From assembly GCA_015233115.1 (NCBI GenBank), contig JADFYJ010000014.1, positions 11,028-75,027 of the forward strand: a DNA stretch of 64,000 nucleotides. The letters are read 5' to 3'. A model generated the notes under the pieces. The model saw only the letters and a program-made list of their open reading frames with translations, did not search any database and was not told where the DNA came from. The translations under genes were made by a program, and so were the position numbers. This document shows, piece after piece, positions 1-64,000 of this stretch. The stretch is from Candidatus Omnitrophota bacterium. Lineage in GTDB: Bacteria > Omnitrophota > Gorgyraeia > Zapsychrales > Zapsychraceae. Within the stretch, counting starts at the first letter, position 1. Each line of letters begins with the position of its first letter.

Positions 1-89
1 TATGGACTTTATTATGAGAGATTATAAATGATAAATGAAGGATGATGGACGATGGACGAAATAACGAATGATGGGAAAAACGATTGATG

Positions 90-114
90 CGGGCGATCGG
101 GAGATCGCCCCTAC
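90..114. repeat. REP-like palindrome GGGCGATC-GGGA-GATCGCCC-CTAC
   Basis: Perfect 8-bp arms; copies at 5252-5275, 5355-5378, 21839-21862, variant 21950-21973. Confidence 0.75.
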
Positions 115-145
115 AAAAAAAAAATAATTAAAAATTGTTGGTAAT

Positions 146-805
146 ATGTCAAATAAACATTTTTCTAAACGAATAAGTCCTTTCATCGGCACCAAACGTA
201 TTATTGTGCTGGCCGTTGCAATTATCAGCGGGTTTTGGGCGAAGAATAATATTATTGTGCATCATTCGGGCGGGCAAGTATCTAATAACCAATCGTACTA
301 CGATGTGAAACGGGTGGTCGACGGCGATACGATCTGGCTGGAAAATGGGGAAAAAATTCGGCTGGTCGGGATGGATGCTCCGGAAAGCCGGGAAAATGAT
401 AAGGCGCTTCGCGATAGTCACAGGACTGGGGCAGATTTGGATTCAATTGTCAAAATGGGGAAAAAGGCGACAGCTTTTGTGCGTGAACTGGTTGACCGCG
501 CTGGCAATAAAGTGAAGTTAGAATATGAAGTGGAACCAAAAGATAAGTATGGCAGGAGTTTAGCGTATTTATTCATAAAAATTCCGGGCGCGACTCCGGC
601 AACTGATCCGAATTTGTATTTTATGCCAAACTCGGATGAAATTTTTCTAAATGCCTCTATTGTTAAAAGCGGTTATGCCTCACCCATGACCATCCCACCG
701 AATGTGAAGTACAGCCATCTCATCGTAGACTTATTTAGAGACGCGCGTAAAAATAATCGCGGGTTGTGGGGGGAGCAGGACAATCTTTTATTTGGAAAAA
801 GATAG
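146..805 (+). CDS. Staphylococcal-nuclease (SNase/thermonuclease) family nuclease, N-terminal membrane anchor
   Basis: N-terminal hydrophobic segment; SNase catalytic-core-like motif VKRVVDGDTIWL...IRLVGMDAPES (cf. V.DGDT...RL.GIDAPE). Confidence 0.65.
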   Translation: MSNKHFSKRISPFIGTKRIIVLAVAIISGFWAKNNIIVHHSGGQVSNNQSYYDVKRVVDGDTIWLENGEKIRLVGMDAPESRENDKALRDSHRTGADLDSIVKMGKKATAFVRELVDRAGNKVKLEYEVEPKDKYGRSLAYLFIKIPGATPATDPNLYFMPNSDEIFLNASIVKSGYASPMTIPPNVKYSHLIVDLFRDARKNNRGLWGEQDNLLFGKR

Positions 806-822
806 GTGATAAAGGAGACTGA

Positions 823-1935
823 ATGGTAATGACTTTTAATAAGAAACGAATGACTTTTAAGGATTTGGTTTCCTCAATTAAGTATGCACATCAGCAATTT
901 TTTGTGCAGGCGACGATGGCTGTTAATGTTTCTCTGACTTTGAGAAATTGGGTTATTGGCTGTTATATAGAAAAATACGAAAGAGTTGGGGTTGATAGAG
1001 CTCGCTATGGTGAACGGCTTATGGATGTTTTGGCAGATGATCTTACTAAACAAGGGCTCACTAGGTGTGATCGTAGGGAACTATATCGGTATCGGCAATT
1101 TTTTATTGCTTATCCTCAAATTGTGGAGTCACTGACTCCACAATTTTTGGTCGGAAAAAAATTACTCATAAAGGGGACTAAAAAGAAAGTGGAGTCGGTG
1201 AGTCCACAATTGATTAATTCAGGAAAGTTTTTAATAGAACGGCTTTCTTTTACACACTTGGCTGAATTGATCGAGATCAGTGATCCTCTCAAGAGAATAT
1301 TTTATGAACATGAATGTATTCGGGGTAATTGGTCTGTACGTGAGCTTAAACGTCAGATATCGACATTGTATTATGAGCGTTCTGGCCTTTCCAAAAATAA
1401 GAAAAAACTTGCCATATTCACTGCTAAAAAGGCGGAGATAGATAAGCCGGAGTTTGTGATCCGCGATCCGTATGTTTTTGAATTTCTTGGTATCAAGCCT
1501 AGGGAAGTTATGAGTGAGTCGCATTTGGAAGATGCTCTTTTAGATCGGTTGCAAGATTTTCTTCTTGAGCTCGGACATGGGTTTTGTTTTGAATCTCGAC
1601 AGAAGAGGATAATCATTGGCGGAGAACATTGTTTTGTCGACCTCGTTTTTTATCATCGAATATTAAAATGCCATGTATTGATTGAGTTAAAAACAGACGC
1701 ATTCAAACATGAACATGTGAGTCAGTTGAATACCTATGTCAGCTGGTATCAAAAATATTCAATGACACCGGGAGATAATCCTCCTGTTGGCATTTTGTTA
1801 TGCACAGGGAAGAATCATGCTATGGTCGAGTTTGCTCTGGCTGGTATGGATAATAAACTTTTTGTAAGAAAATATCAGTTGGAACTGCCTAAAAAAGAAG
1901 AAATTCAGAAGTTTCTGGAATCGCAAATTGAATAG
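823..1935 (+). CDS. DUF1016/YhcG-like PD-(D/E)xK nuclease-fold protein
   Basis: C-terminal FVDLVFYHRILKCHVLIELK...SQLNTYVSWY resembles the DLLFYH...ELK signature of the YhcG/DUF1016 family. Confidence 0.5.
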   Translation: MVMTFNKKRMTFKDLVSSIKYAHQQFFVQATMAVNVSLTLRNWVIGCYIEKYERVGVDRARYGERLMDVLADDLTKQGLTRCDRRELYRYRQFFIAYPQIVESLTPQFLVGKKLLIKGTKKKVESVSPQLINSGKFLIERLSFTHLAELIEISDPLKRIFYEHECIRGNWSVRELKRQISTLYYERSGLSKNKKKLAIFTAKKAEIDKPEFVIRDPYVFEFLGIKPREVMSESHLEDALLDRLQDFLLELGHGFCFESRQKRIIIGGEHCFVDLVFYHRILKCHVLIELKTDAFKHEHVSQLNTYVSWYQKYSMTPGDNPPVGILLCTGKNHAMVEFALAGMDNKLFVRKYQLELPKKEEIQKFLESQIE

Positions 1936-1958
1936 AAAAAGTTAAAAAGTTTCCAGAT

Positions 1959-4900
1959 ATGTCAAAACCTAACCTTAATTTCCAATTCCCCGAAGTCCGC
2001 GTGGTCGAAGCTTCCGCCGGCTCAGGAAAAACCTATGCTTTGGCTAAGCGCTATGTCCAATTGCTATTGCTGCCTAAGAATAGTTCTATTCGGGAAATCC
2101 TTGCCTTAACTTTTACTAATAAAGCGGCGTTTGAGATGAAGCGTCGTATTTTATATTTTTTGCGATCTATGGCGTTGGGTGTGATGCCAGCGGAGGAGTT
2201 GAATCTTATGATCGCTCCGGTGGGTATATCGCCGGAAGCGGCCCGTCTGCGCTGTGCGGACATTATGGATGACATTATTCGTAATTATGATTTTTTTCAG
2301 GTTGAGACGATTGATACGTTTATTAACAGCATGCTGTCCGGATGCGCGTTTAAATTGGGGGTCAGCGCGAATTTTAAAATTAAAACTCAGGCGCGGGATT
2401 ATTTGGAATTAAGCCTGGATCAATTGATTGACAGCGCGTTTGTGCATTCGCCGACCATGGATTTGCTCAAAGATTTTCTGCACAGTTATTTGTATATTGA
2501 AAACCGCAGCGGCTGGTTTCCTAAAAAGGATATGCTCGCGATCATTAATGATTTGTTCAAGGAGATCAATTCCCGTCAGGGACAGTTTGTGACTTCTCCG
2601 TTAAAAAGTGAAGCTTTGGGGGAATTGCGCGGAATTATTCTGGATGAAATGAAATTGCTTAAGCAGGCTTTGCCGTCTGGAATCGATAAACGTTTTGTGG
2701 TGAAACTGGATAAATTTCTGACTGATCACAAAAAAGGTTTTGATATCGACAGTGTCCCGGACTGGTTCACGCATGAAGATATTCCAGTTAAAAAAGGATC
2801 GGATGTCAGCGATGACGCGGATATGCTTTGGAATTTGATCCGTCAAAATTTACTACAAATGTGCGTGGATGAGGCGACCTCATTGTTCAATCCGTATGTG
2901 CATATTTTTAACGCGGCCTGGTCGAGAATCAATGATCTGGCCCGGCAGGAAGATTTATTATTTTTAAGCGAATTAAACCGCAGAGCCTCACAAATGATTA
3001 AGGACGGAAATATCACCATAGAAGAATTGGCGTTTCGTTTGACCAGCCGTTACCGTCATTATTTGTTGGATGAATTCCAGGATACCAGCCGCTTGCAATG
3101 GTCGAATGTGCATGGCTTAGTGCATGACACTTTGGCGCAAGGCGGGTCTTTGTTTTATGTGGGGGATAAAAAGCAGGCCATTTACCGTTTCCGCGGCGGG
3201 GATGTGACGTTATTTGATGATGTAAAGGAAGATTTTAAGCCGTTTAATGTGCAGGAAGAGCAGTTAAGCCGGAACTGGCGCAGCCGGCAGAATATTATTG
3301 AATTTAATAACCGTATTTTTTCCATGGCGAATTTAAACGCGTTCATTGACCGTAAACAAAAATTTGAAAAAGAACAGCCTAATAAAAAAAATCCAGTTAT
3401 TCTTTCAGACAAAGACCGGCATTTTTTAGAAAAAGTTTTCGGCGGGTCAGCGCAGGACATAAAAGCGGACCGGACCGGCGGTTATGTCCGTTTTGAGCAT
3501 ATTGAAGGCAAAGGCAAACTGGAACGGGAAGATGTTTTAAAAGAACAATTTTTTAAAGTTATTGAAGACGTGCGGCAGAGGTTCGAGCTGGAAGATATTG
3601 CGGTGCTGACACGGACTAACGGGCAAGCAAAGTTGATCACGGATTGGCTTCTGGAAGCGGAAATACCGGTTCAGTCTGACGTAACTCTGGATGTCACTCA
3701 GAATATTGTGATCCGCGATTTAGTTGCTTTTTTGAAATTTTTAAATTCTCCAGTCGATAATTTATCATTTTGCGCGTTTATTTTAAGCGGCGTATTTTTA
3801 AAAGCCTCAGGTTTGTCGTTTGATACTGTTCAGGAGTTTTTATCGTCCTTACGCGACAAGCTGGGCCGTAAAAGTGAAGTCGTTATTTATACGGAATTCC
3901 GTAAAGCGTTTCCTGAGGCGTGGGCAGGATTAATCGACGAATTTTTTAAAAATGTGGGATTGTATCCGGTTTATGAATTAGTCGTCACGATATACCGGAA
4001 ATATGATTTGTTGAATCGTTTTCCTGAAGTACAAGGATTTTTGATGCATTTTCTGGAACTGATTAAAAAACAGGAAGAAGAATACTGTGACTTGGGGATG
4101 TTCCTGGAATATTTTGAGGAAGTAGCTGGCGAGGACGTGTATGTCCATATCAGCAGTGGTAACGCGGTTAAAGTGTTGACTGTCCACAAATCCAAGGGGC
4201 TGGAATTTCCGGTTGTGATATTGCCGTTTTTAAGCATGGATGTGCAGGTGGGAGCGGGCAGCGCGGATAATAAGTTGTCGTATGTAGTGCAGGAGGCGGG
4301 CGATGCTTTGCAATTATTGCGTTTAAAAAGCAAATATTACGGCTATTCCGACGATCTTTACAATATTTACGCTCAGGAATATAAAAAAGAATTTTTGTCT
4401 GAACTCAACAGTATTTATGTGGCCTTGACCCGTGCTTCGGAAGAAATGTACGGGTTTATTCCTGCTAAAGTGGGCAACTCCCATAATTTGGCCAAGTTTC
4501 TTTTTGCTGATGATGGGCTGGAATTGGGAACAGTGACGGGACAAAAAATTATTACCAAGAAAAAAGCTGAAGAAGTTGTTATGCTGGAATCCCTGCCGGC
4601 ACAGGACTGGATCGCTTATCTGACGGATGAATTTGTGGCGATTGAAGAGATAAAGAACCGGAAAGAACGGGGGCGGGGTAAATTGATTCATGCGGTTTTG
4701 GCGCGGATTTCGGATTTGGGGCAGCAAAATTTTGATGAATTGGTTTCAGTTAAGGAAATAGATGCTGAGGAGCAGGATTGGAATGAGGCAGTCAATGTTG
4801 TGCGGGGATTGATAGAAGCTGGTAATTTTTCCAAATTTGTAAAGTTGGCTCCCGGCGAAACAGTCTTGAACGAACAGGAGATCGTTGATCATTATGGCCA

Positions 4901-5099
4901 TTCAAAACGGATTGACCGGATGGTGGTTAGAAAAGATTTTGTGGATGTCATTGACTATAAGTCTGGTGAAGAATACGCCGAGGAACAGCAGGAACAAGTG
5001 CGGCATTATATGACTTTGATTAAGACAATGTATCCGCAGAAAAAGGTGCGGGGATATTTGGTATATGTAGAAAAAAAGGAAATTGTTGATGTGCTGTAG
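1959..5099 (+). CDS. AddA/RecB-like superfamily-1 (UvrD-type) helicase with C-terminal PD-(D/E)xK nuclease domain
   Basis: Walker A EASAGSGKTYAL; motif II LLDEFQDTS; motif III VGDKKQAIYRFRGG; C-terminal nuclease motif IDRMVV...VDVIDYKSG. Confidence 0.7.
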   Translation: MSKPNLNFQFPEVRVVEASAGSGKTYALAKRYVQLLLLPKNSSIREILALTFTNKAAFEMKRRILYFLRSMALGVMPAEELNLMIAPVGISPEAARLRCADIMDDIIRNYDFFQVETIDTFINSMLSGCAFKLGVSANFKIKTQARDYLELSLDQLIDSAFVHSPTMDLLKDFLHSYLYIENRSGWFPKKDMLAIINDLFKEINSRQGQFVTSPLKSEALGELRGIILDEMKLLKQALPSGIDKRFVVKLDKFLTDHKKGFDIDSVPDWFTHEDIPVKKGSDVSDDADMLWNLIRQNLLQMCVDEATSLFNPYVHIFNAAWSRINDLARQEDLLFLSELNRRASQMIKDGNITIEELAFRLTSRYRHYLLDEFQDTSRLQWSNVHGLVHDTLAQGGSLFYVGDKKQAIYRFRGGDVTLFDDVKEDFKPFNVQEEQLSRNWRSRQNIIEFNNRIFSMANLNAFIDRKQKFEKEQPNKKNPVILSDKDRHFLEKVFGGSAQDIKADRTGGYVRFEHIEGKGKLEREDVLKEQFFKVIEDVRQRFELEDIAVLTRTNGQAKLITDWLLEAEIPVQSDVTLDVTQNIVIRDLVAFLKFLNSPVDNLSFCAFILSGVFLKASGLSFDTVQEFLSSLRDKLGRKSEVVIYTEFRKAFPEAWAGLIDEFFKNVGLYPVYELVVTIYRKYDLLNRFPEVQGFLMHFLELIKKQEEEYCDLGMFLEYFEEVAGEDVYVHISSGNAVKVLTVHKSKGLEFPVVILPFLSMDVQVGAGSADNKLSYVVQEAGDALQLLRLKSKYYGYSDDLYNIYAQEYKKEFLSELNSIYVALTRASEEMYGFIPAKVGNSHNLAKFLFADDGLELGTVTGQKIITKKKAEEVVMLESLPAQDWIAYLTDEFVAIEEIKNRKERGRGKLIHAVLARISDLGQQNFDELVSVKEIDAEEQDWNEAVNVVRGLIEAGNFSKFVKLAPGETVLNEQEIVDHYGHSKRIDRMVVRKDFVDVIDYKSGEEYAEEQQEQVRHYMTLIKTMYPQKKVRGYLVYVEKKEIVDVL

Positions 5100-5147
5100 G
5101 GCTGTGGAATGCCGTGGCTGGTTTATTACAAAATATTTTCGTTTTTT

Positions 5148-5378
5148 TGTAGCACTGCTCGCGGGAGCTTCCAGCACTACGCGGACATTGCGTCCTTGGT
5201 CGGCTGTTCGCGGGAGCTCACGGCACTACTGCGGACATTGCGTCCTTGGTCGTAGGGGCGATCTCCTGATCGCCCGTACAATAAAGATTTAAAAATCTAT
5301 TATTCCGGGGTTTTGTTTTTGGTTTTGTATTGAAAAAACGAATATTTTGTAAGCGGGCGATCAGGAGATCGCCCCTAC
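5148..5378. repeat. Composite intergenic element: tandem about 45-nt units (GCGGGAGCTC..GGCACTAC.GCGGACATTGCGTCCTTGGTCG) plus inverted pair of REP palindromes
   Basis: Units at 5161-5203 and 5208-5252; REP copies 5252-5275 and 5355-5378 are exact reverse complements; the GGACattgcGTCC hairpin recurs. Confidence 0.75.
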
Positions 5379-5418
5379 AAAAGCGAATAAAAAAAGGTCC
5401 GTCGTTTGGGTATAAAAT

Positions 5419-8220
5419 ATGACTGAAAAAAATAGAATTATTACTATTAGCTTCTGCGACCACTTTATAGAACGGTTGGCTGATCTAATCGTCGAACGGT
5501 ATAAACACTGCGGCTCTGATCTGCGCCGGGTGGCTGTCGTATTCGGAGGCAGGCGGCCGGCTTTGTTTTTGAAGGAGGCTTTGGCGAAGAGATTTAAGGG
5601 GAATTATTTCCCGCCTGCGGTGATTAAGATTGATGATTTGATGAAGGTTATCGTTGAGCAAAATAGTGTTTATGCTCCGGTTCAGGATATGGATGGCGCG
5701 TATTTGCTGTATCAGCTGGTTCAGCAGCATGCCCCGGAATTTTTAAGTCAGCGGCCGACTTTCGCGGAATTTTTACCGTGGGCGAAAGAAATTTCCGCGT
5801 TTATTGATCAACTGGATTTAGAAAATATTGATGATAAGAATTTAATGGATGTGAGCCTAAACGCGGAAATTGGGTTTGATGTACCGGAAGATATTAACGC
5901 GTTATTAAAATATTTAGGTGTGTTGCGCCAAAAATATCATGAAGCATTAAATGAGAAAAAATTATATTCGCGCGGAATGTTGTATCAAAAGGCGGCAGCC
6001 GACGCAGGCAGCGTAAAATTATCCCAATGGGATGAAATTATTTTTGCTAATTTCTTTTATTTGAATGCTTCGGAATTGAAGGTATCCCAAACTTTATGTG
6101 ATAACAAAAAAGCGTTAATGGTTTTTCAAGGTGACAGCCGCAAATGGCCGGTCTTGGAAAAATTGTCCGGGCAATTAAACGCTTCAATTGTCGAAGGCAA
6201 AGCAGTCGATGAGCCAAAATTTGAGCTTAAAATTTATGAAGCTTTTGATGCGCATTCGCAGGTTGGGTTTGTACGGAAGATTTTGAGCCAGACCAAAAAT
6301 TTAGAACGCACAGTCGTGGTTTTGCCTCAGCCGGACCACTTTATTCCTTTATTATCCGAAGTCGCTGGTTCAATCAAAGATTTTAATATTTCCCTCGGCT
6401 ATCCTTTAAAACGCAGTAGTTTATTTTCTTTGTTTGAAAATATATGTGAATGCCAGCTGTCCATGCAGGACGGCAGGTATCACGCGAAAGATTATTTAAA
6501 AGTCCTCATGCATCCGTTTGTGAAAAATTTGTCTTTGTCCCAGGGCCCGGCCGCAAACCGGATTATGGTGCATAAAATTGAAGAAGTGTTAACCGGCCAG
6601 ATTCCGACGGATATTTCCGGAAAATTATTTCTTACTCCTAAAGAAATTTTAGGCACGGAACAAATTTTTGACAGCGCCAGCCGCATGAACGCGAATCAAG
6701 GCGAGGTGAGCCTGGTTCAAGGATTGAAAAATGATTTGAGGCTGATTCATGAGCTGTTTATCGATGGTTGGAGTGATATAAAAACTTTTTATGATTTCGC
6801 GCTGAAAATCAGAACCGTGCTGGACGCGTTAACGGAAAAAAGTTTTCTTAAAAATTATCCGTTAAATATTAATATTGTTAACCGGTTGTATGAACTGACT
6901 GAGCAGTTTTTAAAGGCTGATTTTAACCGCGAAGAATTTTTGATCGAAGAAATTTTTAAAATATTTTATTCCAGCGTGGAACACGAAATCGTGGCATTTT
7001 TAGGGTCACCTTTAAAAGGCCTGCAGATTTTGGGTTTGTTTGAAACCCGTTCGCTGAATTTCGACCAAGTGATTGTCATGGATGCCAATGAAGGCACTTT
7101 ACCCCGTCTGGATTTGCGTTCCAATCTTATTCCCCGGGAAGTGATGTTAGGGTTGAAATTTGACCGGCTCAATATGGAAGAAGAGATACAGCGTTATCAG
7201 TTTATGCGTTTAATATCGTCCGCGAAACAGGTGCATGTGATTTATCAGCACAATAACGGCCATGAGCGCAGCCGTTTTGTGGAAGAGCTGATCTGGGAAG
7301 ATCAGAAAAAACATAAAAAGCTTGAAGCTTTGCCTGTGGTTAAAGGCGCGTTTACGGTTTGTGCGACGCGGGAAATTAAGCGCGTGAAAAAGACCAAGGA
7401 CGTTATCGCTTATTTAAAGGATTTCAAGTTTTCTTCATCCAGCATTAACACGTATTTGAGAAACCCCCTGGATTTTTATTATCAGTATGTTTTGGGCTTG
7501 CGTGAAAAAGAAGACCTGTTGGATGAAGTGGAAGCCAAAGAAATTGGAATTTATTTTCATTCTCTGCTGGAAGAAACCTTTAAGCCTTTTATCGGAAAAA
7601 CTCCGGTGATTGACCGCGCGTTTATGGAAACGTTTCAAAGGATCGCTGAGGAAAAATTCGAGGACCATTTCGGTAAAGCTGGCAGGTCAGCAAATTTTCT
7701 TTTAAAAACAGTCGTGGATGAGCGGATCAAACGGTTTTTAGAGAATGAGCGGTTGTCAGAGGACCGGCAGATTAAACAAATATTATTTTTAGAACAGCGT
7801 TTTACGCATGAAGTTCAACTTCCAGGGGGGAAAGTTCATCTGAATTATGTTTTTGACCGTATTGACGAAATGGCGGACGGCTCAATTATGATTTTGGATT
7901 ATAAATCCGGCGGGACAGATAAAATGCCTAAATCGATTGAGAATATGCGGGATTTGAGTTTTTCTCGTAAAGCCTTGAAAGATAACGTGCGTTCATTCCA
8001 GCTGCCATTGTATTTTTATTATCTGACCCAAAAATATCCGGGGCGCAAATTGAATGCGGCACTATACAGTTTACGCACCATGAAAAATTTTTACTTTATT
8101 ACAGACAAAATGGCGGATTTTTCTTATGATGACATTAATAAATTTTACCTGCAAGCATTAGATTTTGTGATCACCGAGATTCGTAACCCTCATGTGGAGT
8201 TTGAAGAAGATGTGGAATAA
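5419..8220 (+). CDS. AddB-like partner protein with C-terminal PD-(D/E)xK nuclease motif, no intact Walker A
   Basis: 933 aa, directly downstream of helicase-nuclease; C-terminal FDRIDEMADGSIMILDYKSGG (RecB-family nuclease motif); N-terminus lacks GxGKT. Confidence 0.5.
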   Translation: MTEKNRIITISFCDHFIERLADLIVERYKHCGSDLRRVAVVFGGRRPALFLKEALAKRFKGNYFPPAVIKIDDLMKVIVEQNSVYAPVQDMDGAYLLYQLVQQHAPEFLSQRPTFAEFLPWAKEISAFIDQLDLENIDDKNLMDVSLNAEIGFDVPEDINALLKYLGVLRQKYHEALNEKKLYSRGMLYQKAAADAGSVKLSQWDEIIFANFFYLNASELKVSQTLCDNKKALMVFQGDSRKWPVLEKLSGQLNASIVEGKAVDEPKFELKIYEAFDAHSQVGFVRKILSQTKNLERTVVVLPQPDHFIPLLSEVAGSIKDFNISLGYPLKRSSLFSLFENICECQLSMQDGRYHAKDYLKVLMHPFVKNLSLSQGPAANRIMVHKIEEVLTGQIPTDISGKLFLTPKEILGTEQIFDSASRMNANQGEVSLVQGLKNDLRLIHELFIDGWSDIKTFYDFALKIRTVLDALTEKSFLKNYPLNINIVNRLYELTEQFLKADFNREEFLIEEIFKIFYSSVEHEIVAFLGSPLKGLQILGLFETRSLNFDQVIVMDANEGTLPRLDLRSNLIPREVMLGLKFDRLNMEEEIQRYQFMRLISSAKQVHVIYQHNNGHERSRFVEELIWEDQKKHKKLEALPVVKGAFTVCATREIKRVKKTKDVIAYLKDFKFSSSSINTYLRNPLDFYYQYVLGLREKEDLLDEVEAKEIGIYFHSLLEETFKPFIGKTPVIDRAFMETFQRIAEEKFEDHFGKAGRSANFLLKTVVDERIKRFLENERLSEDRQIKQILFLEQRFTHEVQLPGGKVHLNYVFDRIDEMADGSIMILDYKSGGTDKMPKSIENMRDLSFSRKALKDNVRSFQLPLYFYYLTQKYPGRKLNAALYSLRTMKNFYFITDKMADFSYDDINKFYLQALDFVITEIRNPHVEFEEDVE

Positions 8221-10219
8221 TCCTAAATTGCGGTTCGTCTGTCAGATATTATTATTAGTTATTGTCGGTGTTTTAATCTATTCCAACAGTTTGCATTCAG
8301 ATTTTGTTTTTGACGATAAAATTTTTGTGGCGGGCAATCCTAATCTTCACAAGTTAACTGATTTTAAAGCGCTATGGCATTCTCAGCCAGGGTCATCACG
8401 CATTGTCGCTGTCATCAGTTTCGCGTTAAACTATCATTTCACAAAATTGAATGTGGTTGGATTTCATGCGACGAATTTGGTGTTCCATTTGATCAATGGT
8501 TTTCTCGTCTGGTGGCTCATTTGTCTGCTGTTTGAAACACCGGTATTAAAACGCCACCGGTTTTATGAATCTCGAAATGTTATCGCCTGGATCTGCGCGT
8601 TATTATTTGTTGTACATCCGTTACAAACTCAGGCCGTCGCTTATATTACACAAAGATTCGCGTCATTGGCTACTTTATTTTATGTGTTAGGTATGTGCTG
8701 GTATTTAGTGGGCCGCTTGAGCGGTCGAAAACGGTTTTATGTATTGGCGTGTGGCAGTACTGCTTTGAGCATGCTGACTAAAGAAATGGCCATGACTTTT
8801 CCTTTAATGGTCATCATGACGGAATGGGTGCTTTTTGAACATCAGCGGGTAGAATGGCGTAAAATGCTTTTTGGGGGCGCTGCATTATTAGGATTAGGGA
8901 TGATTGTTCCTGCGGTGATGAGGTTTAATATTTTTGCGGCTTTGTTTGACCCCAAGCCAGGGAATTCACATCTTTGGGATACGGTGATGTTTGAACCCTT
9001 TGTGATGACGCAGCTAAAAGTATGGGTAGTATTATTGGCAAAATTATTTGTTCCGATACACCAGAATTTGGATTATGATTTTCCATTAGTTAATAATTTT
9101 TGGCAAATGGATATTTGGGGCAGCGCCGTTATATTGATAGCGCTGCTCGTTTTCGCGGTGAAATACCGGCAGAAAAGCCCTTTAGTCAGTTATGGAATTT
9201 TTTGGTTTTTTGTGGCGATGAGTGTTGAGATGATCCCGCGTATGTATGTGATTTTCGAACATAAAATGTATCTGCCCATGGCAGGCTTAAGTATGGCCCT
9301 TGTCGGATTAAGCTGGGAATGGATTAAAAATAATAAAGCGCGTGGGATAGTTCTGGCTGGGGTTATTATTTTGTTTGGCGTTTTAAGCTATCATCGGAAT
9401 TTTGTCTGGAAAGATGAAGTGTCCTTATGGGGTGATGTGGTCAAACATTCTCCTAACAAGCCAACAGCGAATTACAATTTAGGGTGCGCGTATCAGGAAA
9501 AGGGCATGTTGGATAAGGCCTTATATTATTTTAATAGAACCGCAGCTCTTTCACGGTATGAATACAGCGCGCTGGTTAACCGGTCTATGGTGAGAGAACA
9601 ATTGGGCGATTCAGACGGCGCATTGGATGATTTGAACCGGGTACTCTTGATGAAAAATGATCAATTTGAGGCCTACAATAACCGGGGCACACTTTACGGG
9701 AAGCGTCAGGAATATGGCAAGGCGGTCATGGATTTGAGCAAGGCGTTATACCTTCGTCCTGAGTCCGCGGAAACGTATTATAACCGGGGGTCAGCTTTTC
9801 AAGTTTTGAATAAACTTCCTGAAGCGTTAAATGATTTTACGAAATCCATTCAGTTGAAACCGGATTATTCCCGGGCGTATATAAGCCGGGGGATTGTTAA
9901 TATGATGTTAGGCCGCGATGCTGAAGCTGGCCAAGATTTTACCACAGCCATAGAATTAGAGCCTTATTTTCCGAATTCGTACATGAACCGGGGGATTTTA
10001 GAAATGAAGCTGGGATATGCCAAACAGGCAGGCATGGATTTGAGCCGGGCGGTGGCCCTTAATCCCAATCTGGGAATGGCTCGGTATGATTTATTTCTTA
10101 TTTTTAAGTCTGTCGGTTTAAATGACAAAGCTGCTGAGCAGGCCAAGTATATTATCGAGCATAATCTTGACGTTGATGCGCGGTCAAAAGCAGAGATACA
10201 AAAATTTTTTATGAAGTAA
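8192..10219 (+). CDS. TMTC/PMT-like polytopic membrane protein (DUF1736-type) with C-terminal TPR repeats, paralog 1
   Basis: N-terminal multi-TM region with FHATNLVFHLINGFLVWWL motif typical of TMTC-like GT-C proteins; C-terminal repeated A..Y.NRG.. TPR-like units. Confidence 0.55.
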   Translation: MWSLKKMWNNPKLRFVCQILLLVIVGVLIYSNSLHSDFVFDDKIFVAGNPNLHKLTDFKALWHSQPGSSRIVAVISFALNYHFTKLNVVGFHATNLVFHLINGFLVWWLICLLFETPVLKRHRFYESRNVIAWICALLFVVHPLQTQAVAYITQRFASLATLFYVLGMCWYLVGRLSGRKRFYVLACGSTALSMLTKEMAMTFPLMVIMTEWVLFEHQRVEWRKMLFGGAALLGLGMIVPAVMRFNIFAALFDPKPGNSHLWDTVMFEPFVMTQLKVWVVLLAKLFVPIHQNLDYDFPLVNNFWQMDIWGSAVILIALLVFAVKYRQKSPLVSYGIFWFFVAMSVEMIPRMYVIFEHKMYLPMAGLSMALVGLSWEWIKNNKARGIVLAGVIILFGVLSYHRNFVWKDEVSLWGDVVKHSPNKPTANYNLGCAYQEKGMLDKALYYFNRTAALSRYEYSALVNRSMVREQLGDSDGALDDLNRVLLMKNDQFEAYNNRGTLYGKRQEYGKAVMDLSKALYLRPESAETYYNRGSAFQVLNKLPEALNDFTKSIQLKPDYSRAYISRGIVNMMLGRDAEAGQDFTTAIELEPYFPNSYMNRGILEMKLGYAKQAGMDLSRAVALNPNLGMARYDLFLIFKSVGLNDKAAEQAKYIIEHNLDVDARSKAEIQKFFMK

Positions 10220-10220
10220 C

Positions 10221-10262
10221 ACCGCGCCGGAGGACCTACGATCCACCGACGCGGTGTTCCAT
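10221..10262. terminator. GC-rich hairpin downstream of TMTC-like paralog 1
   Basis: caccgcgccgg...ccaccgacgcggtgttcc imperfect inverted repeat sharing a core with 14069-14100 and 58616-58675. Confidence 0.45.
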
Positions 10263-10281
10263 GGGTTTATAGGGATTGATC

Positions 10282-12282
10282 ATGAAAAATAAATTACTTA
10301 AAATTATATTACTGGCCGGAGCCGTGATCCTTTTTTATGGGAACACTTTTACTTCGATATTTCATTTTGATGATCGTTTGTTTGTCGTTGAGAACAAAAA
10401 TATCCGAAACCTTATGGATATTAATGCCATATGGCATTCAGCGCCGCAGAATTCCCGGTTTGTCGCCAATTTTACCTTCGCGGTTAATTATGCTTTGGGT
10501 CAATTGAATGTGGTGGGTTATCACATCGTTAATATCCTGATCCACATGATCAACGGATTTTTAGTGTGGTGGTTGATTACGCTGCTGTTTAATACACCGG
10601 GGCTCAATAAACACAAATTGTTCAAATATAAAGATGGCATTGGATGGGTTGCGGGGATGTTGTTTATCGCCCACCCCTTGCAGACACAGGCTGTCACCTA
10701 TATTTGCCAAAGATACGCTTCCTTGGCTACGTTGTTTTACCTGTTAACAATGTGCTGGTATTTAAAAGCGCGGCTGAGCGGGCAGAAGAAATTTTTTGTG
10801 CTTTGTGTGGTCAGCGCACTCTTGGGGATGTTTACCAAGGAAATGACTATGACTTTGCCGCTTATGGTGATAATGACAGAATGGATGATGTTTGAGCATA
10901 AAAAGTGGGAATGGAAAAATACGGTTCTTTACGGATTGGTTTTATTTGGATTTTTCATGATTATTCCAGCCTTGATGAAGTTTAACTTTTTCTGGGCGAT
11001 TTTTGAGCCTAAACCATCATCGTCGCATAATTGGGATATGATTTTGCTGGAACCTTTTGTCATGACCCAGTTAAAAGTATGGGCGATTTTGTTGGGCAAG
11101 GTTTTTGTGCCCATTCACCAAAATGTGGATTATGATTTTCCGCTGGTCCATAATTTTTGGCAGATTGAGGTGTGGGGCAGTGCGGTGATATTGTCCGCTC
11201 TTTTAATATTCGCCGTTTTATATCGTCGTAAAAATCCTTTGGTCAGTTATGGAATTATGTGGTTTTTTGTGGCCATGAGCATAGAGATGGTGCCGCGGAT
11301 CTATGTCATTTTTGAACATAAAATGTATTTGCCATTTGCGGGTTTATGTATGGCTTTTACGGGATTGTGGCAGGATAAGGTGGAAGATGAAAAAATCCGT
11401 ATGATCATCATGACCGCGGTGATTGTCATTTTGGGTATGTTGACATTTCAACGTAACGCGGTTTGGAAAGATGATATTTCTTTGTGGTCTGATTCGGTTA
11501 AAAATTCCCCTCGTAAACCGACTCCCAATTATAATTTAGGCTGTGCTTATCAGCAAAAAGGCATGGCGAATGAGGCTCTTTATTATTTTAATCAGACGTT
11601 TCAATCGTATCGATATCATTATAAAAATTTAGTGAACCGGGCTTTGATTTTAGAAGACCGGGGAGATTTTAATGGAGCGCTGAATGATCTTAATCGGGCG
11701 ATTTTTTTACGGAGCGATTTGGCGGAAGCCTATAATAACCGCGGCGGGTTGATGGGGAAAATGAATAATTACGATCAGGCGTTGGCCAACCTTGATCGGG
11801 CGTTGAATCTTATGCCTAATTTTCCGGAAGCATATTATAACCGGGCTATGGTTTTTCAAAAGACCAATCGTTTGCCTGAGGCGGTCGTTGAACTCACCAA
11901 AGCAATAAATATAAACCCCAAATATGTCGGGGCTTATTTAAATCGGGGGAGTGTTTATTTGATGTTGCAAAAAACCGATGAGGCCTATCGGGATTTAAGC
12001 CGTGCTATTGAGCTATATCCTCAATACGCAGAAGCTTATTTAAACCGGGGAGCCGTTGAAGTTCAGATGGGTATGGCGGAACAAGCAGTACGCGATTTTA
12101 CCAAGGCACTTGAATATAAACCAGATTGGGGTATGGCGTACTATGACCGGTTTTTTATTTACCGTTCTATGAATCAGCTTGATAAAGCCCGGCAAGACGC
12201 GCGGTATATCATCGACGCGAATTTAGAATTGTCAGACAGCTCCAAACAAGAAATAAAAAAATTTTTAAATTATGCAAAATAA
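10282..12282 (+). CDS. TMTC/PMT-like membrane protein with C-terminal TPR repeats, paralog 2
   Basis: Colinear similarity to 8192-10219 (YHIVNILIHMINGFLVWWL; MTEWMMFEHKKWEWKNTVL); ATG at 10282 preceded by AGGGA; ORF track start 10276 is TTG. Confidence 0.55.
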   Translation: MKNKLLKIILLAGAVILFYGNTFTSIFHFDDRLFVVENKNIRNLMDINAIWHSAPQNSRFVANFTFAVNYALGQLNVVGYHIVNILIHMINGFLVWWLITLLFNTPGLNKHKLFKYKDGIGWVAGMLFIAHPLQTQAVTYICQRYASLATLFYLLTMCWYLKARLSGQKKFFVLCVVSALLGMFTKEMTMTLPLMVIMTEWMMFEHKKWEWKNTVLYGLVLFGFFMIIPALMKFNFFWAIFEPKPSSSHNWDMILLEPFVMTQLKVWAILLGKVFVPIHQNVDYDFPLVHNFWQIEVWGSAVILSALLIFAVLYRRKNPLVSYGIMWFFVAMSIEMVPRIYVIFEHKMYLPFAGLCMAFTGLWQDKVEDEKIRMIIMTAVIVILGMLTFQRNAVWKDDISLWSDSVKNSPRKPTPNYNLGCAYQQKGMANEALYYFNQTFQSYRYHYKNLVNRALILEDRGDFNGALNDLNRAIFLRSDLAEAYNNRGGLMGKMNNYDQALANLDRALNLMPNFPEAYYNRAMVFQKTNRLPEAVVELTKAININPKYVGAYLNRGSVYLMLQKTDEAYRDLSRAIELYPQYAEAYLNRGAVEVQMGMAEQAVRDFTKALEYKPDWGMAYYDRFFIYRSMNQLDKARQDARYIIDANLELSDSSKQEIKKFLNYAK

Positions 12283-14080
12283 ATGGTTAAAAATTTTATT
12301 ATTGGCTGGTGTTGTTCTTCTTTGTTATTCCAATACTTTTCATGCTCCTTTCCAATATGACGATTATATTTTTGTCTCTGGTAATCCGAATATCCGCGAT
12401 TTAACAGATATTAAAGCGTTATGGCATTCTCAACCGCAATATTCCCGTTTTGTCGCCACTGTTAGCTTTGCTTTGAATTATCATTTTGGCAAGTTGAATG
12501 TGTTTGGTTATCATGTTGTCAATTTATTGATCCATCTGATGAATGGGCTGTTAGTGTGGTGGCTGATCAAACTATTGATGGCCACTCCCGGACTTAATAA
12601 TCATAAACTATCAAAATATAAAGACAATATAGGATGGGTGAGCGCACTTTTGTTCATTGCTCATCCCTTACAGACAGAGGCCGTGACTTATATTTGTCAA
12701 AGATATGCGTCCCTGGCAACCTTGTTTTATCTGCTGGCCATGGGTTGGTATTTAAAAGCACGGCTGAGCGGGCAGAAAAAATTTTTTGTTATGTGCGCGG
12801 TGAGTGCGCTGTTGGGTATGTTCACCAAAGAATTCACCATGACTTTGCCGGTCATGATCATAATGACGGAATGGATGATGTTTGAACATAAAAAATGGGA
12901 TTGGAAAAATACGGTTTTGTTCGGATTGGTGCTGTTAGGATTTTTAATGATTGTTCCTGCTTTGATGAGGTTTAATTTTTTCTGGGCCATTTTTGAGCCT
13001 AAGCCGTCATCGTCTCATATTTGGGATGTGATTACCTTGGTTCCTTATGTGATGACGCAATTGAAAGTGTGGGTGGTGCTGTTAGGAAAAGTCTTGATAC
13101 CGATCCATCAGAATTTGGATTATGATTTTCCGCTGGTCCATAATTTTGGCCAGATTGATGTCTGGGGCAGCGCGGTGATTTTATTGGGTCTTTTGATATT
13201 CGCCATTATATATTATCGGAAAAATCTTTTGGTCAGTTATGGGATTATGTGGTTTTTTGTGGCCATGAGCATTGAAATGGTGCCGCGGATTTATGTCATT
13301 TTTGAACACAAGATGTATTTGCCGTTGGCGGGTTTATGCATGGCGTTTACGAGTTTGTGGCAGGATAAGGTGGAAGATGACAAAGTGCGTATCATTATCA
13401 TGACTACGCTGATTGTGGCTTTTGGCTTTCTTACGTTTCAGCGCAACGCGGTTTGGAAAAGCACGTTATCTTTATGGGCGGATACTGTCAGCCATTCACC
13501 GGATAAACCTTCGGCTAATCATATGTTGGCTTATTCTTATATTGAGAGCGGTGATCTGGACACGGGCATGTTGTATCTGGAAAAAACCTTAAGTATTGAT
13601 CGGTTTTATTTTAAAGCGATTTATAACCGCGCGTTTGTGTATTTAGAACGGGGACAATTGGATAAAGCTTTAAAAGAATTGAATGAATGTCTTCGCTTGA
13701 GTCCGACATATTCCCGGGCCTATGTTAAGCGGGGATTGGCATATACGCAAATGGGAAATATTCCTAAAGCGTTGGAAGACTATGCCAAAGGGATGGAATT
13801 GGAACCTAGATTTTCCGGCGCGTATCTTAATCGGGGTGTGGCTTATTACAAAATCGGCGAATTTGATTTAGCGATTAAGGATTTTTCAAAAGCTATTGCT
13901 TTGGACCCGGATTTGGCCGGCGCGTATTTTAACCGGTTTTCTGCGTACAAATCTAAAGGGGAGACGCAGAAAGCGTTGAATGAGGTTTTATACATTACTA
14001 AAAATAATATGAAGCTAAACCCGGAACAAATTGCGGAAATGGAAAAATATTTAAAGGAAAACCTCCGCGTCGGTGGTTAG
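12272..14080 (+). CDS. TMTC/PMT-like membrane protein with C-terminal TPR repeats, paralog 3
   Basis: Near-identical blocks to paralog 2 (MTEWMMFEHKKWDWKNTVLFGLVL); start overlaps paralog 2 stop. Confidence 0.55.
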   Translation: MQNKWLKILLLAGVVLLCYSNTFHAPFQYDDYIFVSGNPNIRDLTDIKALWHSQPQYSRFVATVSFALNYHFGKLNVFGYHVVNLLIHLMNGLLVWWLIKLLMATPGLNNHKLSKYKDNIGWVSALLFIAHPLQTEAVTYICQRYASLATLFYLLAMGWYLKARLSGQKKFFVMCAVSALLGMFTKEFTMTLPVMIIMTEWMMFEHKKWDWKNTVLFGLVLLGFLMIVPALMRFNFFWAIFEPKPSSSHIWDVITLVPYVMTQLKVWVVLLGKVLIPIHQNLDYDFPLVHNFGQIDVWGSAVILLGLLIFAIIYYRKNLLVSYGIMWFFVAMSIEMVPRIYVIFEHKMYLPLAGLCMAFTSLWQDKVEDDKVRIIIMTTLIVAFGFLTFQRNAVWKSTLSLWADTVSHSPDKPSANHMLAYSYIESGDLDTGMLYLEKTLSIDRFYFKAIYNRAFVYLERGQLDKALKELNECLRLSPTYSRAYVKRGLAYTQMGNIPKALEDYAKGMELEPRFSGAYLNRGVAYYKIGEFDLAIKDFSKAIALDPDLAGAYFNRFSAYKSKGETQKALNEVLYITKNNMKLNPEQIAEMEKYLKENLRVGG

Positions 14081-14100
14081 GCCTCCGACGCGGTGTTCCT
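14069..14100. terminator. GC-rich hairpin downstream of TMTC-like paralog 3
   Basis: ctccgcgtcggtgg ttagg cctccgacgcggtgttcc. Confidence 0.5.
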
Positions 14101-14163
14101 GGGTTGTTGTTGACTGCCCATACGTTTTGTGCTAGTTTATACGACAATGATTTTGGGTTTTAC

Positions 14164-14266
14164 GGTTGATAGTTGATGGTTTTTGGTTTTTGGAAAAAGC
14201 GAATAATTTCGATAACCAACAACCAGCAACCAGCAACCAACAACCAACAACCCATAACCATCAACA
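14164..14266. repeat. Inverted TGGTTTT/GTTGATG and CAACCA arrays flanking an AAAAAGCGAATAAT box upstream of yggS
   Basis: ggttgatagttgatggtttttggtttttgg ... aaaaagcgaataatttcg ... ataaccaacaaccagcaaccagcaaccaacaaccaacaacccataaccatcaac. Confidence 0.7.
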
Positions 14267-14276
14267 TTTTGGTCAC

Positions 14277-14972
14277 ATGATTTCAGAAAATTTACAGAAA
14301 ATTCGGGGAGAAATTGCTGATATTTGCCGGCGGGCAGGCCGCAGGGCGGATGATATCATTTTGATCGGCGCATCGAAGTACGCTAACGCCGAGCAGATTA
14401 AAGAAGCCATTGCCGCAGGATTGGAATATATCGGTGAAAACCGGGTGCAGGACGCTTTAGAAAAATTCGCGGCATTTGACCGGCTGGGGATTAAAGTGCA
14501 GCGGCATATGATCGGCCATTTGCAAACCAATAAGGCGAAGCAGGCGGTTGAAAATTTTGATCTGATTCAATCAGTTGACAGCTTGAAGCTGGCGCAAGAA
14601 ATTGAAAAACACGCCTCCCGGATGAACAAGGTGATGGATATCCTTTTACAGATTAATACGTCGGGTGAGGAGCAAAAATTCGGCGCGGATACTCAAGATG
14701 TGTTTGATTTGGTTAAAGGAGCGGCGGATTTGCCTCATGTACGGATATTAGGGCTTATGACCATGGGGCCATTAGTGGAGACTGCGGACCGTGAATTGGC
14801 TCGTCGGTGTTTTAGGCAATTAAAGGAATTTTCAGATATGATTCGCCGGGAATTTTCAGATCATCCTAAAATAGAAATGAAATATCTTTCTATGGGGATG
14901 TCCGGCGATTACGATATGGCGCTGGAAGAAGGTGCTAATATGATTAGAATCGGGAGGGCTATATTCTTATGA
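14277..14972 (+). CDS. yggS: YggS/PLPBP family pyridoxal-phosphate homeostasis protein
   Basis: IGHLQTNKAK...MGMSGDYDMALEEGANMIRIGRAIF; start moved to ATG at 14277 because upstream ORF extension is made of CA-rich repeats. Confidence 0.8.
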   Translation: MISENLQKIRGEIADICRRAGRRADDIILIGASKYANAEQIKEAIAAGLEYIGENRVQDALEKFAAFDRLGIKVQRHMIGHLQTNKAKQAVENFDLIQSVDSLKLAQEIEKHASRMNKVMDILLQINTSGEEQKFGADTQDVFDLVKGAADLPHVRILGLMTMGPLVETADRELARRCFRQLKEFSDMIRREFSDHPKIEMKYLSMGMSGDYDMALEEGANMIRIGRAIFL

Positions 14973-15766
14973 GTAAAAAAATGACGGTAGGAATTATCGG
15001 CGGAGGAAATATGGGCACGGCTATCGCGGCAGGAATTTGGAACGCGTATGACGTCTATGTGTGTGAGAAAGATAAAAAGCGGGAGGCTTTATTACGGCGG
15101 AAATATTCGGTTAAGACCGTCGATATTGCCAGTTTGGTTAAGAATTGTAAAGTACTCGTCCTGGCCGTTAAACCGCAAAATATTGATGAGGTTTTGGATT
15201 TGATGAACGGAAGGGTTGGACAAGATAAAATTTTGATATCAGTCGTGGCTGGGATTACTTCGGCTTTTCTGGAAAAACGTTTGGGAGGAAAAGTGCGGGT
15301 CATCCGTGCTATGCCGAATTTGCCGGCGCAAATCCGAGAAGGAATTACGGGCATTTCCAAAGGACAACACGCAAAGCCGCATGATTTGAAAGTCGGCGCA
15401 TTGATTTTAGGGAATATCGGACAGACGGTGGTGGTTGATGAAAAATTAATTAACGCGATTACGGCTGTTTCGGGCAGTGGACCGGCTTATGTGTTTTTAT
15501 TTTTAGAAAACTTGGTGAATTCGGCTGTAGCGCTAGGGTTAAGTAAAGATATGAGTATGAAATTGTCCATGCAAACAATTAAAGGCAGTATCAGTTTAAT
15601 TGAAAAAACCAAACAATGCCCGTCGCTCTTGAGGGAGCAGGTGACCTCAAAAGGCGGAACCACTCAAGCTGCCCTGGATGTTTTTGCGGAACATCGTTTT
15701 GATAAAATATTTTGTTCAGCCGTAAAAGCCGCGGAAAAACGTGCGAAAGAATTGGCGAGAAATTAA
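14969..15766 (+). CDS. proC: Pyrroline-5-carboxylate reductase
   Basis: N-terminal GIIGGGNMGTAIAAG Rossmann motif; C-terminal VTSKGGTTQAALDV P5CR signature. Confidence 0.85.
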   Translation: MSKKMTVGIIGGGNMGTAIAAGIWNAYDVYVCEKDKKREALLRRKYSVKTVDIASLVKNCKVLVLAVKPQNIDEVLDLMNGRVGQDKILISVVAGITSAFLEKRLGGKVRVIRAMPNLPAQIREGITGISKGQHAKPHDLKVGALILGNIGQTVVVDEKLINAITAVSGSGPAYVFLFLENLVNSAVALGLSKDMSMKLSMQTIKGSISLIEKTKQCPSLLREQVTSKGGTTQAALDVFAEHRFDKIFCSAVKAAEKRAKELARN

Positions 15767-15772
15767 CAAAAC

Positions 15773-15817
15773 AGTATGTGGTATGTAGCATGTAGGATGT
15801 CGTGAAAAAACGATTAG
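15773..15817. repeat. GTATGTN tandem array plus GAAAAAACGATTAGC box downstream of proC (no inverted partner)
   Basis: agtatgtggtatgtagcatgtaggatgtcgtg then aaaaaacgattagc. Confidence 0.7.
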
Positions 15818-15894
15818 CAATAAAAGCGCAAGGGGCGATTCCTGCCTACCGGCAGGCAGGCACGAATTGTCCGATAAGATACGGGAGAATTAAT

Positions 15895-16755
15895 ATGGCA
15901 AAAATCGGCATTATCGGCGGCAGTGGGTTATATCAGATTGAAGGCATTTCACAAGTCAAAGAAATTTCCGATGTTAACACCCCCTTTGGTAAAGCGTCGG
16001 ATTCTTTGTTCGCGGGAAAATTGGATGGGACGGATGTGGTTTTTTTGTCACGCCACGGCCGCGGGCATCGTATTTCTCCGTCGGAAATAAATTATCGTGC
16101 GAATATTTTTATGATGAAAAAGCTGGGAGTGGACGCGATTATTTCCGTATCCGCTTGCGGTAGTTTACGCGAAGAAATGAAGCCGTTGGATTTTGTGGTG
16201 CCAGACCAATTTGTGGATCGCACGCATCAGGCGCGGAAAATGACTTTTTTTGAGAATGGAATTGTCGCGCATGTTTCTTTGGCAGATCCGGTCAGTCCTG
16301 AATTAACTAAAATACTCATTGAAAGCTGCCGTTCTTTAGGACTAAATGTTCATCCCAAGGGAACGTATCTGAACATGGAAGGCCCGCAATTTTCGACCAA
16401 AGCGGAATCAAATTTATATCGTACCTGGGGCATGGATATTATCGGCATGACCACCATGTCAGAAGCCCGTTTAGCGAGAGAAGCAGAAATTTCTTACGCG
16501 ACTTTAGCCGCGGTGACGGATTATGACTGCTGGCATCCAGGCCATGATGCGGTGACTGTGGATATGATTATTGGTTATTTGATGAAAAACGCGGAAAACG
16601 CGAAGAGAATTTTGAAAACGGCGATTCCAAAGATTGGGCAGTTAAATAGTTTCAGCGCCCAAGACGCGCTAAAATTCGCCCTGATCACAGACAAAAAAGT
16701 CATACCGGAACAAATTAAAAAAGATTTGAATATATTGATTGAAAAATATATTTAG
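15895..16755 (+). CDS. mtnP: 5'-methylthioadenosine/purine nucleoside phosphorylase
   Basis: MAKIGIIGGSGLY...VVFLSRHGRGHRISPSEINYRANI...DAIISVSACGSL; ATG at 15895 with GGGAG RBS. Confidence 0.75.
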   Translation: MAKIGIIGGSGLYQIEGISQVKEISDVNTPFGKASDSLFAGKLDGTDVVFLSRHGRGHRISPSEINYRANIFMMKKLGVDAIISVSACGSLREEMKPLDFVVPDQFVDRTHQARKMTFFENGIVAHVSLADPVSPELTKILIESCRSLGLNVHPKGTYLNMEGPQFSTKAESNLYRTWGMDIIGMTTMSEARLAREAEISYATLAAVTDYDCWHPGHDAVTVDMIIGYLMKNAENAKRILKTAIPKIGQLNSFSAQDALKFALITDKKVIPEQIKKDLNILIEKYI

Positions 16756-16950
16756 TATGTAGTATGTGGTATGTGGTGAAAAAAAGCGATTGATGAACAG
16801 ACGTAATGGATTACAAAATAGATGCATGCCCGCGAAAGCGGGAATTTAAAAGAAAAAAATCTTTTGTTTTTTAACATTTCATTTTTCATATTTAACTTTT
16901 AACTTAATTTTTGTTTTTACTACATACGACATACTACGTACTACATACTA
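16755..16950. repeat. Intergenic island: (GTATGTN)x3 array, GAAAAAAAGCGATTGATGA box, AT-rich spacer, reverse-complement (NACATAC)x4 array
   Basis: Left arm gtatgtagtatgtggtatgtggtg 16755-16778; right arm ctacatacgacatactacgtactacatact 16920-16950. Confidence 0.8.
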
Positions 16951-16967
16951 TTAAAATTGGATAACAA

Positions 16968-19772
16968 ATGGATTACCAAAAAACATTAAATTTACCGAAC
17001 ACAAATTTTTCCATGAAAGCCGGGTTGGCTGAAAAAGAACCGGCTATGCTGGAAAAATGGAATAATGAACAGCTTTATCAGGAAATCAGAAAAAAATGCC
17101 AGGGCAAAAAGCCGTTTATTCTGCACGACGGGCCTCCGTATGCCAACGGCAATATTCATATCGGCCACGCTTTAAATAAAGTGCTGAAAGATATTATTGT
17201 TAAATACCGCACCATGCGGGATTTCGACGCGTTATATATTCCGGGATGGGATTGTCATGGTCTGCCGATTGAACATCAATTATTAAAAGAGATGAATAAA
17301 CATAAAGGCGAAGTGGATTGTGTGGATTTTCGGCATAAGGCCAATGAATACGCCATGAAATACGTTGGGATCCAGCGTGATCAATTTAAGCGTTTGGGTA
17401 TTTTCGGGCAATGGGATAATCCGTATTTGACCTTAAAACCTGATTATGAATATTGGATTTTAAATTCTTTGGCAAGGTTGAATAAAGACGGTTATATTTA
17501 CCGCGGGCTTAAACCAGTCAATTGGTGTTCGTCTTGTGAAACGGCTTTAGCGGAAGCGGAAGTGGAATATGAAAATCACACTTCTCCGTCAGTGTATGTT
17601 AAATTTTCCGTGAAAAATCCTGAGGCGATCGGGTTAAAGAACCAGAAGGTCAGTTTGCTTATTTGGACAACGACTCCGTGGACCTTGTTGGCGAATGTGG
17701 CTGTGGCCGTTCACGCGAAGTTTGATTATGTGGGGGCTAAAGTTGGTGATGAGATTTTAATTTTGGAAAAGAATTTATCCGCGTCAATTTTTGCCAAAGC
17801 GAAAATCGAAAATTTCCAGATTGAAAAAGAATTTAAAGGCCAGGATCTGACGGCTTTGAAATATGAACATCCATTCGGTGTTAAGACGAATTGCTGTGTG
17901 GTGACTGTTGATTATGTGACAAATGAAGACGGCACAGGTTTGGTGCATACGGCGCCGGGCCATGGGCAGGACGATTTTCAAACCGGGCTAAAATATAATT
18001 TAGATGTATTAATGCCGGTCGATGGACGAGGAATTTATACAAAAGAAGCCGGCGCTTTCGCGGGCCAACATGTATTCAAGGCGAATGAGCTGGTCATTAA
18101 AGATTTACAGGATCGGGGGCTTTTATTGTTAAAAGAAAATATTCCCCATTCATATCCGCATTGTTGGCGCTGTAAAAAGCCGATTATTTTCAGGGCGACC
18201 AAACAATGGTTTATGAATATTGAGCATAAAAATTTACGTCAACGTTTAAAAGATACGGTGATCAATCAGGTTCAATGGATTCCGGAAGCAGGCCGTGAAC
18301 GAATTTTAGGCATGGTCACTACGCGCCCGGACTGGTGTTTATCGAGGCAAAGAGTCTGGGGTGTTCCGATTCCTGATGTGGTATGTCAGTCATGCGGCGA
18401 GCATACTTTATTCACCGAAGTCATTGAAAAATTTAGAGATTTGGCTAAAGAAAAAGGTTCAGATGTGTGGTTTGAAAAAGATGTGCAAGAATTTCTGCCG
18501 CAAAATACTAAGTGCCCAAAGTGTTCTGGTATGGAATTTACTAAAGGGGTTGATATTTTGGATGTGTGGTTTGATTCAGGAGTTAGCCATCAGGCTGTGA
18601 TTAAAGGCATGATGGGCAAAGACATCCCGGCTGATCTTTATCTGGAAGGATCAGATCAGCATAGAGGCTGGTTTCAATCTTCCATCATTCCGGCTGTGGC
18701 TATGGAAGGCATTGCGCCATATAAGGCTGTTTTGACGCATGGTTTCGTAGTGGATGGAGAAGGTCGAAAAATGTCAAAATCTTTGGGAAATGTCATATCT
18801 CCGCTGGATATTATTAAGAATAGTGGAGCGGATGTTCTAAGGTTGTGGATCGCTTCAAGTTTATATAGTGATGATATACGCGCTTCAAAAGAGATTCTAG
18901 ACCGGTTAGTAGACGCGTACCGTAAGATCCGTAATACGCTTAGATATTTGTTAGGGAATCTGGATCAATTCAATCCGGATACTGATATCGTTCCGTATTC
19001 TCAGCTGTGTGATCTTGACCAATGGGCCTTAACCCGTCTTTATGCCATGATGAGCCGTATTCAGGCGCATTATGAATCGTATGAATTTTCAAAAGTGTAT
19101 CAGGAAATTTATCATTTTTGTAATGAGGATTTGTCATCTTTTTATCTTGACATTTTAAAGGACAGACTGTATATTTCATCCACTCGATCACTCGAGCGCA
19201 GGTCTGCTCAAACCGTTCTTTACCATATTTTAAATCATTTAATCCGCGCTATGGCTCCGATTTTGACTTTTACTTCTGAAGAAATTTTTAGTTCTATGCC
19301 TAAAAACGCGGAACTGAAAAATACCCAGAGTGTGCATTTGCTGAATTGGTTGAAACTGCCAGAAGAGTGGAAGAATGACGTGGCAAGCAAACGTTTTGAA
19401 ATATTAATCGCTTTACGCCCGTTTGTTCTTAAAGCGCTGGAAGATAAACGCCGGGAGAATATGATTGGCAGTCCGCTGGAAGCGAAAATTATTTTTAAAA
19501 CCGCCAGTGATCATGATTTTAATTATTTAACGAAGGAAGTTAAAGACCTTCCTCAAATGTTCATTGTGTCTCAAGTGTTGGTCGAGAAAACCGGTCAAGT
19601 TGAGAAAGCCTTGAGTGAACAATTTGCCCATACTGCTATTGAAATTCAAAAAGCTGACGGGAGTAAATGCAGTCGATGTTGGAATTACAGAACGGATGTT
19701 GGACAAAATCATGAGCATCCGGATTTGTGTAACCGGTGTAACACCATTGTAAAGGAGATAGTGAATGCCTAA
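16968..19772 (+). CDS. ileS: Isoleucyl-tRNA synthetase
   Basis: HIGHALNK (HIGH) and KMSKSLGN (KMSKS) motifs; 934 aa; C-terminal Cys-rich zinc-binding tail. Confidence 0.95.
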   Translation: MDYQKTLNLPNTNFSMKAGLAEKEPAMLEKWNNEQLYQEIRKKCQGKKPFILHDGPPYANGNIHIGHALNKVLKDIIVKYRTMRDFDALYIPGWDCHGLPIEHQLLKEMNKHKGEVDCVDFRHKANEYAMKYVGIQRDQFKRLGIFGQWDNPYLTLKPDYEYWILNSLARLNKDGYIYRGLKPVNWCSSCETALAEAEVEYENHTSPSVYVKFSVKNPEAIGLKNQKVSLLIWTTTPWTLLANVAVAVHAKFDYVGAKVGDEILILEKNLSASIFAKAKIENFQIEKEFKGQDLTALKYEHPFGVKTNCCVVTVDYVTNEDGTGLVHTAPGHGQDDFQTGLKYNLDVLMPVDGRGIYTKEAGAFAGQHVFKANELVIKDLQDRGLLLLKENIPHSYPHCWRCKKPIIFRATKQWFMNIEHKNLRQRLKDTVINQVQWIPEAGRERILGMVTTRPDWCLSRQRVWGVPIPDVVCQSCGEHTLFTEVIEKFRDLAKEKGSDVWFEKDVQEFLPQNTKCPKCSGMEFTKGVDILDVWFDSGVSHQAVIKGMMGKDIPADLYLEGSDQHRGWFQSSIIPAVAMEGIAPYKAVLTHGFVVDGEGRKMSKSLGNVISPLDIIKNSGADVLRLWIASSLYSDDIRASKEILDRLVDAYRKIRNTLRYLLGNLDQFNPDTDIVPYSQLCDLDQWALTRLYAMMSRIQAHYESYEFSKVYQEIYHFCNEDLSSFYLDILKDRLYISSTRSLERRSAQTVLYHILNHLIRAMAPILTFTSEEIFSSMPKNAELKNTQSVHLLNWLKLPEEWKNDVASKRFEILIALRPFVLKALEDKRRENMIGSPLEAKIIFKTASDHDFNYLTKEVKDLPQMFIVSQVLVEKTGQVEKALSEQFAHTAIEIQKADGSKCSRCWNYRTDVGQNHEHPDLCNRCNTIVKEIVNA

Positions 19773-20157
19773 TAAAAATGTTGAAAAGATGGATCCGAAG
19801 AAAATGGCAGCATATAAGGATCTTCTTATAAAGATGAAAAATGAAATCCTTCACAATATCGATACGATGAATAAGGAAACTGGCGGAAATATGGCGGATT
19901 CAAAAGACGTTTCTGGACACGTGATGCATATGGCAGATGTGGCGACGGATATGTACGACCGTGAATTTGCTTTAGGTTTAGCCTCCAATGAACGTGATAT
20001 TCTGGTGAAGATTGAAGGGGCTTTAAAGCGTATTGAGAGCGGAACATTTGGTATTTGTATGGGGACAGGTAAACCTATTTCTCAGGCTCGTCTCAAAGCG
20101 ATCCCATATGTAGAGTATTGTCTTGAACATCAGGAAAAATTAGAGCAGGAAAAATGA
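19765..20157 (+). CDS. TraR/DksA-family C4 zinc-finger protein (ileS-lspA linked)
   Basis: 130 aa; position between ileS and lspA where a DksA/TraR-like gene commonly sits; Cys/His near C-terminus (GICMGTG...YCLEH). Confidence 0.4.
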   Translation: MPNKNVEKMDPKKMAAYKDLLIKMKNEILHNIDTMNKETGGNMADSKDVSGHVMHMADVATDMYDREFALGLASNERDILVKIEGALKRIESGTFGICMGTGKPISQARLKAIPYVEYCLEHQEKLEQEK

Positions 20158-20633
20158 AACGTTTAACCAAGTCTCAGTTTGACACCATTCTTGCCCTGGT
20201 GGCGAGCTTATCCGTTATTCTGATCGACCGTTTTACAAAAATAGTATTTTCAAAGTTTTTGTCTTTAGGTGAATCATGGCCCGTCTGGCGTAATGTCCTT
20301 CACATGACCCTGGTTCATAATACGGGTATTGCTTTTGGTTTTTTTAAAGACCACGGAGTTGTCTTTATCATTATCCCGTTGATCGCAGTGGCCCTCCTGA
20401 TTTATAATATTTTTTATTACCGTCAAAATAATGAAGCTTTGAGCCGGGGATACATTGTTGGTTTTTCTTTGATCTTGGGCGGAGCGATCGGGAATTTGAT
20501 TGACCGGATTTTTTACGGTTATGTGATCGATTTTATCGATTTCAGGGTTTGGCCGGTTTTTAATATCGCCGACAGCGCTATCACTATCGGCGCAGTGATT
20601 ATAGTATTGAAATGTTTGAGAACGAGTGAATAA
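20154..20633 (+). CDS. lspA: Lipoprotein signal peptidase (signal peptidase II)
   Basis: NTGIAFGFF and FNIADSAITIG motifs; 4 TM segments. Confidence 0.9.
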   Translation: MKRLTKSQFDTILALVASLSVILIDRFTKIVFSKFLSLGESWPVWRNVLHMTLVHNTGIAFGFFKDHGVVFIIIPLIAVALLIYNIFYYRQNNEALSRGYIVGFSLILGGAIGNLIDRIFYGYVIDFIDFRVWPVFNIADSAITIGAVIIVLKCLRTSE

Positions 20634-20640
20634 AATGCGA

Positions 20641-20837
20641 GTATGTCGTATGTAGTATGTGGTATGTCGTGAAAAGCGATTGATGAGAAAATTAAAAAAA
20701 CGCTAAATTATAAAATCGAATAAGAAAATATTGTTATATCGTTTGAGAGGCGCGGTTACGATCTTTTCTAAATATTATTTATTTTTTCCGCGTTTTTTGT
20801 TTTTTTCTACATACTACATACCACATACGACATACCT
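20641..20837. repeat. Intergenic island of same family between lspA and rluD
   Basis: Left gtatgtcgtatgtagtatgtggtatgtcgtg 20641-20671 then gaaaagcgattgatga; right ctacatactacataccacatacgacatacc 20808-20837. Confidence 0.8.
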
Positions 20838-20856
20838 AAATTAGGATTAATTTAAC

Positions 20857-21759
20857 ATGTCCCCAATTTATAAAATTTCCGAAGACTCTGCCCAGAAACG
20901 TTTGGATGTTTTTCTGACCGAAATGTTGACGGAAATTCCTTCCCGGTCGCTTATCCAAAAATTAATAGATAACGGCCACGTCAAGGTTAATGAACATCTC
21001 ACTAAACCCGGGCACAAGCTTCGAGAGGGTGATGATGTCTGGGTCGAAATACCTGATGATTTTTTTTCTGCCCGTTATGCTGCGCCGGAAAATCTGCCTT
21101 TGGATGTTTTTTATGAAGATGAAAGTTTTTTATTGATCAATAAAGCGTCTGGGATGACTGTTCATCCGGGAGCTAACTGCTCTGCCGGTACTGTGGTGAA
21201 TGCTTTATTGTTTAAAGAAATAGAACTTTCTGCGAGTGATGATGAAATGCGGCCGGGGATTGTGCACCGTTTGGATAAAGACACGTCAGGATTGCTTTTG
21301 GTTGCGAAAGACAATATCGCGCACGCGAAATTGGCTAAACAATTTGAACGGCACTCGATCCGCAAAAATTATATCGCTTTGGTTGAAGGGGAAGTGTCGT
21401 TTGATGAAGGAAAAATTGATCAGCCTTTAGGACCGCATCCGCGGGATCATGAGAAACGAGCTGTCCGGCAGGATGACAAGGGAAAAGATTCTGTGACGTA
21501 TTACAAAGTCATTAAACGGCATCAAGGCGTGAGTTTAGTGGCGTTGTACCCTCATACCGGACGCACTCACCAATTGCGTGTGCATATGGCGTATTTAAAA
21601 CATCCCATTTTAGGAGACGAAAAATACGGCCGCCGTAATACTTTTCCCCGTTTGGCCTTACATGCTATGTCCATCGGATTCCAGCATCCCCGCACCAACC
21701 GTTACGTAGAATTTTCCTCAGTCCCGCCCGTGGAGTTTCTTGAAAAGGTAGGACTGTAA
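20857..21759 (+). CDS. rluD: RluA/RluD-family 23S rRNA pseudouridine synthase with S4 domain
   Basis: Catalytic HRLDKDTSGLLLVAKD motif; N-terminal S4-like domain. Confidence 0.85.
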   Translation: MSPIYKISEDSAQKRLDVFLTEMLTEIPSRSLIQKLIDNGHVKVNEHLTKPGHKLREGDDVWVEIPDDFFSARYAAPENLPLDVFYEDESFLLINKASGMTVHPGANCSAGTVVNALLFKEIELSASDDEMRPGIVHRLDKDTSGLLLVAKDNIAHAKLAKQFERHSIRKNYIALVEGEVSFDEGKIDQPLGPHPRDHEKRAVRQDDKGKDSVTYYKVIKRHQGVSLVALYPHTGRTHQLRVHMAYLKHPILGDEKYGRRNTFPRLALHAMSIGFQHPRTNRYVEFSSVPPVEFLEKVGL

Positions 21760-21797
21760 AGAGTGACAAAGTAACCGAGTAACAGAGTACGCCGCAT

Positions 21798-21866
21798 GCA
21801 GGAGCTCTCGGCATTACTCGGACATTGCGTCCTTGGTCGTAGGGGCGATCTCCCGATCGCCCGTAA
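21798..21866. repeat. Second copy of the about 45-nt unit + REP palindrome downstream of rluD
   Basis: gcaggagctctcggcattactcggacattgcgtccttggtcgtaggggcgatctcccgatcgcccgtaac. Confidence 0.75.
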
Positions 21867-22155
21867 CAAAAGTATCGTTTTTTGTTTTTTAAAATTGATA
21901 TTTTGAAACAATTTTTAAACGGATGACGGTAAAGCGACAATTTTGAAGCGGGAGATCTGGAGATCTCCCCTACGAAAAATGTGGATATTTTGTCAAAAAA
22001 TGCTCGTTTTTGCGGCGATTCACAAATCGTTTTTAAAACAAAGCGAAAATCCGGATAAATCTTCTTTATTAATTGCAAATTTCAAATATAATAAGTTTAG
22101 TTTAAATGCGTATATTATTTATTTTTGCTATGTTATTTTTTTTAGGGGAGATCGT

Positions 22156-23025
22156 ATGGGACAAAATGATACAAAAAATTCTTCGGGCCGGATACTCGTC
22201 ATATTTTTGGTGATCGCTGCTGTATTATTGACGTCGTTGGCCGCGATATCCACCTTTTTATTCCAGAAAGAAGTCGAAAAACGTAAAAGTACTGAAGCGT
22301 CTTTGAATCAATATTTGAAAGACCGGGCGACTGTTGAGAAAGATTTGGAACAGTTAAAAAAAGAAAAACAGGTTTTACAGGATAAAAATAAAGAAGCGGA
22401 TGACAAGATTAACGGATTATTGGATGAATTGGAGTTGCAGGAAGGGCTCCGTAAAGAAATAAAAAATGAAAGCGCCACGCTGAGAGAACAACTCGATACC
22501 GCGAAAAAAGAAACAGATAAATTGAACGCGAAGATTGCTGAATTACAGGACGTTAATCAGAAGTATGATGAACTGAAAAATAATTTTGATTCGCAGAAGA
22601 AACAAAAAGATGATTTAGAAAATCAGATGAAGATGACTAATGAACGTACCCGTAAAATGGAAAGTAATTTAGTTGAGTTGGAACGGAAAATTTTAGAGTA
22701 TGACCCGAATTATAAGCCGTCTTCACCTTCCGTCGCGAAAACTGTAAAGGGTGAGCAGGTGGTTTTGGATACGATCGTGGTTGGAACGCAAACTGTGCCT
22801 GAAGGACGTGTTTTAGCCGTGGACACAGACGCGGAATTTGTGATCCTGAATTTGGGTGAAAAAGACGGAGTTAAAGCCGGCACGATCATGTCTGTGTACC
22901 GCGGCAAGGATTACTTAGGCGATGTCAAGATCACCCGCGTTCAGCCGGAAATGTCCGCCGCTGATTTTCTCCCTCCATTCTCTAGTAAACTGGTTCGCAA
23001 GAATGATCAGGTAGTTTTAAAATAA
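22156..23025 (+). CDS. Membrane-anchored coiled-coil protein (hypothetical)
   Basis: ATG 22156 with AGGGGAG RBS; TM helix then long heptad-rich K/E/L segment; ORF-track upstream extension overlaps a REP palindrome. Confidence 0.4.
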   Translation: MGQNDTKNSSGRILVIFLVIAAVLLTSLAAISTFLFQKEVEKRKSTEASLNQYLKDRATVEKDLEQLKKEKQVLQDKNKEADDKINGLLDELELQEGLRKEIKNESATLREQLDTAKKETDKLNAKIAELQDVNQKYDELKNNFDSQKKQKDDLENQMKMTNERTRKMESNLVELERKILEYDPNYKPSSPSVAKTVKGEQVVLDTIVVGTQTVPEGRVLAVDTDAEFVILNLGEKDGVKAGTIMSVYRGKDYLGDVKITRVQPEMSAADFLPPFSSKLVRKNDQVVLK

Positions 23026-24293
23026 TGAACTTTGTAGTAAAACCTATCTCAGGTCTTAAGGGCGAGGCAAATTGCACGGCCTCCAAATCCTATTCCATCC
23101 GCGCGTTTATGATCGCCGCTTGCGGAGGCTCATCTGTAATTATTTCCCCTTCCAATTCTAATGACGCTAAAGTTGCTTTAAAAATTGCTTTGGCTCTTGG
23201 TTCAAAAGTTAAGCATGCGGGCGATGCTTTTGAAATTCAAGGAGGAATACTTCCTTTAAAGCAACATTCGATTTGTGTGGATGAATCCGGAACAGTACTA
23301 AGGTTTTTACTTCCGTTGTTGGCGCTGCATGATCAAAAGATAATTGTCGATGGCATTGGCACGTTGGTCGGGCGGCCTAATACTTTTTTAATTAAAACTC
23401 TTCAGGATATGGGTGTGGCCATTAAGGGCGCCGGCGCAAAACATAGTGTGCCAATTCATCTCAATGGCGGGGTTATGTCCGGAGGGAAGGTCACCATCGA
23501 TGCCAGTATCAGTTCACAATTTGTTTCCGCGCTGTTGATTGCCTGTCCCCAATTACCGAACACGACCCGGCTTAAATTAATCGGTCATTTGGTGTCCGGC
23601 GATTATATTACCATGACTTTGCAAATGCTTAAGCGCGCAGGGATTAAAATCGAGGTAAAAAGTCCGCGGGAATATGTGATTCCCGGAAATCAAAAATTTA
23701 AAGGTCTTAAAAAATTTCATGTTCCGTCAGATTATGGCTTGGCCGCGTTTTTGATGGGAGCTGCCGCGCTGCTTCCGTCGAATATAACTTTAAAAGGATA
23801 TTTTGACGATAGTTTGGTGCAGGCCGATGGGCATATTATTTCATTTTTAGAACATATGGGCGTGAAAATCGTTCGCTCACAAAAAGCCATTAAAATTAAA
23901 GGCCCGTTTGAATTAAAGGCGGATGATTTTTCACTGAAGGAATGTCCTGACTTGGTACCGATTATGGCAGTATTGGCGCTGTTCGCTAAAGGCCCAACGC
24001 GTCTTTTTAACATTGAACACGCGCGCGTCAAAGAATCAGACCGGATTTCGGATTTGCGGCAGGAATTATTAAAAATTGGCGCGGATGTGAGAGAAACCAA
24101 AAATGAATTGTTTATTTATCCTCGAGAAGAGTATAAAACCGGGGCAATCTTAGACCCGCATAATGACCATCGTTTAGCTATGGCCTTCTCCGTATTAGGC
24201 TTGAGAATAGGCTGTACAGTTCAAAATATTGAATGCTCTCATAAGTCATATCCGGGGTTTGTTAAGGATTTGAGGGTATTGATGAAACAATAG
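23025..24293 (+). CDS. aroA: 3-phosphoshikimate 1-carboxyvinyltransferase (EPSP synthase)
   Basis: N-terminal TASKSYSIRAF (KSxSxR) and C-terminal DHRLAMAFSVLGL motifs. Confidence 0.8.
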   Translation: MNFVVKPISGLKGEANCTASKSYSIRAFMIAACGGSSVIISPSNSNDAKVALKIALALGSKVKHAGDAFEIQGGILPLKQHSICVDESGTVLRFLLPLLALHDQKIIVDGIGTLVGRPNTFLIKTLQDMGVAIKGAGAKHSVPIHLNGGVMSGGKVTIDASISSQFVSALLIACPQLPNTTRLKLIGHLVSGDYITMTLQMLKRAGIKIEVKSPREYVIPGNQKFKGLKKFHVPSDYGLAAFLMGAAALLPSNITLKGYFDDSLVQADGHIISFLEHMGVKIVRSQKAIKIKGPFELKADDFSLKECPDLVPIMAVLALFAKGPTRLFNIEHARVKESDRISDLRQELLKIGADVRETKNELFIYPREEYKTGAILDPHNDHRLAMAFSVLGLRIGCTVQNIECSHKSYPGFVKDLRVLMKQ

Positions 24294-24364
24294 AAATCAG
24301 AATGGGGGTATTTGGACATTATTTATTCATTGGAAATCTCTCAAATATATGGTAAAGTTAAAGT

Positions 24365-24574
24365 ATGAATGAATTAATTTTTGAAATCACACAAGAAAAT
24401 GACGGCGGATTTGTGGCTGAATGTTTGACAGAATCAATTTTCACCCAAGCTGATACATGGGAGGAGTTGAGAAAACAGGTTATAGACGCCGTTCACGGAT
24501 ATTTTTTTGACCAACCTAAACCCGAAGTGATCCATTTGCATTTTGTCCGCGATGAGATTCTTGCTACAGCATGA
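24365..24574 (+). CDS. hicB: HicB-like antitoxin (UPF0150)
   Basis: 69 aa; overlaps start of a HicA-like gene; HicB N-domain-like sequence (GGFVAECLTESIFTQADTWEEL). Confidence 0.5.
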   Translation: MNELIFEITQENDGGFVAECLTESIFTQADTWEELRKQVIDAVHGYFFDQPKPEVIHLHFVRDEILATA

Positions 24575-24810
24575 AAATACCACGCAATTTAAATGGCCGC
24601 GCTTTAGCTCAATCACTTTGTCAGCATTGGAAATATCTTCAGGTGCATCAAACCGGCAGTCATATCATTTTGGATACAGAAGAACCGTTTCACCAGCGTA
24701 TAGCAATTCCTGCCCATGAAAGCCTACGGATAGGCACACTTAATCATATTTTAAAGTCTGTAGCGAATCATAAACGGATTAATCGTCAAGAAATCCTTGA
24801 CAAGTTGTAA
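24571..24810 (+). CDS. hicA: HicA/YcfA-like mRNA interferase toxin
   Basis: 79 aa; GSH...IPAHESLRIGTLNHILKSV matches the YcfA/HicA pattern (GSHh...P.H..l..GTL..ILK). Confidence 0.55.
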   Translation: MKIPRNLNGRALAQSLCQHWKYLQVHQTGSHIILDTEEPFHQRIAIPAHESLRIGTLNHILKSVANHKRINRQEILDKL

Positions 24811-24891
24811 TCTTACATATATTTTAAATCTTCCCAGTAAAGAAAGTCAGAGGCTATATTTAAAATAAATTTTACTTAAAATACACAATAG

Positions 24892-25899
<1,008 letters not shown>

Positions 25900-25932
25900 G
25901 TTTGAGGTTTAATAAAAAGGGGACGATAAAAA

Positions 25933-25990
25933 GGGGGACGGAGCCCTATTTCGAAATACGAAATAGGGCTCCGTCCCCCTTTTTTCTCCC
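25933..25990. terminator. Bidirectional rho-independent terminator between convergent gap and GT2 genes
   Basis: GGGGGACGGAGCCCTATTTCG / CGAAATAGGGCTCCGTCCCCC perfect hairpin flanked by A-run upstream and T-run downstream. Confidence 0.7.
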
Positions 25991-25998
25991 CCTTTTTT

Positions 25999-27633
25999 CT
26001 ATTTCCTACTCTTATCCGTCACCCAGAATTCCATATATTTGCCGAACATCAAGCGGGTCTGCGCGTCGAGGGCGGGGAGGGCGCTTAAGCCTACTAGGAC
26101 AAAAGGAATGGTTAGCCATTCCAGGATATGGCCTAGTTTTTTCTTCCAGGGTTTTTCCCCTTCCGGGTCCGGGAGCATCGCGATCGACAGGGCAGTCGAT
26201 ATAAATAAGGAAATGGTAGATAATTGAAATATGGTCTGCGCGATGTGCGGTTCGTTGTAATAAATGACTGAATGCGCAAAACGGTGCCCGGCAATGAGGG
26301 CAGGAAGCCAACTCATCGTTGTTAACAGAAATCCCCACGTGGCCCAGGACACATGATCTTCCAGCATTTTAAATCCATGACGGATTTTATTATAAAGAGA
26401 AATGTTGGGGCTTTGCATAAAACCTCGAATAAGAATGGGAAAATTTTCTGCTCCGTAAGCCCAGCGTCGTCTTTGTTTATAAATATTTTTCATGGTTTTA
26501 ACCCAGTCTTCCGCGACGGTCGCGTCCATGGACAGCGTGGCATAGATCGGCATGACCTGATATTTTCCTTCATAAAATAAATAAGCTTTCCAGAAAATAG
26601 CTGAGTCGTCGGATATCATATCTCTCGGCCAATATCCGATTTCAACTAAAGCTTTAAAACTCATACTATGACTTGAAAATGTGACCAGTTTTTCCGGGTT
26701 AGTGGATTCGATGAGCTGGAAAAACGAAGATCCGGTTTCCATAACGCGGGAAAAGGGCGGGACATTCCAAATATTATTGTGGTATACGGGAATAGGCTGA
26801 TAACTAGTATGGTCGCGATCCGGGCTGGTCATGAAAGAATAGGTCAGGGCGGAGAAATATTTTTTGTCGACGACCGTGTCCGCATCAAAACAAGAAACCA
26901 CGACCTGGCTAAAGTCGATTTTTTTCTTCTCTAAATATTGGGAACAATGTTCAGCCGCGTATGAAGCATTGGCGCCTTTAACCCGGGCTTCGCCCGGCAA
27001 TCCAGCCGGATGAAAAATAACCAGGAAATCCATGAAATGGGTTTTATATTCTTCTTGCAGTCTGAGCGCCGCTTCTTTTGTCGCTGAGGGGGCTCGTTCT
27101 TCAACGGCGAATACGATCAACATTTGATGAGTGGAAAATTCTTGCTCAGCTAAAGACACAATCCCTGGACGAATAATTTCTTCACCTTCTTTGGCGGCTG
27201 GGATGATGACCACATGGTAGATGTCAGATGATAAAGGCGGTAGGGATTTGCACTGCATTAATTTTTTTAAATTGTTTTTATGGATTCCGACAGAAATAAA
27301 ATCATTGAACGACGCGGATTCGAAAGCATTTTTAAAAGTCAGATGTTGATGCAGATCGTCAATTTCTTTAATGCGTTTAAGCCATTCGGTTTTACGTTCA
27401 ATATTAAAGCGCAAATAGGAGATCGTCAGTAGGATTGTTAAATAGATCAGCCGGATAAACCAAAAAAATATTAATGCGATCGCGATAATAGAAGCGCGTA
27501 AAGGATCGAAAATCGAGAGAAACAGGATTCCCAGGAGAATTGACCAACTGCATATTCCGGGTAGAATTTCCAAAAATCGTTGAAGCCGTTTTTCTTTTTC
27601 GCTTAAATTTGATTTAGAATAATTAAAAGACAT
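25999..27633 (-). CDS. Family-2 processive glycosyltransferase (cellulose/chitin/hyaluronan-synthase-like)
   Basis: QRRRWAYG (QxxRW) processivity motif; DADT (DxD); N- and C-terminal TM clusters. Confidence 0.65.
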   Translation of the reverse strand: MSFNYSKSNLSEKEKRLQRFLEILPGICSWSILLGILFLSIFDPLRASIIAIALIFFWFIRLIYLTILLTISYLRFNIERKTEWLKRIKEIDDLHQHLTFKNAFESASFNDFISVGIHKNNLKKLMQCKSLPPLSSDIYHVVIIPAAKEGEEIIRPGIVSLAEQEFSTHQMLIVFAVEERAPSATKEAALRLQEEYKTHFMDFLVIFHPAGLPGEARVKGANASYAAEHCSQYLEKKKIDFSQVVVSCFDADTVVDKKYFSALTYSFMTSPDRDHTSYQPIPVYHNNIWNVPPFSRVMETGSSFFQLIESTNPEKLVTFSSHSMSFKALVEIGYWPRDMISDDSAIFWKAYLFYEGKYQVMPIYATLSMDATVAEDWVKTMKNIYKQRRRWAYGAENFPILIRGFMQSPNISLYNKIRHGFKMLEDHVSWATWGFLLTTMSWLPALIAGHRFAHSVIYYNEPHIAQTIFQLSTISLFISTALSIAMLPDPEGEKPWKKKLGHILEWLTIPFVLVGLSALPALDAQTRLMFGKYMEFWVTDKSRK

Positions 27634-27698
27634 GTTGGTTGATGGTTTTTGGTTGTTGGTTTTTGGTTGTCATCCCCGAGTGCTTCAATCGGGGATCC
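27634..27698 (-). promoter_or_regulatory. Conserved leader element (hairpin + CA-rich CAACCA array) immediately upstream of GT2 gene start
   Basis: Transcribed-strand sequence GGATCCCCGATTGAAGCACTCGGGGATGACAACCAAAAACCAACAACCAAAAACCATCAACCAAC then ATG; about 90% identical copy at 29241-29290. Confidence 0.6.
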
Positions 27699-27772
27699 AG
27701 TAATAAAATTTTTCGTTTTTTTAACAGCCAATCGTTTTTTGTTTGACCGATCACCTTTCACCTATCACTTTT

Positions 27773-29218
27773 TTACGGCAATATATCAATCACGTTAAGT
27801 TGTTGGTTTTTGTCATCTAAATAAAATAATTTTTGGGCTCGGTCTGAATAAACAATCGGGCTTTCAGTCGTGGTAATTAAAGAGATATCCCGATTATACA
27901 TGAGTTCAGTATCTGTTAAATTGACTTTTGAGCCGTCTTTAAAAAGTATTTGGGATCCCCGATTCACGAGAAAGGCTTGCGTGATATCACTGCCATTTTC
28001 AATAATCCATTTTACCGACGGACCAGTTTCAAATATGCCTTCTTTGCGGTTCTCAGTAAAATCAATGATTCCGATTTTATTTTGTGTCCATACCATGATT
28101 TGCCGTCCCTGATGGACTGGAAGGTAGCCTCGGCACCCTTGTTCGATCAGCATATACGGAAGATTGTTCCAAAGCAGTTGACCGTTTAGCCCAAGGAAAA
28201 CGACCATATTATCGTTTAAAATATCAATGTTATAATTTTGTTCATCTTGAAATTCTTTAGGTAATTGGTCCAGGTCGCCGGTCAGGGTTTCTGGTTTGAG
28301 CTGACGGTAATCAAATTTGTTAAAATGATTGCTTTGGTCAATGACAAAGATTTGGCGGCCGCGCAAGCCTGCCCCTTTAATGTTTTTGATAATTTGTGGG
28401 TATAAATTTTGATTTTTGATGTCTAACCGGGAGACAGTGTTATTATTTAAAGTGAAGATGTTGTCTTCATCATCATTCGACCAGAAAATTTTATCTGGAG
28501 GATTGGTAAATAAAGCGGAAATATCCGTAGAGGAGGTAAAGGACGCGGGCGTTGAGAGCGGGTCGACCCACGTATAAATTATTTTTTCAGGGTCAGTCGT
28601 ATTTCTAAGTTTTAGCAGAAAATGGGTACTTTCCGGCATGGTGAAGATATCTTCAAGTTCATTGGGAAATGGAGAAACTGGTGCATTAAATAAAGGATAG
28701 ATCTTTTCATTGCTCGCTGGGTTATCATTTTTGAGGTTAATGGAAAGAGCAGGGTTAGACCAACGATAAACAAATATTCCTTGAACAGTATTGTCTCCAG
28801 GTAAAAGGAGAAGGGCTTTTTCATCTACCGGAATAATTTTTTTAAACACGCGGGTGGTCACTATGCGTTTAGGCCAGACTTTGGGGATAAGCAGAATGTC
28901 TTCCAAAACAGAGGCTTGTCCTTCCATGACTGGAACTGTTTTTTTCCAAGGCATGAATTTATCAGCGGTGAGGGTAATTTCATATTCTCCTGTTTTGAGA
29001 TCCCGGAGAATGGTCGGGGTATGGGATGCATATAATTTTCCGTTTATATAAATTTTCGCGCCTGAAGGCAGGGATGAAAGACTAATAATTCCGGTTTTTT
29101 CAATTGGTTTCTGTGGGTGCACGACAATCCCCAAAGCATGGAAAATTATGATAGGACAAAGGATAAGATAAATGAGTGTAAAAAAATAAAATAAAATTTT
29201 ACGGAATTTAGATAACAT
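27773..29218 (-). CDS. PEGA-domain membrane protein (hypothetical)
   Basis: N-terminal TM; SLPSGAKIYINGKLYASHTPTIL...GEYEITL matches the PEGA motif. Confidence 0.45.
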   Translation of the reverse strand: MLSKFRKILFYFFTLIYLILCPIIIFHALGIVVHPQKPIEKTGIISLSSLPSGAKIYINGKLYASHTPTILRDLKTGEYEITLTADKFMPWKKTVPVMEGQASVLEDILLIPKVWPKRIVTTRVFKKIIPVDEKALLLLPGDNTVQGIFVYRWSNPALSINLKNDNPASNEKIYPLFNAPVSPFPNELEDIFTMPESTHFLLKLRNTTDPEKIIYTWVDPLSTPASFTSSTDISALFTNPPDKIFWSNDDEDNIFTLNNNTVSRLDIKNQNLYPQIIKNIKGAGLRGRQIFVIDQSNHFNKFDYRQLKPETLTGDLDQLPKEFQDEQNYNIDILNDNMVVFLGLNGQLLWNNLPYMLIEQGCRGYLPVHQGRQIMVWTQNKIGIIDFTENRKEGIFETGPSVKWIIENGSDITQAFLVNRGSQILFKDGSKVNLTDTELMYNRDISLITTTESPIVYSDRAQKLFYLDDKNQQLNVIDILP

Positions 29219-29240
29219 GAAATAATAAAATTGTCAGTTT

Positions 29241-29290
29241 TTGGTTGATGGTTTTTGGTTGTCATCCCCGAGTGCTTAAATAGGGGATCC
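29241..29290 (-). promoter_or_regulatory. Second copy of the hairpin + CA-rich leader element upstream of the PEGA-protein gene
   Basis: ttggttgatggtttttggttgtcatccccgagtgcttaaataggggatcc on plus strand; no SD-like sequence before either ATG. Confidence 0.6.
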
Positions 29291-29430
29291 CAAAATAACA
29301 TAGTTAATTTATCTATCCTTACCTTTTTATTATAAATGAAATCTGAGGCTTGCGCAACTTTAGTATATATTTCTTAATGTTCTGTAGGACCCCGGCATAG
29401 CCTCGGCCGATTTTTGCGTCTAAAAATCGT

Positions 29431-29459
29431 TTGACAGTAATTTTCTTTTAATATATTAT
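29431..29459 (+). promoter_or_regulatory. Candidate sigma70-type promoter for the mreB operon
   Basis: TTGACA (29431-36), 17-nt spacer, TATTAT (29454-59), about 60 nt upstream of mreB ATG. Confidence 0.4.
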
Positions 29460-29520
29460 GGTAGCCACAATTTAAGTATTTAAATTCGTTTTAATGGTTC
29501 TCAAGTCAAAGGAAATACTG

Positions 29521-30594
29521 ATGTTACATAAATTATCCAAACTCTTAAAACGTTTATCCAATTGGGTGCTGGGCTTGTTCTCTAATGATATGGGTATTGA
29601 TTTGGGAACAGCTACGACCTTGGTTTATGTAAAAGGCGAAGGCGTAGTTTTGCGTGAGCCGTCAGTTGTTGCTATTGAAAAAGATACGAATCGGGTTATT
29701 GCGGTTGGAGAAGAAGCCAAAAAAATGTTGGGAAAAACTCCTGGTAATATCGTGGCAATCCGGCCGATGAAAGACGGCGTCATCTCGGATTTTGAGATTA
29801 CTGAAGCCATGTTACGTTATTTTATTAAGAAAGTTCATCCTCGCAGACATTTGGTTCGTCCGGCTATGGTTATCGCGATCCCCTCGGGTATTACAGAAGT
29901 AGAAAAACGGGCTGTCCGTGATTCAGCAGAGAGAGCCGGGGCTCGTTCTGTGGAATTGATTGAAGAACCTAAAGCTGCTGCCGCCGGAGTTGGTCTTCCA
30001 ATTGAAGAACCTGAAGGCAATATGATCATTGACATCGGTGGTGGTACCACAGAGTTTGCCGTAATTTCTTTAGGGGGTTTAGTGCATTCTAAATCGATCC
30101 GTATCGCTGGCGACGAATTAGACGGGGCAGTGATTGAATATTTGCGTAAAACATATAATTTAATGATTGGTGAACGTACCGCGGAAGAAATTAAAATTCG
30201 GATTGGATCAGCCTTTCCGCTGGAAGAAGAATTGACCATGGACGTTCGCGGCCGTGATTTAATATCCGGACTTCCTAAAACTATTTCTGTGACTTCGGTT
30301 GAAATTCGGGAAGCTTTGCATGATCCTGTTCAAGCTATTGTGGATGCCGCTAAATCGACTTTGGAACAAACGCCTCCAGAGTTAGCCGCGGATTTAATTG
30401 ACCGGGGTATTGTGTTAGCGGGCGGAGGGGCTTTATTGCGGGGTATTGATAAACGTATAGCTGAAGAAACAGGTTTGCCAGTTCACATTGCGGATGATCC
30501 ATTGATTGCCGTAGTTATGGGGACAGGCTACGTTTTAAACATGCCGGCACGTTTACGTCGCCGTATGGTTGTTCAGACGAAACTTGATTTTTAA
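29521..30594 (+). CDS. mreB: Rod shape-determining actin homolog MreB
   Basis: [23 protein letters not shown]-terminus; start set at ATG 29521 by analogy to E. coli MLKKFRGMFSNDLSIDLG. Confidence 0.9.
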
Positions 30595-30634
30595 TTACCT
30601 GTCACTAATTATTTAAGAAATAGGTTGTGTTGAT

Positions 30635-31417
30635 GTGTTTGGAAATAGACGAAACAACTCTACACTGATCATCATTGCTTGCCTTACTATTCTTTTCTTT
30701 TTATTTCGAAGTAATTTTTTTGATGCGTTAAAATTTAGTACGATCGACGGCATTAAGGGTCCGATCCGGGTTTTGGCTTGGCCGGTTTTGGAAGTCAGAA
30801 AGCTTATCTTATTTCATCAAAGTTACTCGGAAAATGGTCGTTTACGCAAGGCGAACGAAATATTGAAAGCTCAACTGGCCGGCATTGATGACGTGGTCGC
30901 TGAAAATCAGCGGTTAAGTCAAATGTTAGCGTTGAAACGGAAAAATGTTTTTTCATCTGTAGCCGCTTCTGTGATCGGCCGCGATCCCTCCTATTGGAAT
31001 TCCATTTTGGTCATTGATAAAGGAAGCGCTGATGGCGTGAAAATGGGACAAGCTGTGATCAGTCCTGCCGGGGTAGTTGGCAAAGTGACAGAAGTCGGAC
31101 GTAATTCTAGTAAAGTGGTTTTGATCACAGACCCGGATTTTAGCGTGGCGGCGGTCATTGAAGATTCTCGGGAAAGCGGATTAGTTTCCGGAACGCTGCA
31201 AGGGTTGTCCCGTATGAAATATTTACGGAAGGACGCTGTCATCTCTGTCGGCAGCCGGGTAGTTACGTCGAAGATTAGCTCATCGTTTCCGGAAAATTTA
31301 TTAATTGGAGAAGTGATTCAAGTGCTTCCTACGGCTGATGGGGATTCAATGGAGTGTACTGTAAAGCCGCAGATTGATTTGTCGCGGCTGGAAGAAGTGC
31401 TTGTCGTAGGAGAATAA
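30635..31417 (+). CDS. mreC: Rod shape-determining protein MreC
   Basis: N-terminal TM, coiled-coil, C-terminal beta-domain VVTSKISSSFPENLLIGEVIQV; position after mreB. Confidence 0.75.
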   Translation: MFGNRRNNSTLIIIACLTILFFLFRSNFFDALKFSTIDGIKGPIRVLAWPVLEVRKLILFHQSYSENGRLRKANEILKAQLAGIDDVVAENQRLSQMLALKRKNVFSSVAASVIGRDPSYWNSILVIDKGSADGVKMGQAVISPAGVVGKVTEVGRNSSKVVLITDPDFSVAAVIEDSRESGLVSGTLQGLSRMKYLRKDAVISVGSRVVTSKISSSFPENLLIGEVIQVLPTADGDSMECTVKPQIDLSRLEEVLVVGE

Positions 31418-31506
31418 CCAAGTGATAAAGGTGATAAAGGAAAAAGCGATGGGTGAAAAACGATAGGTTTGAAAAATTAAAAATTAAAAATTTTGGGATT
31501 TGTTAA

Positions 31507-31989
31507 GTGCGAAAAATATTATTTTTAATTCTGGCTTGTATGGTTTGCTTTATTTTTGAATTTCTTATATTCAATTATATCGGGCCATGGGTTAGGCCGA
31601 GTTTGGTGGTGATCCTTTTGGTATTCGCGACCGTATTTTGGAATGTGGAGAGCGGTATTCTGGTCGCTGTTCTTGGAGGAATACTGGAGGACAGTTTTGG
31701 AGCATCATTTGGGTTTAATATGGTGGCGTATGGATTTTGCGTGCTGGCGACTTCATTTTTTAATGATTATATTTATCAAAAAGGATCAAGAATTTCGCTC
31801 GTGATCCTTTTATTTTTTGTTCTTGTCGCTAATATTTTTGCCCGTTTCGTATTAATGACGATGGCAGATCAAGCGATTTCATTCAGTATGGTCTACAGGG
31901 GAATTTTTTCAGATATTGCCGTTACGATTTTGATCGCCAACTTGATGTTTAATGGTCTTATTCGATGCGCCTTAAAATTATCCGTATAA
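31507..31989 (+). CDS. mreD: Rod shape-determining protein MreD
   Basis: 160-aa polytopic membrane protein between mreC and PBP2; GTG start. Confidence 0.6.
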   Translation: MRKILFLILACMVCFIFEFLIFNYIGPWVRPSLVVILLVFATVFWNVESGILVAVLGGILEDSFGASFGFNMVAYGFCVLATSFFNDYIYQKGSRISLVILLFFVLVANIFARFVLMTMADQAISFSMVYRGIFSDIAVTILIANLMFNGLIRCALKLSV

Positions 31990-33677
31990 TTATTACTGTT
32001 TTATTTATCGGGGTGATCTTGCACCTTTTTAACGCGCAGGTAATCCGCGGAAAATATTATCACCAGTTAAGCACCCAGAATCGGATACGGGTGGTGCCGC
32101 TTGATGGATGGCGGGGCGCGATCCGTGACCGCAATGGCGTGGTTTTGGCTGATAATAAATTGGCATATAATCTGGCCGTCACGCCGCAGGATATTACGGA
32201 TGTTGAACCGCTATTTGAATTTTTGGAGCAGGTGTTGGATATTCCCAGCCGTGAATTGATGCGGCGGTATCAGCAAAATCGTGAGGCCCCTTTTGCGCCT
32301 GTGGTTTTGGCGGAAGATATTACCCGAGAAAAAGCAATTGTCATTGAGGAAAATGAGTACCGGTTCCCATCCATATGGGTGCAAAAAACTTTCCGGCGTT
32401 TTTATCCTTTAAAAAATAATTCTGCGCATGTACTGGGCTATGTTGACAAAGTTAATGAAGATAAATTTGAAAATCTTCAAGAATACGGCTATTCTCCGCA
32501 GAGTTTGGTTGGGTATTTGGGTGTGGAAGAGTATTATGACCGGTATTTACGCGGAGAGGAAGGCGGCTTGCAGGTTGAAGTTAACAATCGGGGCAAGCAG
32601 GTTCGGTTATTGAGTATTAAAGATGCCAAGCAAGGGCAGGATATTGAGTTAACCATAGATTCGAGTATACAAGGGATGGGAGCGGAATTATTGCAAGGCC
32701 GGGTTGGGTCGGTCGTGATGATGGATATGGAAAGCGGCGAGATATTAGCCATGGTGAGTTCTCCTGATTATGACCCCAATGTGTTCGTGAACCCGGCATT
32801 CAACAAAATCAAAGTGGATATTTTGACGGATACGCGCGGCCCTTTGATTAACCGTGTGGTCCGGGGCACGTATCCGCCGGGATCAGTTTTTAAAATTCCT
32901 ATGGCGTTTGCCTCTTTGGATTCTAAAAAAGTTTCTTTATTGACGAGGTTTAACTGCCCGGGGTATTTAGAGGTGGGGGGCAGAAAATTCGGATGCACGC
33001 ACGTGCATGGTGAACAGGATTTAATGGAAGCGATCGCTCATTCGTGCGATGTGTATTTTTATCATGTGGGTCAATTGTTGGGCGCGGATATGATCGCTTA
33101 TTATGGAAAAATGTTTGGGTTAGGACGTCTCACCGGAATTGATCTGCCTTATGAAAAACCCGGGTTTATCCCGGAACGGAAAATGTATCGTCTCTCTGGA
33201 AAAGAGTGGTATTTAGGAAATACTCTTAATTTTTCGATTGGACAAGGAGATACGCTGGCCACTTCGCTGCAGTTAGCGCGGATGTTGTCGACTGTGGCTC
33301 TCAATGGCGCGGAAGTGCAACCGCATGTGATCCGTTCTATTAATGGGTCGCCCGTGAGCAAATTTAATTTTACGAGAAAGATTAAACTCAATCCGGAGTT
33401 GTTTACTGAAATTAAAAAAGGACTGCGCGCGACTGTTGCTGATCCGACTGGGACAGCCTATGATTTAAATATGCCGGATCTTTATATCGCGGGAAAGACC
33501 GGTACCGCCCAGACTATGCGAGGACGTGAATCGCACGCGTGGTTCGCGGGTTACGCGTTAGGTAAATCACGGCATGTGTCGTTCTGCGTTTTTTTAGAAT
33601 ACGGCGGTTCGAGCCAAAACGCTTGTATTTTAGGGAGGCAGTTGTTTGAGAGAATGAGAGAAAAGGGACTTATTTAA
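31965..33677 (+). CDS. mrdA: Penicillin-binding protein 2 (elongasome transpeptidase)
   Basis: SxxK (GSVFKIP) and KTGTAQ motifs; N-terminal TM. Confidence 0.85.
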   Translation: MRLKIIRIIITVLFIGVILHLFNAQVIRGKYYHQLSTQNRIRVVPLDGWRGAIRDRNGVVLADNKLAYNLAVTPQDITDVEPLFEFLEQVLDIPSRELMRRYQQNREAPFAPVVLAEDITREKAIVIEENEYRFPSIWVQKTFRRFYPLKNNSAHVLGYVDKVNEDKFENLQEYGYSPQSLVGYLGVEEYYDRYLRGEEGGLQVEVNNRGKQVRLLSIKDAKQGQDIELTIDSSIQGMGAELLQGRVGSVVMMDMESGEILAMVSSPDYDPNVFVNPAFNKIKVDILTDTRGPLINRVVRGTYPPGSVFKIPMAFASLDSKKVSLLTRFNCPGYLEVGGRKFGCTHVHGEQDLMEAIAHSCDVYFYHVGQLLGADMIAYYGKMFGLGRLTGIDLPYEKPGFIPERKMYRLSGKEWYLGNTLNFSIGQGDTLATSLQLARMLSTVALNGAEVQPHVIRSINGSPVSKFNFTRKIKLNPELFTEIKKGLRATVADPTGTAYDLNMPDLYIAGKTGTAQTMRGRESHAWFAGYALGKSRHVSFCVFLEYGGSSQNACILGRQLFERMREKGLI

Positions 33678-33679
33678 AA

Positions 33680-33838
33680 GCGGTATGTCGTATGTGGTAT
33701 GTAGTATGGGGCGAAGAATTTAAAATAATAAAAAAATTGAAAAATGATTTTAAAAACATAATGGGCAAAAGCAAAAAATGTAACAGAAACGCGAAGCGTT
33801 CCAACAATGACATACGACATACTACGCACTACATACTC
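33680..33838. repeat. Intergenic island of same family between mrdA and rodA
   Basis: Left gcggtatgtcgtatgtggtatgtagtatgg 33680-33709; right gacatacgacatactacgcactacatactc 33809-33838. Confidence 0.8.
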
Positions 33839-33852
33839 AACAGGCATAATTT

Positions 33853-34962
33853 ATGAACAGAAGCTTAGTTTTTAAAATTTGGTTGTTTTCAATTTTGATC
33901 ATGATATTTGGGTTGATCGGACTTTATAGCGCGACTTTTAATAATGTCCGGGTGCCGCAGAAAATTTTTTATGATCAAATGATATTTTCATTAATCGCGA
34001 TCCTCATCATGTGGGGCTTGAGCAATACGGATTATCGTAAATTTTATGATTTTGCTTACATTGTTTACGGCGGCAATGTTTTGTTTTTAGTTTTGGTTTT
34101 ACTTTCCGGCCGCAATGCGTTAGGCGCGACCCGTTGGTTTGAAGTCGCGGGCTTTAGTTTTCAGCCGTCGGAATTTATGAAATTGAGTTTGATTTTGGCG
34201 TTAGGACGATATTATTCCAGCCGGTCTTCGAATTATATGTTTGGTTTTTATGGACGGATCATGTACGTGGTTCAGTTTATTATTGTGCCGTTTTTGTTAA
34301 CCGCTGTGCCCATGTATTTAATTTTTAAACAGCCGGATTTGGGGACCGCTATATTATTGTTTGGTATTTTTTTCGCTATGCTTTTTATTAACGGGATATC
34401 ATACCGTTTTATTTTTGGATTTATGGGTTTGTGTGTTTTGGTTACTCCGGTTTTATGGATGATGATGAAAGATTACCAGAAAGCCAGGTTGTTAGTTTTT
34501 CTTAATCCGAACATTGATCCTTTGGGATCAGGATATACGATTATTCAATCAAAGATTGCCGTGGGTTCTGGACAGATATTTGGAAAAGGCTGGTTTGCCG
34601 GGACACAAAACCAATTGAATTTTCTTCCAGAGAGGCATACGGATTTTATTTTTTCGGTGATTGGTGAAGAATGGGGATTCATAGGCTGTGTATTTATGAT
34701 TGGGTGTTTTTATATGTTAGTGCGTGCGGGTTTAAGCATCGCGGAAAAAGTGACAGACAAATTTGGGGTGAATGTAACAGTCGGGATTGCTTCGATTTTA
34801 GCGTTGCAAGTGGTGATCAATGTGGGCATGGTTATGGGTATGTTTCCTATAGTAGGCATTACTTTGCCTTTAGTCAGTTATGGACGCACGTCATTTTTAA
34901 CCACAGCTATCATGCTGGGATTTTTATTGAATTTAAGCCGTAAACGAACATTTGCTGGATGA
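33853..34962 (+). CDS. rodA: SEDS-family peptidoglycan polymerase RodA
   Basis: FtsW/RodA/SpoVE-like polytopic protein downstream of mrdA. Confidence 0.85.
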   Translation: MNRSLVFKIWLFSILIMIFGLIGLYSATFNNVRVPQKIFYDQMIFSLIAILIMWGLSNTDYRKFYDFAYIVYGGNVLFLVLVLLSGRNALGATRWFEVAGFSFQPSEFMKLSLILALGRYYSSRSSNYMFGFYGRIMYVVQFIIVPFLLTAVPMYLIFKQPDLGTAILLFGIFFAMLFINGISYRFIFGFMGLCVLVTPVLWMMMKDYQKARLLVFLNPNIDPLGSGYTIIQSKIAVGSGQIFGKGWFAGTQNQLNFLPERHTDFIFSVIGEEWGFIGCVFMIGCFYMLVRAGLSIAEKVTDKFGVNVTVGIASILALQVVINVGMVMGMFPIVGITLPLVSYGRTSFLTTAIMLGFLLNLSRKRTFAG

Positions 34963-36829
34963 TATCTCTTTGACCAACCAAGAACTGTCTTTTAAAAATA
35001 TCCTCCAACACGGAGGACTCCTGCTGGCATTGCTCGTCGCGGTAATTTTGCGGATTGCTTATGCCATCGACTTTTGGCACAGCCCATTCTTTCCTTTAAT
35101 GCCATACACGGACGGGTATTACTATTACACTTGGGCCAATGACATCGCGAGCGGCGAATTTATTAAAACTACTGCTTTCATGAAATGGCCGCTTTACGCT
35201 TATTTCTTTAGTTTGTTGATCAGGTTTTGTTCTGACCCTCTGACGTCTCTTTACATTTTTCAGTTCGCCGCTGGGGTCTTAACCTGCGGCCTTATTTATT
35301 TTATTTCCCTTAAAATTTTTAATAGGCCTACTGCGGTCATCGCAGGGCTACTTTGCGCTGTTTACACGCCTTTTATTTTTTATGAAGGACTGGCGACCTA
35401 TACCAGCTTATCTATTTTACTGGAAGCGGTTTTCTTACTTTTTGTTCTTAACTCGAGAGGTTCTGTTGCGCCAAACCGATTTTTTTCTCTAGGCCTGATA
35501 GCAGGGATTTGTTTCATTTTGCAGGGGAATATCATTATTTTCAGCTTGGCGGCTTTGGTCTGGCTGTTGAGCACAAATGCTAGCGCGCGGCCTAAATTTT
35601 TAAGCCTGGCGGTTTGTTTTTTTCTGGGTTTAGGTGCTGTGGTCAGTATAACGGCTATGATGAATTTTTGCGCGGAGAAAGATGCAGTCGCCGTCACTGG
35701 GAATTTCGGATTTAATTTTTATTCCGGTAACAATTCTCAGGCCAGGGGAATGGCTACCTATGATAATGATATCAGCCGGAATCAGGAAGATATGCTGCGC
35801 GATGCGCGTATTGTAGCGCAATCTTCTTTGCATAAAAAACTTAAGACTTCTGAAGTATCACATTTTTGGTTTAAAAAGAGCACGGCGTTTATTAAAGAAC
35901 ATCCGGGGCAATACTTGCACTTATTATTTCAGAAAGCTTTGTTAATATTTTGTCCTGAGAATACACAGCCTGAAAAAGAATATTCCGCCGCGTTTAAAAA
36001 TATCCGTCTTTTACCATTGTTTCAACCTGCGGCAGTTATTATTTTTCCTCTGGCTCTGTTCGGATTCATTTTTAGTCTGAAACATCGACGGAATGCCGCG
36101 CTTCTTTATTGCGCAATCCTTTCATGCGTGCAGGGTATGCTATTATTTTTTGTCATTGATAAACTTCGCATCCATATGATGCCATTTTTAATCATTCTTG
36201 CCGCTTATGGCATTTATTCTCTGTTTGATATCATTCGTAACAAAGAGTACTTAAAAATGGGGGGAATGGTGATTCTTCTCATTTTTTGTTTTATTCTGAT
36301 TAACCAGCGGTCAATCTTACCCGCGCAAAATAATTCTCGCCTCTTGGACCGCCAGAATCTTTACGATCAATATTTGGATCAGGCAGACAGCTTTGAGAGC
36401 GGTGGGGAAATTCTTAAAGCCATTCAGGCTTTAAAGACGGCATCTGTTATAGGCCCGGACAATCGCAGGGCTCCGTTTAGAATGGGGATCATTTTGGTTT
36501 CTTTAGGTGACTTGAAGGGGGCTGAAGAAAATTTTAAGCGTGCGATCACTTTAAGTCCCACTTGTGTTGATGCTTTGTATAATTTAGGTTTTATTTATAA
36601 TAAGCAGCAAAAATATTTGCAAGCTTTGGAGTCGTTGATCAGAGCTGCGGATCTCAATCCTGATGATGCACGGGTACATTTTGAATTGGGTATCGCATAC
36701 AAAGAAAGCCATGACTTAAAGAATGCTGCAACTGAACAGGAATTAGCCTTGAAAAAAATGGCGCGGTGGCGAGTTAGGGAACGTTCGTTGATTATCAGGG
36801 AACTTGGCGTCATCAAACAAATCCGTTAA
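34952..36829 (+). CDS. Polytopic membrane protein (GT-C/ArnT-PMT-like) with C-terminal TPR repeats
   Basis: More than 10 predicted TM segments then TPR-like repeats (NLGFIYNKQQKYLQALESLIRAADLNPDDARVHFELGIAY). Confidence 0.4.
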   Translation: MLDDISLTNQELSFKNILQHGGLLLALLVAVILRIAYAIDFWHSPFFPLMPYTDGYYYYTWANDIASGEFIKTTAFMKWPLYAYFFSLLIRFCSDPLTSLYIFQFAAGVLTCGLIYFISLKIFNRPTAVIAGLLCAVYTPFIFYEGLATYTSLSILLEAVFLLFVLNSRGSVAPNRFFSLGLIAGICFILQGNIIIFSLAALVWLLSTNASARPKFLSLAVCFFLGLGAVVSITAMMNFCAEKDAVAVTGNFGFNFYSGNNSQARGMATYDNDISRNQEDMLRDARIVAQSSLHKKLKTSEVSHFWFKKSTAFIKEHPGQYLHLLFQKALLIFCPENTQPEKEYSAAFKNIRLLPLFQPAAVIIFPLALFGFIFSLKHRRNAALLYCAILSCVQGMLLFFVIDKLRIHMMPFLIILAAYGIYSLFDIIRNKEYLKMGGMVILLIFCFILINQRSILPAQNNSRLLDRQNLYDQYLDQADSFESGGEILKAIQALKTASVIGPDNRRAPFRMGIILVSLGDLKGAEENFKRAITLSPTCVDALYNLGFIYNKQQKYLQALESLIRAADLNPDDARVHFELGIAYKESHDLKNAATEQELALKKMARWRVRERSLIIRELGVIKQIR

Positions 36830-37032
36830 TAATGATAATATTCTTTTAATGATTGTCATTTAATATGGTCTATAGTAAAATCACTTCAAGTTTATTTGTA
36901 AGTTGTTAATACAAAAATACTTGTGCTATGGATCATTGGGGATACTTTACAGGGAAATTCGTGCTGTCTTCCGGCAGGCAGGAATAGCCCCTACGTTTTT
37001 TACTAATCGCTTTCTTTGTTCCGTGATTAAAT

Positions 37033-37479
37033 ATGAAAGAACTTAAAAGAACTAATACAAAAAAATTGGGTGAGGTACTCGTCGAGAGGGGAGTCATTAA
37101 TCACCAACAGCTTAACAAGGCACTGGAAATTTGGGAGACTAAAGGCGGTCTCATGGGTGAAACGTTAGTTGATCTGAAATTTGCCACTGAAGAAGATATC
37201 GCGCAAGCCTTAACCTGCCAATATGGGTTTCCTTTCTTGCCTTTGACGAATTATGAAGTTGATCCTGCTGTTATTCATTCCGTACCTAAAAAAATATGCC
37301 AGGAATATGTTTTGGCTCCGATTGATAAAATTGGTAAAAGTATAACCTTAGCCATGGCCAATCCTTTAAATACGTTCGCGATCGAAGAGATTGAAAAAGT
37401 AACAGAATGTTCAATCCAGGTTTTTGTCAGTACCGGGACAGAAATTAAGAAGTTTTTAGAAAAAAACTACGTGGAGTGA
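37033..37479 (+). CDS. Stand-alone MshEN/GspE-N-like domain protein (putative c-di-GMP receptor)
   Basis: Two tandem 24-residue motifs KLGEVLVERGVINHQQLNKALEIW and LMGETLVDLKFATEEDIAQALTCQ fit the MshEN consensus RLGxxLVxxGxIxxxQLxxALxxQ. Confidence 0.6.
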   Translation: MKELKRTNTKKLGEVLVERGVINHQQLNKALEIWETKGGLMGETLVDLKFATEEDIAQALTCQYGFPFLPLTNYEVDPAVIHSVPKKICQEYVLAPIDKIGKSITLAMANPLNTFAIEEIEKVTECSIQVFVSTGTEIKKFLEKNYVE

Positions 37480-37480
37480 T

Positions 37481-39259
37481 ATGGCCTTCCTAAAGGACCG
37501 GATCAAAGAAATTTTGTTGAGGGATAAACATCTCTCTGCCTCTGATCTTGAAAAAGCGCTGGGTGAACAACAGCGTAAAGGCGGGGAATTAAGCCGGATT
37601 CTTATTGATATGAAATTGATTGATGAAGATACGTTGACGAGCGTATTGAGTCAAAGCCTAGGTATTCCTGTCATTAGTATTACCCGCATTAAAATAGACC
37701 CTCAAGTGATTAAATTTATAGCTCGCGATGTTGCCTTGAAATATCAAATTATGCCCGTTTCTTTAATTGGCCAGACTTTAACTTTGGCTATGGCTGATCC
37801 GTTGAACATTTTTGTTATTGATAATGTCAAGGCGGTAACCGGGTATACGATTAATCCCATTATCGGGCGCAAAGCGGAAATCGCGGGCGCGATTGAACAA
37901 TATTACAAAAAAACGGAAGCGCCTAAAGAAGAAGCTTCAGAAGAATCTCGTGAAGAGTCTTTGGATAAAATTAGTGATTTAATGGGAGATATGGCGAATG
38001 CGGAAGAGCTTGATGAGATTAAGTCGGATGAATTTATCGGGTCTTCGTCGGGTGTGGAAGAGATTAAAGATGAGGCGCCGATTATCCGTCTGACGGATTC
38101 GATCGTCCGGCAATCGGTTCTTATGAAATCCAGCGACGTTTTTATTGAACCTTTAGAAAAAGAAATGCGGGTGAGGCTGAGAGTTGACGGGGTTATCCGG
38201 GAGATTGACCGTCTACCCAAAGCGATTTTGGCGCCATTGGTATCGCGCATTAAAGTTATTTCAAATCTGGATATTTCCGAACACCGGCTCCCTCAAGATG
38301 GACGCTTTAAGATGATCGTGTCCGCGGATAAAGAAGTTGATTTCCGGGTGAATGTTTTACCGACCGCGTTAGGGGAAAAGGTGTGTTTACGCGTGCTGGA
38401 CCAGACGGGTACGGTTTTGGATGTGGAAAAACTAGGGTTTGAGGCCAGTTCTTTACGGCGGTTAAAAGAATGCGCGCTTAAACCGCATGGCATGATTTTG
38501 ACTTGCGGCCCTACGGGTAGTGGAAAAACCACCACGTTGTATTCGATTCTCAAACACGTCGACTCTCCGGAAAAAAATATTGTGACGGTGGAAGATCCGG
38601 TCGAATACCAGTTTAAGGGAGCGTGCCAGGTCAATGTCAAGCCCGCCATGGGACTGACGTTCGCGACGAGCTTGCGCTCAATTCTTCGGCAGGATCCGGA
38701 CATAATTATGATCGGAGAGATCCGTGACGCGGAAACTTTGGATATTGCCGTGAAAGCCGCTTTGACGGGACATTTGGTATTGAGTTCGCTGCATACCACT
38801 ACCGCTTCGGGTTCTGTGGTGCGGATGGTGAATATGGGGGTAGAACCGTTTTTAATTTGTTCTTCGGTTTTAGCGATTATTGCTCAGCGGCTTTTAAGAA
38901 AAGTCTGCCAGAATTGTAAAGAGCCCTATACTCCTCCGGAGGCGGTGATTGAAAAAGTGGGACTGCGGCAGGTGACCCAAGACAAAGAAATTATTTTATA
39001 CCGTGGAAAAGGCTGTGAGCAATGTTTTAAGAGCGGATATAAGGGCCGGGTGGGGATTACGGAGATTTTGGTTATGACGCCGGCGCTTAAAGAAGTGATT
39101 ATGGCCATGGCTGGTGAACCCAAAGTCAAAGAGGTTTCCCGCCGTGAAGGGATGATCACCATGCGGGAGGACGCGTTATTGAAAGCTTTGAAAGGGTTAA
39201 CGACGTTAGAAGAAGTTCTACGGATCACTGCGCCGGATGAGATATTGGAGAAAAAGTAA
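37481..39259 (+). CDS. pilB: Type IV pilus assembly ATPase PilB/GspE family
   Basis: Walker A GPTGSGKTTT; N-terminal MshEN/GspE-N-like repeats (RIKEILLRDKHLSASDLEKALGEQ); C-terminal CxxC...CxxC tetracysteine. Confidence 0.85.
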   Translation: MAFLKDRIKEILLRDKHLSASDLEKALGEQQRKGGELSRILIDMKLIDEDTLTSVLSQSLGIPVISITRIKIDPQVIKFIARDVALKYQIMPVSLIGQTLTLAMADPLNIFVIDNVKAVTGYTINPIIGRKAEIAGAIEQYYKKTEAPKEEASEESREESLDKISDLMGDMANAEELDEIKSDEFIGSSSGVEEIKDEAPIIRLTDSIVRQSVLMKSSDVFIEPLEKEMRVRLRVDGVIREIDRLPKAILAPLVSRIKVISNLDISEHRLPQDGRFKMIVSADKEVDFRVNVLPTALGEKVCLRVLDQTGTVLDVEKLGFEASSLRRLKECALKPHGMILTCGPTGSGKTTTLYSILKHVDSPEKNIVTVEDPVEYQFKGACQVNVKPAMGLTFATSLRSILRQDPDIIMIGEIRDAETLDIAVKAALTGHLVLSSLHTTTASGSVVRMVNMGVEPFLICSSVLAIIAQRLLRKVCQNCKEPYTPPEAVIEKVGLRQVTQDKEIILYRGKGCEQCFKSGYKGRVGITEILVMTPALKEVIMAMAGEPKVKEVSRREGMITMREDALLKALKGLTTLEEVLRITAPDEILEKK

Positions 39260-39465
39260 CCGAGTAACCGAGTAACAGAGTAACAAAGAGATAGCACAAA
39301 AGGCTAAACGCGATTGCTGAGAAAAGTTTTGTATTTTAAAAGCATCTATTTATTAAACATTTTTTATCAATTTTTGAGTATTAGTTTTTGTTTTTTATGC
39401 TTTTCGTTGTTTTACTCGGTTACTTTGTTACTCGGTTACTTTGTTACTCGGTTACTTTGTTACTA
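39256..39465. repeat. Intergenic island between the two pilB genes: (GTAACNRA) 8-mer array, AT-rich spacer, inverted (KGTTACTY)x7 array
   Basis: Left gtaaccgagtaaccgagtaacagagtaacaaagag 39256-39290; right gttgttttactcggttactttgttactcggttactttgttactcggttactttgttact 39405-39465. Confidence 0.8.
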
Positions 39466-39481
39466 TTAAGAATATAATCCT

Positions 39482-41200
39482 ATGGCTAAGACGGTAAAAG
39501 ATACAATTTTGGATGAATTGGTGGGTTCGGGAAAGTTTCCGCCTAAAGTGTTGGAAGAGGCTAAACAGCTTCACCTGCGCGAAAAGATTCCTTTTGAGAA
39601 AGCTTTGATTAAAAAAGGCTTGATTACAGAGGAAGATTGGCTGTTAATGCTGGTTTCTGAACTGGGGATACCATTCGTAAATTTGGCCCGGTATAAATTA
39701 ACGCCCTACTTGCAGGAAATCATTCCAGAAAATATTGCCCGTCAGTATAAAATTGTTCCTTTGGTGGATACGCAATTTTCTGTGACCATCGCGACAGCTG
39801 ACCCCTTAAATGTTTACGCGTTGGATGATCTTAAAAACATTACAGGGAAACGGATTGATGTGGTGTTGAATACAGAGAGTGAAATTATCAAGAAAATTGA
39901 TAATTTTTACGGTGATCCAACGAAACGGGATGTCCCGGAATTTAAGGCTCAGGATGCGGCTTTTGAAGAATTCGAGCTGGTATCTCAAAAAGAAGAAGAT
40001 GACGCGAATTCAGGAGGCGAGGCTGTTGATGAAAGCGAAAAAGCACCAATCATCCGTATGGTTAATCTGATATTGAAAGAAGCCTTGCGTCAACGGGCGT
40101 CGGATATTCATATTGAACCTATGGAAGAGTGCGTCCGGGTGAGGTATCGGATTGATGGGGTTTTGCGGGATGTGCTGACCATTCCTAAAAAAAATCAAAA
40201 CGCGATGGCAACGCGTATCAAGATTATGTCGCGGTTGGATATTACCGTCAATCAAGCGCCGCAGGATGGACGTTTTAAGCTAACGTTAAAAGAAAAGAGC
40301 GTGGATTTTCGCGTTTCCATTCTGCCTGCCACATTTGGCCCCAAAGTGGTTATGCGGATTTTGGATCGTTCCAAATTAGCGGTTGGGGTGGACGGTCTGG
40401 GATTAACTCCTAAAGCTTTGCAGTTGATCAAGGACGGAATTAAAAAACCATTTGGGATGATGTTAGTCACTGGCCCGACAGGAAGCGGAAAATCTACGAC
40501 TTTGTATTCTATTGTGAATGAATTAAATACAGTGGAAAGAAATATCATTACTGTAGAAGATCCGGTTGAATATTTGTTAGAAGGTTTAACTCAGATTCAG
40601 GCCATGCCGGAAATCGGGCTCACCTTCGCGGAAGGCTTGCGTTCCATTTTACGTCAGAGTCCAGACGTGGTCATGGTGGGAGAAATCCGCGATGGGGAGA
40701 CTGCGGATATCGCGATCAAAGCGTCTCTGACTGGGCAATTGGTATTGTCAACGCTGCATACCAACGACGCGGCTGGGGCATTGACGCGTCTGGTGGATAT
40801 GGGAGTGGAGCCGTTTTTAGTGGCTTCCAGTTTGGTGCTGGTCACAGCTCAGCGCTTGTGCCGCAGGATTTGCCCTCACTGCAAAGCAGAAATAAAAATT
40901 GATCCGGATGTGTTAAAACGTTTGGGGGATATTGTTCCGAAGGACTCCATTTTTTATCAAGGCAAAGGTTGTGAGCAATGCAAAAACACCGGCTATACCG
41001 GCCGTTTATGTATTACAGAAGTTTTAGACATTGATGATGAGATACGAATGATGCTGTTGCAAGGAAAGACGTCTGACGAGATTAAAAAATATTCCCGCGA
41101 AAAAAAAGGTATGGCTACGTTGTATCAAGATGCTATGGCTAAATGTTTGCAAGGAATTACCTCTCTAGAAGAGGTCTTTAGGATTACGTCTAGTGACTAA
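39482..41200 (+). CDS. Second PilB/GspE-family secretion ATPase paralog
   Basis: Walker A GPTGSGKSTT; colinear with preceding gene; C-terminal CPHC...CEQC. Confidence 0.85.
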   Translation: MAKTVKDTILDELVGSGKFPPKVLEEAKQLHLREKIPFEKALIKKGLITEEDWLLMLVSELGIPFVNLARYKLTPYLQEIIPENIARQYKIVPLVDTQFSVTIATADPLNVYALDDLKNITGKRIDVVLNTESEIIKKIDNFYGDPTKRDVPEFKAQDAAFEEFELVSQKEEDDANSGGEAVDESEKAPIIRMVNLILKEALRQRASDIHIEPMEECVRVRYRIDGVLRDVLTIPKKNQNAMATRIKIMSRLDITVNQAPQDGRFKLTLKEKSVDFRVSILPATFGPKVVMRILDRSKLAVGVDGLGLTPKALQLIKDGIKKPFGMMLVTGPTGSGKSTTLYSIVNELNTVERNIITVEDPVEYLLEGLTQIQAMPEIGLTFAEGLRSILRQSPDVVMVGEIRDGETADIAIKASLTGQLVLSTLHTNDAAGALTRLVDMGVEPFLVASSLVLVTAQRLCRRICPHCKAEIKIDPDVLKRLGDIVPKDSIFYQGKGCEQCKNTGYTGRLCITEVLDIDDEIRMMLLQGKTSDEIKKYSREKKGMATLYQDAMAKCLQGITSLEEVFRITSSD

Positions 41201-41203
41201 AAA

Positions 41204-41520
41204 AGAGTAACAAAGTAACCGAGTAACAGAGTAACCGAGTAAAAAAGTAACAACGGAAAGAATATAAAAAAATAAAAAACGAATGTGAAAAGAAAAGCAT
41301 TGGAAAAAAATATAAATTGTAAATTGCAAAGATTCGCTTTTTCTATTCAATATTGATGCTAAAATATCAAAGAATAGGATTTTGTTAAAATATAGAAGAA
41401 CATAAGGTTCGTGGCACAAGTAAGAAATTTTTATTATAAATAATATAATGCTTGCTTTGTGTTTTTAATTTTTTATTGTTTTATCATTGTTACTTTGTTA
41501 CTCGGTTACTCTGTTACTCT
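41204..41520. repeat. Intergenic island between pilB paralog and pilC, same GAGTAAC family
   Basis: Left agagtaacaaagtaaccgagtaacagagtaaccgagtaaaaaagtaacaacgg 41204-41252; right cattgttactttgttactcggttactctgttactct 41485-41520. Confidence 0.8.
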
Positions 41521-41536
41521 AAAGTGAGGTTAAATT

Positions 41537-42739
41537 ATGCCGACTTTTAAATATGTAGCCAAAGATGCTGAATCCAAAAGTTTGACCGGTAAAATTGCGG
41601 CAGATGATAAGAATGCGGTGGTTGAAGAGTTACGCAAACGGAAACTGACTATTATTTCTGTAACGGAAATGAAGGGCGAAAAAGTCAAAACCGGCTCCCG
41701 TAGAAAAGTTAAAGCGGAAGAAATTGTGCTTTTTGCCCGTCAGTTAGCCACGATGGTGGAGGCAGGTATGCCAATCTTGCAGGGCTTAAACGCTTTGGCG
41801 GACCAGACCACCAATGAAGGGTTTAAAAAAGTTTTGACTGAAGTTGAAACAGATATCAAGCATGGTTCGAGTTTATCCTCTGCATTTGCCAAACATCCGC
41901 ATGTGTTTAATAATTTATTTATTAATCTCGTAAAAGTCGGGGAAACCGGCGGTATTTTGAGTACAGTTTTAGATCGGGTTTCCACGTATATGGAAAAAAC
42001 TTTGAGTTTACAGCGTAAGGTGAAATCCGCTTTAGTTTATCCGAGCGTAGTCGTATCTATGGCGATCATTATCACTGTGGTGCTTTTGATTAAAGTCGTT
42101 CCCACTTTTACGGGAATTTATTCTTCTTTCGGGAAAGAATTGCCGGCGATGACGCAAGTACTGGTTAACGCGAGTAATTTTCTGCAGTCTTATATAATTT
42201 TTATTATTATTGCCATTGTTGGTTTAGGGTTTGGGCTTGCGCGCTGGCATAAAACTGAAAAAGGCGCTTTGGTGATTGATGGTGCTGTGTTACGTTTGCC
42301 GGTTTTTGGAGAGCTTTTACGTAAAGTCGCGGTGAGTCGGTTTACCCGTACGCTGGCTACGTTGGTTCAGAGCGGGGTGCCTATTCTCGAATCATTGAAT
42401 ATTGTTGAAAAAACTATTGGAAATAAAGTTTTGGAAAATGTTATCAAAGATGTTCAAGTGAGTGTCAGGCAAGGGGAAAGCTTATCTGTGCCGTTGGAAA
42501 AGAGCACAGTATTTCCTCCCATGGTCACCCGCATGATTTCCATTGGAGAAAAATCCGGGCAGATGGAAAAAATGCTTTTAAAAGTTTCTGAATTTTATGA
42601 TGATCAAGTGGACACGGCTGTTGATGGCTTGACGAGTATGATTGAACCTCTTATCATTGGGGTCATGGGAGTGGTGATCGGTTTTATCGTTATCGCGCTT
42701 TTTATGCCGATCTTGTCAATGTCGCAGTTGGTGAGCTAG
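41537..42739 (+). CDS. pilC: Type IV pilus inner-membrane platform protein PilC/GspF family
   Basis: 400 aa, two GspF-type repeats with 3 TM helices; follows PilB genes. Confidence 0.85.
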   Translation: MPTFKYVAKDAESKSLTGKIAADDKNAVVEELRKRKLTIISVTEMKGEKVKTGSRRKVKAEEIVLFARQLATMVEAGMPILQGLNALADQTTNEGFKKVLTEVETDIKHGSSLSSAFAKHPHVFNNLFINLVKVGETGGILSTVLDRVSTYMEKTLSLQRKVKSALVYPSVVVSMAIIITVVLLIKVVPTFTGIYSSFGKELPAMTQVLVNASNFLQSYIIFIIIAIVGLGFGLARWHKTEKGALVIDGAVLRLPVFGELLRKVAVSRFTRTLATLVQSGVPILESLNIVEKTIGNKVLENVIKDVQVSVRQGESLSVPLEKSTVFPPMVTRMISIGEKSGQMEKMLLKVSEFYDDQVDTAVDGLTSMIEPLIIGVMGVVIGFIVIALFMPILSMSQLVS

Positions 42740-42845
42740 TCAATAGGTTATAGGTTATAGGAAAAATTTTTGTCATTCCCGCGCAAGCGGGAATCCAGAT
42801 TTTCGTTTTTCCTGTCGCCTATCGTATTATCAAAGGAGAATAGGC

Positions 42846-43781
42846 ATGTATAAATTTTGCTGCATGGTAATAGCGTTAATAATGTTGGCCGCCACACCAG
42901 TGTTGGCTCAGGAAGGTCGGGTGACTACCCGGGATTGGAACGATTCTTTGCGCGCGTTGAATGAGAGTTTGCAGCAGGTTGACGCGAGAAATCAATGGCT
43001 GGCTTTCCAGATTGAGTTCATGAAGGGGGATATGTCGCGTCTTAAAGCTCAGGCAGATGAAATGAATCAGCAGGCCGTGGACAATCCAGGGCAGTTTGCG
43101 TTTAACAATAAACAAGAAGTGGAAGTTTTCCAAAAAGAAGCGGACGGAGTATATCAAAGTTTAAAAGCTATTGCTAAAGAGCGGCAAAATTTGGAAATCC
43201 GGTTGGTTGAAAAATCAAAAGAGGGAGTTCAACTCAAATCAGATATTGAGCAACTCACCAAAACGGTTGCAGAGTTAAAAGATCAATTGAGGTACTCCAT
43301 TTCGGGAACAGACCCGGATATAGAGCGCGAAAAAAAAGATTTAAGTGCTTGGATTAAAGACGCGGAAAAAAATTATAATAAGGCTCAGACGGAATTGGCA
43401 AGAGTGAAAAGGAAAAATGAGCCCGATGTCCGGATCAAAGATTTAGCAAAACACCGGGATGATTTACAGGCTAAGGTTGATAAATTAAAGACAGAGATGT
43501 CTCAGCTGGGACAAAATAAAGAAGAGTCAATTTCTGAATACGAAAAGAGGGCAAAATTCTCGCAAGACAATCTCAATGCCCTAGACGAAGAAATCGTTAA
43601 GTTGGAAAAACGTAAAGAAGAGTTAAATGTTATTCTAGATAATATTGCTAATAAGCTTGATAAGAATAATCTGCACTTAGATACACCGAAAGATAATCAG
43701 CAAGAATTAGAGAATAATTTGCAAATGTTAAAAAATGAAAATGCTCAACTTAAAGATAAGTTGAGCGCTTTTAAAAAATAA
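42846..43781 (+). CDS. Secreted coiled-coil protein (hypothetical)
   Basis: Signal-peptide-like N-terminus then continuous heptad-rich E/K/L/Q sequence. Confidence 0.35.
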   Translation: MYKFCCMVIALIMLAATPVLAQEGRVTTRDWNDSLRALNESLQQVDARNQWLAFQIEFMKGDMSRLKAQADEMNQQAVDNPGQFAFNNKQEVEVFQKEADGVYQSLKAIAKERQNLEIRLVEKSKEGVQLKSDIEQLTKTVAELKDQLRYSISGTDPDIEREKKDLSAWIKDAEKNYNKAQTELARVKRKNEPDVRIKDLAKHRDDLQAKVDKLKTEMSQLGQNKEESISEYEKRAKFSQDNLNALDEEIVKLEKRKEELNVILDNIANKLDKNNLHLDTPKDNQQELENNLQMLKNENAQLKDKLSAFKK

Positions 43782-43799
43782 GAGTGTCAACCAGGAAGC

Positions 43800-44366
43800 G
43801 TGCCAGTGGCTGAAAAATTTGATGCGCAAGTTATTGCGGCAAAACTTATGGGAAGTGTTCAAGACTTAATGGAAAAGACCTGCAAGTCTAAACTTTCGGA
43901 AAAACCAGTTATGGAGACGAAAGAAATCATTGAGTATGGCAGTAGGATGCGCGTGTTAGGACTTTCAAAATTCGACGGACCGTGTTATGTGGCTGCGGTT
44001 AATTTATATTTAAATCAGAAAAAATCCGAAGATAAAGATGCCTGCGGGGTCATTGTGAGTTATTGGGAACAGGAGACAGCGGAGGGTTTTGTCCGCGCTT
44101 TACAAAAGGGTTTAGACCTTGAAGACCCGGATGTGATATTGGATAGTTGCGGAGAATTTTGTAATAGTATTGCCGGCCAATTTAAAAACGAGTTAGCGGC
44201 GTTTGGTTATCCGGAGCTAAATCTTTCTACGATTATCAAAGCCCGGAACGAAATTGATGAGGGAGTTGATTTTCCTTTTAGCGAAGGAGAATATTGCGAG
44301 CTGTCATTTAAAGTAAAAAATAAAAAAGTGGTGGTTGTTTCTTTGGTTATGGCGCCCCCCGCATAA
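43800..44366 (+). CDS. CheX/CheC-family phosphatase-like protein
   Basis: DSCGEFCNSIAGQF fits the CheC/CheX/FliY D-x3-E-x2-N-x3-G active-site motif; located in the che cluster. Confidence 0.4.
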   Translation: MPVAEKFDAQVIAAKLMGSVQDLMEKTCKSKLSEKPVMETKEIIEYGSRMRVLGLSKFDGPCYVAAVNLYLNQKKSEDKDACGVIVSYWEQETAEGFVRALQKGLDLEDPDVILDSCGEFCNSIAGQFKNELAAFGYPELNLSTIIKARNEIDEGVDFPFSEGEYCELSFKVKNKKVVVVSLVMAPPA

Positions 44367-44393
44367 AGACTGGATTTTAAAGGAGCTCATTTT

Positions 44394-44810
44394 ATGACAC
44401 TGATGAATGTCCCTCAAGAAAGAAGAAAATATATCCGGCTTCCGCTGAAATGCATATTAAGGTGTTCTCCTTTTGCTGGACATGGTTCAGAATTGTGGTC
44501 AGGCGAAGTGACCACGGCTACTAAAAATATCAGCGCTGGCGGTATTTTATTTGAAAGCCGGCACCCTTATGAATTAGGAGCTTTATTGCAAGTCGAGGCG
44601 GACGTTCCGGGTTGGGAAAAATTTAAAACCGAATTTTATAAAGAAGAGCAGATTTCTCGGTCTTTGCCAGTGGTTATTTTGGTGTCGGTCGTGCGTGTTG
44701 AGGCGATTGAGATTGGGAGGAAATACGATATTGGAGCCGCTTTTGTGGGGATTGACCGGGGACATCAAGGAGCGCTGGTTAAATATATCAAAAGCCGGGT
44801 GAAGGAGTAG
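44394..44810 (+). CDS. PilZ-domain c-di-GMP-binding protein
   Basis: RRKYIRL (RxxxR) and NISAGGILFES (D/NxSxGG) PilZ motifs. Confidence 0.75.
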   Translation: MTLMNVPQERRKYIRLPLKCILRCSPFAGHGSELWSGEVTTATKNISAGGILFESRHPYELGALLQVEADVPGWEKFKTEFYKEEQISRSLPVVILVSVVRVEAIEIGRKYDIGAAFVGIDRGHQGALVKYIKSRVKE

Positions 44811-44817
44811 AAACCCA

Positions 44818-45333
44818 ATGCCAGAAATTAATTTTGAAGAGAGTACGAGCCGGGTGGCTAGGACTATAAAACAATTTGTGTGTTTTAAATTGGCGGCAGA
44901 AGAATACGCGATTGATATTAGTTATATTCAGGAAGTGATCCGGGTGGTGACGATTACTCAGGTGCCGCAGATGCCGGAGTTCTGCTGGGGTGTAATTAAT
45001 GTCAGGGGAAATGTTCTTCCGGTTTTTGATTTGCGGCGGTTGTTTCATTTGCCAGAAAAAAAATTTGATGCACAATCCAAATTTTTAATCGCTTCAATCG
45101 GAAATTTTATTGCCAGTTTTATTGTGGATGAGATTGTGGATAATATTAAATTAGAATCATCCGCTATTGATCCAACTCCCGCGGTTAAAATGAAAATCGA
45201 TGCAGATTGTATTAAAGGATTAGGCGAGTTGGATGACCGGATGATCGTGATCATCAATTTAGAAAAAGTCCATGATCATATTTTGAAAATAATTAATACT
45301 TTTTCAAAAATTAAGGGACCTGTCCATGAATAA
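44818..45333 (+). CDS. cheW: Chemotaxis coupling protein CheW
   Basis: FVCFKLAAEEYAIDISYIQEVIR...INVRGNVLPVFDLRRLF. Confidence 0.85.
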   Translation: MPEINFEESTSRVARTIKQFVCFKLAAEEYAIDISYIQEVIRVVTITQVPQMPEFCWGVINVRGNVLPVFDLRRLFHLPEKKFDAQSKFLIASIGNFIASFIVDEIVDNIKLESSAIDPTPAVKMKIDADCIKGLGELDDRMIVIINLEKVHDHILKIINTFSKIKGPVHE

Positions 45334-45748
45334 AAACCATCGGATTCAAGCGGATAACCGCCGAGTGTATACCCGCATTGACCGCCCGCATTTGCTTAAA
45401 GTCAAAATGTTTGATCTCAAGGATCAGAGTTCGGTGCGGAAAATAGAAGCCATTACTCGGAACGTATCTGCCGGGGGGTTAGCATTTGAATCGGAACAAT
45501 TTTTTGAATCCGGAACAGTTTTGGAGATTGAGCTAGATACGCCGGGATGGGAAAAACTCAGAGGCGTCTTTGACGGAGAAAAGGGCGATGCCTTGCCCTC
45601 AGCGGTGATGCTCTTGGCCAAAGTTATCCGGACAAGAGTTATTGAAGAGGATTTGTATGATATTGCTGTTTCTTTTGTTGGGATCGATGACCGGCATCGC
45701 CATGCTCTGACGAAATATGTCCAAGAACGAGAAAACAGCGCGGGTTAA
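45326..45748 (+). CDS. PilZ-domain c-di-GMP-binding protein (second)
   Basis: RRVYTRIDR and NVSAGGLAFES motifs. Confidence 0.75.
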   Translation: MNKNHRIQADNRRVYTRIDRPHLLKVKMFDLKDQSSVRKIEAITRNVSAGGLAFESEQFFESGTVLEIELDTPGWEKLRGVFDGEKGDALPSAVMLLAKVIRTRVIEEDLYDIAVSFVGIDDRHRHALTKYVQERENSAG

Positions 45749-45761
45749 AAGGAGGGGATGA

Positions 45762-46706
45762 GTGTCTTCGGAAAAAATTCGACTTTCAAATGTGCTATTA
45801 GACGTTGGAACGAATGAATTGGAAATTGTGGAATTTTGCCTGGCGGATAGTTTTTATGGGATTAATGTCATGAAGGTCAGGGAGATTATCCGCTGTCCAG
45901 AAAATATTGTAGCTGTGCCTCATGCTCATCCGGCTGTCGATGGTGTGATTAATGTCCGGGGCACGATTATTCCGGTTGTGAATTTGGCGCGTCAATTTGG
46001 CATCGATGATACCAAAGCCACTAAAGCGGTTCAGCGCATTATTATTTCCCAGTTTAATAAATTAACAATAGGTTTTCTGGTCAGTTCTGTCTCACGGATC
46101 CACAGGTTTTCGTGGCAACAGGTCGTCGCTCCGTCTGGCATGATTTCTAATGGTGATACTTATGTTGTTTCTATGGTCAAGATGGATGAAAAAATAATTT
46201 TATTATTAGATTTTGAAAAAATAGCTTTTGACGTTAGTCCTGAAGCACGCCCCCCGCAAGTGGAAGCTTCGCCGGTTAAAGAATTGCCAGCGGCATTTGA
46301 CCGCTCGGCTAAAACCATTCTGGTGGCAGAAGATTCGAAGTTTTTAAGGGCTGTTATGGTCGAGGCCTTGTCGAAATTAGGTTACAAAGTGATCGCGACG
46401 AGTGATGGAGAAGAAGCGTGGCAAGAGTTTGAAACTCATAATGCTAACAATGCGGCTGGCGGGGTTCCCATCGATTTATTAGTCAGCGATATTGAGATGC
46501 CGCGGATGGATGGGTTACATTTGGTGCGGAAGATAAAGGTTTCTAACGGATTTCGTAAGGTTCCTTGCATTGTTTTTTCATCTATGATAAATACCGATTT
46601 GTCCCAGCGTTGTGCCGCTATTGGGGTGGATGTCACGATCACTAAGCCGGAAATTAGTAAGCTTGTTGAAGCGGTAGAGGGCCATTTCAATCAAGGCAGG
46701 GCATGA
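45762..46706 (+). CDS. cheV: CheV (CheW-like domain fused to receiver domain)
   Basis: N-terminal CheW-like domain (LEIVEFCLADSFYGINVMKVREII...INVRGTIIPVVNLARQFG) and C-terminal REC (ILVAEDSKF...DLLVSDIEMPRMDG). Confidence 0.8.
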   Translation: MSSEKIRLSNVLLDVGTNELEIVEFCLADSFYGINVMKVREIIRCPENIVAVPHAHPAVDGVINVRGTIIPVVNLARQFGIDDTKATKAVQRIIISQFNKLTIGFLVSSVSRIHRFSWQQVVAPSGMISNGDTYVVSMVKMDEKIILLLDFEKIAFDVSPEARPPQVEASPVKELPAAFDRSAKTILVAEDSKFLRAVMVEALSKLGYKVIATSDGEEAWQEFETHNANNAAGGVPIDLLVSDIEMPRMDGLHLVRKIKVSNGFRKVPCIVFSSMINTDLSQRCAAIGVDVTITKPEISKLVEAVEGHFNQGRA

Positions 46707-47533
46707 ATATCGACATAAAAGATTCTGAATATAAAGCGGTCCATGACTTGATGTACCGTTACGCGGGCGTCCATCTGACAGAAAAGAAAAAGCCGTTGAT
46801 TGTGGCGCGGTTAAGGAAACGGCTGGTGGAGTTTTCTTTAAACACGTTGGGCGATTACATCAAATATTTGCAAACTCATTTAAAAGAAGAATTGCCCAAT
46901 TTTATTAGTGCTTTAACGACGAATGAAACATATTTTTTCCGGCATACGAAACAATTTAATTTATTTTTTGAAGAAATACTACCTGAATTGTGCAGCCGCA
47001 AAAAAAGGGCGGGTCAGAAACTGATTAAAATTTGGTCTGCGGCATCATCGACAGGGGAAGAAGCCTATTCCATCGCCATAGTTTGCCAGGAGTTTATGGC
47101 TAAGCATCCGGGTTGGCAATTCCAAATTTATGCGTCAGACATTGATTATCAAGTACTGCAGAAGGCCCGGGAAGGGATTTACGGTGAAAAAAGTGTGGCA
47201 AAAGTTACAGAATCTTTGATGCGTAAATATTTTACGGCGAGGCATGCGGGAATTATAAAGCGGTTCGAGTTAAACCATCAGATAAAACAATGTGTGACGT
47301 TTGAGAATCACAATTTAATGAATCCGCCGAAACGCGCGGATTATGACGTAATTTTTTTACGGAATGTTTTGTACTATTTTGATAAATCGACTCAACAAAC
47401 CGTAGCCAGCTTATTAGAATCCGCATTATTGCCGGGCGGATATTTTTTTGTCAGTCTATCAGAAAATTTACATGATCGTCCCAATCAATTAGAATATTTG
47501 AGAAATGGAATTTACCGCAAGGCTGATAGATAG
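46703..47533 (+). CDS. cheR: Chemotaxis protein methyltransferase CheR
   Basis: CheR all-alpha N-domain plus SAM methyltransferase (KIWSAASSTGEEAYSIAI). Confidence 0.85.
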   Translation: MNIDIKDSEYKAVHDLMYRYAGVHLTEKKKPLIVARLRKRLVEFSLNTLGDYIKYLQTHLKEELPNFISALTTNETYFFRHTKQFNLFFEEILPELCSRKKRAGQKLIKIWSAASSTGEEAYSIAIVCQEFMAKHPGWQFQIYASDIDYQVLQKAREGIYGEKSVAKVTESLMRKYFTARHAGIIKRFELNHQIKQCVTFENHNLMNPPKRADYDVIFLRNVLYYFDKSTQQTVASLLESALLPGGYFFVSLSENLHDRPNQLEYLRNGIYRKADR

Positions 47534-47569
47534 GTCACAAAGGCACAAGGTCACACCTTAAAGTTAGGA

Positions 47570-48655
47570 ATGTTTATGTTGAAAAAAATTAAAGTGGTGA
47601 TCGCGGATGATTCGGCGTTTTTTCGACAGGTTCTGAAAACTGTTTTGGAAGAATCCAGGAAGATCGTGGTCGTTGCCGCGGCGAAGAATGGGAAAGAAGC
47701 GGTTGAATTTGTCAAAACTCTTAACCCGGATATTTTGATTTTGGATTGTGATATGCCGGTGATGAATGGTTTGGATGCTTTAAAGCGGGTCATGGATGAG
47801 AACCCCTTACCGGTTTTGATGTTTAGCGCGTTAACACAGGAAGGGGCGAAAGAGACGTTGACCGCTTTATCATTGGGGGCTGTGGATTTTTTGCTCAAAC
47901 CCGCGGGGCATGCCCATGCGCTAGATGAAGTCGCGGAAGAATTGATCAAAAAAATTGAAACAATTGTCCGCCAGGCCAAATGGCGGGTTTCTCTTCCTTC
48001 GGTCAACCGGCCGAAGCTGTCCAATGGGGTTGAAACAGAAAATGTTCAGGTTCAAGACCGCCGGCCGGCTGTGGAGTTGAGGCGAAGAACAGTCGATTTG
48101 ATTGCTATGGGATCATCAACCGGCGGAGTGCAGGCGTCAACGAGAGTATTGATGGCTTTGCCAGAAAATACGGCCCCGATTGTATGGGTTCAGCATATGC
48201 CTCCGGAATTTACCAAAAATTTTGCTGAACGGTTAAATGGGTTGTGTCAAATGGAAGTGAAAGAGGCCAAAGATGGAGACCTGGTGAAGCGGGGAATTTG
48301 TTATCTGGCGCCAGGCGGATTTCAGATGCGCTTGTTAAAAAAAGGTAATGATTATTGTGTGAGTGTTAAATTAGGTGAAAAAGTTTCCGGTCAATGCCCG
48401 TCTTGTAATGTCTTGTTTGATTCGGCGGCAGAATATTTTGGTGACAATGCGCTGGGGATTATATTAACGGGCATGGGAGACGACGGAGCCTCTGGCTTAG
48501 CCAAAATGCACCAAAAAGGCGCATATGTGATCGGCCAGAATGAAAAATCCTGTGTGGTTTACGGGATGCCTAAAGCCGCGTATAATTTAGGCGCGGTGGA
48601 TATTGAACTGGATATTCAAGAAATTTCGGATGCCATTATTAAAGCCGGAGGTTGA
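47570..48655 (+). CDS. cheB: Chemotaxis methylesterase/deamidase CheB
   Basis: N-terminal REC (VVIADDSAFFRQ...ILDCDMPVMNG) plus methylesterase domain (IAMGSSTGG; GMGDDGASG). Confidence 0.9.
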   Translation: MFMLKKIKVVIADDSAFFRQVLKTVLEESRKIVVVAAAKNGKEAVEFVKTLNPDILILDCDMPVMNGLDALKRVMDENPLPVLMFSALTQEGAKETLTALSLGAVDFLLKPAGHAHALDEVAEELIKKIETIVRQAKWRVSLPSVNRPKLSNGVETENVQVQDRRPAVELRRRTVDLIAMGSSTGGVQASTRVLMALPENTAPIVWVQHMPPEFTKNFAERLNGLCQMEVKEAKDGDLVKRGICYLAPGGFQMRLLKKGNDYCVSVKLGEKVSGQCPSCNVLFDSAAEYFGDNALGIILTGMGDDGASGLAKMHQKGAYVIGQNEKSCVVYGMPKAAYNLGAVDIELDIQEISDAIIKAGG

Positions 48656-48656
48656 G

Positions 48657-49082
48657 ATGATAAGAAATATTATCTTAGTCGTGGATGATGAAGAGCATAT
48701 GGTGAGCTTGTTGAAACAAGCTTTGGCGGATGATCATACGGAAGTGATTGGTGCTTCTGATGGACAAGAAGCTTTGGATTTGGTATCGAACCGGCATGTG
48801 GATTTGATCATTGCGGATAACAATATGCCTAAAATTCTGGGAGAAAATCTTTTTTTAGAAATTAAAAAAATGGATCCATTTGTTCAGCTGATCATGATTA
48901 CGGGATATCCGTCAGTCACAGTGATTGTTAAGATGCTGGAAGCGGGAGTATCAGATTTTTTAATCAAGCCTTTTGATCTAAATCAGATTCAATTGGTGGT
49001 TAAAGAAACATTAGGGAGGATCGAACGCTGGCGCAATTTGCGCAAAGAGTGGATGGCGTATAAGAAAAGAGGAATCGAGTAA
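48657..49082 (+). CDS. Single-domain response regulator (CheY-like receiver)
   Basis: ILVVDDEEHMVSLL...DLIIADNNMP...FLIKPF; ATG at 48657 two nt after the cheB stop. Confidence 0.8.
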   Translation: MIRNIILVVDDEEHMVSLLKQALADDHTEVIGASDGQEALDLVSNRHVDLIIADNNMPKILGENLFLEIKKMDPFVQLIMITGYPSVTVIVKMLEAGVSDFLIKPFDLNQIQLVVKETLGRIERWRNLRKEWMAYKKRGIE

Positions 49083-49140
49083 CCGAGTGACAGAGCAAAA
49101 ATGTTGATGGATAAAAGAAAAATTATATTAAGGGAGAATT

Positions 49141-50097
49141 ATGGGCAGCGAAAATAATGAATTGATAGGAGAGTTTATCGCGGAGAGTGAGGAATACTTG
49201 GCCGTTTTAAACCAGAAATTGCTCAAGGCTGAAGATGCCATTAAATCCGGCGTGGATATGTCTGCGGAAGAATTAAACGCTATGTTCCGTTCTGTGCATA
49301 CGATTAAAGGGACAGCCTCCTTTTTTGATTTGCAAAAGATCGTTCATTTAACGCATGATATGGAAGCCGTTTTATCCCGGATAAAAAAATTTGAAATGAA
49401 ATTGACGGCGCCTATCATAGATGTATTATTCGGTGCTTTTGATACATTACAAAAATTGGTCACGAATTTAAAAGAACAGGGCTCATTGGATTCAGTGGAT
49501 ATTAAAAAAAATATTCAGGAAATCGCGTTGATCTTAGATGAAAAGCCTGTTGAACCAAGTATTAAAGGGACTCAGCCGAGTTTGGGTTCGAATCAACCGG
49601 TTCTCCCTGTTGTTGCGGCAGGGACAGTTATCCCGGCGGCCGTTTCTATTCCGCCCGCCGCGGTTCAGGTCCCCAAAGGAGAACAGGATTTTGGGGTCAT
49701 GGAGATCAATGATAGATTTATGGAAGCTTTTGTTTCGGATATCGAAGATAATGTTGAGAATTTTAATAATGATCTGATCAAGCTGGAACAAACTGGGAAT
49801 CTCGATTTGGTCGGGAATTTGTTTCGTTATGCTCATACTGTAAAAGGTTCGTCCGGCGTCGTTAATTGTCAGCCTATGACAGAGGTGTCCCATAAGATGG
49901 AAAGCATTTTGTCAGTTTTTCGCGAGCAGAAAAAAACTATTGATACAGATACGGTCACTTTGCTTTTAGATGGAATTGATACGGTTAAATTTATTTTAAA
50001 TGCAATTAAAAAACAGACTCATCTGGTTTTAGATTTGCAGGCCATTACCGATAAATTAGATCAGCAATACAAGAAATTGATCAACCCTGGAATTTGA
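49141..50097 (+). CDS. cheA: CheA N-terminal fragment: two tandem HPt (P1) domains
   Basis: Two HPt signatures, FRSVHTIKGTASFF and FRYAHTVKGSSGVV, separated by a Pro/Val-rich linker; no kinase domain. Confidence 0.75.
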   Translation: MGSENNELIGEFIAESEEYLAVLNQKLLKAEDAIKSGVDMSAEELNAMFRSVHTIKGTASFFDLQKIVHLTHDMEAVLSRIKKFEMKLTAPIIDVLFGAFDTLQKLVTNLKEQGSLDSVDIKKNIQEIALILDEKPVEPSIKGTQPSLGSNQPVLPVVAAGTVIPAAVSIPPAAVQVPKGEQDFGVMEINDRFMEAFVSDIEDNVENFNNDLIKLEQTGNLDLVGNLFRYAHTVKGSSGVVNCQPMTEVSHKMESILSVFREQKKTIDTDTVTLLLDGIDTVKFILNAIKKQTHLVLDLQAITDKLDQQYKKLINPGI

Positions 50098-50121
50098 GTG
50101 TGCTGGAAGGAGTCACTGAAT

Positions 50122-51519
50122 ATGAATGAATCTGCCCCAATATCTGCGGCGCACAATACGGGAAAATCCGCTCCAGTGGAAGTTTCAACATTACGGATTG
50201 ATTCCCGAAAATTGGATTTATTGATGAATATGTCTGGAGAGTTGGTCACCTTACGCGCACAATTTTCTCGTTTAGTGGCATTATTCAGAAATGAGCTGAT
50301 GACCTACAAGGAAATGACTAAGGCTTTGGAAGAATTGAAAGATTCATCGCTGCAAATGGTGTCCAGCAAATTGGATGTCGAACGACGAAAAAAGAGCGAA
50401 GAACAGTTTGTACGGTTGATAGGAAATGTCGAGCAATATAAAAATGAGCTTAATTTTACGGCTCAAGTGCATTCGTTTGATGAGCTGACCGGGATGCTGG
50501 GCAAATTAGCTTCTGATATTCAGTCGGGTATTATGCAAACGCGTATGATTCCAGTGGAATGGGTTTTTACCCGCTTCAAACGGGTCATCCGGGACATGGC
50601 TAAAGAGTTAAATAAAAATGTTGATTTGAAAGTAGAAGGCGAAGATACGGAATTGGATAAAAAAATTGTGGATTGTTTAGCTGATCCACTTACGCATATG
50701 ATCCGAAATGCCATGGACCATGGAATTGATGATAAAGAAACCCGGCTTAAGTTGGGCAAACCGGAAATAGGAACTGTTTTTTTAAAAGCCGCTAACCGGG
50801 GTAACACCATTTTTATAGAAGTCGGAGATGATGGACGGGGTATTGATCCGGAACGGTTGGTTAAAAAAGCAATTGAAAAAGGAATTATCAATCAAGAACA
50901 GGCCCAGCGGATGAGTGAAAAAGAGAAATTACATTTGATGTTTTTACCGGGTTTTAGCACTGCAGAAGCGGTGACGGCTATTTCTGGACGCGGTGTGGGG
51001 CTGGATGTCGTGACGAATATGCTTAATGCCGTTAATGGGACTATTGATATTGAAACAAAAATTGATATGGGGTCTAAGTTTATTTTAAAAATACCTTTAA
51101 CGTTAGCTATTATTCAAGCGTTATTGATTAAGATCAATGAACAGGTATTTGCGGTTCCTATTGAGGCAGTCATTGAGATTATTAAAGTGAGTACGGGGGA
51201 TATATATTCCATTGAAGGAAATGATACTGTGAAATTGCGCGGGCACGCTTTAAGTTTAGTCAGTTTAGAGCAGGTCATCAAGATACAGGGATGTTCAGAA
51301 AAAAATGGAGATGGTTTAAAAACAGTCGTAGTCATTGGTGATAAAGAAAATCGCATCGGGGTGTTAGTGGACAGTCTGATTGGCGAAGATGAAATTGTCA
51401 TTAAACCTTTATCAGAACACTTCAGTCATGTTAAAGGCGTGAGCGGGGCATCCATTTTAGGGGATGGAAATGTGGTGTTGATCTTAGACCCAAATGCCAT
51501 AATCAGCGAAGCGCAATAG
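50122..51519 (+). CDS. cheA: CheA C-terminal fragment: dimerization (P3), HATPase (P4) and CheW-like (P5) domains
   Basis: STLRIDSRKLDLLMNMSGELV (P3); HMIRNAMDHGID N-box; GRGVGLDVV G2 box; C-terminal CheW-like domain; AAGGAG RBS then ATG 50122 directly after the upstream stop. Confidence 0.8.
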   Translation: MNESAPISAAHNTGKSAPVEVSTLRIDSRKLDLLMNMSGELVTLRAQFSRLVALFRNELMTYKEMTKALEELKDSSLQMVSSKLDVERRKKSEEQFVRLIGNVEQYKNELNFTAQVHSFDELTGMLGKLASDIQSGIMQTRMIPVEWVFTRFKRVIRDMAKELNKNVDLKVEGEDTELDKKIVDCLADPLTHMIRNAMDHGIDDKETRLKLGKPEIGTVFLKAANRGNTIFIEVGDDGRGIDPERLVKKAIEKGIINQEQAQRMSEKEKLHLMFLPGFSTAEAVTAISGRGVGLDVVTNMLNAVNGTIDIETKIDMGSKFILKIPLTLAIIQALLIKINEQVFAVPIEAVIEIIKVSTGDIYSIEGNDTVKLRGHALSLVSLEQVIKIQGCSEKNGDGLKTVVVIGDKENRIGVLVDSLIGEDEIVIKPLSEHFSHVKGVSGASILGDGNVVLILDPNAIISEAQ

Positions 51520-51536
51520 CAGCGGAAAAGGCAGCA

Positions 51537-52025
51537 ATGAATGAAATGATTTTGATCCAGGTTGGAGTAGCTGATATCAAAGTCAGCAAAGCTCCGGCTA
51601 TGCTGATGACGAACTTAGGCTCATGCATTGCGGTATGTTTATATTATGAGCAAGGGCAGATCGGAGGCATGCTGCATTTGATGATGCCCCGCGCGGACGA
51701 AAAAGCTTTGGAATACCGGGGCTTTAAAAAAGAAAAATATGCGAATACTGGCATCCGTGAATTGGTGTATCAAATCAAACAGCAGTTTAGAGTTGACCAT
51801 TCGATGCTGACCGCCAAAATTTTTGGCGGCGGCCGTATTCTTCAAAATGTTTCCTTGGATATTGGGGCGGATAATGCCAAGGCGGCGCAGGACATTCTCC
51901 GGGAATTAGGAATCCGCATCATAGCATCTAAAGTTGGCGGGACCAAAGGGTATAATATTAGGTTTGATCTGTCGACGGGAAAAGTGCGTTGTCAGATTTT
52001 TGGCGAACAAGAACAGGAGTTTTAA
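51537..52025 (+). CDS. cheD: Chemoreceptor glutamine deamidase CheD
   Basis: IKVSKAPAMLMTNLGSCIAVCLY...GGMLHLMMP matches the CheD core with catalytic Cys. Confidence 0.8.
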   Translation: MNEMILIQVGVADIKVSKAPAMLMTNLGSCIAVCLYYEQGQIGGMLHLMMPRADEKALEYRGFKKEKYANTGIRELVYQIKQQFRVDHSMLTAKIFGGGRILQNVSLDIGADNAKAAQDILRELGIRIIASKVGGTKGYNIRFDLSTGKVRCQIFGEQEQEF

Positions 52026-52026
52026 C

Positions 52027-52635
52027 ATGGTTCATTCTAATAAAACCATCAACGCAATACAAATGATTGCTCGTTTAATTATTGATGAAGCATCCCGGGC
52101 TTTCTCAAAAATGATCAGGCAAGGCGTGAGCATTGAAATGCAAAACGCGTATTTTGATGATATTTCCAATGTGACAGCCAAGATTTGCAATGAATACAAT
52201 GAATACAAGGGAAGCGTAGGGGCCATCGTCGATTTGACAGGAGATGTTAAATTAAAATTTTTGTTTATGACGGATTTGAGTACAGCTCAGATTTTAACTG
52301 ACCTGTTACTGCGCCGCCAGACTGGTACAACCAAAGAATATGACATAAATGTTGAGAGTACGGTGCAGGAAATTGGGAATGTTCTTTCCTGTATTGTGGC
52401 GAATATGTTGGTCAATGATTTTCAAATTTCAATGACGCCGAGTGTACCGGTGGTTTTGCGGGATTTTGCCGGGACAATTTTTGCGGAATTTATCAGAGAT
52501 GTCGCTGACGAACGGCAGGAAGCGTTAGTCGTGGAGAGTAGATTTCTTCTTTCCAATCAGAAAATGAAGTGTCACATGTTTATTATGCCGGTTGGTGAAA
52601 GTGAGCAGATACTGCAGTATTTAACTTTTTCTTAA
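52027..52635 (+). CDS. CheC-like phosphatase (CheC/CheX/FliY family)
   Basis: Follows cheD (the classical cheC-cheD pairing is inverted here); EIGNVLSCIVANML resembles the CheC E-x2-N-x3-G...A motif. Confidence 0.4.
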   Translation: MVHSNKTINAIQMIARLIIDEASRAFSKMIRQGVSIEMQNAYFDDISNVTAKICNEYNEYKGSVGAIVDLTGDVKLKFLFMTDLSTAQILTDLLLRRQTGTTKEYDINVESTVQEIGNVLSCIVANMLVNDFQISMTPSVPVVLRDFAGTIFAEFIRDVADERQEALVVESRFLLSNQKMKCHMFIMPVGESEQILQYLTFS

Positions 52636-52650
52636 ACGTAAAGGACATTT

Positions 52651-53019
52651 ATGGGTAAAAAAATTATGGTGGTGGATGACGCCGCTGTTATTCGGCTTAT
52701 GTTGAAAGATATTTTGGAATCCCATCAATTTGAAGTGGTAGGAGAATGTAGTAACGGGCAAGATGCCATTGAAAAATTTAAGGCGTTGAAGCCGGATATT
52801 GTTACCATGGATATAATTATGCCGAATATGGACGGCGTTCAGGCGCTTGAGGAAATTTTGAAATTTGATAAGAATGCCAAAGTTATAATGGTCACAGCTC
52901 TTGATCAGCGGGAATTTCTTATGAAAGCTATCCGTTTGGGAGCCGCGGATTTTATTGTTAAGCCATTTGAAGATGCCCGGGTCATCGCGGCGATTCAAAG
53001 AGTTGCGAGACAAATATAA
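52651..53019 (+). CDS. cheY: Chemotaxis response regulator CheY
   Basis: KIMVVDDAAVIRLML...DIVTMDIIMPNMDG...KVIMVTA...IVKPF. Confidence 0.9.
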   Translation: MGKKIMVVDDAAVIRLMLKDILESHQFEVVGECSNGQDAIEKFKALKPDIVTMDIIMPNMDGVQALEEILKFDKNAKVIMVTALDQREFLMKAIRLGAADFIVKPFEDARVIAAIQRVARQI

Positions 53020-53024
53020 TTTTG

Positions 53025-53075
53025 AAAAGACACAAGTCACATGTCACATGTCACATGTTACAAGTTACCTGTGAC
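53025..53075. repeat. GTCACAT heptamer tandem array between cheY and hybrid kinase
   Basis: gtcacatgtcacatgtcacatgttacaagttacctgtgacac. Confidence 0.7.
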
Positions 53076-54231
53076 ACAACAAAGGTTACATATTTTGCCT
53101 GCCATATTGATCGTTGATGATTCAGAAGTGGAATGCGCCCTTTTAAAAGGGATATTGCATAAATCGTTTTCTGCATACGAAGTGTTAATTGCCCATCATG
53201 GCCGGGAAGGCCTGGAGCTGTTGGCGCAGAGAGACGTTGATATTGTCTTGTCTGATATGATGATGCCGGTTATGAATGGCTGGGAGTTTTGTGAAATTAT
53301 AAAAAAAGATCCCCGAACCAAAGATGTTCCAGTCCTTTTATTTTCTTCTTTAGAGCAGGTCCAGGAAAAAGCCAAAGGTTTTGAAGCGGGCGCGGCCGAT
53401 TATATTGTCAAACCAATCGAATCCGGTGAAGTCATCGCACGCATTAAAGTCCATTTAGGGCTTAAACATTATCAGGATCAATTGAAAGACCTTAACCGAG
53501 AGTTAAAAGAAGCTCAAGACGCTCTGGTGCAAAGTGAAAAAATGTCAGCGGTCGGAACTTTGGCGGCAGGGATTTCTCATGAATTTAATAATGTTTTGGC
53601 GATGATGAAAGGTTATATCCAGTTATCCCAGCAAAAGAATAAACTAGACGACGTGAAACCTGCCCTTGCGGTCATGCTGGACTTGGTCGAACGGGGGCAA
53701 TTTTTAGTAAGATCTATGCTGGATTTTTCCAAAGGCGGGATGTCGGAAAACAAGCAAAAAATAGTTTTAGCACAGATAATCGATAAAGTCAGGGTGCTTA
53801 TGGAACCCATGTTTAAGGCGCAGGGTGTTCAGGTTGAGCTTCAGGGTAAATCCTCGTGTGAGTTGCAAGGTTATCCTAATCAATTGTCTCAAGCGATTAT
53901 TAATTTTGCCAAGAATGGGATTGAAGCCTGTGAAGGCCGTACGGAGAAAAAAATTACCATTGAATTCGGTAAATCTTTGTTCGATAGGGTGGAGTGCGCG
54001 TATATCCGGGTCATTGATACCGGCGCCGGAATCCCTGAATCAATTCGGAAATGTATTTTTGATCCTTTTGTGACCACCAAAGGTGTTATCGCCGGAGGCA
54101 ATCGTTCCACGGCTGGCACGGGGTTGGGTTTAACTGTTTCGTATAATATTATCAAAAAACACCACGGTGAAGTCAAAATCGAAAAGACCGGCTCTGCAGG
54201 AACGACGATGCTAGTTACTATACCTCTATAA
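53041..54231 (+). CDS. Hybrid receiver-histidine kinase (REC-HisKA-HATPase)
   Basis: N-terminal REC (ILIVDDSEVE...VLSDMMMPVMNG), H-box ISHEFNNVLAMM, G-boxes (IDTGAGI; GTGLGLTVS). Confidence 0.8.
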   Translation: MSHVTCYKLPVTQQRLHILPAILIVDDSEVECALLKGILHKSFSAYEVLIAHHGREGLELLAQRDVDIVLSDMMMPVMNGWEFCEIIKKDPRTKDVPVLLFSSLEQVQEKAKGFEAGAADYIVKPIESGEVIARIKVHLGLKHYQDQLKDLNRELKEAQDALVQSEKMSAVGTLAAGISHEFNNVLAMMKGYIQLSQQKNKLDDVKPALAVMLDLVERGQFLVRSMLDFSKGGMSENKQKIVLAQIIDKVRVLMEPMFKAQGVQVELQGKSSCELQGYPNQLSQAIINFAKNGIEACEGRTEKKITIEFGKSLFDRVECAYIRVIDTGAGIPESIRKCIFDPFVTTKGVIAGGNRSTAGTGLGLTVSYNIIKKHHGEVKIEKTGSAGTTMLVTIPL

Positions 54232-54321
54232 TTTTCCTTCCCAAATATTCTAAATTATGTTAATGTACAAAATAAGAAAAATGTGAAATAACGGTAGGGC
54301 GGAATCATTACAAAGGCAGAT

Positions 54322-54531
54322 ATGGAAAAGAAAAGATTAAGCGACCTTTTACACGATCTTAGTCAGCCGCTTTGCGCCTCAGTCATCAATCTTAAAGTTT
54401 TAGCTTCCTTTTTGGAAAAAGACAAGTTAGATCTTCCGGAAATAAAAAATATAGTTGCCGACGTAGAACGCGAACAAAATCGCGCTGTCGAGATATTAAA
54501 CACCCTACGGACCACCATTAAGGAGATTTGA
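54322..54531 (+). CDS. Stand-alone HisKA_3-like dimerization/phosphoacceptor mini-protein
   Basis: 69 aa; RLSDLLHDLSQPL resembles the HisKA_3 H-box (R.IARELHDslGQ.L) of NarX/DesK-type kinases; length equals one HisKA_3 domain; no ATPase domain. Confidence 0.4.
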   Translation: MEKKRLSDLLHDLSQPLCASVINLKVLASFLEKDKLDLPEIKNIVADVEREQNRAVEILNTLRTTIKEI

Positions 54532-55148
54532 ATATGGACAATAAATTTTTCGTCATTTATGTCGTGGATGATGATACCGCGATGTTGAAATCACTGGAAC
54601 GGGTGTTTGTGGGGAAAGGATATCGAGTAGAGGTTTTCGTGTCTGCTAAAGATTTTTTGTCTAAAGGAAAATACCATCAGCCTGCCTGCATTTTATTGGA
54701 TCTGCGTATGCCGGAGTTAAGCGGGCTGGAGCTTCAACAGCATCTTTTAACCCGAGGAGTTTTATTGCCGATTATTTTTATTTCCGGCCAGGGCGATGTT
54801 CCCAGCAGTGTGAAAGCCATGAAAGGCGGGGCTATTGATTTTATTGTAAAACCTTTTGACATGGATGAATTATTATCTACCGTTGAGCGGGCGCTGGCGT
54901 TATCAGTGAAAACTCAAAAAGAACAGGCAGAAAAAAATAAACTGCGGGTTTTGTTGGATAAAATGACTCAACGGGAAAAACAAGTTTTTCATCTAGTGGT
55001 TAAAGGGATGCTGAATAAACAAATTGCTGCGGCTTTAGGGATCAGTGAAAAAACTGTCAAAGTACACCGGGGAAGATTTATGGAAAAATTGGATGTTAAT
55101 TCTGTAGCCGAATTAGTAAAACTCGCAGGCAAAGCGGCTAATCTCTAA
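54528..55148 (+). CDS. NarL/FixJ-family response regulator (REC + LuxR-type HTH)
   Basis: REC (FVIYVVDDDTAML...ILLDLRMPELSG) and C-terminal LTQREKQVFHLVVKGMLNKQIAAALGISEKTVKVHR. Confidence 0.9.
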   Translation: MNMDNKFFVIYVVDDDTAMLKSLERVFVGKGYRVEVFVSAKDFLSKGKYHQPACILLDLRMPELSGLELQQHLLTRGVLLPIIFISGQGDVPSSVKAMKGGAIDFIVKPFDMDELLSTVERALALSVKTQKEQAEKNKLRVLLDKMTQREKQVFHLVVKGMLNKQIAAALGISEKTVKVHRGRFMEKLDVNSVAELVKLAGKAANL

Positions 55149-55225
55149 TGTAAAGGTTAGGTCGCAGGTCACAAAGAGTAGCAAAGATTATAAAAAAACA
55201 TGAAATATATCACGATAGGATAAAT

Positions 55226-55798
55226 ATGAAAGCAAGACCTTTAACCACGGGTGAAATGGCGCATTATTGTCATGTGACATACCGGACTGTTTTAAAATGG
55301 ATCGAAGATGGTAAATTGAAAGCTTATCGGACGCCAGGGAAACACAGCCGGGTAGCGGCTGAAGAATTTGTCCGTTTTTTGCGTGATTATCAAATGCCGA
55401 TTCCTGAAGAATTCCGGTCGTTGGCAGAATCAAAAAAAATTTTAGTGGTTGATGATGACAAAAATATGATCAAATCATTACAACGTTTATTGAAAAATGC
55501 CGGATACAATGAAATTGAAGCGGCATTTGATGGTTTTGAAGCTGGTCGGAAATTTTTTGAATTCGAACCGCATTTGGTGCTATTGGATATCCGGATGCCT
55601 GGGATTGATGGTTATCATGTTGTAGAACATATTAAAAAATCGCCACATGGGCATTTGGCCAAGATTATCGCGATTTCTGCGTTTTTTGAAGAAGATAAAA
55701 AAGCCGCGTTGTTCAAACAAGGAGTCAATTTTTGTTTTGACAAACCATTTGATCCCAAGGATCTTGTGGAAAAGGTCAAAAGTCTCCTTGGAGACTAG
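55226..55798 (+). CDS. Response regulator with N-terminal excisionase/MerR-type HTH and C-terminal receiver domain
   Basis: LTTGEMAHYCHVTYRTVLKWIEDGKLKAYRTPGKHSRV (HTH_17-like) then ILVVDDDKNMIKSL...VLLDIRMPGIDG. Confidence 0.7.
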   Translation: MKARPLTTGEMAHYCHVTYRTVLKWIEDGKLKAYRTPGKHSRVAAEEFVRFLRDYQMPIPEEFRSLAESKKILVVDDDKNMIKSLQRLLKNAGYNEIEAAFDGFEAGRKFFEFEPHLVLLDIRMPGIDGYHVVEHIKKSPHGHLAKIIAISAFFEEDKKAALFKQGVNFCFDKPFDPKDLVEKVKSLLGD

Positions 55799-55812
55799 GA
55801 GAAAAAGATCTT

Positions 55813-58611
55813 ATGCTTTTTATCATAAGGCGAGGGGTTCGCCGGTACTTTCTAACCTGGTTTTTCATTATGGTTTGGCAAATTTTCTCCGGGGGGGACG
55901 CCCAAGCTGAGACGGCTTCTTCGGCGAGTTGCAGTCGTATCGGAGTTGTTACAGAGCAGGATGCCCTGGATGCCAAACAGCATTGGATTCCTACGGTTGA
56001 TTATTTGAACCAAAATATTAAAGATTATTGTTTTGAATTAAAAATATTTGACCCGCAATATGCTTTAACCGCAGTGAAGGAAAAAGAAGCGGATTTTTTT
56101 GTTATGAGTCCCGTCGTATTTTCCGAGATTGGACATCTTGTTCCCCTTGAAAGTTATTTAACCATGGAACGCACGCAGGGCGGCTTTATATATCCCCTGA
56201 ATGGTGCTGTAGTGTTTACCCGTTCCGATCATCAATATTTAAATTATTTCCGGGATTTGCGTGATAACCGGGCGATTGTACTGAAAACAGAGGGGATGCA
56301 AGGAGAATTAGCTTTTCTGCGTGAACTCACTGATCTGCATATGAATCCTGCTGGGAAATTTAAACAATACACGTCAACGGCCAATTATAAAGAAATATGT
56401 TCTGCTGTCTTGCGGGGTGAATATGATATTGGTGTTTCAGCGACGGGTGATTTGGAGCAGTGTGTCGTAGAGAAATTATTGAAATGGAAGGATGTCAAAG
56501 TTTTGGAGCCGTATCAGGGGTTCCGGATGGGGAACAATTATAATGTACCTTTCCGATATAGCACAAGGTTATATGCGGATTGGGTTTTTGTTTCAGTCGA
56601 GCATCTCCCTTCACTTTTAATCCGCGATACGGTTGGCGCTTTATTGAATGTTCCGGAAAATGCTCCAGCGGCCCTATCAGCCGGTTATGCTGGATGGCTG
56701 CCTGATTTAAGTTATCAAGATGTTCATGATGCGTTGCAGAATTTAAAGCGGGGGCCGCGTAATTGGGTGGATATTCAAAATGCTTTTATGCTGATTTGGA
56801 AGTTTTATAGATGGGGAATTATCAGTGTGTTGTGTTTTTTAATTTTTTTAATCGGGGCGTTATTATATTTGATGGTCAAGAATATTGGCTTATACCGCGT
56901 TAAACAGGACCTGGCGCGAAAGCTAGTTTCACAAAAAAACATTGAGGACGGAGCCCAGGAAACAGAAGCCAAAATCGATGCAATATTAAACGCCATCCCG
57001 TATGCGGTCATTGGTTTTGAAAATGATGTTATTATTTTTGCCAATGGCGCGGTTAAAAAAATGTTTGGCAGGGATCCGGAAAGTTTGATAGGTAAAACAG
57101 CGGAAATATTATATTCAGGGGCGAATTATATCAATGTTTTGGAGGAAATTTATGGAACGTTAAAAAATGAGCAAACGTTATCTAAAGAGCTTAGGGCGAT
57201 CCGTAAAAATGGAGAAAAATTTGATTGTTTAGTCAGTGTGGCTCAGCTGAAAAATGATAAATCACAACACCGGTTCGTGGGAGTTTTCGTGGATGTCACG
57301 GAACGGTACAACCGAGAAGAGTTGTTAAGGAAATTGTCAAAGGCGATCCAACAAAATCCTGCTGGAGTTATTATCGCTTCACCTGCAGGGAGGATTGAAT
57401 ATGTCAATGACCGATTTCTGCAGATTTCCGGTTGGGATCGGAATTCCGTATTGAACGTTAATATTCAGAAATTAATTGTTGATTTATTGATGGATGGGAA
57501 AAGTACAGATTTCTGGAAAATGGTTGTAAATGGCCAGCTCACCCAGAAAGAATTTTTTAGCCGGCGAAAAAATGCTGAACTGTATTGGGGCATGTTTACG
57601 GTTTCTCCATTAAAAGATAATGAGGGAGGGATAACTCATTTTGTTTTCAATTGGGAAGATATTTCAGAACGTAAAAAAACTGAAGAAAAATTTAAGGTGA
57701 GTCAACAAGAATTAGAACGCGCGAATAAAAATTTAGTCGAAAATGAAAAAACTTTAAAAAATATGATTCAGGATTTGGAGGCGACCCATCGGCAATTAAA
57801 GACGATGCAGGCGCAGTTAATCCAAACCGAAAAATTATCATCTATTGGTCAATTGGCGGCTGGCATTGCTCACGAAATTAATAACCCGGTGGCATTTATT
57901 ACCAGCAATATTAATGCGTTGGAACGATATTTGGTTAGTTTTAAAAAAATATTTTATATTTTAAAAGAATTGGAAAATAGCGCGGGTGGAGAAGACAGCA
58001 GAATGGCGCGGGATATTTTCAAAAAATTGGAAAGGGTGACCGAAGAAGAAGATATTAATTTTATTCTTAAGGATATTGACGCAGTGATCGCGGAATCGAA
58101 AGAAGGTTTGGAGCGCATCAAAAATATTGTTCTGGATATGAAGACCTTTTCCCGCCGGGATGATTTGTCCCGGATGCCGGCGGATATCAACCATATTTTG
58201 GACGGAGTGATCAATATTGTTTGGAATGAAATTAAATATAAAGCTAAATTAGTAAAAAATTTTCAGCCTCTGCCTTTAATTAATTGCAATCCCCAGCAGA
58301 TAGGGCAGGTTTTTATGAATCTTTTGATCAACGCCGTTCAAGCCATTGATGAACAAGGACAGATTACGGTTTCGACATACCTAAAAAATAATTTTGCGGT
58401 GGTTGAGATCGCGGATACCGGAAGGGGTATTCCGGCGGATGTGCGGGGTAATATTTTTGAGCCATTTTACACGACAAAAAAAACCGGAGAAAGTACCGGA
58501 TTAGGATTAAGTATCAGTTTGGAAATTATTAACCGGCATCAAGGAAAAATTGATCTGGAAAGTGAGATAGGAAAAGGGACAACTTTTATAGTTCGTTTGC
58601 CGGTTGTGTGA
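55813..58611 (+). CDS. Sensor histidine kinase with periplasmic solute-binding-like domain, PAS domains, HisKA and HATPase
   Basis: Signal/TM, periplasmic PhnD-like domain, TM (ISVLCFLIFLIGALLYLMV), PAS regions, H-box IAHEINNPVAFI, G-boxes (IADTGRGI; GLGLSIS). Confidence 0.8.
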   Translation: MLFIIRRGVRRYFLTWFFIMVWQIFSGGDAQAETASSASCSRIGVVTEQDALDAKQHWIPTVDYLNQNIKDYCFELKIFDPQYALTAVKEKEADFFVMSPVVFSEIGHLVPLESYLTMERTQGGFIYPLNGAVVFTRSDHQYLNYFRDLRDNRAIVLKTEGMQGELAFLRELTDLHMNPAGKFKQYTSTANYKEICSAVLRGEYDIGVSATGDLEQCVVEKLLKWKDVKVLEPYQGFRMGNNYNVPFRYSTRLYADWVFVSVEHLPSLLIRDTVGALLNVPENAPAALSAGYAGWLPDLSYQDVHDALQNLKRGPRNWVDIQNAFMLIWKFYRWGIISVLCFLIFLIGALLYLMVKNIGLYRVKQDLARKLVSQKNIEDGAQETEAKIDAILNAIPYAVIGFENDVIIFANGAVKKMFGRDPESLIGKTAEILYSGANYINVLEEIYGTLKNEQTLSKELRAIRKNGEKFDCLVSVAQLKNDKSQHRFVGVFVDVTERYNREELLRKLSKAIQQNPAGVIIASPAGRIEYVNDRFLQISGWDRNSVLNVNIQKLIVDLLMDGKSTDFWKMVVNGQLTQKEFFSRRKNAELYWGMFTVSPLKDNEGGITHFVFNWEDISERKKTEEKFKVSQQELERANKNLVENEKTLKNMIQDLEATHRQLKTMQAQLIQTEKLSSIGQLAAGIAHEINNPVAFITSNINALERYLVSFKKIFYILKELENSAGGEDSRMARDIFKKLERVTEEEDINFILKDIDAVIAESKEGLERIKNIVLDMKTFSRRDDLSRMPADINHILDGVINIVWNEIKYKAKLVKNFQPLPLINCNPQQIGQVFMNLLINAVQAIDEQGQITVSTYLKNNFAVVEIADTGRGIPADVRGNIFEPFYTTKKTGESTGLGLSISLEIINRHQGKIDLESEIGKGTTFIVRLPVV

Positions 58612-58615
58612 ACCG

Positions 58616-58675
58616 TTGGACCACCGCGTCGGTGGACCACTGGTCCACCGACGCGGTGGCCCAACGGTCTAAAGG
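58616..58675. terminator. GC-rich palindromic terminator between convergent kinase and prenyl-synthase genes
   Basis: CCGTTGGACCACCGCGTCGGTGGACCA / TGGTCCACCGACGCGGTGGCCCAACGG near-perfect 27-bp inverted repeat. Confidence 0.6.
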
Positions 58676-59712
58676 CCTTGGATCAGGGCTTTAAATTCAA
58701 GGTTGATACACGAGCGGTTAAGAATGGAAGCTGCTTTTTTCTCAAGCCGTAAAATATCAGCTTCAGCTTGAAGCAGGCTTCCCGTATCGATAATTATTTT
58801 TCGGATAATTTTAAGGTCTTTTTGGTTGACCCGGTTTTTCGCAAAAATGCTTTTGATGGTTTTCCGGTTTTTGCTATCCGCGTTTTGAAAAGCGTAAAAA
58901 ATAAGAATAGTGCGTTTGGATTCCTGCAGGTCCGTTAAGCAAGATTTTCCTGAGTTATTATGGTTTGAAAACATGCCTATGATGTCATCGCGAATTTGAA
59001 ACGCCTGCCCAATAGCGCGTCCGTATTTTTCCAGGACGCTGACTTCTTGAGACGAGGCCCCGGCTAATATCGCCCCTAAACACAGCGGCGCCGCGAATGT
59101 GTACCAGGCGGTTTTGAGATCATAGATTTTATGAATATCTTCCAGAGCAATTTTTTCAAAGGGTTGAGTCGTCAGAAGCAGTTCTTCAAATTGTCCGCAA
59201 CCCGTCAAAGCGGCGATACGTAGCAGATAATGCAGGGCGGTTTCTTTTGATTGAGGATTGGCTTTAATTGAAAAAAATAAATCGAGGGCGATCGAGAAGA
59301 GGACGTCACCGGCAATAATCCCCATGTCTTCACCCGTGAATTTGTTTTTCTGGTTTTTTCCGATCTTTTGGTTGAACAAGACATGCAAGGAAGACTGCCA
59401 CCGCCGTTTGTTTGAGTGGTCAATAATATCGTCGTGGATCAGCATAAAATTGTGGATGAGTTCTAATCCGGCAGCACTGGTATAGATGGATTGGGGTAAA
59501 ATGCCCAGCTGAGGAGTTATTCTTTTGTTGGCATGCGCGGCGTAGCTTAGGATAAAAAGGAGCGGCCGCAAACGTTTGCCTTTTCTTAAAGAATAATCAG
59601 TTATCGTCGAAAAAAGAAAAGGAGAAAAACTTTTAAAAGGATAAGATTTTTGAAAGATCTGCGGCAGTGACGCAATCGTTTTGTCTAATTTAAGTTTTAT
59701 TTGGTTAATCAT
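58669..59712 (-). CDS. trans-Polyprenyl diphosphate synthase (GGPP/longer-chain, CrtE/IspB-like)
   Basis: Two DDxxD motifs: LIHDDIIDHSNKRR and FQIRDDIIG. Confidence 0.85.
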   Translation of the reverse strand: MINQIKLKLDKTIASLPQIFQKSYPFKSFSPFLFSTITDYSLRKGKRLRPLLFILSYAAHANKRITPQLGILPQSIYTSAAGLELIHNFMLIHDDIIDHSNKRRWQSSLHVLFNQKIGKNQKNKFTGEDMGIIAGDVLFSIALDLFFSIKANPQSKETALHYLLRIAALTGCGQFEELLLTTQPFEKIALEDIHKIYDLKTAWYTFAAPLCLGAILAGASSQEVSVLEKYGRAIGQAFQIRDDIIGMFSNHNNSGKSCLTDLQESKRTILIFYAFQNADSKNRKTIKSIFAKNRVNQKDLKIIRKIIIDTGSLLQAEADILRLEKKAASILNRSCINLEFKALIQGL

Positions 59713-59735
59713 AGGGCATATGTTAGCATAAAATT

Positions 59736-60917
59736 ATGAACACCGTAAATGATAAATTCCCTTTCAATGACCCGGTGATAGTTGTTATCATTGGAGGAGG
59801 ATTCGCCGGATTGTCTGTGGTAAAAGGGCTGTGTAAAAAATCAGCAGATTTAAAAATTATCTTGATTGACATTAAATTGACATTTGATTTTCTTCCTGCC
59901 TTGCCTGACGTGGTCAGCCAGAATATTAGTTCTCAATTCCTACAAGCCGATCTTACGGAATTATCGCGGCGATGGAACTTTGAATTTATCTGTGAAGAAG
60001 TAAAAGCTGTTTCTTTGGTTGATAAGTGTGTTTCGATATCAAACCGGACCATCGTTTTTGATTTTTTAGTGGTAGCAAGCGGCAGTCAAACTAATTTTTA
60101 TGGCCATGATAATTTAAAGCAAAATTGTCTGGTTTTTGATACCATTCATGATGCGTTGGTTTTATCGGAAAAATGCGCTGACCCACAATGGAAAAATATT
60201 ATTATTGCCGGAGGCGGATATACTGGAGTCGAACTTTCTTCTCAGGTATGTGCTTTTATCCAGCGGAAGCGTTTGAATAAAAAAGTTTTATTATTGATCC
60301 GTTCGGATAATCCTTTTCAATTTTTAAAACAAAATCAAAATAAATATACATATAATGTTTTATCAAAATCAGGGGTGGATATTCGCTTGAAAACTGAGGT
60401 TAAAAATATCCATGACGGACGCGTTGAATTAAATACCGGTGAAGTGATTGAAAATGCTTTGACAGTATGGACTGCGGGGGTAAAAACGCCTGAATTTATC
60501 TGGAATATGGGCGTGCCCATAACTGAGCAGGGTAGAATTATGGTCAACAAACAGTTATTGTTTGCAGATTATTGTTTCGCGGCAGGAGATTCCTCTGCCT
60601 TTGAACATCAGGGGAATTTCTTGAGAATGGCGGTGCATTTTTCATGTATGGAAGGTCTTTTGATTGCCCAAAATATTCTTCGCATTATAAAAGGGTTACC
60701 TTTGAAGGAATATAAGCCGTTTGATTTAGGATATGTTTTGCCATTGGCTAACTCCCAAGCTTGCGGTATAATCCTTGGTATTTCCGTTTGGGGCAGGATT
60801 CCATTATTTTTACATTATTTTATGTGTATTGTTAAGACGTTAGGTTGGAGAAAAAAATGGGGAATTTTTAAAGAGCTGATAATTCATCTCCGAACATATG
60901 AGAAAACCTTTTCTTGA
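59736..60917 (+). CDS. FAD/NAD(P)-binding oxidoreductase (NDH-2/SQR-like pyridine nucleotide-disulfide oxidoreductase family)
   Basis: Two Rossmann dinucleotide motifs VVIIGGGFAGLS and IIAGGGYTGVELS. Confidence 0.5.
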   Translation: MNTVNDKFPFNDPVIVVIIGGGFAGLSVVKGLCKKSADLKIILIDIKLTFDFLPALPDVVSQNISSQFLQADLTELSRRWNFEFICEEVKAVSLVDKCVSISNRTIVFDFLVVASGSQTNFYGHDNLKQNCLVFDTIHDALVLSEKCADPQWKNIIIAGGGYTGVELSSQVCAFIQRKRLNKKVLLLIRSDNPFQFLKQNQNKYTYNVLSKSGVDIRLKTEVKNIHDGRVELNTGEVIENALTVWTAGVKTPEFIWNMGVPITEQGRIMVNKQLLFADYCFAAGDSSAFEHQGNFLRMAVHFSCMEGLLIAQNILRIIKGLPLKEYKPFDLGYVLPLANSQACGIILGISVWGRIPLFLHYFMCIVKTLGWRKKWGIFKELIIHLRTYEKTFS

Positions 60918-61002
60918 TTTTGTAAAAGTCCATTGCGGGACGGTGTTTTGTTTGGCATACTTATAATAGGAAAAAAGAATTAAATCATGTCAGGAGTACA
61001 AA

Positions 61003-62592
61003 ATGGTAAAAAAATTTTTGATCATAGGGGTGACCCTCATGAGTTTGGCAGGGATGGCATGGGCGCAGAAAATGACGCTGAATGCCTATTATCCTGCGCC
61101 AAAGGGGACTTATAAAGCTATGCGTCTCGTTCCTACACTTTTGGGTGATCTTATCCCAAATTCTCCGGAGGGTACTTTACAAGTATTGGATAATGGCGCT
61201 AGTACGATTCCTCAATATACTCTTGATGTATCTCAGGGGGATGATAATAAGCGGATAAATTTGACACCCTGGTTTGAGAGAAATCATATCGCGCAATTAA
61301 TGAATAGCGCTTCCAATGTGGGTATTGGTACCTCTGGGCCTGGAGCGAAATTGGAGGTTAAAGGTACAGGGACAGGTTCAGTTCTTATAGGGCAAGTGGC
61401 CGGGGCAGGGTTTGAAATGTTTGGAGGCATAGGTTTAGCTGGATCTCTCAGTAGTACTGCCTATAACTTTGCGAGTAGTAGCAGTACAACAGCAGGGTTT
61501 AGAAATTTATTTATTAATGTTCCAACTGGACAAATGATTAGATTTCGTGAGAACAATTCGACGGATAATATGACTATCGCGGCAGGAGGTAATGTTGGAA
61601 TAGGAACGACTAGTCCTGCTCAGAAATTACAAGTGGGGGATAGCAAAAACACTTCCAGTAATATTATTAGAATAACAAATGCTGGAACGTCAAATGTTCC
61701 TGAGTTAATCTCTTATTTCGCCTCTGGCAGTCGGGAATGGGTGAGTGGAGCGGGAGGAGGGGCTGGAAAATATATTATTGGCGTGGGGCCAGCGAACTAC
61801 ACTCAAGCGGGTGTTATGGCATCTGCTAAATTGACTATAGATGAAAAAGGCAATGTCGGAATAGGTACGACCGTTCCTAGCGCAACTTTGGATATTAACG
61901 GCGGTATTAATACTCCCATAGGAACATCAAATGATGGTAAAGCTGGATATTTTTTTGGAGGAGATTCAAGCTCTGGATTATTTGCTGTTAAAGGTCCAGT
62001 GGGTGATTACCAAGATTTTGTCTTGAAAACCCAAGGGACCACATTTTTGTATGCTGATATTAGACCAGGCTATGATTATAAAGGAGTTTTTAACGGGAAC
62101 GCTGCTAGAGTTGGAATAGGTACAACAGATCCACAATCTACATTAGATGTGGCTGGCAACATTCGGGTAGGAACTTCTTCTGCCGAGCATCCGGTGTGTG
62201 GTTCTGCTAATGAAGGAGCCATACGGTATTATAAACCTAATACGAATCCTGGAGTGATGCAATATTGCAATGGTGTAGAGTATGTTCCTATGGGGAGCAC
62301 TCAAGTCATTGCTAAGAACGTTTATAAGGATATTGGTAATGAGGACATTACTTTGCCCAATTATCCTGATGGGTCAACAGCCGAATATAGTGAGTGTGTG
62401 GTGGGCGTTAATCTTAAAGGTATTAATTTTGATGATTATAGTGATGGAGACTGGAAGTACTTGTATGCTTATGCGAAATCCGCAGCGAATAATAATAAGG
62501 CCAACATTACCTGTACATTTAAATGGGATAGTGGTCAAGGTCGAAGTAGTAGTGTAAAAAAATGTGATGTTAATGTAATTTGTGTAAAATAA
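61003..62592 (+). CDS. Secreted Gly-rich repeat protein with tail-fibre-like NVGIGTTxPxxxLxV repeats and Cys-containing C-terminal domain
   Basis: Signal peptide (MVKKFLIIGVTLMSLAGMAWAQ); repeats NVGIGTSGPGAKLEVKG / NVGIGTTSPAQKLQVGD / NVGIGTTVPSATLDING / RVGIGTTDPQSTLDVAGNIRVG; C-terminal CGSANEGAIRYYKP...QYCNGVEYVP. Confidence 0.5.
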   Translation: MVKKFLIIGVTLMSLAGMAWAQKMTLNAYYPAPKGTYKAMRLVPTLLGDLIPNSPEGTLQVLDNGASTIPQYTLDVSQGDDNKRINLTPWFERNHIAQLMNSASNVGIGTSGPGAKLEVKGTGTGSVLIGQVAGAGFEMFGGIGLAGSLSSTAYNFASSSSTTAGFRNLFINVPTGQMIRFRENNSTDNMTIAAGGNVGIGTTSPAQKLQVGDSKNTSSNIIRITNAGTSNVPELISYFASGSREWVSGAGGGAGKYIIGVGPANYTQAGVMASAKLTIDEKGNVGIGTTVPSATLDINGGINTPIGTSNDGKAGYFFGGDSSSGLFAVKGPVGDYQDFVLKTQGTTFLYADIRPGYDYKGVFNGNAARVGIGTTDPQSTLDVAGNIRVGTSSAEHPVCGSANEGAIRYYKPNTNPGVMQYCNGVEYVPMGSTQVIAKNVYKDIGNEDITLPNYPDGSTAEYSECVVGVNLKGINFDDYSDGDWKYLYAYAKSAANNNKANITCTFKWDSGQGRSSSVKKCDVNVICVK

Positions 62593-62624
62593 AATGTGTG
62601 CCTATTATTGTTTGTTAAAAATAT

Positions 62625-64000
62625 ATGTCAAAAAAATATCATATCGCTATCATCGGCGCAGGCGTGGGCGGGTTAGCAACGGCTTGCCGGCTGGCTCATT
62701 GCGGGTATCACGTCGAAGTTTTTGAAAAATTGCCAGAATGCGGCGGCCGGGCACACCTGATTGAAGATCGCGGGTTTAAGTTTGATACCGGGCCTTCGTT
62801 TGTCTTGATGCCGGATTTTTTTCGGGAAGTCTATGAATTTTGCGGCGAGCGCTTAGACGATCACTTGAAATTAAAGGTACTGGATGTTAATTATAAAATA
62901 TTTTATCCCGATGGTGAGGCTTTAACGGTTTACCGTGATTTGGAAAAGTCCGCGCAGGAATTGGAAAGAATTGAAAAAGGAAGTATCCCGCAGTATTACG
63001 CTTTTCTGAAATATACCGGTAACATTTATAAAACTGTTGAGCCGTTGTTATATCAATGTTTTTCTCTCCGTTCTTTATTGGACATAAAAAATTGGGCCTT
63101 GCTTGGGAAATTAAAGCCATGGTTGTCGTACTGGGAATTGGCCTCCCGATATTTTAAGTCGGAAAAACTCCGCTATGCTTTTACGTTTGAGGCGATGTTC
63201 ATGGGTGTCTCGCCGTTTAAAGCTCCTTCGTTTTACAGTATTATTACGTATACTGATCACGTGCAAAAAATTGCTCATCCAATGGGCGGAATGGCGGAGA
63301 TTCCTAAATCATTGGAACGCCTGGCAGTCAAGAAGGGCGCGCGATTTTATTACAACGCGGAAGTGACTCATGTCGAGCCTAAAAATGACCAGGTCAGCGT
63401 GACAGTGAATAATGAAGAAAAAATATTTGATAAAGTGGTCTTTAACGCGGACTATTGCCATTCCCGGGCTGATGTTTTAAAGCGCAATTTGCCGGATTAT
63501 ACATATTCGTGTTCCGTGTATCTGATTTATCTGGGTTTGAAGAAAAAAGTGAAAGGCTTAGAACATCACAATCTTTTTTTTGCCAAAGATTTGCGCCGGA
63601 ATTTAAGAGAAATATTCGCGGATAATGTCACGCCGGATGACCCTTCGTTTTATATTCATGTGCCCACCGTAACGGATCCATCATTAGCGCCGGAAGGAAA
63701 AGATATTCTTTATATACTAATTCCGGTCGCGAATTTGAAGAATGGCCCCAGTGATGTGCCGGCTAAGGAAAATGCCATCCGGCAATTGGTCTTTGGCAAG
63801 ATCAGGGAAATTATTGGCGAAGATGTGGACCCGTTGATTGAGGCGGAACATAAATTTTATCCGGAAGATTTTATCACGCGGTATAATATTAAATGCGGCG
63901 CCACGTTTGGTTTGGCGCATAATCTGATGCAGAGCGCGTTTTTCCGCCCAGTAAACTTTGATCAAAAAAGCAAAAATATTTTTTACGTCGGAGCCAGCAC
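62625..64000 (+). CDS. crtI: CrtI-family phytoene desaturase-like FAD-dependent oxidoreductase (3' end beyond window)
   Basis: Not in ORF track because no stop before window end; own translation from ATG 62625: MSKKYHIAIIGAGVGGLATACRLAHCGYHVEVFEKLPECGGRAH...FDTGPSF matches the CrtI/amine-oxidase N-terminus. Confidence 0.7.
   Translation, partial: MSKKYHIAIIGAGVGGLATACRLAHCGYHVEVFEKLPECGGRAHLIEDRGFKFDTGPSFVLMPDFFREVYEFCGERLDDHLKLKVLDVNYKIFYPDGEALTVYRDLEKSAQELERIEKGSIPQYYAFLKYTGNIYKTVEPLLYQCFSLRSLLDIKNWALLGKLKPWLSYWELASRYFKSEKLRYAFTFEAMFMGVSPFKAPSFYSIITYTDHVQKIAHPMGGMAEIPKSLERLAVKKGARFYYNAEVTHVEPKNDQVSVTVNNEEKIFDKVVFNADYCHSRADVLKRNLPDYTYSCSVYLIYLGLKKKVKGLEHHNLFFAKDLRRNLREIFADNVTPDDPSFYIHVPTVTDPSLAPEGKDILYILIPVANLKNGPSDVPAKENAIRQLVFGKIREIIGEDVDPLIEAEHKFYPEDFITRYNIKCGATFGLAHNLMQSAFFRPVNFDQKSKNIFYVGAS

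Follow-up and report, generated by a model that had tools for sequence, protein, structure and literature searches.

Bipartite CheA kinases, in which the Hpt domain is encoded by a separate gene of the operon, have already been documented (Berry et al. 2023; PMC10782961), and an earlier survey counted 11 split CheAs among 481 (PMC3591291). In Rhodobacter (Cereibacter) sphaeroides, the P1-less CheA4 (P3-P4-P5) phosphorylates the P1 domain of CheA3, and neither protein autophosphorylates alone (PMC3591291). CheA3 is a product of duplication, conserved throughout the Rhodobacteraceae, and has a P5 domain for array localisation, degenerate remnants of Hpt, P2, P3 and P4, and phosphatase activity (PMC10782961). 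In receptor complexes built from E. coli proteins, P3P4P5 phosphorylates isolated P1, and free P1 serves the core assembled with CheW and receptors as a substrate following Michaelis-Menten kinetics (PMC6044545); liberated P1 also supports signalling, according to a passage in PMC10782961 that cites Garzon & Parkinson 1996. The P2 domain is absent from about 52% of CheAs, and its deletion slows phosphotransfer in E. coli (PMC10782961). E. coli additionally makes CheA-short, an N-terminally shortened form that lacks the phospho-acceptor His (PMC13515050).

The cheA region of an uncultured Omnitrophota bacterium, located within the 64-kb stretch of DNA analysed here (the window), comprises two ORFs on the + strand in the same reading frame, and translation of 49141-51519 yields a frame of 792 codons interrupted by just one stop. 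Its features are as follows.

43800..54231, +, intact chemosensory operon (domain content, synteny with orthologous loci)
49141..50097, +, ORF1, stand-alone Hpt-Hpt protein, 318 aa, MBF0479446.1 (Pfam and AlphaFold)
49150..49539, +, Hpt1, P1-type five-helix bundle, residues ~4-133 (Pfam, structure matches, AlphaFold)
49558..49698, +, Pro/Ala/Val-rich disordered linker between Hpt1 and Hpt2, residues 140-186 (pLDDT <50)
49699..50082, +, Hpt2, P1-type five-helix bundle, residues ~187-314 (motifs and AlphaFold)
50095..50097, +, in-frame TGA between ORF1 and ORF2, at the P2 and linker site of fused orthologs
50107..50112, +, Shine-Dalgarno (SD) sequence AAGGAG, 9 nt past the TGA and 9 nt ahead of the ORF2 ATG
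50122..51519, +, ORF2, CheA kinase core P3-P4-P5, 465 aa, MBF0479447.1 (Pfam)
50185..50358, +, P3 dimerisation domain (H-kinase_dim), opening with STLRIDS at residue 22
50680..51102, +, P4 HATPase_c (N box 50695, G1 50827, F 50941, G2 50986)
51115..51513, +, P5 CheW-like receptor-coupling domain (Pfam)

Pfam assigned two stretches of ORF1 to the Hpt family (PF01627, E 1.9e-30), and its AlphaFold model (mean pLDDT 81.6) contains two five-helix bundles. The hallmark of a CheA P1 domain, an acceptor His in HxxKG together with a helper Glu in HxME, occurs twice: Hpt1 carries HTIKGTASFF with the phospho-acceptor His53 (49297-49299) and HxME at residue 72, and Hpt2 carries HTVKGSSGVV with His232 (49834-49836) and HxME at residue 251. 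Hpt1 matched the CheA P1 structures 2LD6, 1TQG and 1I5N, and ORF1 matched the CheA3-P1 structure 3KYI weakly (E 1.2e-4). Because the TGA comes four residues after the fifth helix of Hpt2 in a confident AlphaFold model, Hpt2 is not truncated. ORF1 holds Hpt domains only, with no P5 domain by Pfam or AlphaFold. ORF2 presents the P3-P4-P5 core in its fixed order (Pfam E values: H-kinase_dim 2.5e-10, HATPase_c 4.3e-15, CheW 2.6e-25) with its N, G1, F and G2 boxes all intact; its Met lies 21 codons ahead of the P3 motif, and Pfam found no Hpt match in it. These results confirm the earlier note, which had read two HPt signatures in the ORF ending at the TGA, followed by an ORF from ATG 50122 with dimerization, HATPase_c and CheW-like domains and no HPt; the AAGGAG ribosome-binding site that it placed thirteen nucleotides after the stop is present, but at a distance of 9.

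The junction has the form of a normal operon junction, with 24 nt from the ORF1 stop to the ORF2 ATG (stop-9 nt-AAGGAG-9 nt-ATG) and no terminator found between the two ORFs. Since an SD of at least 6 nt precedes none of the 412 internal in-frame ATGs in the long ORFs of the window, the SD and ATG of ORF2 are no chance feature, and sequences like AAGGAG are used by this organism at real starts. The junction lies mid-contig in non-repetitive sequence, free of N and of homopolymers. The operon runs CheX-like, PilZ, CheW, PilZ, CheV, CheR, CheB and REC (48654-49082), then the Hpt-Hpt and P3P4P5 genes, CheD, CheC/X, CheY (52651-53019) and REC-HisKA-HATPase, with intergenic gaps of -8 to 58 nt. Because the ORFs share a frame, no frameshift separates them, and only a substitution at 50095-50097 could re-fuse the gene; the alternative of a frameshifted single gene, to be revealed by a single-base indel in the reads, as the earlier note had it, therefore falls away. 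Its other suggestion, a two-component CheA with a double-Hpt substrate, is the best-supported reading, although the common frame, the absence of P2 and the general occurrence of a double Hpt in this clade had escaped it.

A conserved split in related genomes, for which comparison with orthologs had been proposed, did not emerge: cheA is fused in 39/39 non-redundant orthologous operons of the same gene order, with no other credible split at this junction among those loci. The loci came from alignment-based scans, exact-word single-protein scans of genome and metagenome contigs having given none. The usual ortholog architecture is Hpt-Hpt-P2-P3-P4-P5 on a single polypeptide of 820-990 aa, and the fused orthologs are 49-57% identical to the window in their kinase cores and 37-52% in their Hpt domains. 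Two Hpt domains per CheA are usual for this clade, which centres on Omnitrophota, and no special trait of the split. An exhaustive HMMER search with ORF1 gave 54 matches at E <= 1e-30; besides the query, five were short (224-579 aa) and came without genomic context, and the others measured at least 754 aa. Among reliable kinase homologues the nearest is P0004, at only 59% identity; together with P0029 (5 contigs) it represents Hpt-less CheA cores that exist as stable Omnitrophota genes, and the stand-alone kinase-core gene L001 starts at a distance before P3 similar to that of the ORF2 Met.

Several candidates for a similar split were rejected or proved uninformative. In L002, where a 444-aa Hpt-Hpt-P2 gene is annotated ahead of a 488-aa kinase gene, a 10-N gap stands in for about 48 nt, and what looks like a TGA is an off-frame cTGAac that the fused L011 and L075 share. 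The split in L066 (Victivallales) is a frame switch at a G9 homopolymer. The contig of L103 carries several homopolymer frameshifts, and its 61% tblastn match to the kinase core, the closest one, is uninformative, as are three short CheAs (P0006/L009, P0007/L003 and P0010/L004) that are truncated at contig ends, their reading frames being still open on the upstream side.

Pfam matched no P2 domain in ORF1 or ORF2, and Hpt2 and P3 are about 56 codons apart here versus 160-230 in P2-bearing orthologs. Judged by this spacing, P2 has been lost in the lineage of the window, and the TGA sits at its former place. P2 is dispensable in the family, since P0016 is a fused Hpt-Hpt CheA without P2 in the same operon context. 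P0016 is unsupported as a sister of the window, its kinase identity being 53% versus 56-57% for P2-bearing orthologs; because it is no higher, the loss of P2 looks independent in the two.

The arrangement most closely resembles the bipartite CheAs of Berry et al. (2023), sharing with them adjacent genes for an Hpt protein and a P3-P4-P5 protein in one chemosensory operon: an Hpt-less core gene with its own start signals (AAGGAG-N9-ATG) and an Hpt-only gene lie on one strand of a complete che operon. In contrast to those systems, the free protein here bears a pair of complete P1-type domains, there is no P2, about forty orthologues have the fused form, and the ORFs are still in frame with one stop codon between them. 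The parallel with Rhodobacter CheA3/CheA4 drawn in the earlier note holds as a loose analogy, in that a P1-less core kinase is combined with a P1 on another polypeptide; however, CheA3 has a P5 domain and stems from duplication (PMC10782961), whereas ORF1 has no P5 and the pair here would stem from fission. Neither P5 on both partners nor conservation of the split among relatives (0/39 loci) is found. The engineered E. coli system of P1 and P3P4P5 in receptor complexes has the same protein composition as predicted here, but it is artificial, has a single P1, and derives from a native CheA that has P2. The fused double-Hpt CheAs of the clade (e.g. L005-L033; P0016, P0023) are orthologs that share the operon order and the two P1-type Hpts; they differ in being one polypeptide with P2 between Hpt2 and P3 (P0016 without P2).

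We consider a genuine, lineage-specific bipartite CheA, produced by fission of one ancestral gene, the best explanation, with a probability of about 0.62. The ancestor would have been a single Hpt-Hpt-P2-P3-P4-P5 gene, from which P2 and its linkers were lost, and an in-frame TGA now ends the first product just past Hpt2; since about forty orthologues are fused, the fission would be recent and lineage-specific. The kinase core would then be translated from its own AAGGAG-N9-ATG, probably coupled to translation of ORF1. A P3-P4-P5 dimer is predicted to dock to receptor arrays via P5 with CheW/CheV, and P4 to bind ATP and act in trans on the free Hpt-Hpt protein, phosphorylating its His53, its His232 or both; CheY, CheB and CheV would then receive the phosphate from that protein on their REC domains. 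The experiments with liberated P1 suggest that the two proteins would function in trans. Given the operon-like junction, the position of the stop just past an intact domain, the lack of relaxed constraint in either half and the intact remainder of the operon, the split CheA is probably functional in this organism.

The rival readings concern the reality and the consequence of the stop codon. If the TGA were an error of the consensus or the assembly, or a nonsense SNP carried by a minor allele, the real gene would be a fused, P2-less CheA of 792 aa like P0016, whose existence in the same operon context lends this reading some weight, as do the in-frame ORFs one substitution away from a sense codon and the uniformly fused orthologous loci. 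Both proteins are, moreover, singleton clusters on one contig of one MAG without a replicate, so the split is known from a single instance, and three other apparent splits (L002, L066 and L103) proved to be artefacts. Those false splits, however, were indels, N-gaps and homopolymers, whereas the stop here is a clean substitution-type change in non-repetitive sequence, and a short-read consensus seldom contains a stop produced by a substitution error. With a TGA placed 9 nt ahead of the SD and just past a domain boundary, the junction is also more orderly than a random event in a linker, and we regard an artefact as unlikely. A real but recent inactivating nonsense mutation, in a pathway being lost or impaired and whose products form no working kinase, appears quite improbable. 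It would agree with the absence of the split from every relative and with the expectation that losing the tether and P2 should cut phosphotransfer efficiency; yet no second lesion was found in ORF1, ORF2 or the 12 flanking che genes, and the SD and ATG would still allow the synthesis of both products. The divergence of Hpt1 and Hpt2 fits that predicted from the kinase (residuals +0.028 and -0.016; sd 0.06 and 0.047), which shows no excess and hence no long-term relaxed constraint, and an old pseudogene is thereby rejected. Free P1 together with a kinase core is, furthermore, competent in biochemical terms (PMC6044545, PMC10782961).

Programmed recoding of the UGA, whether as selenocysteine, by Trp/Gly reassignment or by stimulated readthrough, would make the full-length protein the main product, and the common frame means that any readthrough would yield a complete Hpt-Hpt-P3-P4-P5. 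UGA is the leakiest bacterial stop codon. Nonetheless, the RNA 3' of the UGA folds no better than shuffled sequences (z = +0.96; 168/200 shuffles at least as stable), so there is no SECIS-like hairpin at that place, and no Rfam RNA family matched in the 64-kb window. An alternative genetic code was rejected because elsewhere in the window TGA closes 7/39 long ORFs in the usual way, one example being the ATGA at which CheV and CheR overlap, so that the code is standard. A special residue would also be senseless in a poorly conserved linker, and we therefore hold recoding to be highly improbable.

The start of the kinase core may predate the split, because several fused orthologs carry an in-frame SD and ATG ahead of P3 at the position matching the ORF2 start; for the same reason, the SD and ATG do not discriminate between the hypotheses. 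Eight of the 30 internal start signals (SD of at least 6 nt with ATG or GTG) in 36 fused ORFs fall within the 29 codons before P3, which represent 3.3% of codons (enrichment p = 4e-6, inflated by shared ancestry). Internal SD and start signals of the fused orthologs lie at -20 to -34 relative to the P3 motif, and five of the eight loci have theirs at -20 to -22, a range that includes the Met of the window at -21. The nucleotide block around the SD and ATG is conserved in L002, L011 and L075 amid an otherwise variable linker, and the signal is present in only about 1/4 to 1/3 of orthologues. This pattern tentatively suggests, at rather less than even odds, that selection may maintain an internal start within the P2-P3 linker of cheA in this clade, giving a bare P3-P4-P5 beside full-length CheA, and that the window may represent the end-state. 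If so, the core would already have had its own start, loss of P2 and one stop could have produced two genes without functional cost, and leaky UGA readthrough could still yield traces of full-length kinase. The E. coli pair CheA-long/CheA-short (internal AUG98) likewise has a second SD and start within cheA, but CheA-short starts inside P1 and keeps P2, whereas the putative short form here would be a bare P3-P4-P5 without P1 and P2, and, unlike the E. coli forms, the two products of the window are separate cistrons.

The bipartite CheA arrangement is rare and already documented, and the window probably adds one more case, with limited practical impact because the organism is uncultured, bipartite CheAs have been described and only one MAG supplies the TGA. 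Should the stop prove real, this would be a natural CheA fission caught very early, with the genes in frame and one codon apart. With about forty fused orthologues for comparison, it would be a clean natural test of the importance of tethering P1 covalently and of docking through P2. The theory that splitting a kinase alters response dynamics (PMC3591291) could likewise be tested on it. If an internal start did exist beforehand, it would point to a general route by which a multidomain gene may be split without a non-functional intermediate stage.

The cheA region of the window is made up of two genes, in line with the earlier note's account of one ORF with two Hpt domains and a second with kinase and CheW-like domains and no Hpt:

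49141-50097, forward strand: ORF1, 318 aa, Pfam Hpt match in two stretches (E 1.9e-30)
50122 (ATG start) to 51519, forward strand: ORF2, 465 aa, H-kinase_dim, HATPase_c and CheW-like domains (Pfam), no Hpt found in a domain search

The phospho-acceptor motifs of ORF1, at His53 and His232, are each followed by a P1-type HxME motif, and the N, G1, F and G2 kinase boxes of ORF2 are all intact. Translation of 49141-51519 placed both ORFs in one reading frame, interrupted only by a TGA stop (50095-50097), which is followed by 9 nt, AAGGAG (50107-50112), a further 9 nt and the ATG. Because the frame is shared, the frameshifted single gene that the note had offered as an alternative drops out, and an indel of the kind the note envisaged could not bring back a fused ORF; a substitution alone could do so. 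NCBI lists the two proteins next to each other in a MAG of Candidatus Omnitrophota, as MBF0479446.1 ('Hpt domain-containing protein') and MBF0479447.1 ('chemotaxis protein CheA').

Alignment-based scans supplied 80 loci each from species-representative genomes and from metagenomes, in which all stop-to-stop ORFs were translated, Hpt domains were located by HMM and kinase cores by phmmer. With redundancy removed, 39 loci reached 400 bits or more against ORF2 (49-57% identity), and in all 39 the Hpt domain(s) and kinase core lie on a single ORF of about 780-990 aa, so the split is not shared by orthologues, a comparison that the earlier note had called for. Four more loci, cut at the 3' end, are likewise fused, and the strong matches obtained when 1.84 billion representatives were searched exhaustively with ORF1 (HMMER), nearly all at least 754 aa long, agree with this rule. 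Most fused loci belong to Omnitrophota, and some come from MAGs labelled Elusimicrobia, Oligoflexia or Planctomycetales; the gene order CheV-CheR-CheB-(REC)-CheA-CheD-CheC/X-CheY-(REC-HK) is kept in all, and the operons are therefore orthologous. Pfam resolved representative fused orthologues as Hpt-Hpt-P2-P3-P4-P5, and this architecture without a C-terminal REC is the clade norm (cheA ORFs of L005-L033, L075 and L089-L102). Two Hpt domains occur in 33 of the 39, and the double Hpt is the norm of the clade rather than a product of the split.

Apparent splits at other scanned loci proved artefactual. That of L002 reflects a 10-N scaffold gap (L002 2845-2854) standing for about 48 nt, and its TGA is an off-frame triplet also present in the fused close relatives L011 and L075; L066 switches frame at a G9 homopolymer (L066 1638-1705), L103 carries multiple homopolymer frameshifts or indels (L103 2850-3420), and several short CheAs are merely cut by contig ends. 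The window is therefore the only clean split at the Hpt/kinase junction among the scanned loci. Automated surveys of public MAG and metagenome contigs would count too many bipartite CheAs because of such artefacts.

In fused two-Hpt orthologues, 160-230 residues, P2 included, separate the end of Hpt2 from the P3 motif. Only about 56 codons, counting the stop, do so in the window, and no P2 domain was found in its cheA region; the TGA therefore marks the very place from which P2 and its linkers were removed. Loss of P2 does not require fission, since the relative P0016 (757 aa, same operon) is fused yet P2-less; considered as nearer kin, it proved no closer to the window than P2-bearing orthologues. 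The AlphaFold model of ORF1 (mean pLDDT 81.6) contains two five-helix bundles, both complete (residues 2-133 and 191-314), with a disordered linker between them (140-186), and Hpt1 matches the solved CheA P1 domains 2LD6, 1TQG and 1I5N. As the modeled protein ends four residues past its last helix, neither domain is truncated.

AAGGAG-type Shine-Dalgarno (SD) sequences precede genuine starts of window genes (e.g., 823, 24901, 42846, 45762, 54534), and an SD of at least 6 nt is absent from all 412 in-frame ATGs that lie inside the window's long ORFs; the ORF2 start is therefore a real signal. In-frame SDs with ATG or GTG also occur shortly before P3 in fused L007, L008, L011, L014, L019, L020, L075 and L092, with weaker cases in L012, L015, L017 and L024. 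Those of the first eight loci are of the AAGGAG(G)/GAGGTG type and lie in the P2-P3 linker, 20-34 codons ahead of the P3 motif, for example:

L007, ~4944: internal SD and start, fused cheA
L011, ~4917: internal SD and start, fused cheA
L014, ~4950: internal SD and start, fused cheA
L075, ~4914: internal SD and start, fused cheA

Across 36 fused ORFs, 8 of the 30 internal starts with an SD of at least 6 nt fall within 29 codons before P3, or 3.3% of codons (binomial p = 4e-6; 5.7e-6 for the first 25 loci alone, and 5.4e-5 with L011 and L075 merged as one). Of these eight, five are placed at -20 to -22 codons from P3, the ORF2 Met lies at -21, and the stand-alone core gene of L001 begins at a similar place. 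This pattern suggests an internal start in fused orthologues that would yield a P3-P4-P5 short isoform. It also means that the SD and ATG alone cannot tell whether the split is genuine or a fused gene bears a nonsense error.

We consider a real, working bipartite kinase the best reading, with a probability of about 0.6. A consensus artefact or minor allele is unlikely, although a single codon separates the two states, each protein forms a singleton cluster from one 78.7-kb contig, and among 5.8 billion proteins searched the best ORF2 kinase homologue was 59% identical, with no close relative to replicate the junction. A real but impairing mutation is somewhat less probable again. When pairwise identities of Hpt1 and Hpt2 were regressed on kinase-core identity across 23 loci, the window gave residuals of +0.028 and -0.016 (sd 0.06 and 0.047; ranks 17th and 6th), so neither half shows relaxed constraint, and no damage was seen in other che genes of the cluster. 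These observations exclude an old pseudogene and are compatible with a very recent mutation. Programmed recoding of the in-frame TGA is very improbable: of the window's 39 long ORFs, 7 end in TGA, one instance being the ATGA at which CheV and CheR overlap, and the RNA 3' of the UGA is no more stably folded than shuffled versions (z = +0.96). Rfam returned zero matches within the window, and no terminator-like site was found at the ORF1/ORF2 junction.

In a working bipartite kinase, the P3-P4-P5 dimer would couple to receptors via P5 with CheW (44818-45333) and CheV (45762-46706), P4 would phosphorylate the free Hpt-Hpt protein in trans, and the latter would donate phosphate to CheY, CheB, CheV and REC proteins. 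This scheme is biochemically sound, given that isolated P1 is a substrate of P3P4P5 in receptor complexes (PMC6044545), that liberated P1 supports signaling and overexpressed Hpt makes up for P2 loss, as PMC10782961 states with reference to Garzon & Parkinson 1996 and related work, and that R. sphaeroides CheA4 phosphorylates CheA3-P1 in trans (PMC3591291).

Other Hpt-less cores were observed. P0004, the nearest full-length kinase-core homologue (59%), is a P3-P4-P5 gene directly downstream of a REC-REC-HisKA protein lacking a HATPase domain (region L001 4211-6722), with no Hpt within 10 kb, and may represent a different kind of split kinase. P0029, a 421-aa core, occurs on five contigs and sits in its own cluster, MCP-CheW-CheW-PilZ-MCP-CheA(core)-MORN-repeat (L165/L166 569-8582); P1-less CheA cores are therefore stable genes in Omnitrophota.

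Ahead of the che operon lie:

37460-39259 and 39470-41200: two tandem PilB-like ATPases
41534-42739: PilC-like platform protein

A 311-aa coiled-coil protein comes after these, and CheX-like, PilZ, CheW and PilZ genes follow (region 37460-45748). A scan of the cluster ORFs revealed no MCP. Type IV pili, rather than flagella, may be what the window's che system controls. Past CheY, the operon continues with a REC-HisKA-HATPase hybrid kinase (53041-54231) and, over 54528-58611, with a REC-LuxR regulator, an HTH-REC protein and a 952-aa histidine kinase that has a PAS-PAS arrangement and a periplasmic domain of phosphonate-binding-like type. Elsewhere are a YhcG-type nuclease gene (823-1935) ahead of an AddAB-like pair (1932-8220; a 1055-aa UvrD-type helicase with a PD-(D/E)XK nuclease domain, then a 934-aa PD-(D/E)XK protein), a run of three TPR-repeat paralogues, each about 600-680 aa long (8171-14080), and a 540-aa ORF (60970-62592) without a Pfam match.

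Bipartite CheA is already known (Berry et al. 2023), split CheAs numbering 11 of 481 in an earlier survey (PMC3591291), and the window probably adds one case. At least two Hpt domains occur in 18% of CheAs, and about 93% of multi-Hpt CheAs are of the ACF or Tfp classes, >90% with a C-terminal REC (PMC10782961); a REC-less double-Hpt CheA of a CheC/CheD/CheV operon is therefore in the minority. What distinguishes the window is the recency of the split (in frame, one codon, orthologues all fused), the two-domain free carrier and the coincident loss of P2, along with hints of a pre-existing internal start. With such starts before P3 in fused orthologues too, the kinase core would be produced whether or not the split is genuine, and any stop in the linker would give two usable products at once.

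Follow-up and report, generated by a model that had tools for sequence, protein, structure and literature searches.

A predicted 69-residue DHp-only protein of the FixL/DctB subtype, encoded directly upstream of a FixJ-type regulator in Omnitrophota, and its possible part in phosphotransfer

The gene considered here lies in a 64-kb stretch of Omnitrophota DNA, the whole of which was analysed and is called the window in what follows, and its predicted product of 69 aa can be compared with several systems already described. With FixL-FixJ it has in common the H-box H-[ED]-[LI]-x-Q-P-L, a DHp domain that aligns over its full length, and a position of the gene immediately upstream of a FixJ-type REC-GerE regulator; it differs in having neither the PAS/heme sensor nor the HATPase domain, in having Asp and not Glu after the His, and in that it would not be able to autophosphorylate. 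Domain A of EnvZ (residues 223-289) is, like our protein, a helical hairpin of 67-69 aa with a phosphoacceptor His. In vitro the domain A fragment passes phosphate to OmpR and dephosphorylates OmpR-P; the isolated domain is reportedly a stable dimer that can be phosphorylated in trans and has phosphatase activity (Park 1998; Zhu 2000), and domains A and B together are said to reconstitute the kinase. However, EnvZ domain A is an engineered fragment with T at His+4, whereas the window protein is a natural, conserved gene product of another HisKA subtype, with Q at this position. In M. tuberculosis, HK1 (Rv0600c, ATP-binding) and HK2 (Rv0601c, His-bearing) reportedly feed TcrA (Shrivastava and Das 2007). 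The HK1-HK2-TcrA system, which is also listed in the literature (PMC8965865, PMC3544749), resembles our locus in that the part with the His is separate from the ATP-binding part and the regulator is adjacent, but in that system an adjacent gene encodes the catalytic half, whereas no orphan catalytic domain was found here.

A second group of comparisons concerns proteins that carry phosphate between other proteins. Spo0B is a kinase-derived, DHp-like four-helix bundle that cannot use ATP and shuttles phosphate between two receivers (PMC6136694), and ChpT is a protein of the same kind. Spo0B of Bacillus and ChpT of Caulobacter and Brucella share with the window protein a DHp-like hairpin with a His and the lack of ATP use, and a relay of their kind is the mechanism that we propose below; they differ in that they keep a C-terminal catalytic-like alpha/beta domain and escape the HisKA profile, whereas our protein consists of nothing but the hairpin and can still be recognised as HisKA. 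Hpt proteins (PF01627; for example Ypd1, or the CheA Hpt domains of the window) would have the same job of histidine relay between receivers, but they are monomeric four-helix bundles of another fold and family, and the window protein does not match their profile. Proteins with HisKA, no HATPase and no receiver are classed as phosphotransfer proteins in P2CS (PMC2716373), and Galperin et al. described archaeal "HisKA, no HATPase" proteins with sensors, suggesting for them roles as phosphoacceptors, in phosphotransfer or as phosphatases (PMC5847659); the HisKA-only architecture is therefore already recognised as a class. Both groups agree with the window protein in HisKA, a conserved His and the lack of a catalytic domain, but the archaeal proteins have N-terminal PAS/GAF sensors or a receiver, whereas our protein has no other domain and its kind is strictly paired with FixJ-type regulators. 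In the literature we found census mentions only, and no experimental study of a domain-minimal DHp-only protein, of its family or of a DHp-only phosphotransferase. Concerning the residues of the H-box, in the HisKA motif H-E/D-x-x-T/N the acidic residue at His+1 serves exclusively kinase activity, and the T/N at His+4 exclusively phosphatase activity (PMC3510030).

The features of the gene and of its junction with the regulator are as follows; L001 is the corresponding locus of a second Omnitrophota genome.

54256-54279, + strand: intergenic element TATGTTAATGTACAAAATAAGAAA, 5' of the DHp-only gene (kept between the window and L001).
54312-54316, + strand: weak Shine-Dalgarno-like AAAGG, 5 nt ahead of the ATG of the DHp-only gene (read from the sequence).
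54322-54531, + strand: DHp-only gene, 69 aa plus a TGA stop (open reading frame; Pfam HisKA, E 3.5e-4; hhalign to FixL-type DHp; orthologues P0002 and P0003; coding signature).
54520-54525, + strand: AAGGAG, Shine-Dalgarno sequence for the regulator, within the last codons of the DHp-only gene (read from the sequence).
54534-55148, + strand: FixJ-type regulator, REC plus GerE/LuxR HTH, presumed partner (Pfam Response_reg 1.2e-25, GerE 1.7e-20).

The open reading frame runs on the + strand from the ATG at 54322 to the TGA at 54529-54531, and its product begins MEKKRLSDLLHDLSQPL (complete sequence MEKKRLSDLLHDLSQPLCASVINLKVLASFLEKDKLDLPEIKNIVADVEREQNRAVEILNTLRTTIKEI). It corresponds to locus tag HQL26_08210, labelled "hypothetical protein", in a Candidatus Omnitrophica MAG; the exact protein sequence had no record in the contig index. 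Two orthologues of matching size were found: P0002 (69 aa, 57% identity, in locus L001 of the Omnitrophota MAG GCA_015233195.1) and P0003 (75 aa, 43% identity, in locus L002 of a Logan assembly). The ends of both match those of the window protein, and in both a REC-GerE regulator follows 1-2 nt downstream. Comparing the window and L001 genes, identity at the three codon positions is 0.64/0.86/0.38, and the proteins align with 53/69 positives and zero indels. The dN of the gene is 0.33, while that of the two flanking kinases is 0.26-0.32; we report dN together with the codon-position identities in place of a dN/dS ratio, because dS is saturated. A ribosome-binding site is present at 3/3 DHp-only loci (window, L001 and L002), and L001 has GGAGGTG where the window gene has AAAGG. 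By these comparisons the frame is a real protein-coding gene, kept under purifying selection in three lineages; since the codon-position identities and the absence of indels indicate such selection, the gene is not a decaying remnant.

The element TATGTTAATGTACAAAATAAGAAA is conserved between the window and L001 although the rest of the spacer has diverged; a promoter or an operator is a possible role for it. Neither a consensus sigma-70 promoter nor a terminator could be called at this element, and in a scan of 52500-56000 the counts of promoters and terminators corresponded to the shuffled expectation, with none on the + strand ahead of the open reading frame.

At the other end of the gene, an ATGA overlap with the regulator had been claimed at 54528. 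The bases at 54528-54531 are instead TTGA, where a TTG start would overlap the stop of the DHp-only gene; the ATG at 54534 lies 8 nt past AAGGAG and 2 nt past that stop, and it is most likely the start of the regulator. The regulator ATG also stands 1-2 nt beyond the DHp-only stop in L001 and L002. That AAGGAG falls within the final codons of the DHp-only frame suggests coupled translation of the two genes. For the regulator itself the best NCBIfam model is FixJ (195 bits, below the cut-off of 255), and, according to the receiver-domain alignment, its active-site residues are kept (DD, D, S, K), so that it should still need a phosphodonor.

The further members of the neighbourhood, among which such a donor might be sought, are these:

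48654-49082, + strand: single-domain receiver protein (Pfam; 69% identical to a 142-aa receiver protein of L001).
53041-54231, + strand: REC-HisKA-HATPase kinase with H-box SHEFNN, candidate phosphodonor (Pfam; same position in L001).
55226-55798, + strand: HTH_17-REC regulator (Pfam; receiver-domain alignment).
55813-58611, + strand: Phosphonate-bd-PAS-PAS-HisKA-HATPase sensor kinase, candidate input kinase (Pfam; conserved in L001).

These Pfam assignments agree with the neighbours named by the original prediction, i.e. a REC-HisKA kinase upstream, and a REC-containing HTH regulator and a large PAS kinase downstream. The gene order of L001 is that of the window (REC, REC-kinase, DHp-only, REC-GerE, in L001 an extra REC, HTH_17-REC, PAS kinase), and the receiver at 48654-49082 can be assigned to the conserved module because in L001 the gene of its orthologue stands immediately ahead of that of the REC-kinase. 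Receiver domains are in surplus in the module, and no Hpt gene was found in it by Pfam. The H-boxes of the two neighbouring kinases, SHEFNN and AHEINNP, are unlike that of the DHp-only protein; the kinase at 53041-54231 has a DHp of a different subtype and its receiver is N-terminal. The receiver helix alpha1 of the HTH_17-REC protein (DDDKNMIKSLQRLL) resembles alpha1 of the FixJ-type regulator, a likeness that is suggestive at best for docking partners. A search of the 64-kb window for paralogues of the DHp-only protein, by tblastn and with a regular expression for the H-box, found none. A search with an HMM built from 35 catalytic domains found no orphan catalytic domain in the window or in the 19-kb L001 locus: the catalytic domains present belong to CheA or to kinases that have their own DHp of a different subtype.

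Within the DHp-only protein the following parts can be distinguished.

54325-54414, + strand: predicted helix alpha1, residues 2-31, which bears His11 (AlphaFold2).
54349-54372, + strand: H-box L-H-D-L-S-Q-P-L, with His11 at 54352-54354, Asp12 at His+1 and Gln15 (54364-54366) at His+4.
54433-54525, + strand: predicted helix alpha2, residues 38-68 (AlphaFold2; alignment with full-length kinases).

The only Pfam match is HisKA (PF00512; E 3.5e-4, 21.0 bits against a gathering score of 26.9), which spans positions 6-58 of the 66 of the profile. Of the related proteins, P0002 scores 17.6 bits, also below the gathering score, while P0003 (36.8 bits) and two members of the parallel GC-rich family described below, P0110 (34.1 bits) and P0114 (28.5 bits), lie above it. 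NCBIfam gave only a meaningless match of 12.5 bits to a kinase model. The domain had originally been taken for a stand-alone HisKA_3-like one preceding a NarL/FixJ regulator; the lone DHp in front of a LuxR/FixJ-type regulator, in a cluster rich in kinases and receivers, stands, while the family has to be changed to PF00512. HisKA_3 (PF07730) gave no match at E values up to 10, and the amide of the H-box, a Gln, is at His+4 and not at the His+5 of DxxxQ. The absence of a catalytic domain, on the other hand, was borne out by Pfam and by the catalytic-domain HMM, which detected no HATPase_c in the 69-aa frame. Hpt (PF01627) did not match the frame either, though the same profile detects the CheA Hpt domains of the window.

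Similarity searches point in the same direction. A phmmer scan of 1.84 billion representative proteins produced 69 matches at E <= 1e-3. Leaving aside the query itself and short proteins, these are the DHp regions of proteins of 200-1379 aa (E about 1e-5), aligned over residues 7-67, and the matched kinases have the H-box HE[LI]NQPL. When compared by hhalign with seven FixL-type kinases, the protein aligned over residues 6-69 with a probability of 97.9% and E 6.5e-13. Against PDB sequences, the profile of the three orthologues had as its top match, with a weak E value (0.09), the DHp of FixL in YF1 (4gcz), and the single sequence gave only chance matches by phmmer. A word-indexed protein search with the single window sequence returned only itself, and the orthologues were found by the exhaustive HMMER scan. 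Residues H11, D12, L13, Q15, P16 and L17 are invariant among the three orthologues, and the H, Q and P of the H-box are invariant over 60 homologues, full kinases included. The residue at His+4 is Gln in the whole FixL subtype, the window protein included, and differs from the T/N of the HisKA motif (PMC3510030).

The AlphaFold2 model, computed from a 60-sequence alignment, is a helical hairpin with a mean pLDDT of 96.3. A Foldseek search of the PDB with this model returned hairpins of a generic kind, including the kinases 9p6i and 4u7o, none at E <= 0.001, and therefore the fold adds little to the identity of a protein of this size. Helix alpha1 includes the stretch to which the regulator docks in known kinases; the protein begins about 10 residues before the His and stops where full kinases run on into the linker of the catalytic domain. 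On the evidence of profiles and alignments, we consider that the 69-aa protein is a stand-alone DHp domain of the FixL/DctB subtype of HisKA and nothing else, without membership in HisKA_3, in Hpt or, in the strict sense, in Spo0B/ChpT.

The probable origin of such a gene was suggested by the loci of related regulators. Regulator-anchored scans of genome and metagenome collections yielded about 160 loci, of which about 35 encode a full-length FixL-type kinase directly upstream of the regulator; among the latter are the loci of the nearest regulators, at 52-57% identity, and of regulators from other Omnitrophota, at 45-47%. The upstream kinases abut or overlap the start of the regulator; their C-terminus lies about 217 residues beyond the His, and the part that follows the DHp is about 160 aa long. 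In the other loci no upstream ORF with a FixL-type H-box was recognised, the contig often being too short. When all ORFs of the approximately 160 loci were searched with the three-protein HMM, a DHp without a catalytic domain was found only in L001 and L003, which belong to one genome, and in L002; no kinase is visible near the L002 gene on its 1.9-kb contig. A metagenome scan with the three-sequence alignment produced 524 pattern matches, of which 0 were confirmed. Because related regulator loci have a full kinase there, the DHp-only gene is seen to occupy, by gene order, the slot of the cognate FixL-type kinase, and the simplest history that we can infer is that it descends from the cognate kinase of the regulator by loss of the sensor and ATP-binding domains.

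A second family with the same architecture was recovered using as query two short GC-rich matches from the phmmer scan. The query returned 575 clusters at E <= 1e-8, and the family numbers hundreds of 90% clusters; the best 120 of the 575 are all HisKA-only proteins of 77-145 aa. In these 120 the motif H-[ED]-x-x-Q-P is kept throughout (120/120), the His is 65-94 residues from the C-terminus, and 12 residues precede it in 86; a variant with a hydrophobic N-terminal helix also exists in the family. Many members are labelled "sensor kinase FixL" by JGI. The statement that DHp-only proteins are rarely annotated is thus a fair one, the members being called "hypothetical protein" or mislabelled in this way, though P2CS has a class for them. 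Five loci of this family were examined, on metagenomic contigs of up to 97 kb with a GC content of 62-64%. The next gene is always a REC-GerE regulator, with a GTGA overlap in at least two loci; the neighbours also include a CheW-containing protein and a convergent double hybrid kinase, HisKA-HATPase-REC-HisKA-HATPase-REC, whose H-boxes are SHELRTPL. None of the five loci showed an orphan catalytic domain. When the regulators were placed in a neighbour-joining tree, those of the Omnitrophota trio grouped together with 82% bootstrap and those of the GC-rich group with 100%; the regulators that have a full kinase as partner fall between these two clades, but the deep nodes are weak. It is likely from this placement that the DHp-only proteins of the Omnitrophota and those of the GC-rich group arose independently.

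Concerning the function, a plausible mechanism, and the one that we favour, is that of a phosphotransfer shuttle, and we tentatively propose that the protein relays phosphate through His11 to the FixJ-type regulator, as a minimal phosphotransferase resembling Spo0B and ChpT, and that it may also take part in dephosphorylation. In such a scheme the DHp-only protein would form a homodimeric four-helix bundle and dock the receiver of the regulator encoded on the same transcript. Since a DHp-only protein cannot autophosphorylate, His11 would have to be loaded from another protein: the REC-rich kinase module next to it could supply the phosphate through one of its phosphorylated receivers, while a catalytic domain that acts in trans is a less likely donor. 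From His11 the phosphoryl group would then pass to the Asp of the regulator, and in the absence of input the same DHp surface could accelerate the dephosphorylation of the regulator, as isolated EnvZ domain A does. The relay is favoured by the invariance of H11, D12 and Q15, by the surplus of receivers and the lack of Hpt in the module, and by the double hybrid kinase beside the parallel family. Against it, the conserved His, Asp/Glu and Gln would suit a pure phosphatase role equally well. The Pfam score under the threshold, the L002 contig with no kinase in view, and the catalytic-like domain that Spo0B and ChpT, unlike this protein, both retain also speak against the relay. It should also be noted that an N-terminal receiver on a kinase, such as that of the protein at 53041-54231, usually marks a regulated kinase and not a relay donor.

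Almost as good an account of the data is given by a role as dedicated phosphatase or insulator, although we regard it on the whole as rather unlikely. Here the DHp dimer would dephosphorylate the phosphorylated regulator, with Gln15 placing the water, and would never pass phosphate on; the regulator would obtain its phosphate from some other kinase or from acetyl phosphate, and the part left to the small protein would be to set a threshold and suppress cross-talk. The isolated EnvZ DHp reportedly has phosphatase activity (Zhu 2000), a phosphatase requires no second docking partner, and such a role fits L002, where no kinase was seen on the short contig. The residue at His+4, required exclusively for phosphatase activity in HisKA as T/N (PMC3510030), is represented here by an invariant Gln, and a role of this type was raised by Galperin et al. 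for HisKA proteins without HATPase (PMC5847659). On the contrary, the acidic residue at His+1, which is kinase-exclusive in the HisKA proteins tested (PMC3510030), is still invariant, and a pure phosphatase could drop it. The protein would be constitutive, co-translated and sensorless, and it is not obvious how it would be regulated. In the EnvZ phosphatase some substitutions of the His are tolerated, whereas the His is invariant in 123/123 DHp-only sequences (the Omnitrophota trio and the best 120 of the parallel family).

Two other explanations are less likely than the relay and the phosphatase. The first is a split histidine kinase, in which His11 would be phosphorylated from ATP in trans by an orphan HATPase or by a kinase of the neighbourhood through its catalytic domain. 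Domains A and B of EnvZ reportedly rebuild a kinase in trans (Park 1998), and the M. tuberculosis HK1-HK2-TcrA system offers a precedent; conservation extends to the His and to the acidic His+1 residue on which autophosphorylation depends (PMC3510030). However, the orphan catalytic domain that it would need is absent from the 64-kb window, the 19-kb L001 locus and the five loci of the parallel family, and we consider a split kinase improbable. The second, to which we give an equally small chance, is a decoy or anti-kinase, i.e. a hairpin that would heterodimerise with the DHp of a FixL-type kinase encoded elsewhere, or would sequester the regulator, with no phosphoryl chemistry. Inhibition through a DHp-DHp heterodimer is known for RetS-GacS, Sda is a small helical-hairpin kinase inhibitor, and a small protein without an enzymatic domain would be of a suitable kind. 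Yet a decoy needs no invariant H-box His, Asp/Glu, Gln and Pro, and all of these are invariant in both families; moreover the DHp domains of the neighbouring kinases are of another subtype (SHEFNN, AHEINNP), and a paralogue of the protein is absent from the window.

It is very improbable that the frame arose by chance, or that it is what was left, without function, when a kinase gene was deleted: relatives carry a full kinase at the same position, the Pfam score is under threshold and the annotation is merely "hypothetical protein", but at 57% and 43% identity the orthologues preserve the length, start, stop and H-box and show neither indels nor stops, whereas their third codon positions are randomised, the dN equals that of the neighbouring functional genes, a ribosome-binding site is found in 3/3 loci, and a parallel family of hundreds of 90% clusters exists. 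The "kinase remnant" of the original prediction would hence describe well the history of the gene, given the full FixL-type kinase at this position in relatives, and not its present state, which we reject because of the purifying selection in three lineages and the parallel family.

Returning to the relay, a wider proposal, which we put forward as possible but doubtful, is that DHp-only hairpins are, beside Hpt and Spo0B/ChpT, a third kind of histidine phosphotransfer protein in bacteria, and a minimal one, arising repeatedly from cognate kinases stripped to the docking helix, and wiring hybrid or receiver-containing kinases to FixJ-type factors where there is no matching Hpt. If this were true, the large GC-rich family would be a widespread and overlooked relay component, now mislabelled "sensor kinase FixL". 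If the hairpins are simple phosphatases, they would be a modest addition to the known auxiliary regulators. HisKA-only genes are routinely dropped or mislabelled in two-component censuses, and should the hairpins prove to be active in relay or as phosphatases, pathway maps that take account only of kinases, Hpt proteins and regulators lack a connector, one that could help to explain how hybrid kinases signal to regulators in Hpt-poor genomes. As a natural counterpart of the engineered EnvZ domain A, the protein may also provide a very small system for studying the specificity between DHp and receiver and for synthetic signalling circuits, and the apparently repeated cutting-back of a cognate kinase to its docking helix would be an example of pathway remodelling.

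Metagenome contigs with a GC content of 62-64% carry stand-alone FixL-type DHp proteins that form a large family of 575 clusters at E <= 1e-8; in the best 120 of these 575 clusters the proteins are 77-145 aa long. In five GC-rich loci each DHp-only gene is followed by a REC-GerE regulator, and the syntenic genes are adh_short, FAD/NAD-binding reductase, PhoD and WXXGXW. The genes concerned, with the kinase discussed below, are:

L163 2849-3091, DHp-only gene
L166 6001-6240, DHp-only gene
L168 6001-6408, DHp-only gene, long variant
L169 6001-6237, DHp-only gene
L173 6001-6423, DHp-only gene, long variant
L163 3910-7476, minus strand, double hybrid kinase (equivalents in L166, L168, L169 and L173)

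In the long variants (122-145 aa), to which proteins P0114, P0178 and P0090 belong, a hydrophobic helix, AVIQLVLIAALVVQW, lies at the N-terminus with RRGRRS behind it; this suggests membrane-anchored DHp-only proteins, provided that the upstream start has been called correctly. The double hybrid kinase measures about 1190-1210 aa and adjoins a CheW/dCache protein; it consists of a tandem pair of complete HisKA-HATPase-REC units behind a long N-terminal region, with the H-box SHELRTPL in both units (residues 354 and 767).

Comparison of window positions 47570-53019 with positions 7231-8747 of L001, the locus of a second Omnitrophota MAG, revealed that gene content differs upstream of the REC-kinase. 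In the window a che cluster (CheB, REC, split CheA, a 162-aa ORF, a 233-aa ORF and a CheY-like receiver) separates the single receiver at 48654 from the REC-kinase, whereas in L001 the REC-kinase lies immediately 3' of the counterpart of this receiver. L001 has instead one more receiver, of 124 aa, whose gene separates that of the FixJ-type regulator from that of HTH_17-REC. The cheA gene of the window (49141-51519, plus strand) is split by a single in-frame TGA at 50095-50097 into two ORFs:

49141-50097, plus strand, cheA 5' ORF, two Hpt domains (Pfam)
50098-51519, plus strand, cheA 3' ORF, GTG start, same frame as the 5' ORF, H-kinase_dim, HATPase_c and CheW

CheA may truly be split here; alternatively, the TGA could be read through or recoded, or it could stem from an error in sequencing.

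Both Omnitrophota MAGs have kept the element TATGTTAATGTACAAAATAAGAAA ahead of the DHp-only gene (window 54256-54279; L001 about 9931-9966, where its AATGTA core is duplicated), while the AT-rich spacer around it has diverged. Such a pattern of conservation may mark a promoter or a regulator-binding site.

The receivers of the FixJ-type regulator (54534-55148) and of HTH_17-REC (55226-55798) have a similar helix alpha1, DDDTAMLKSLERVF and DDDKNMIKSLQRLL respectively, and share 31% identity, the highest non-orthologous value of the FixJ-type receiver within the cluster. The two proteins may have a docking partner in common.

Sensor loss is a process occurring inside the phylum Omnitrophota, because the shortened FixL-type kinase of one relative in this phylum (L006 3078-4004, 308 aa) has only a coiled-coil ahead of the DHp and no PAS domain, whereas other such relatives (L007, L009 and L021) retain a PAS domain.
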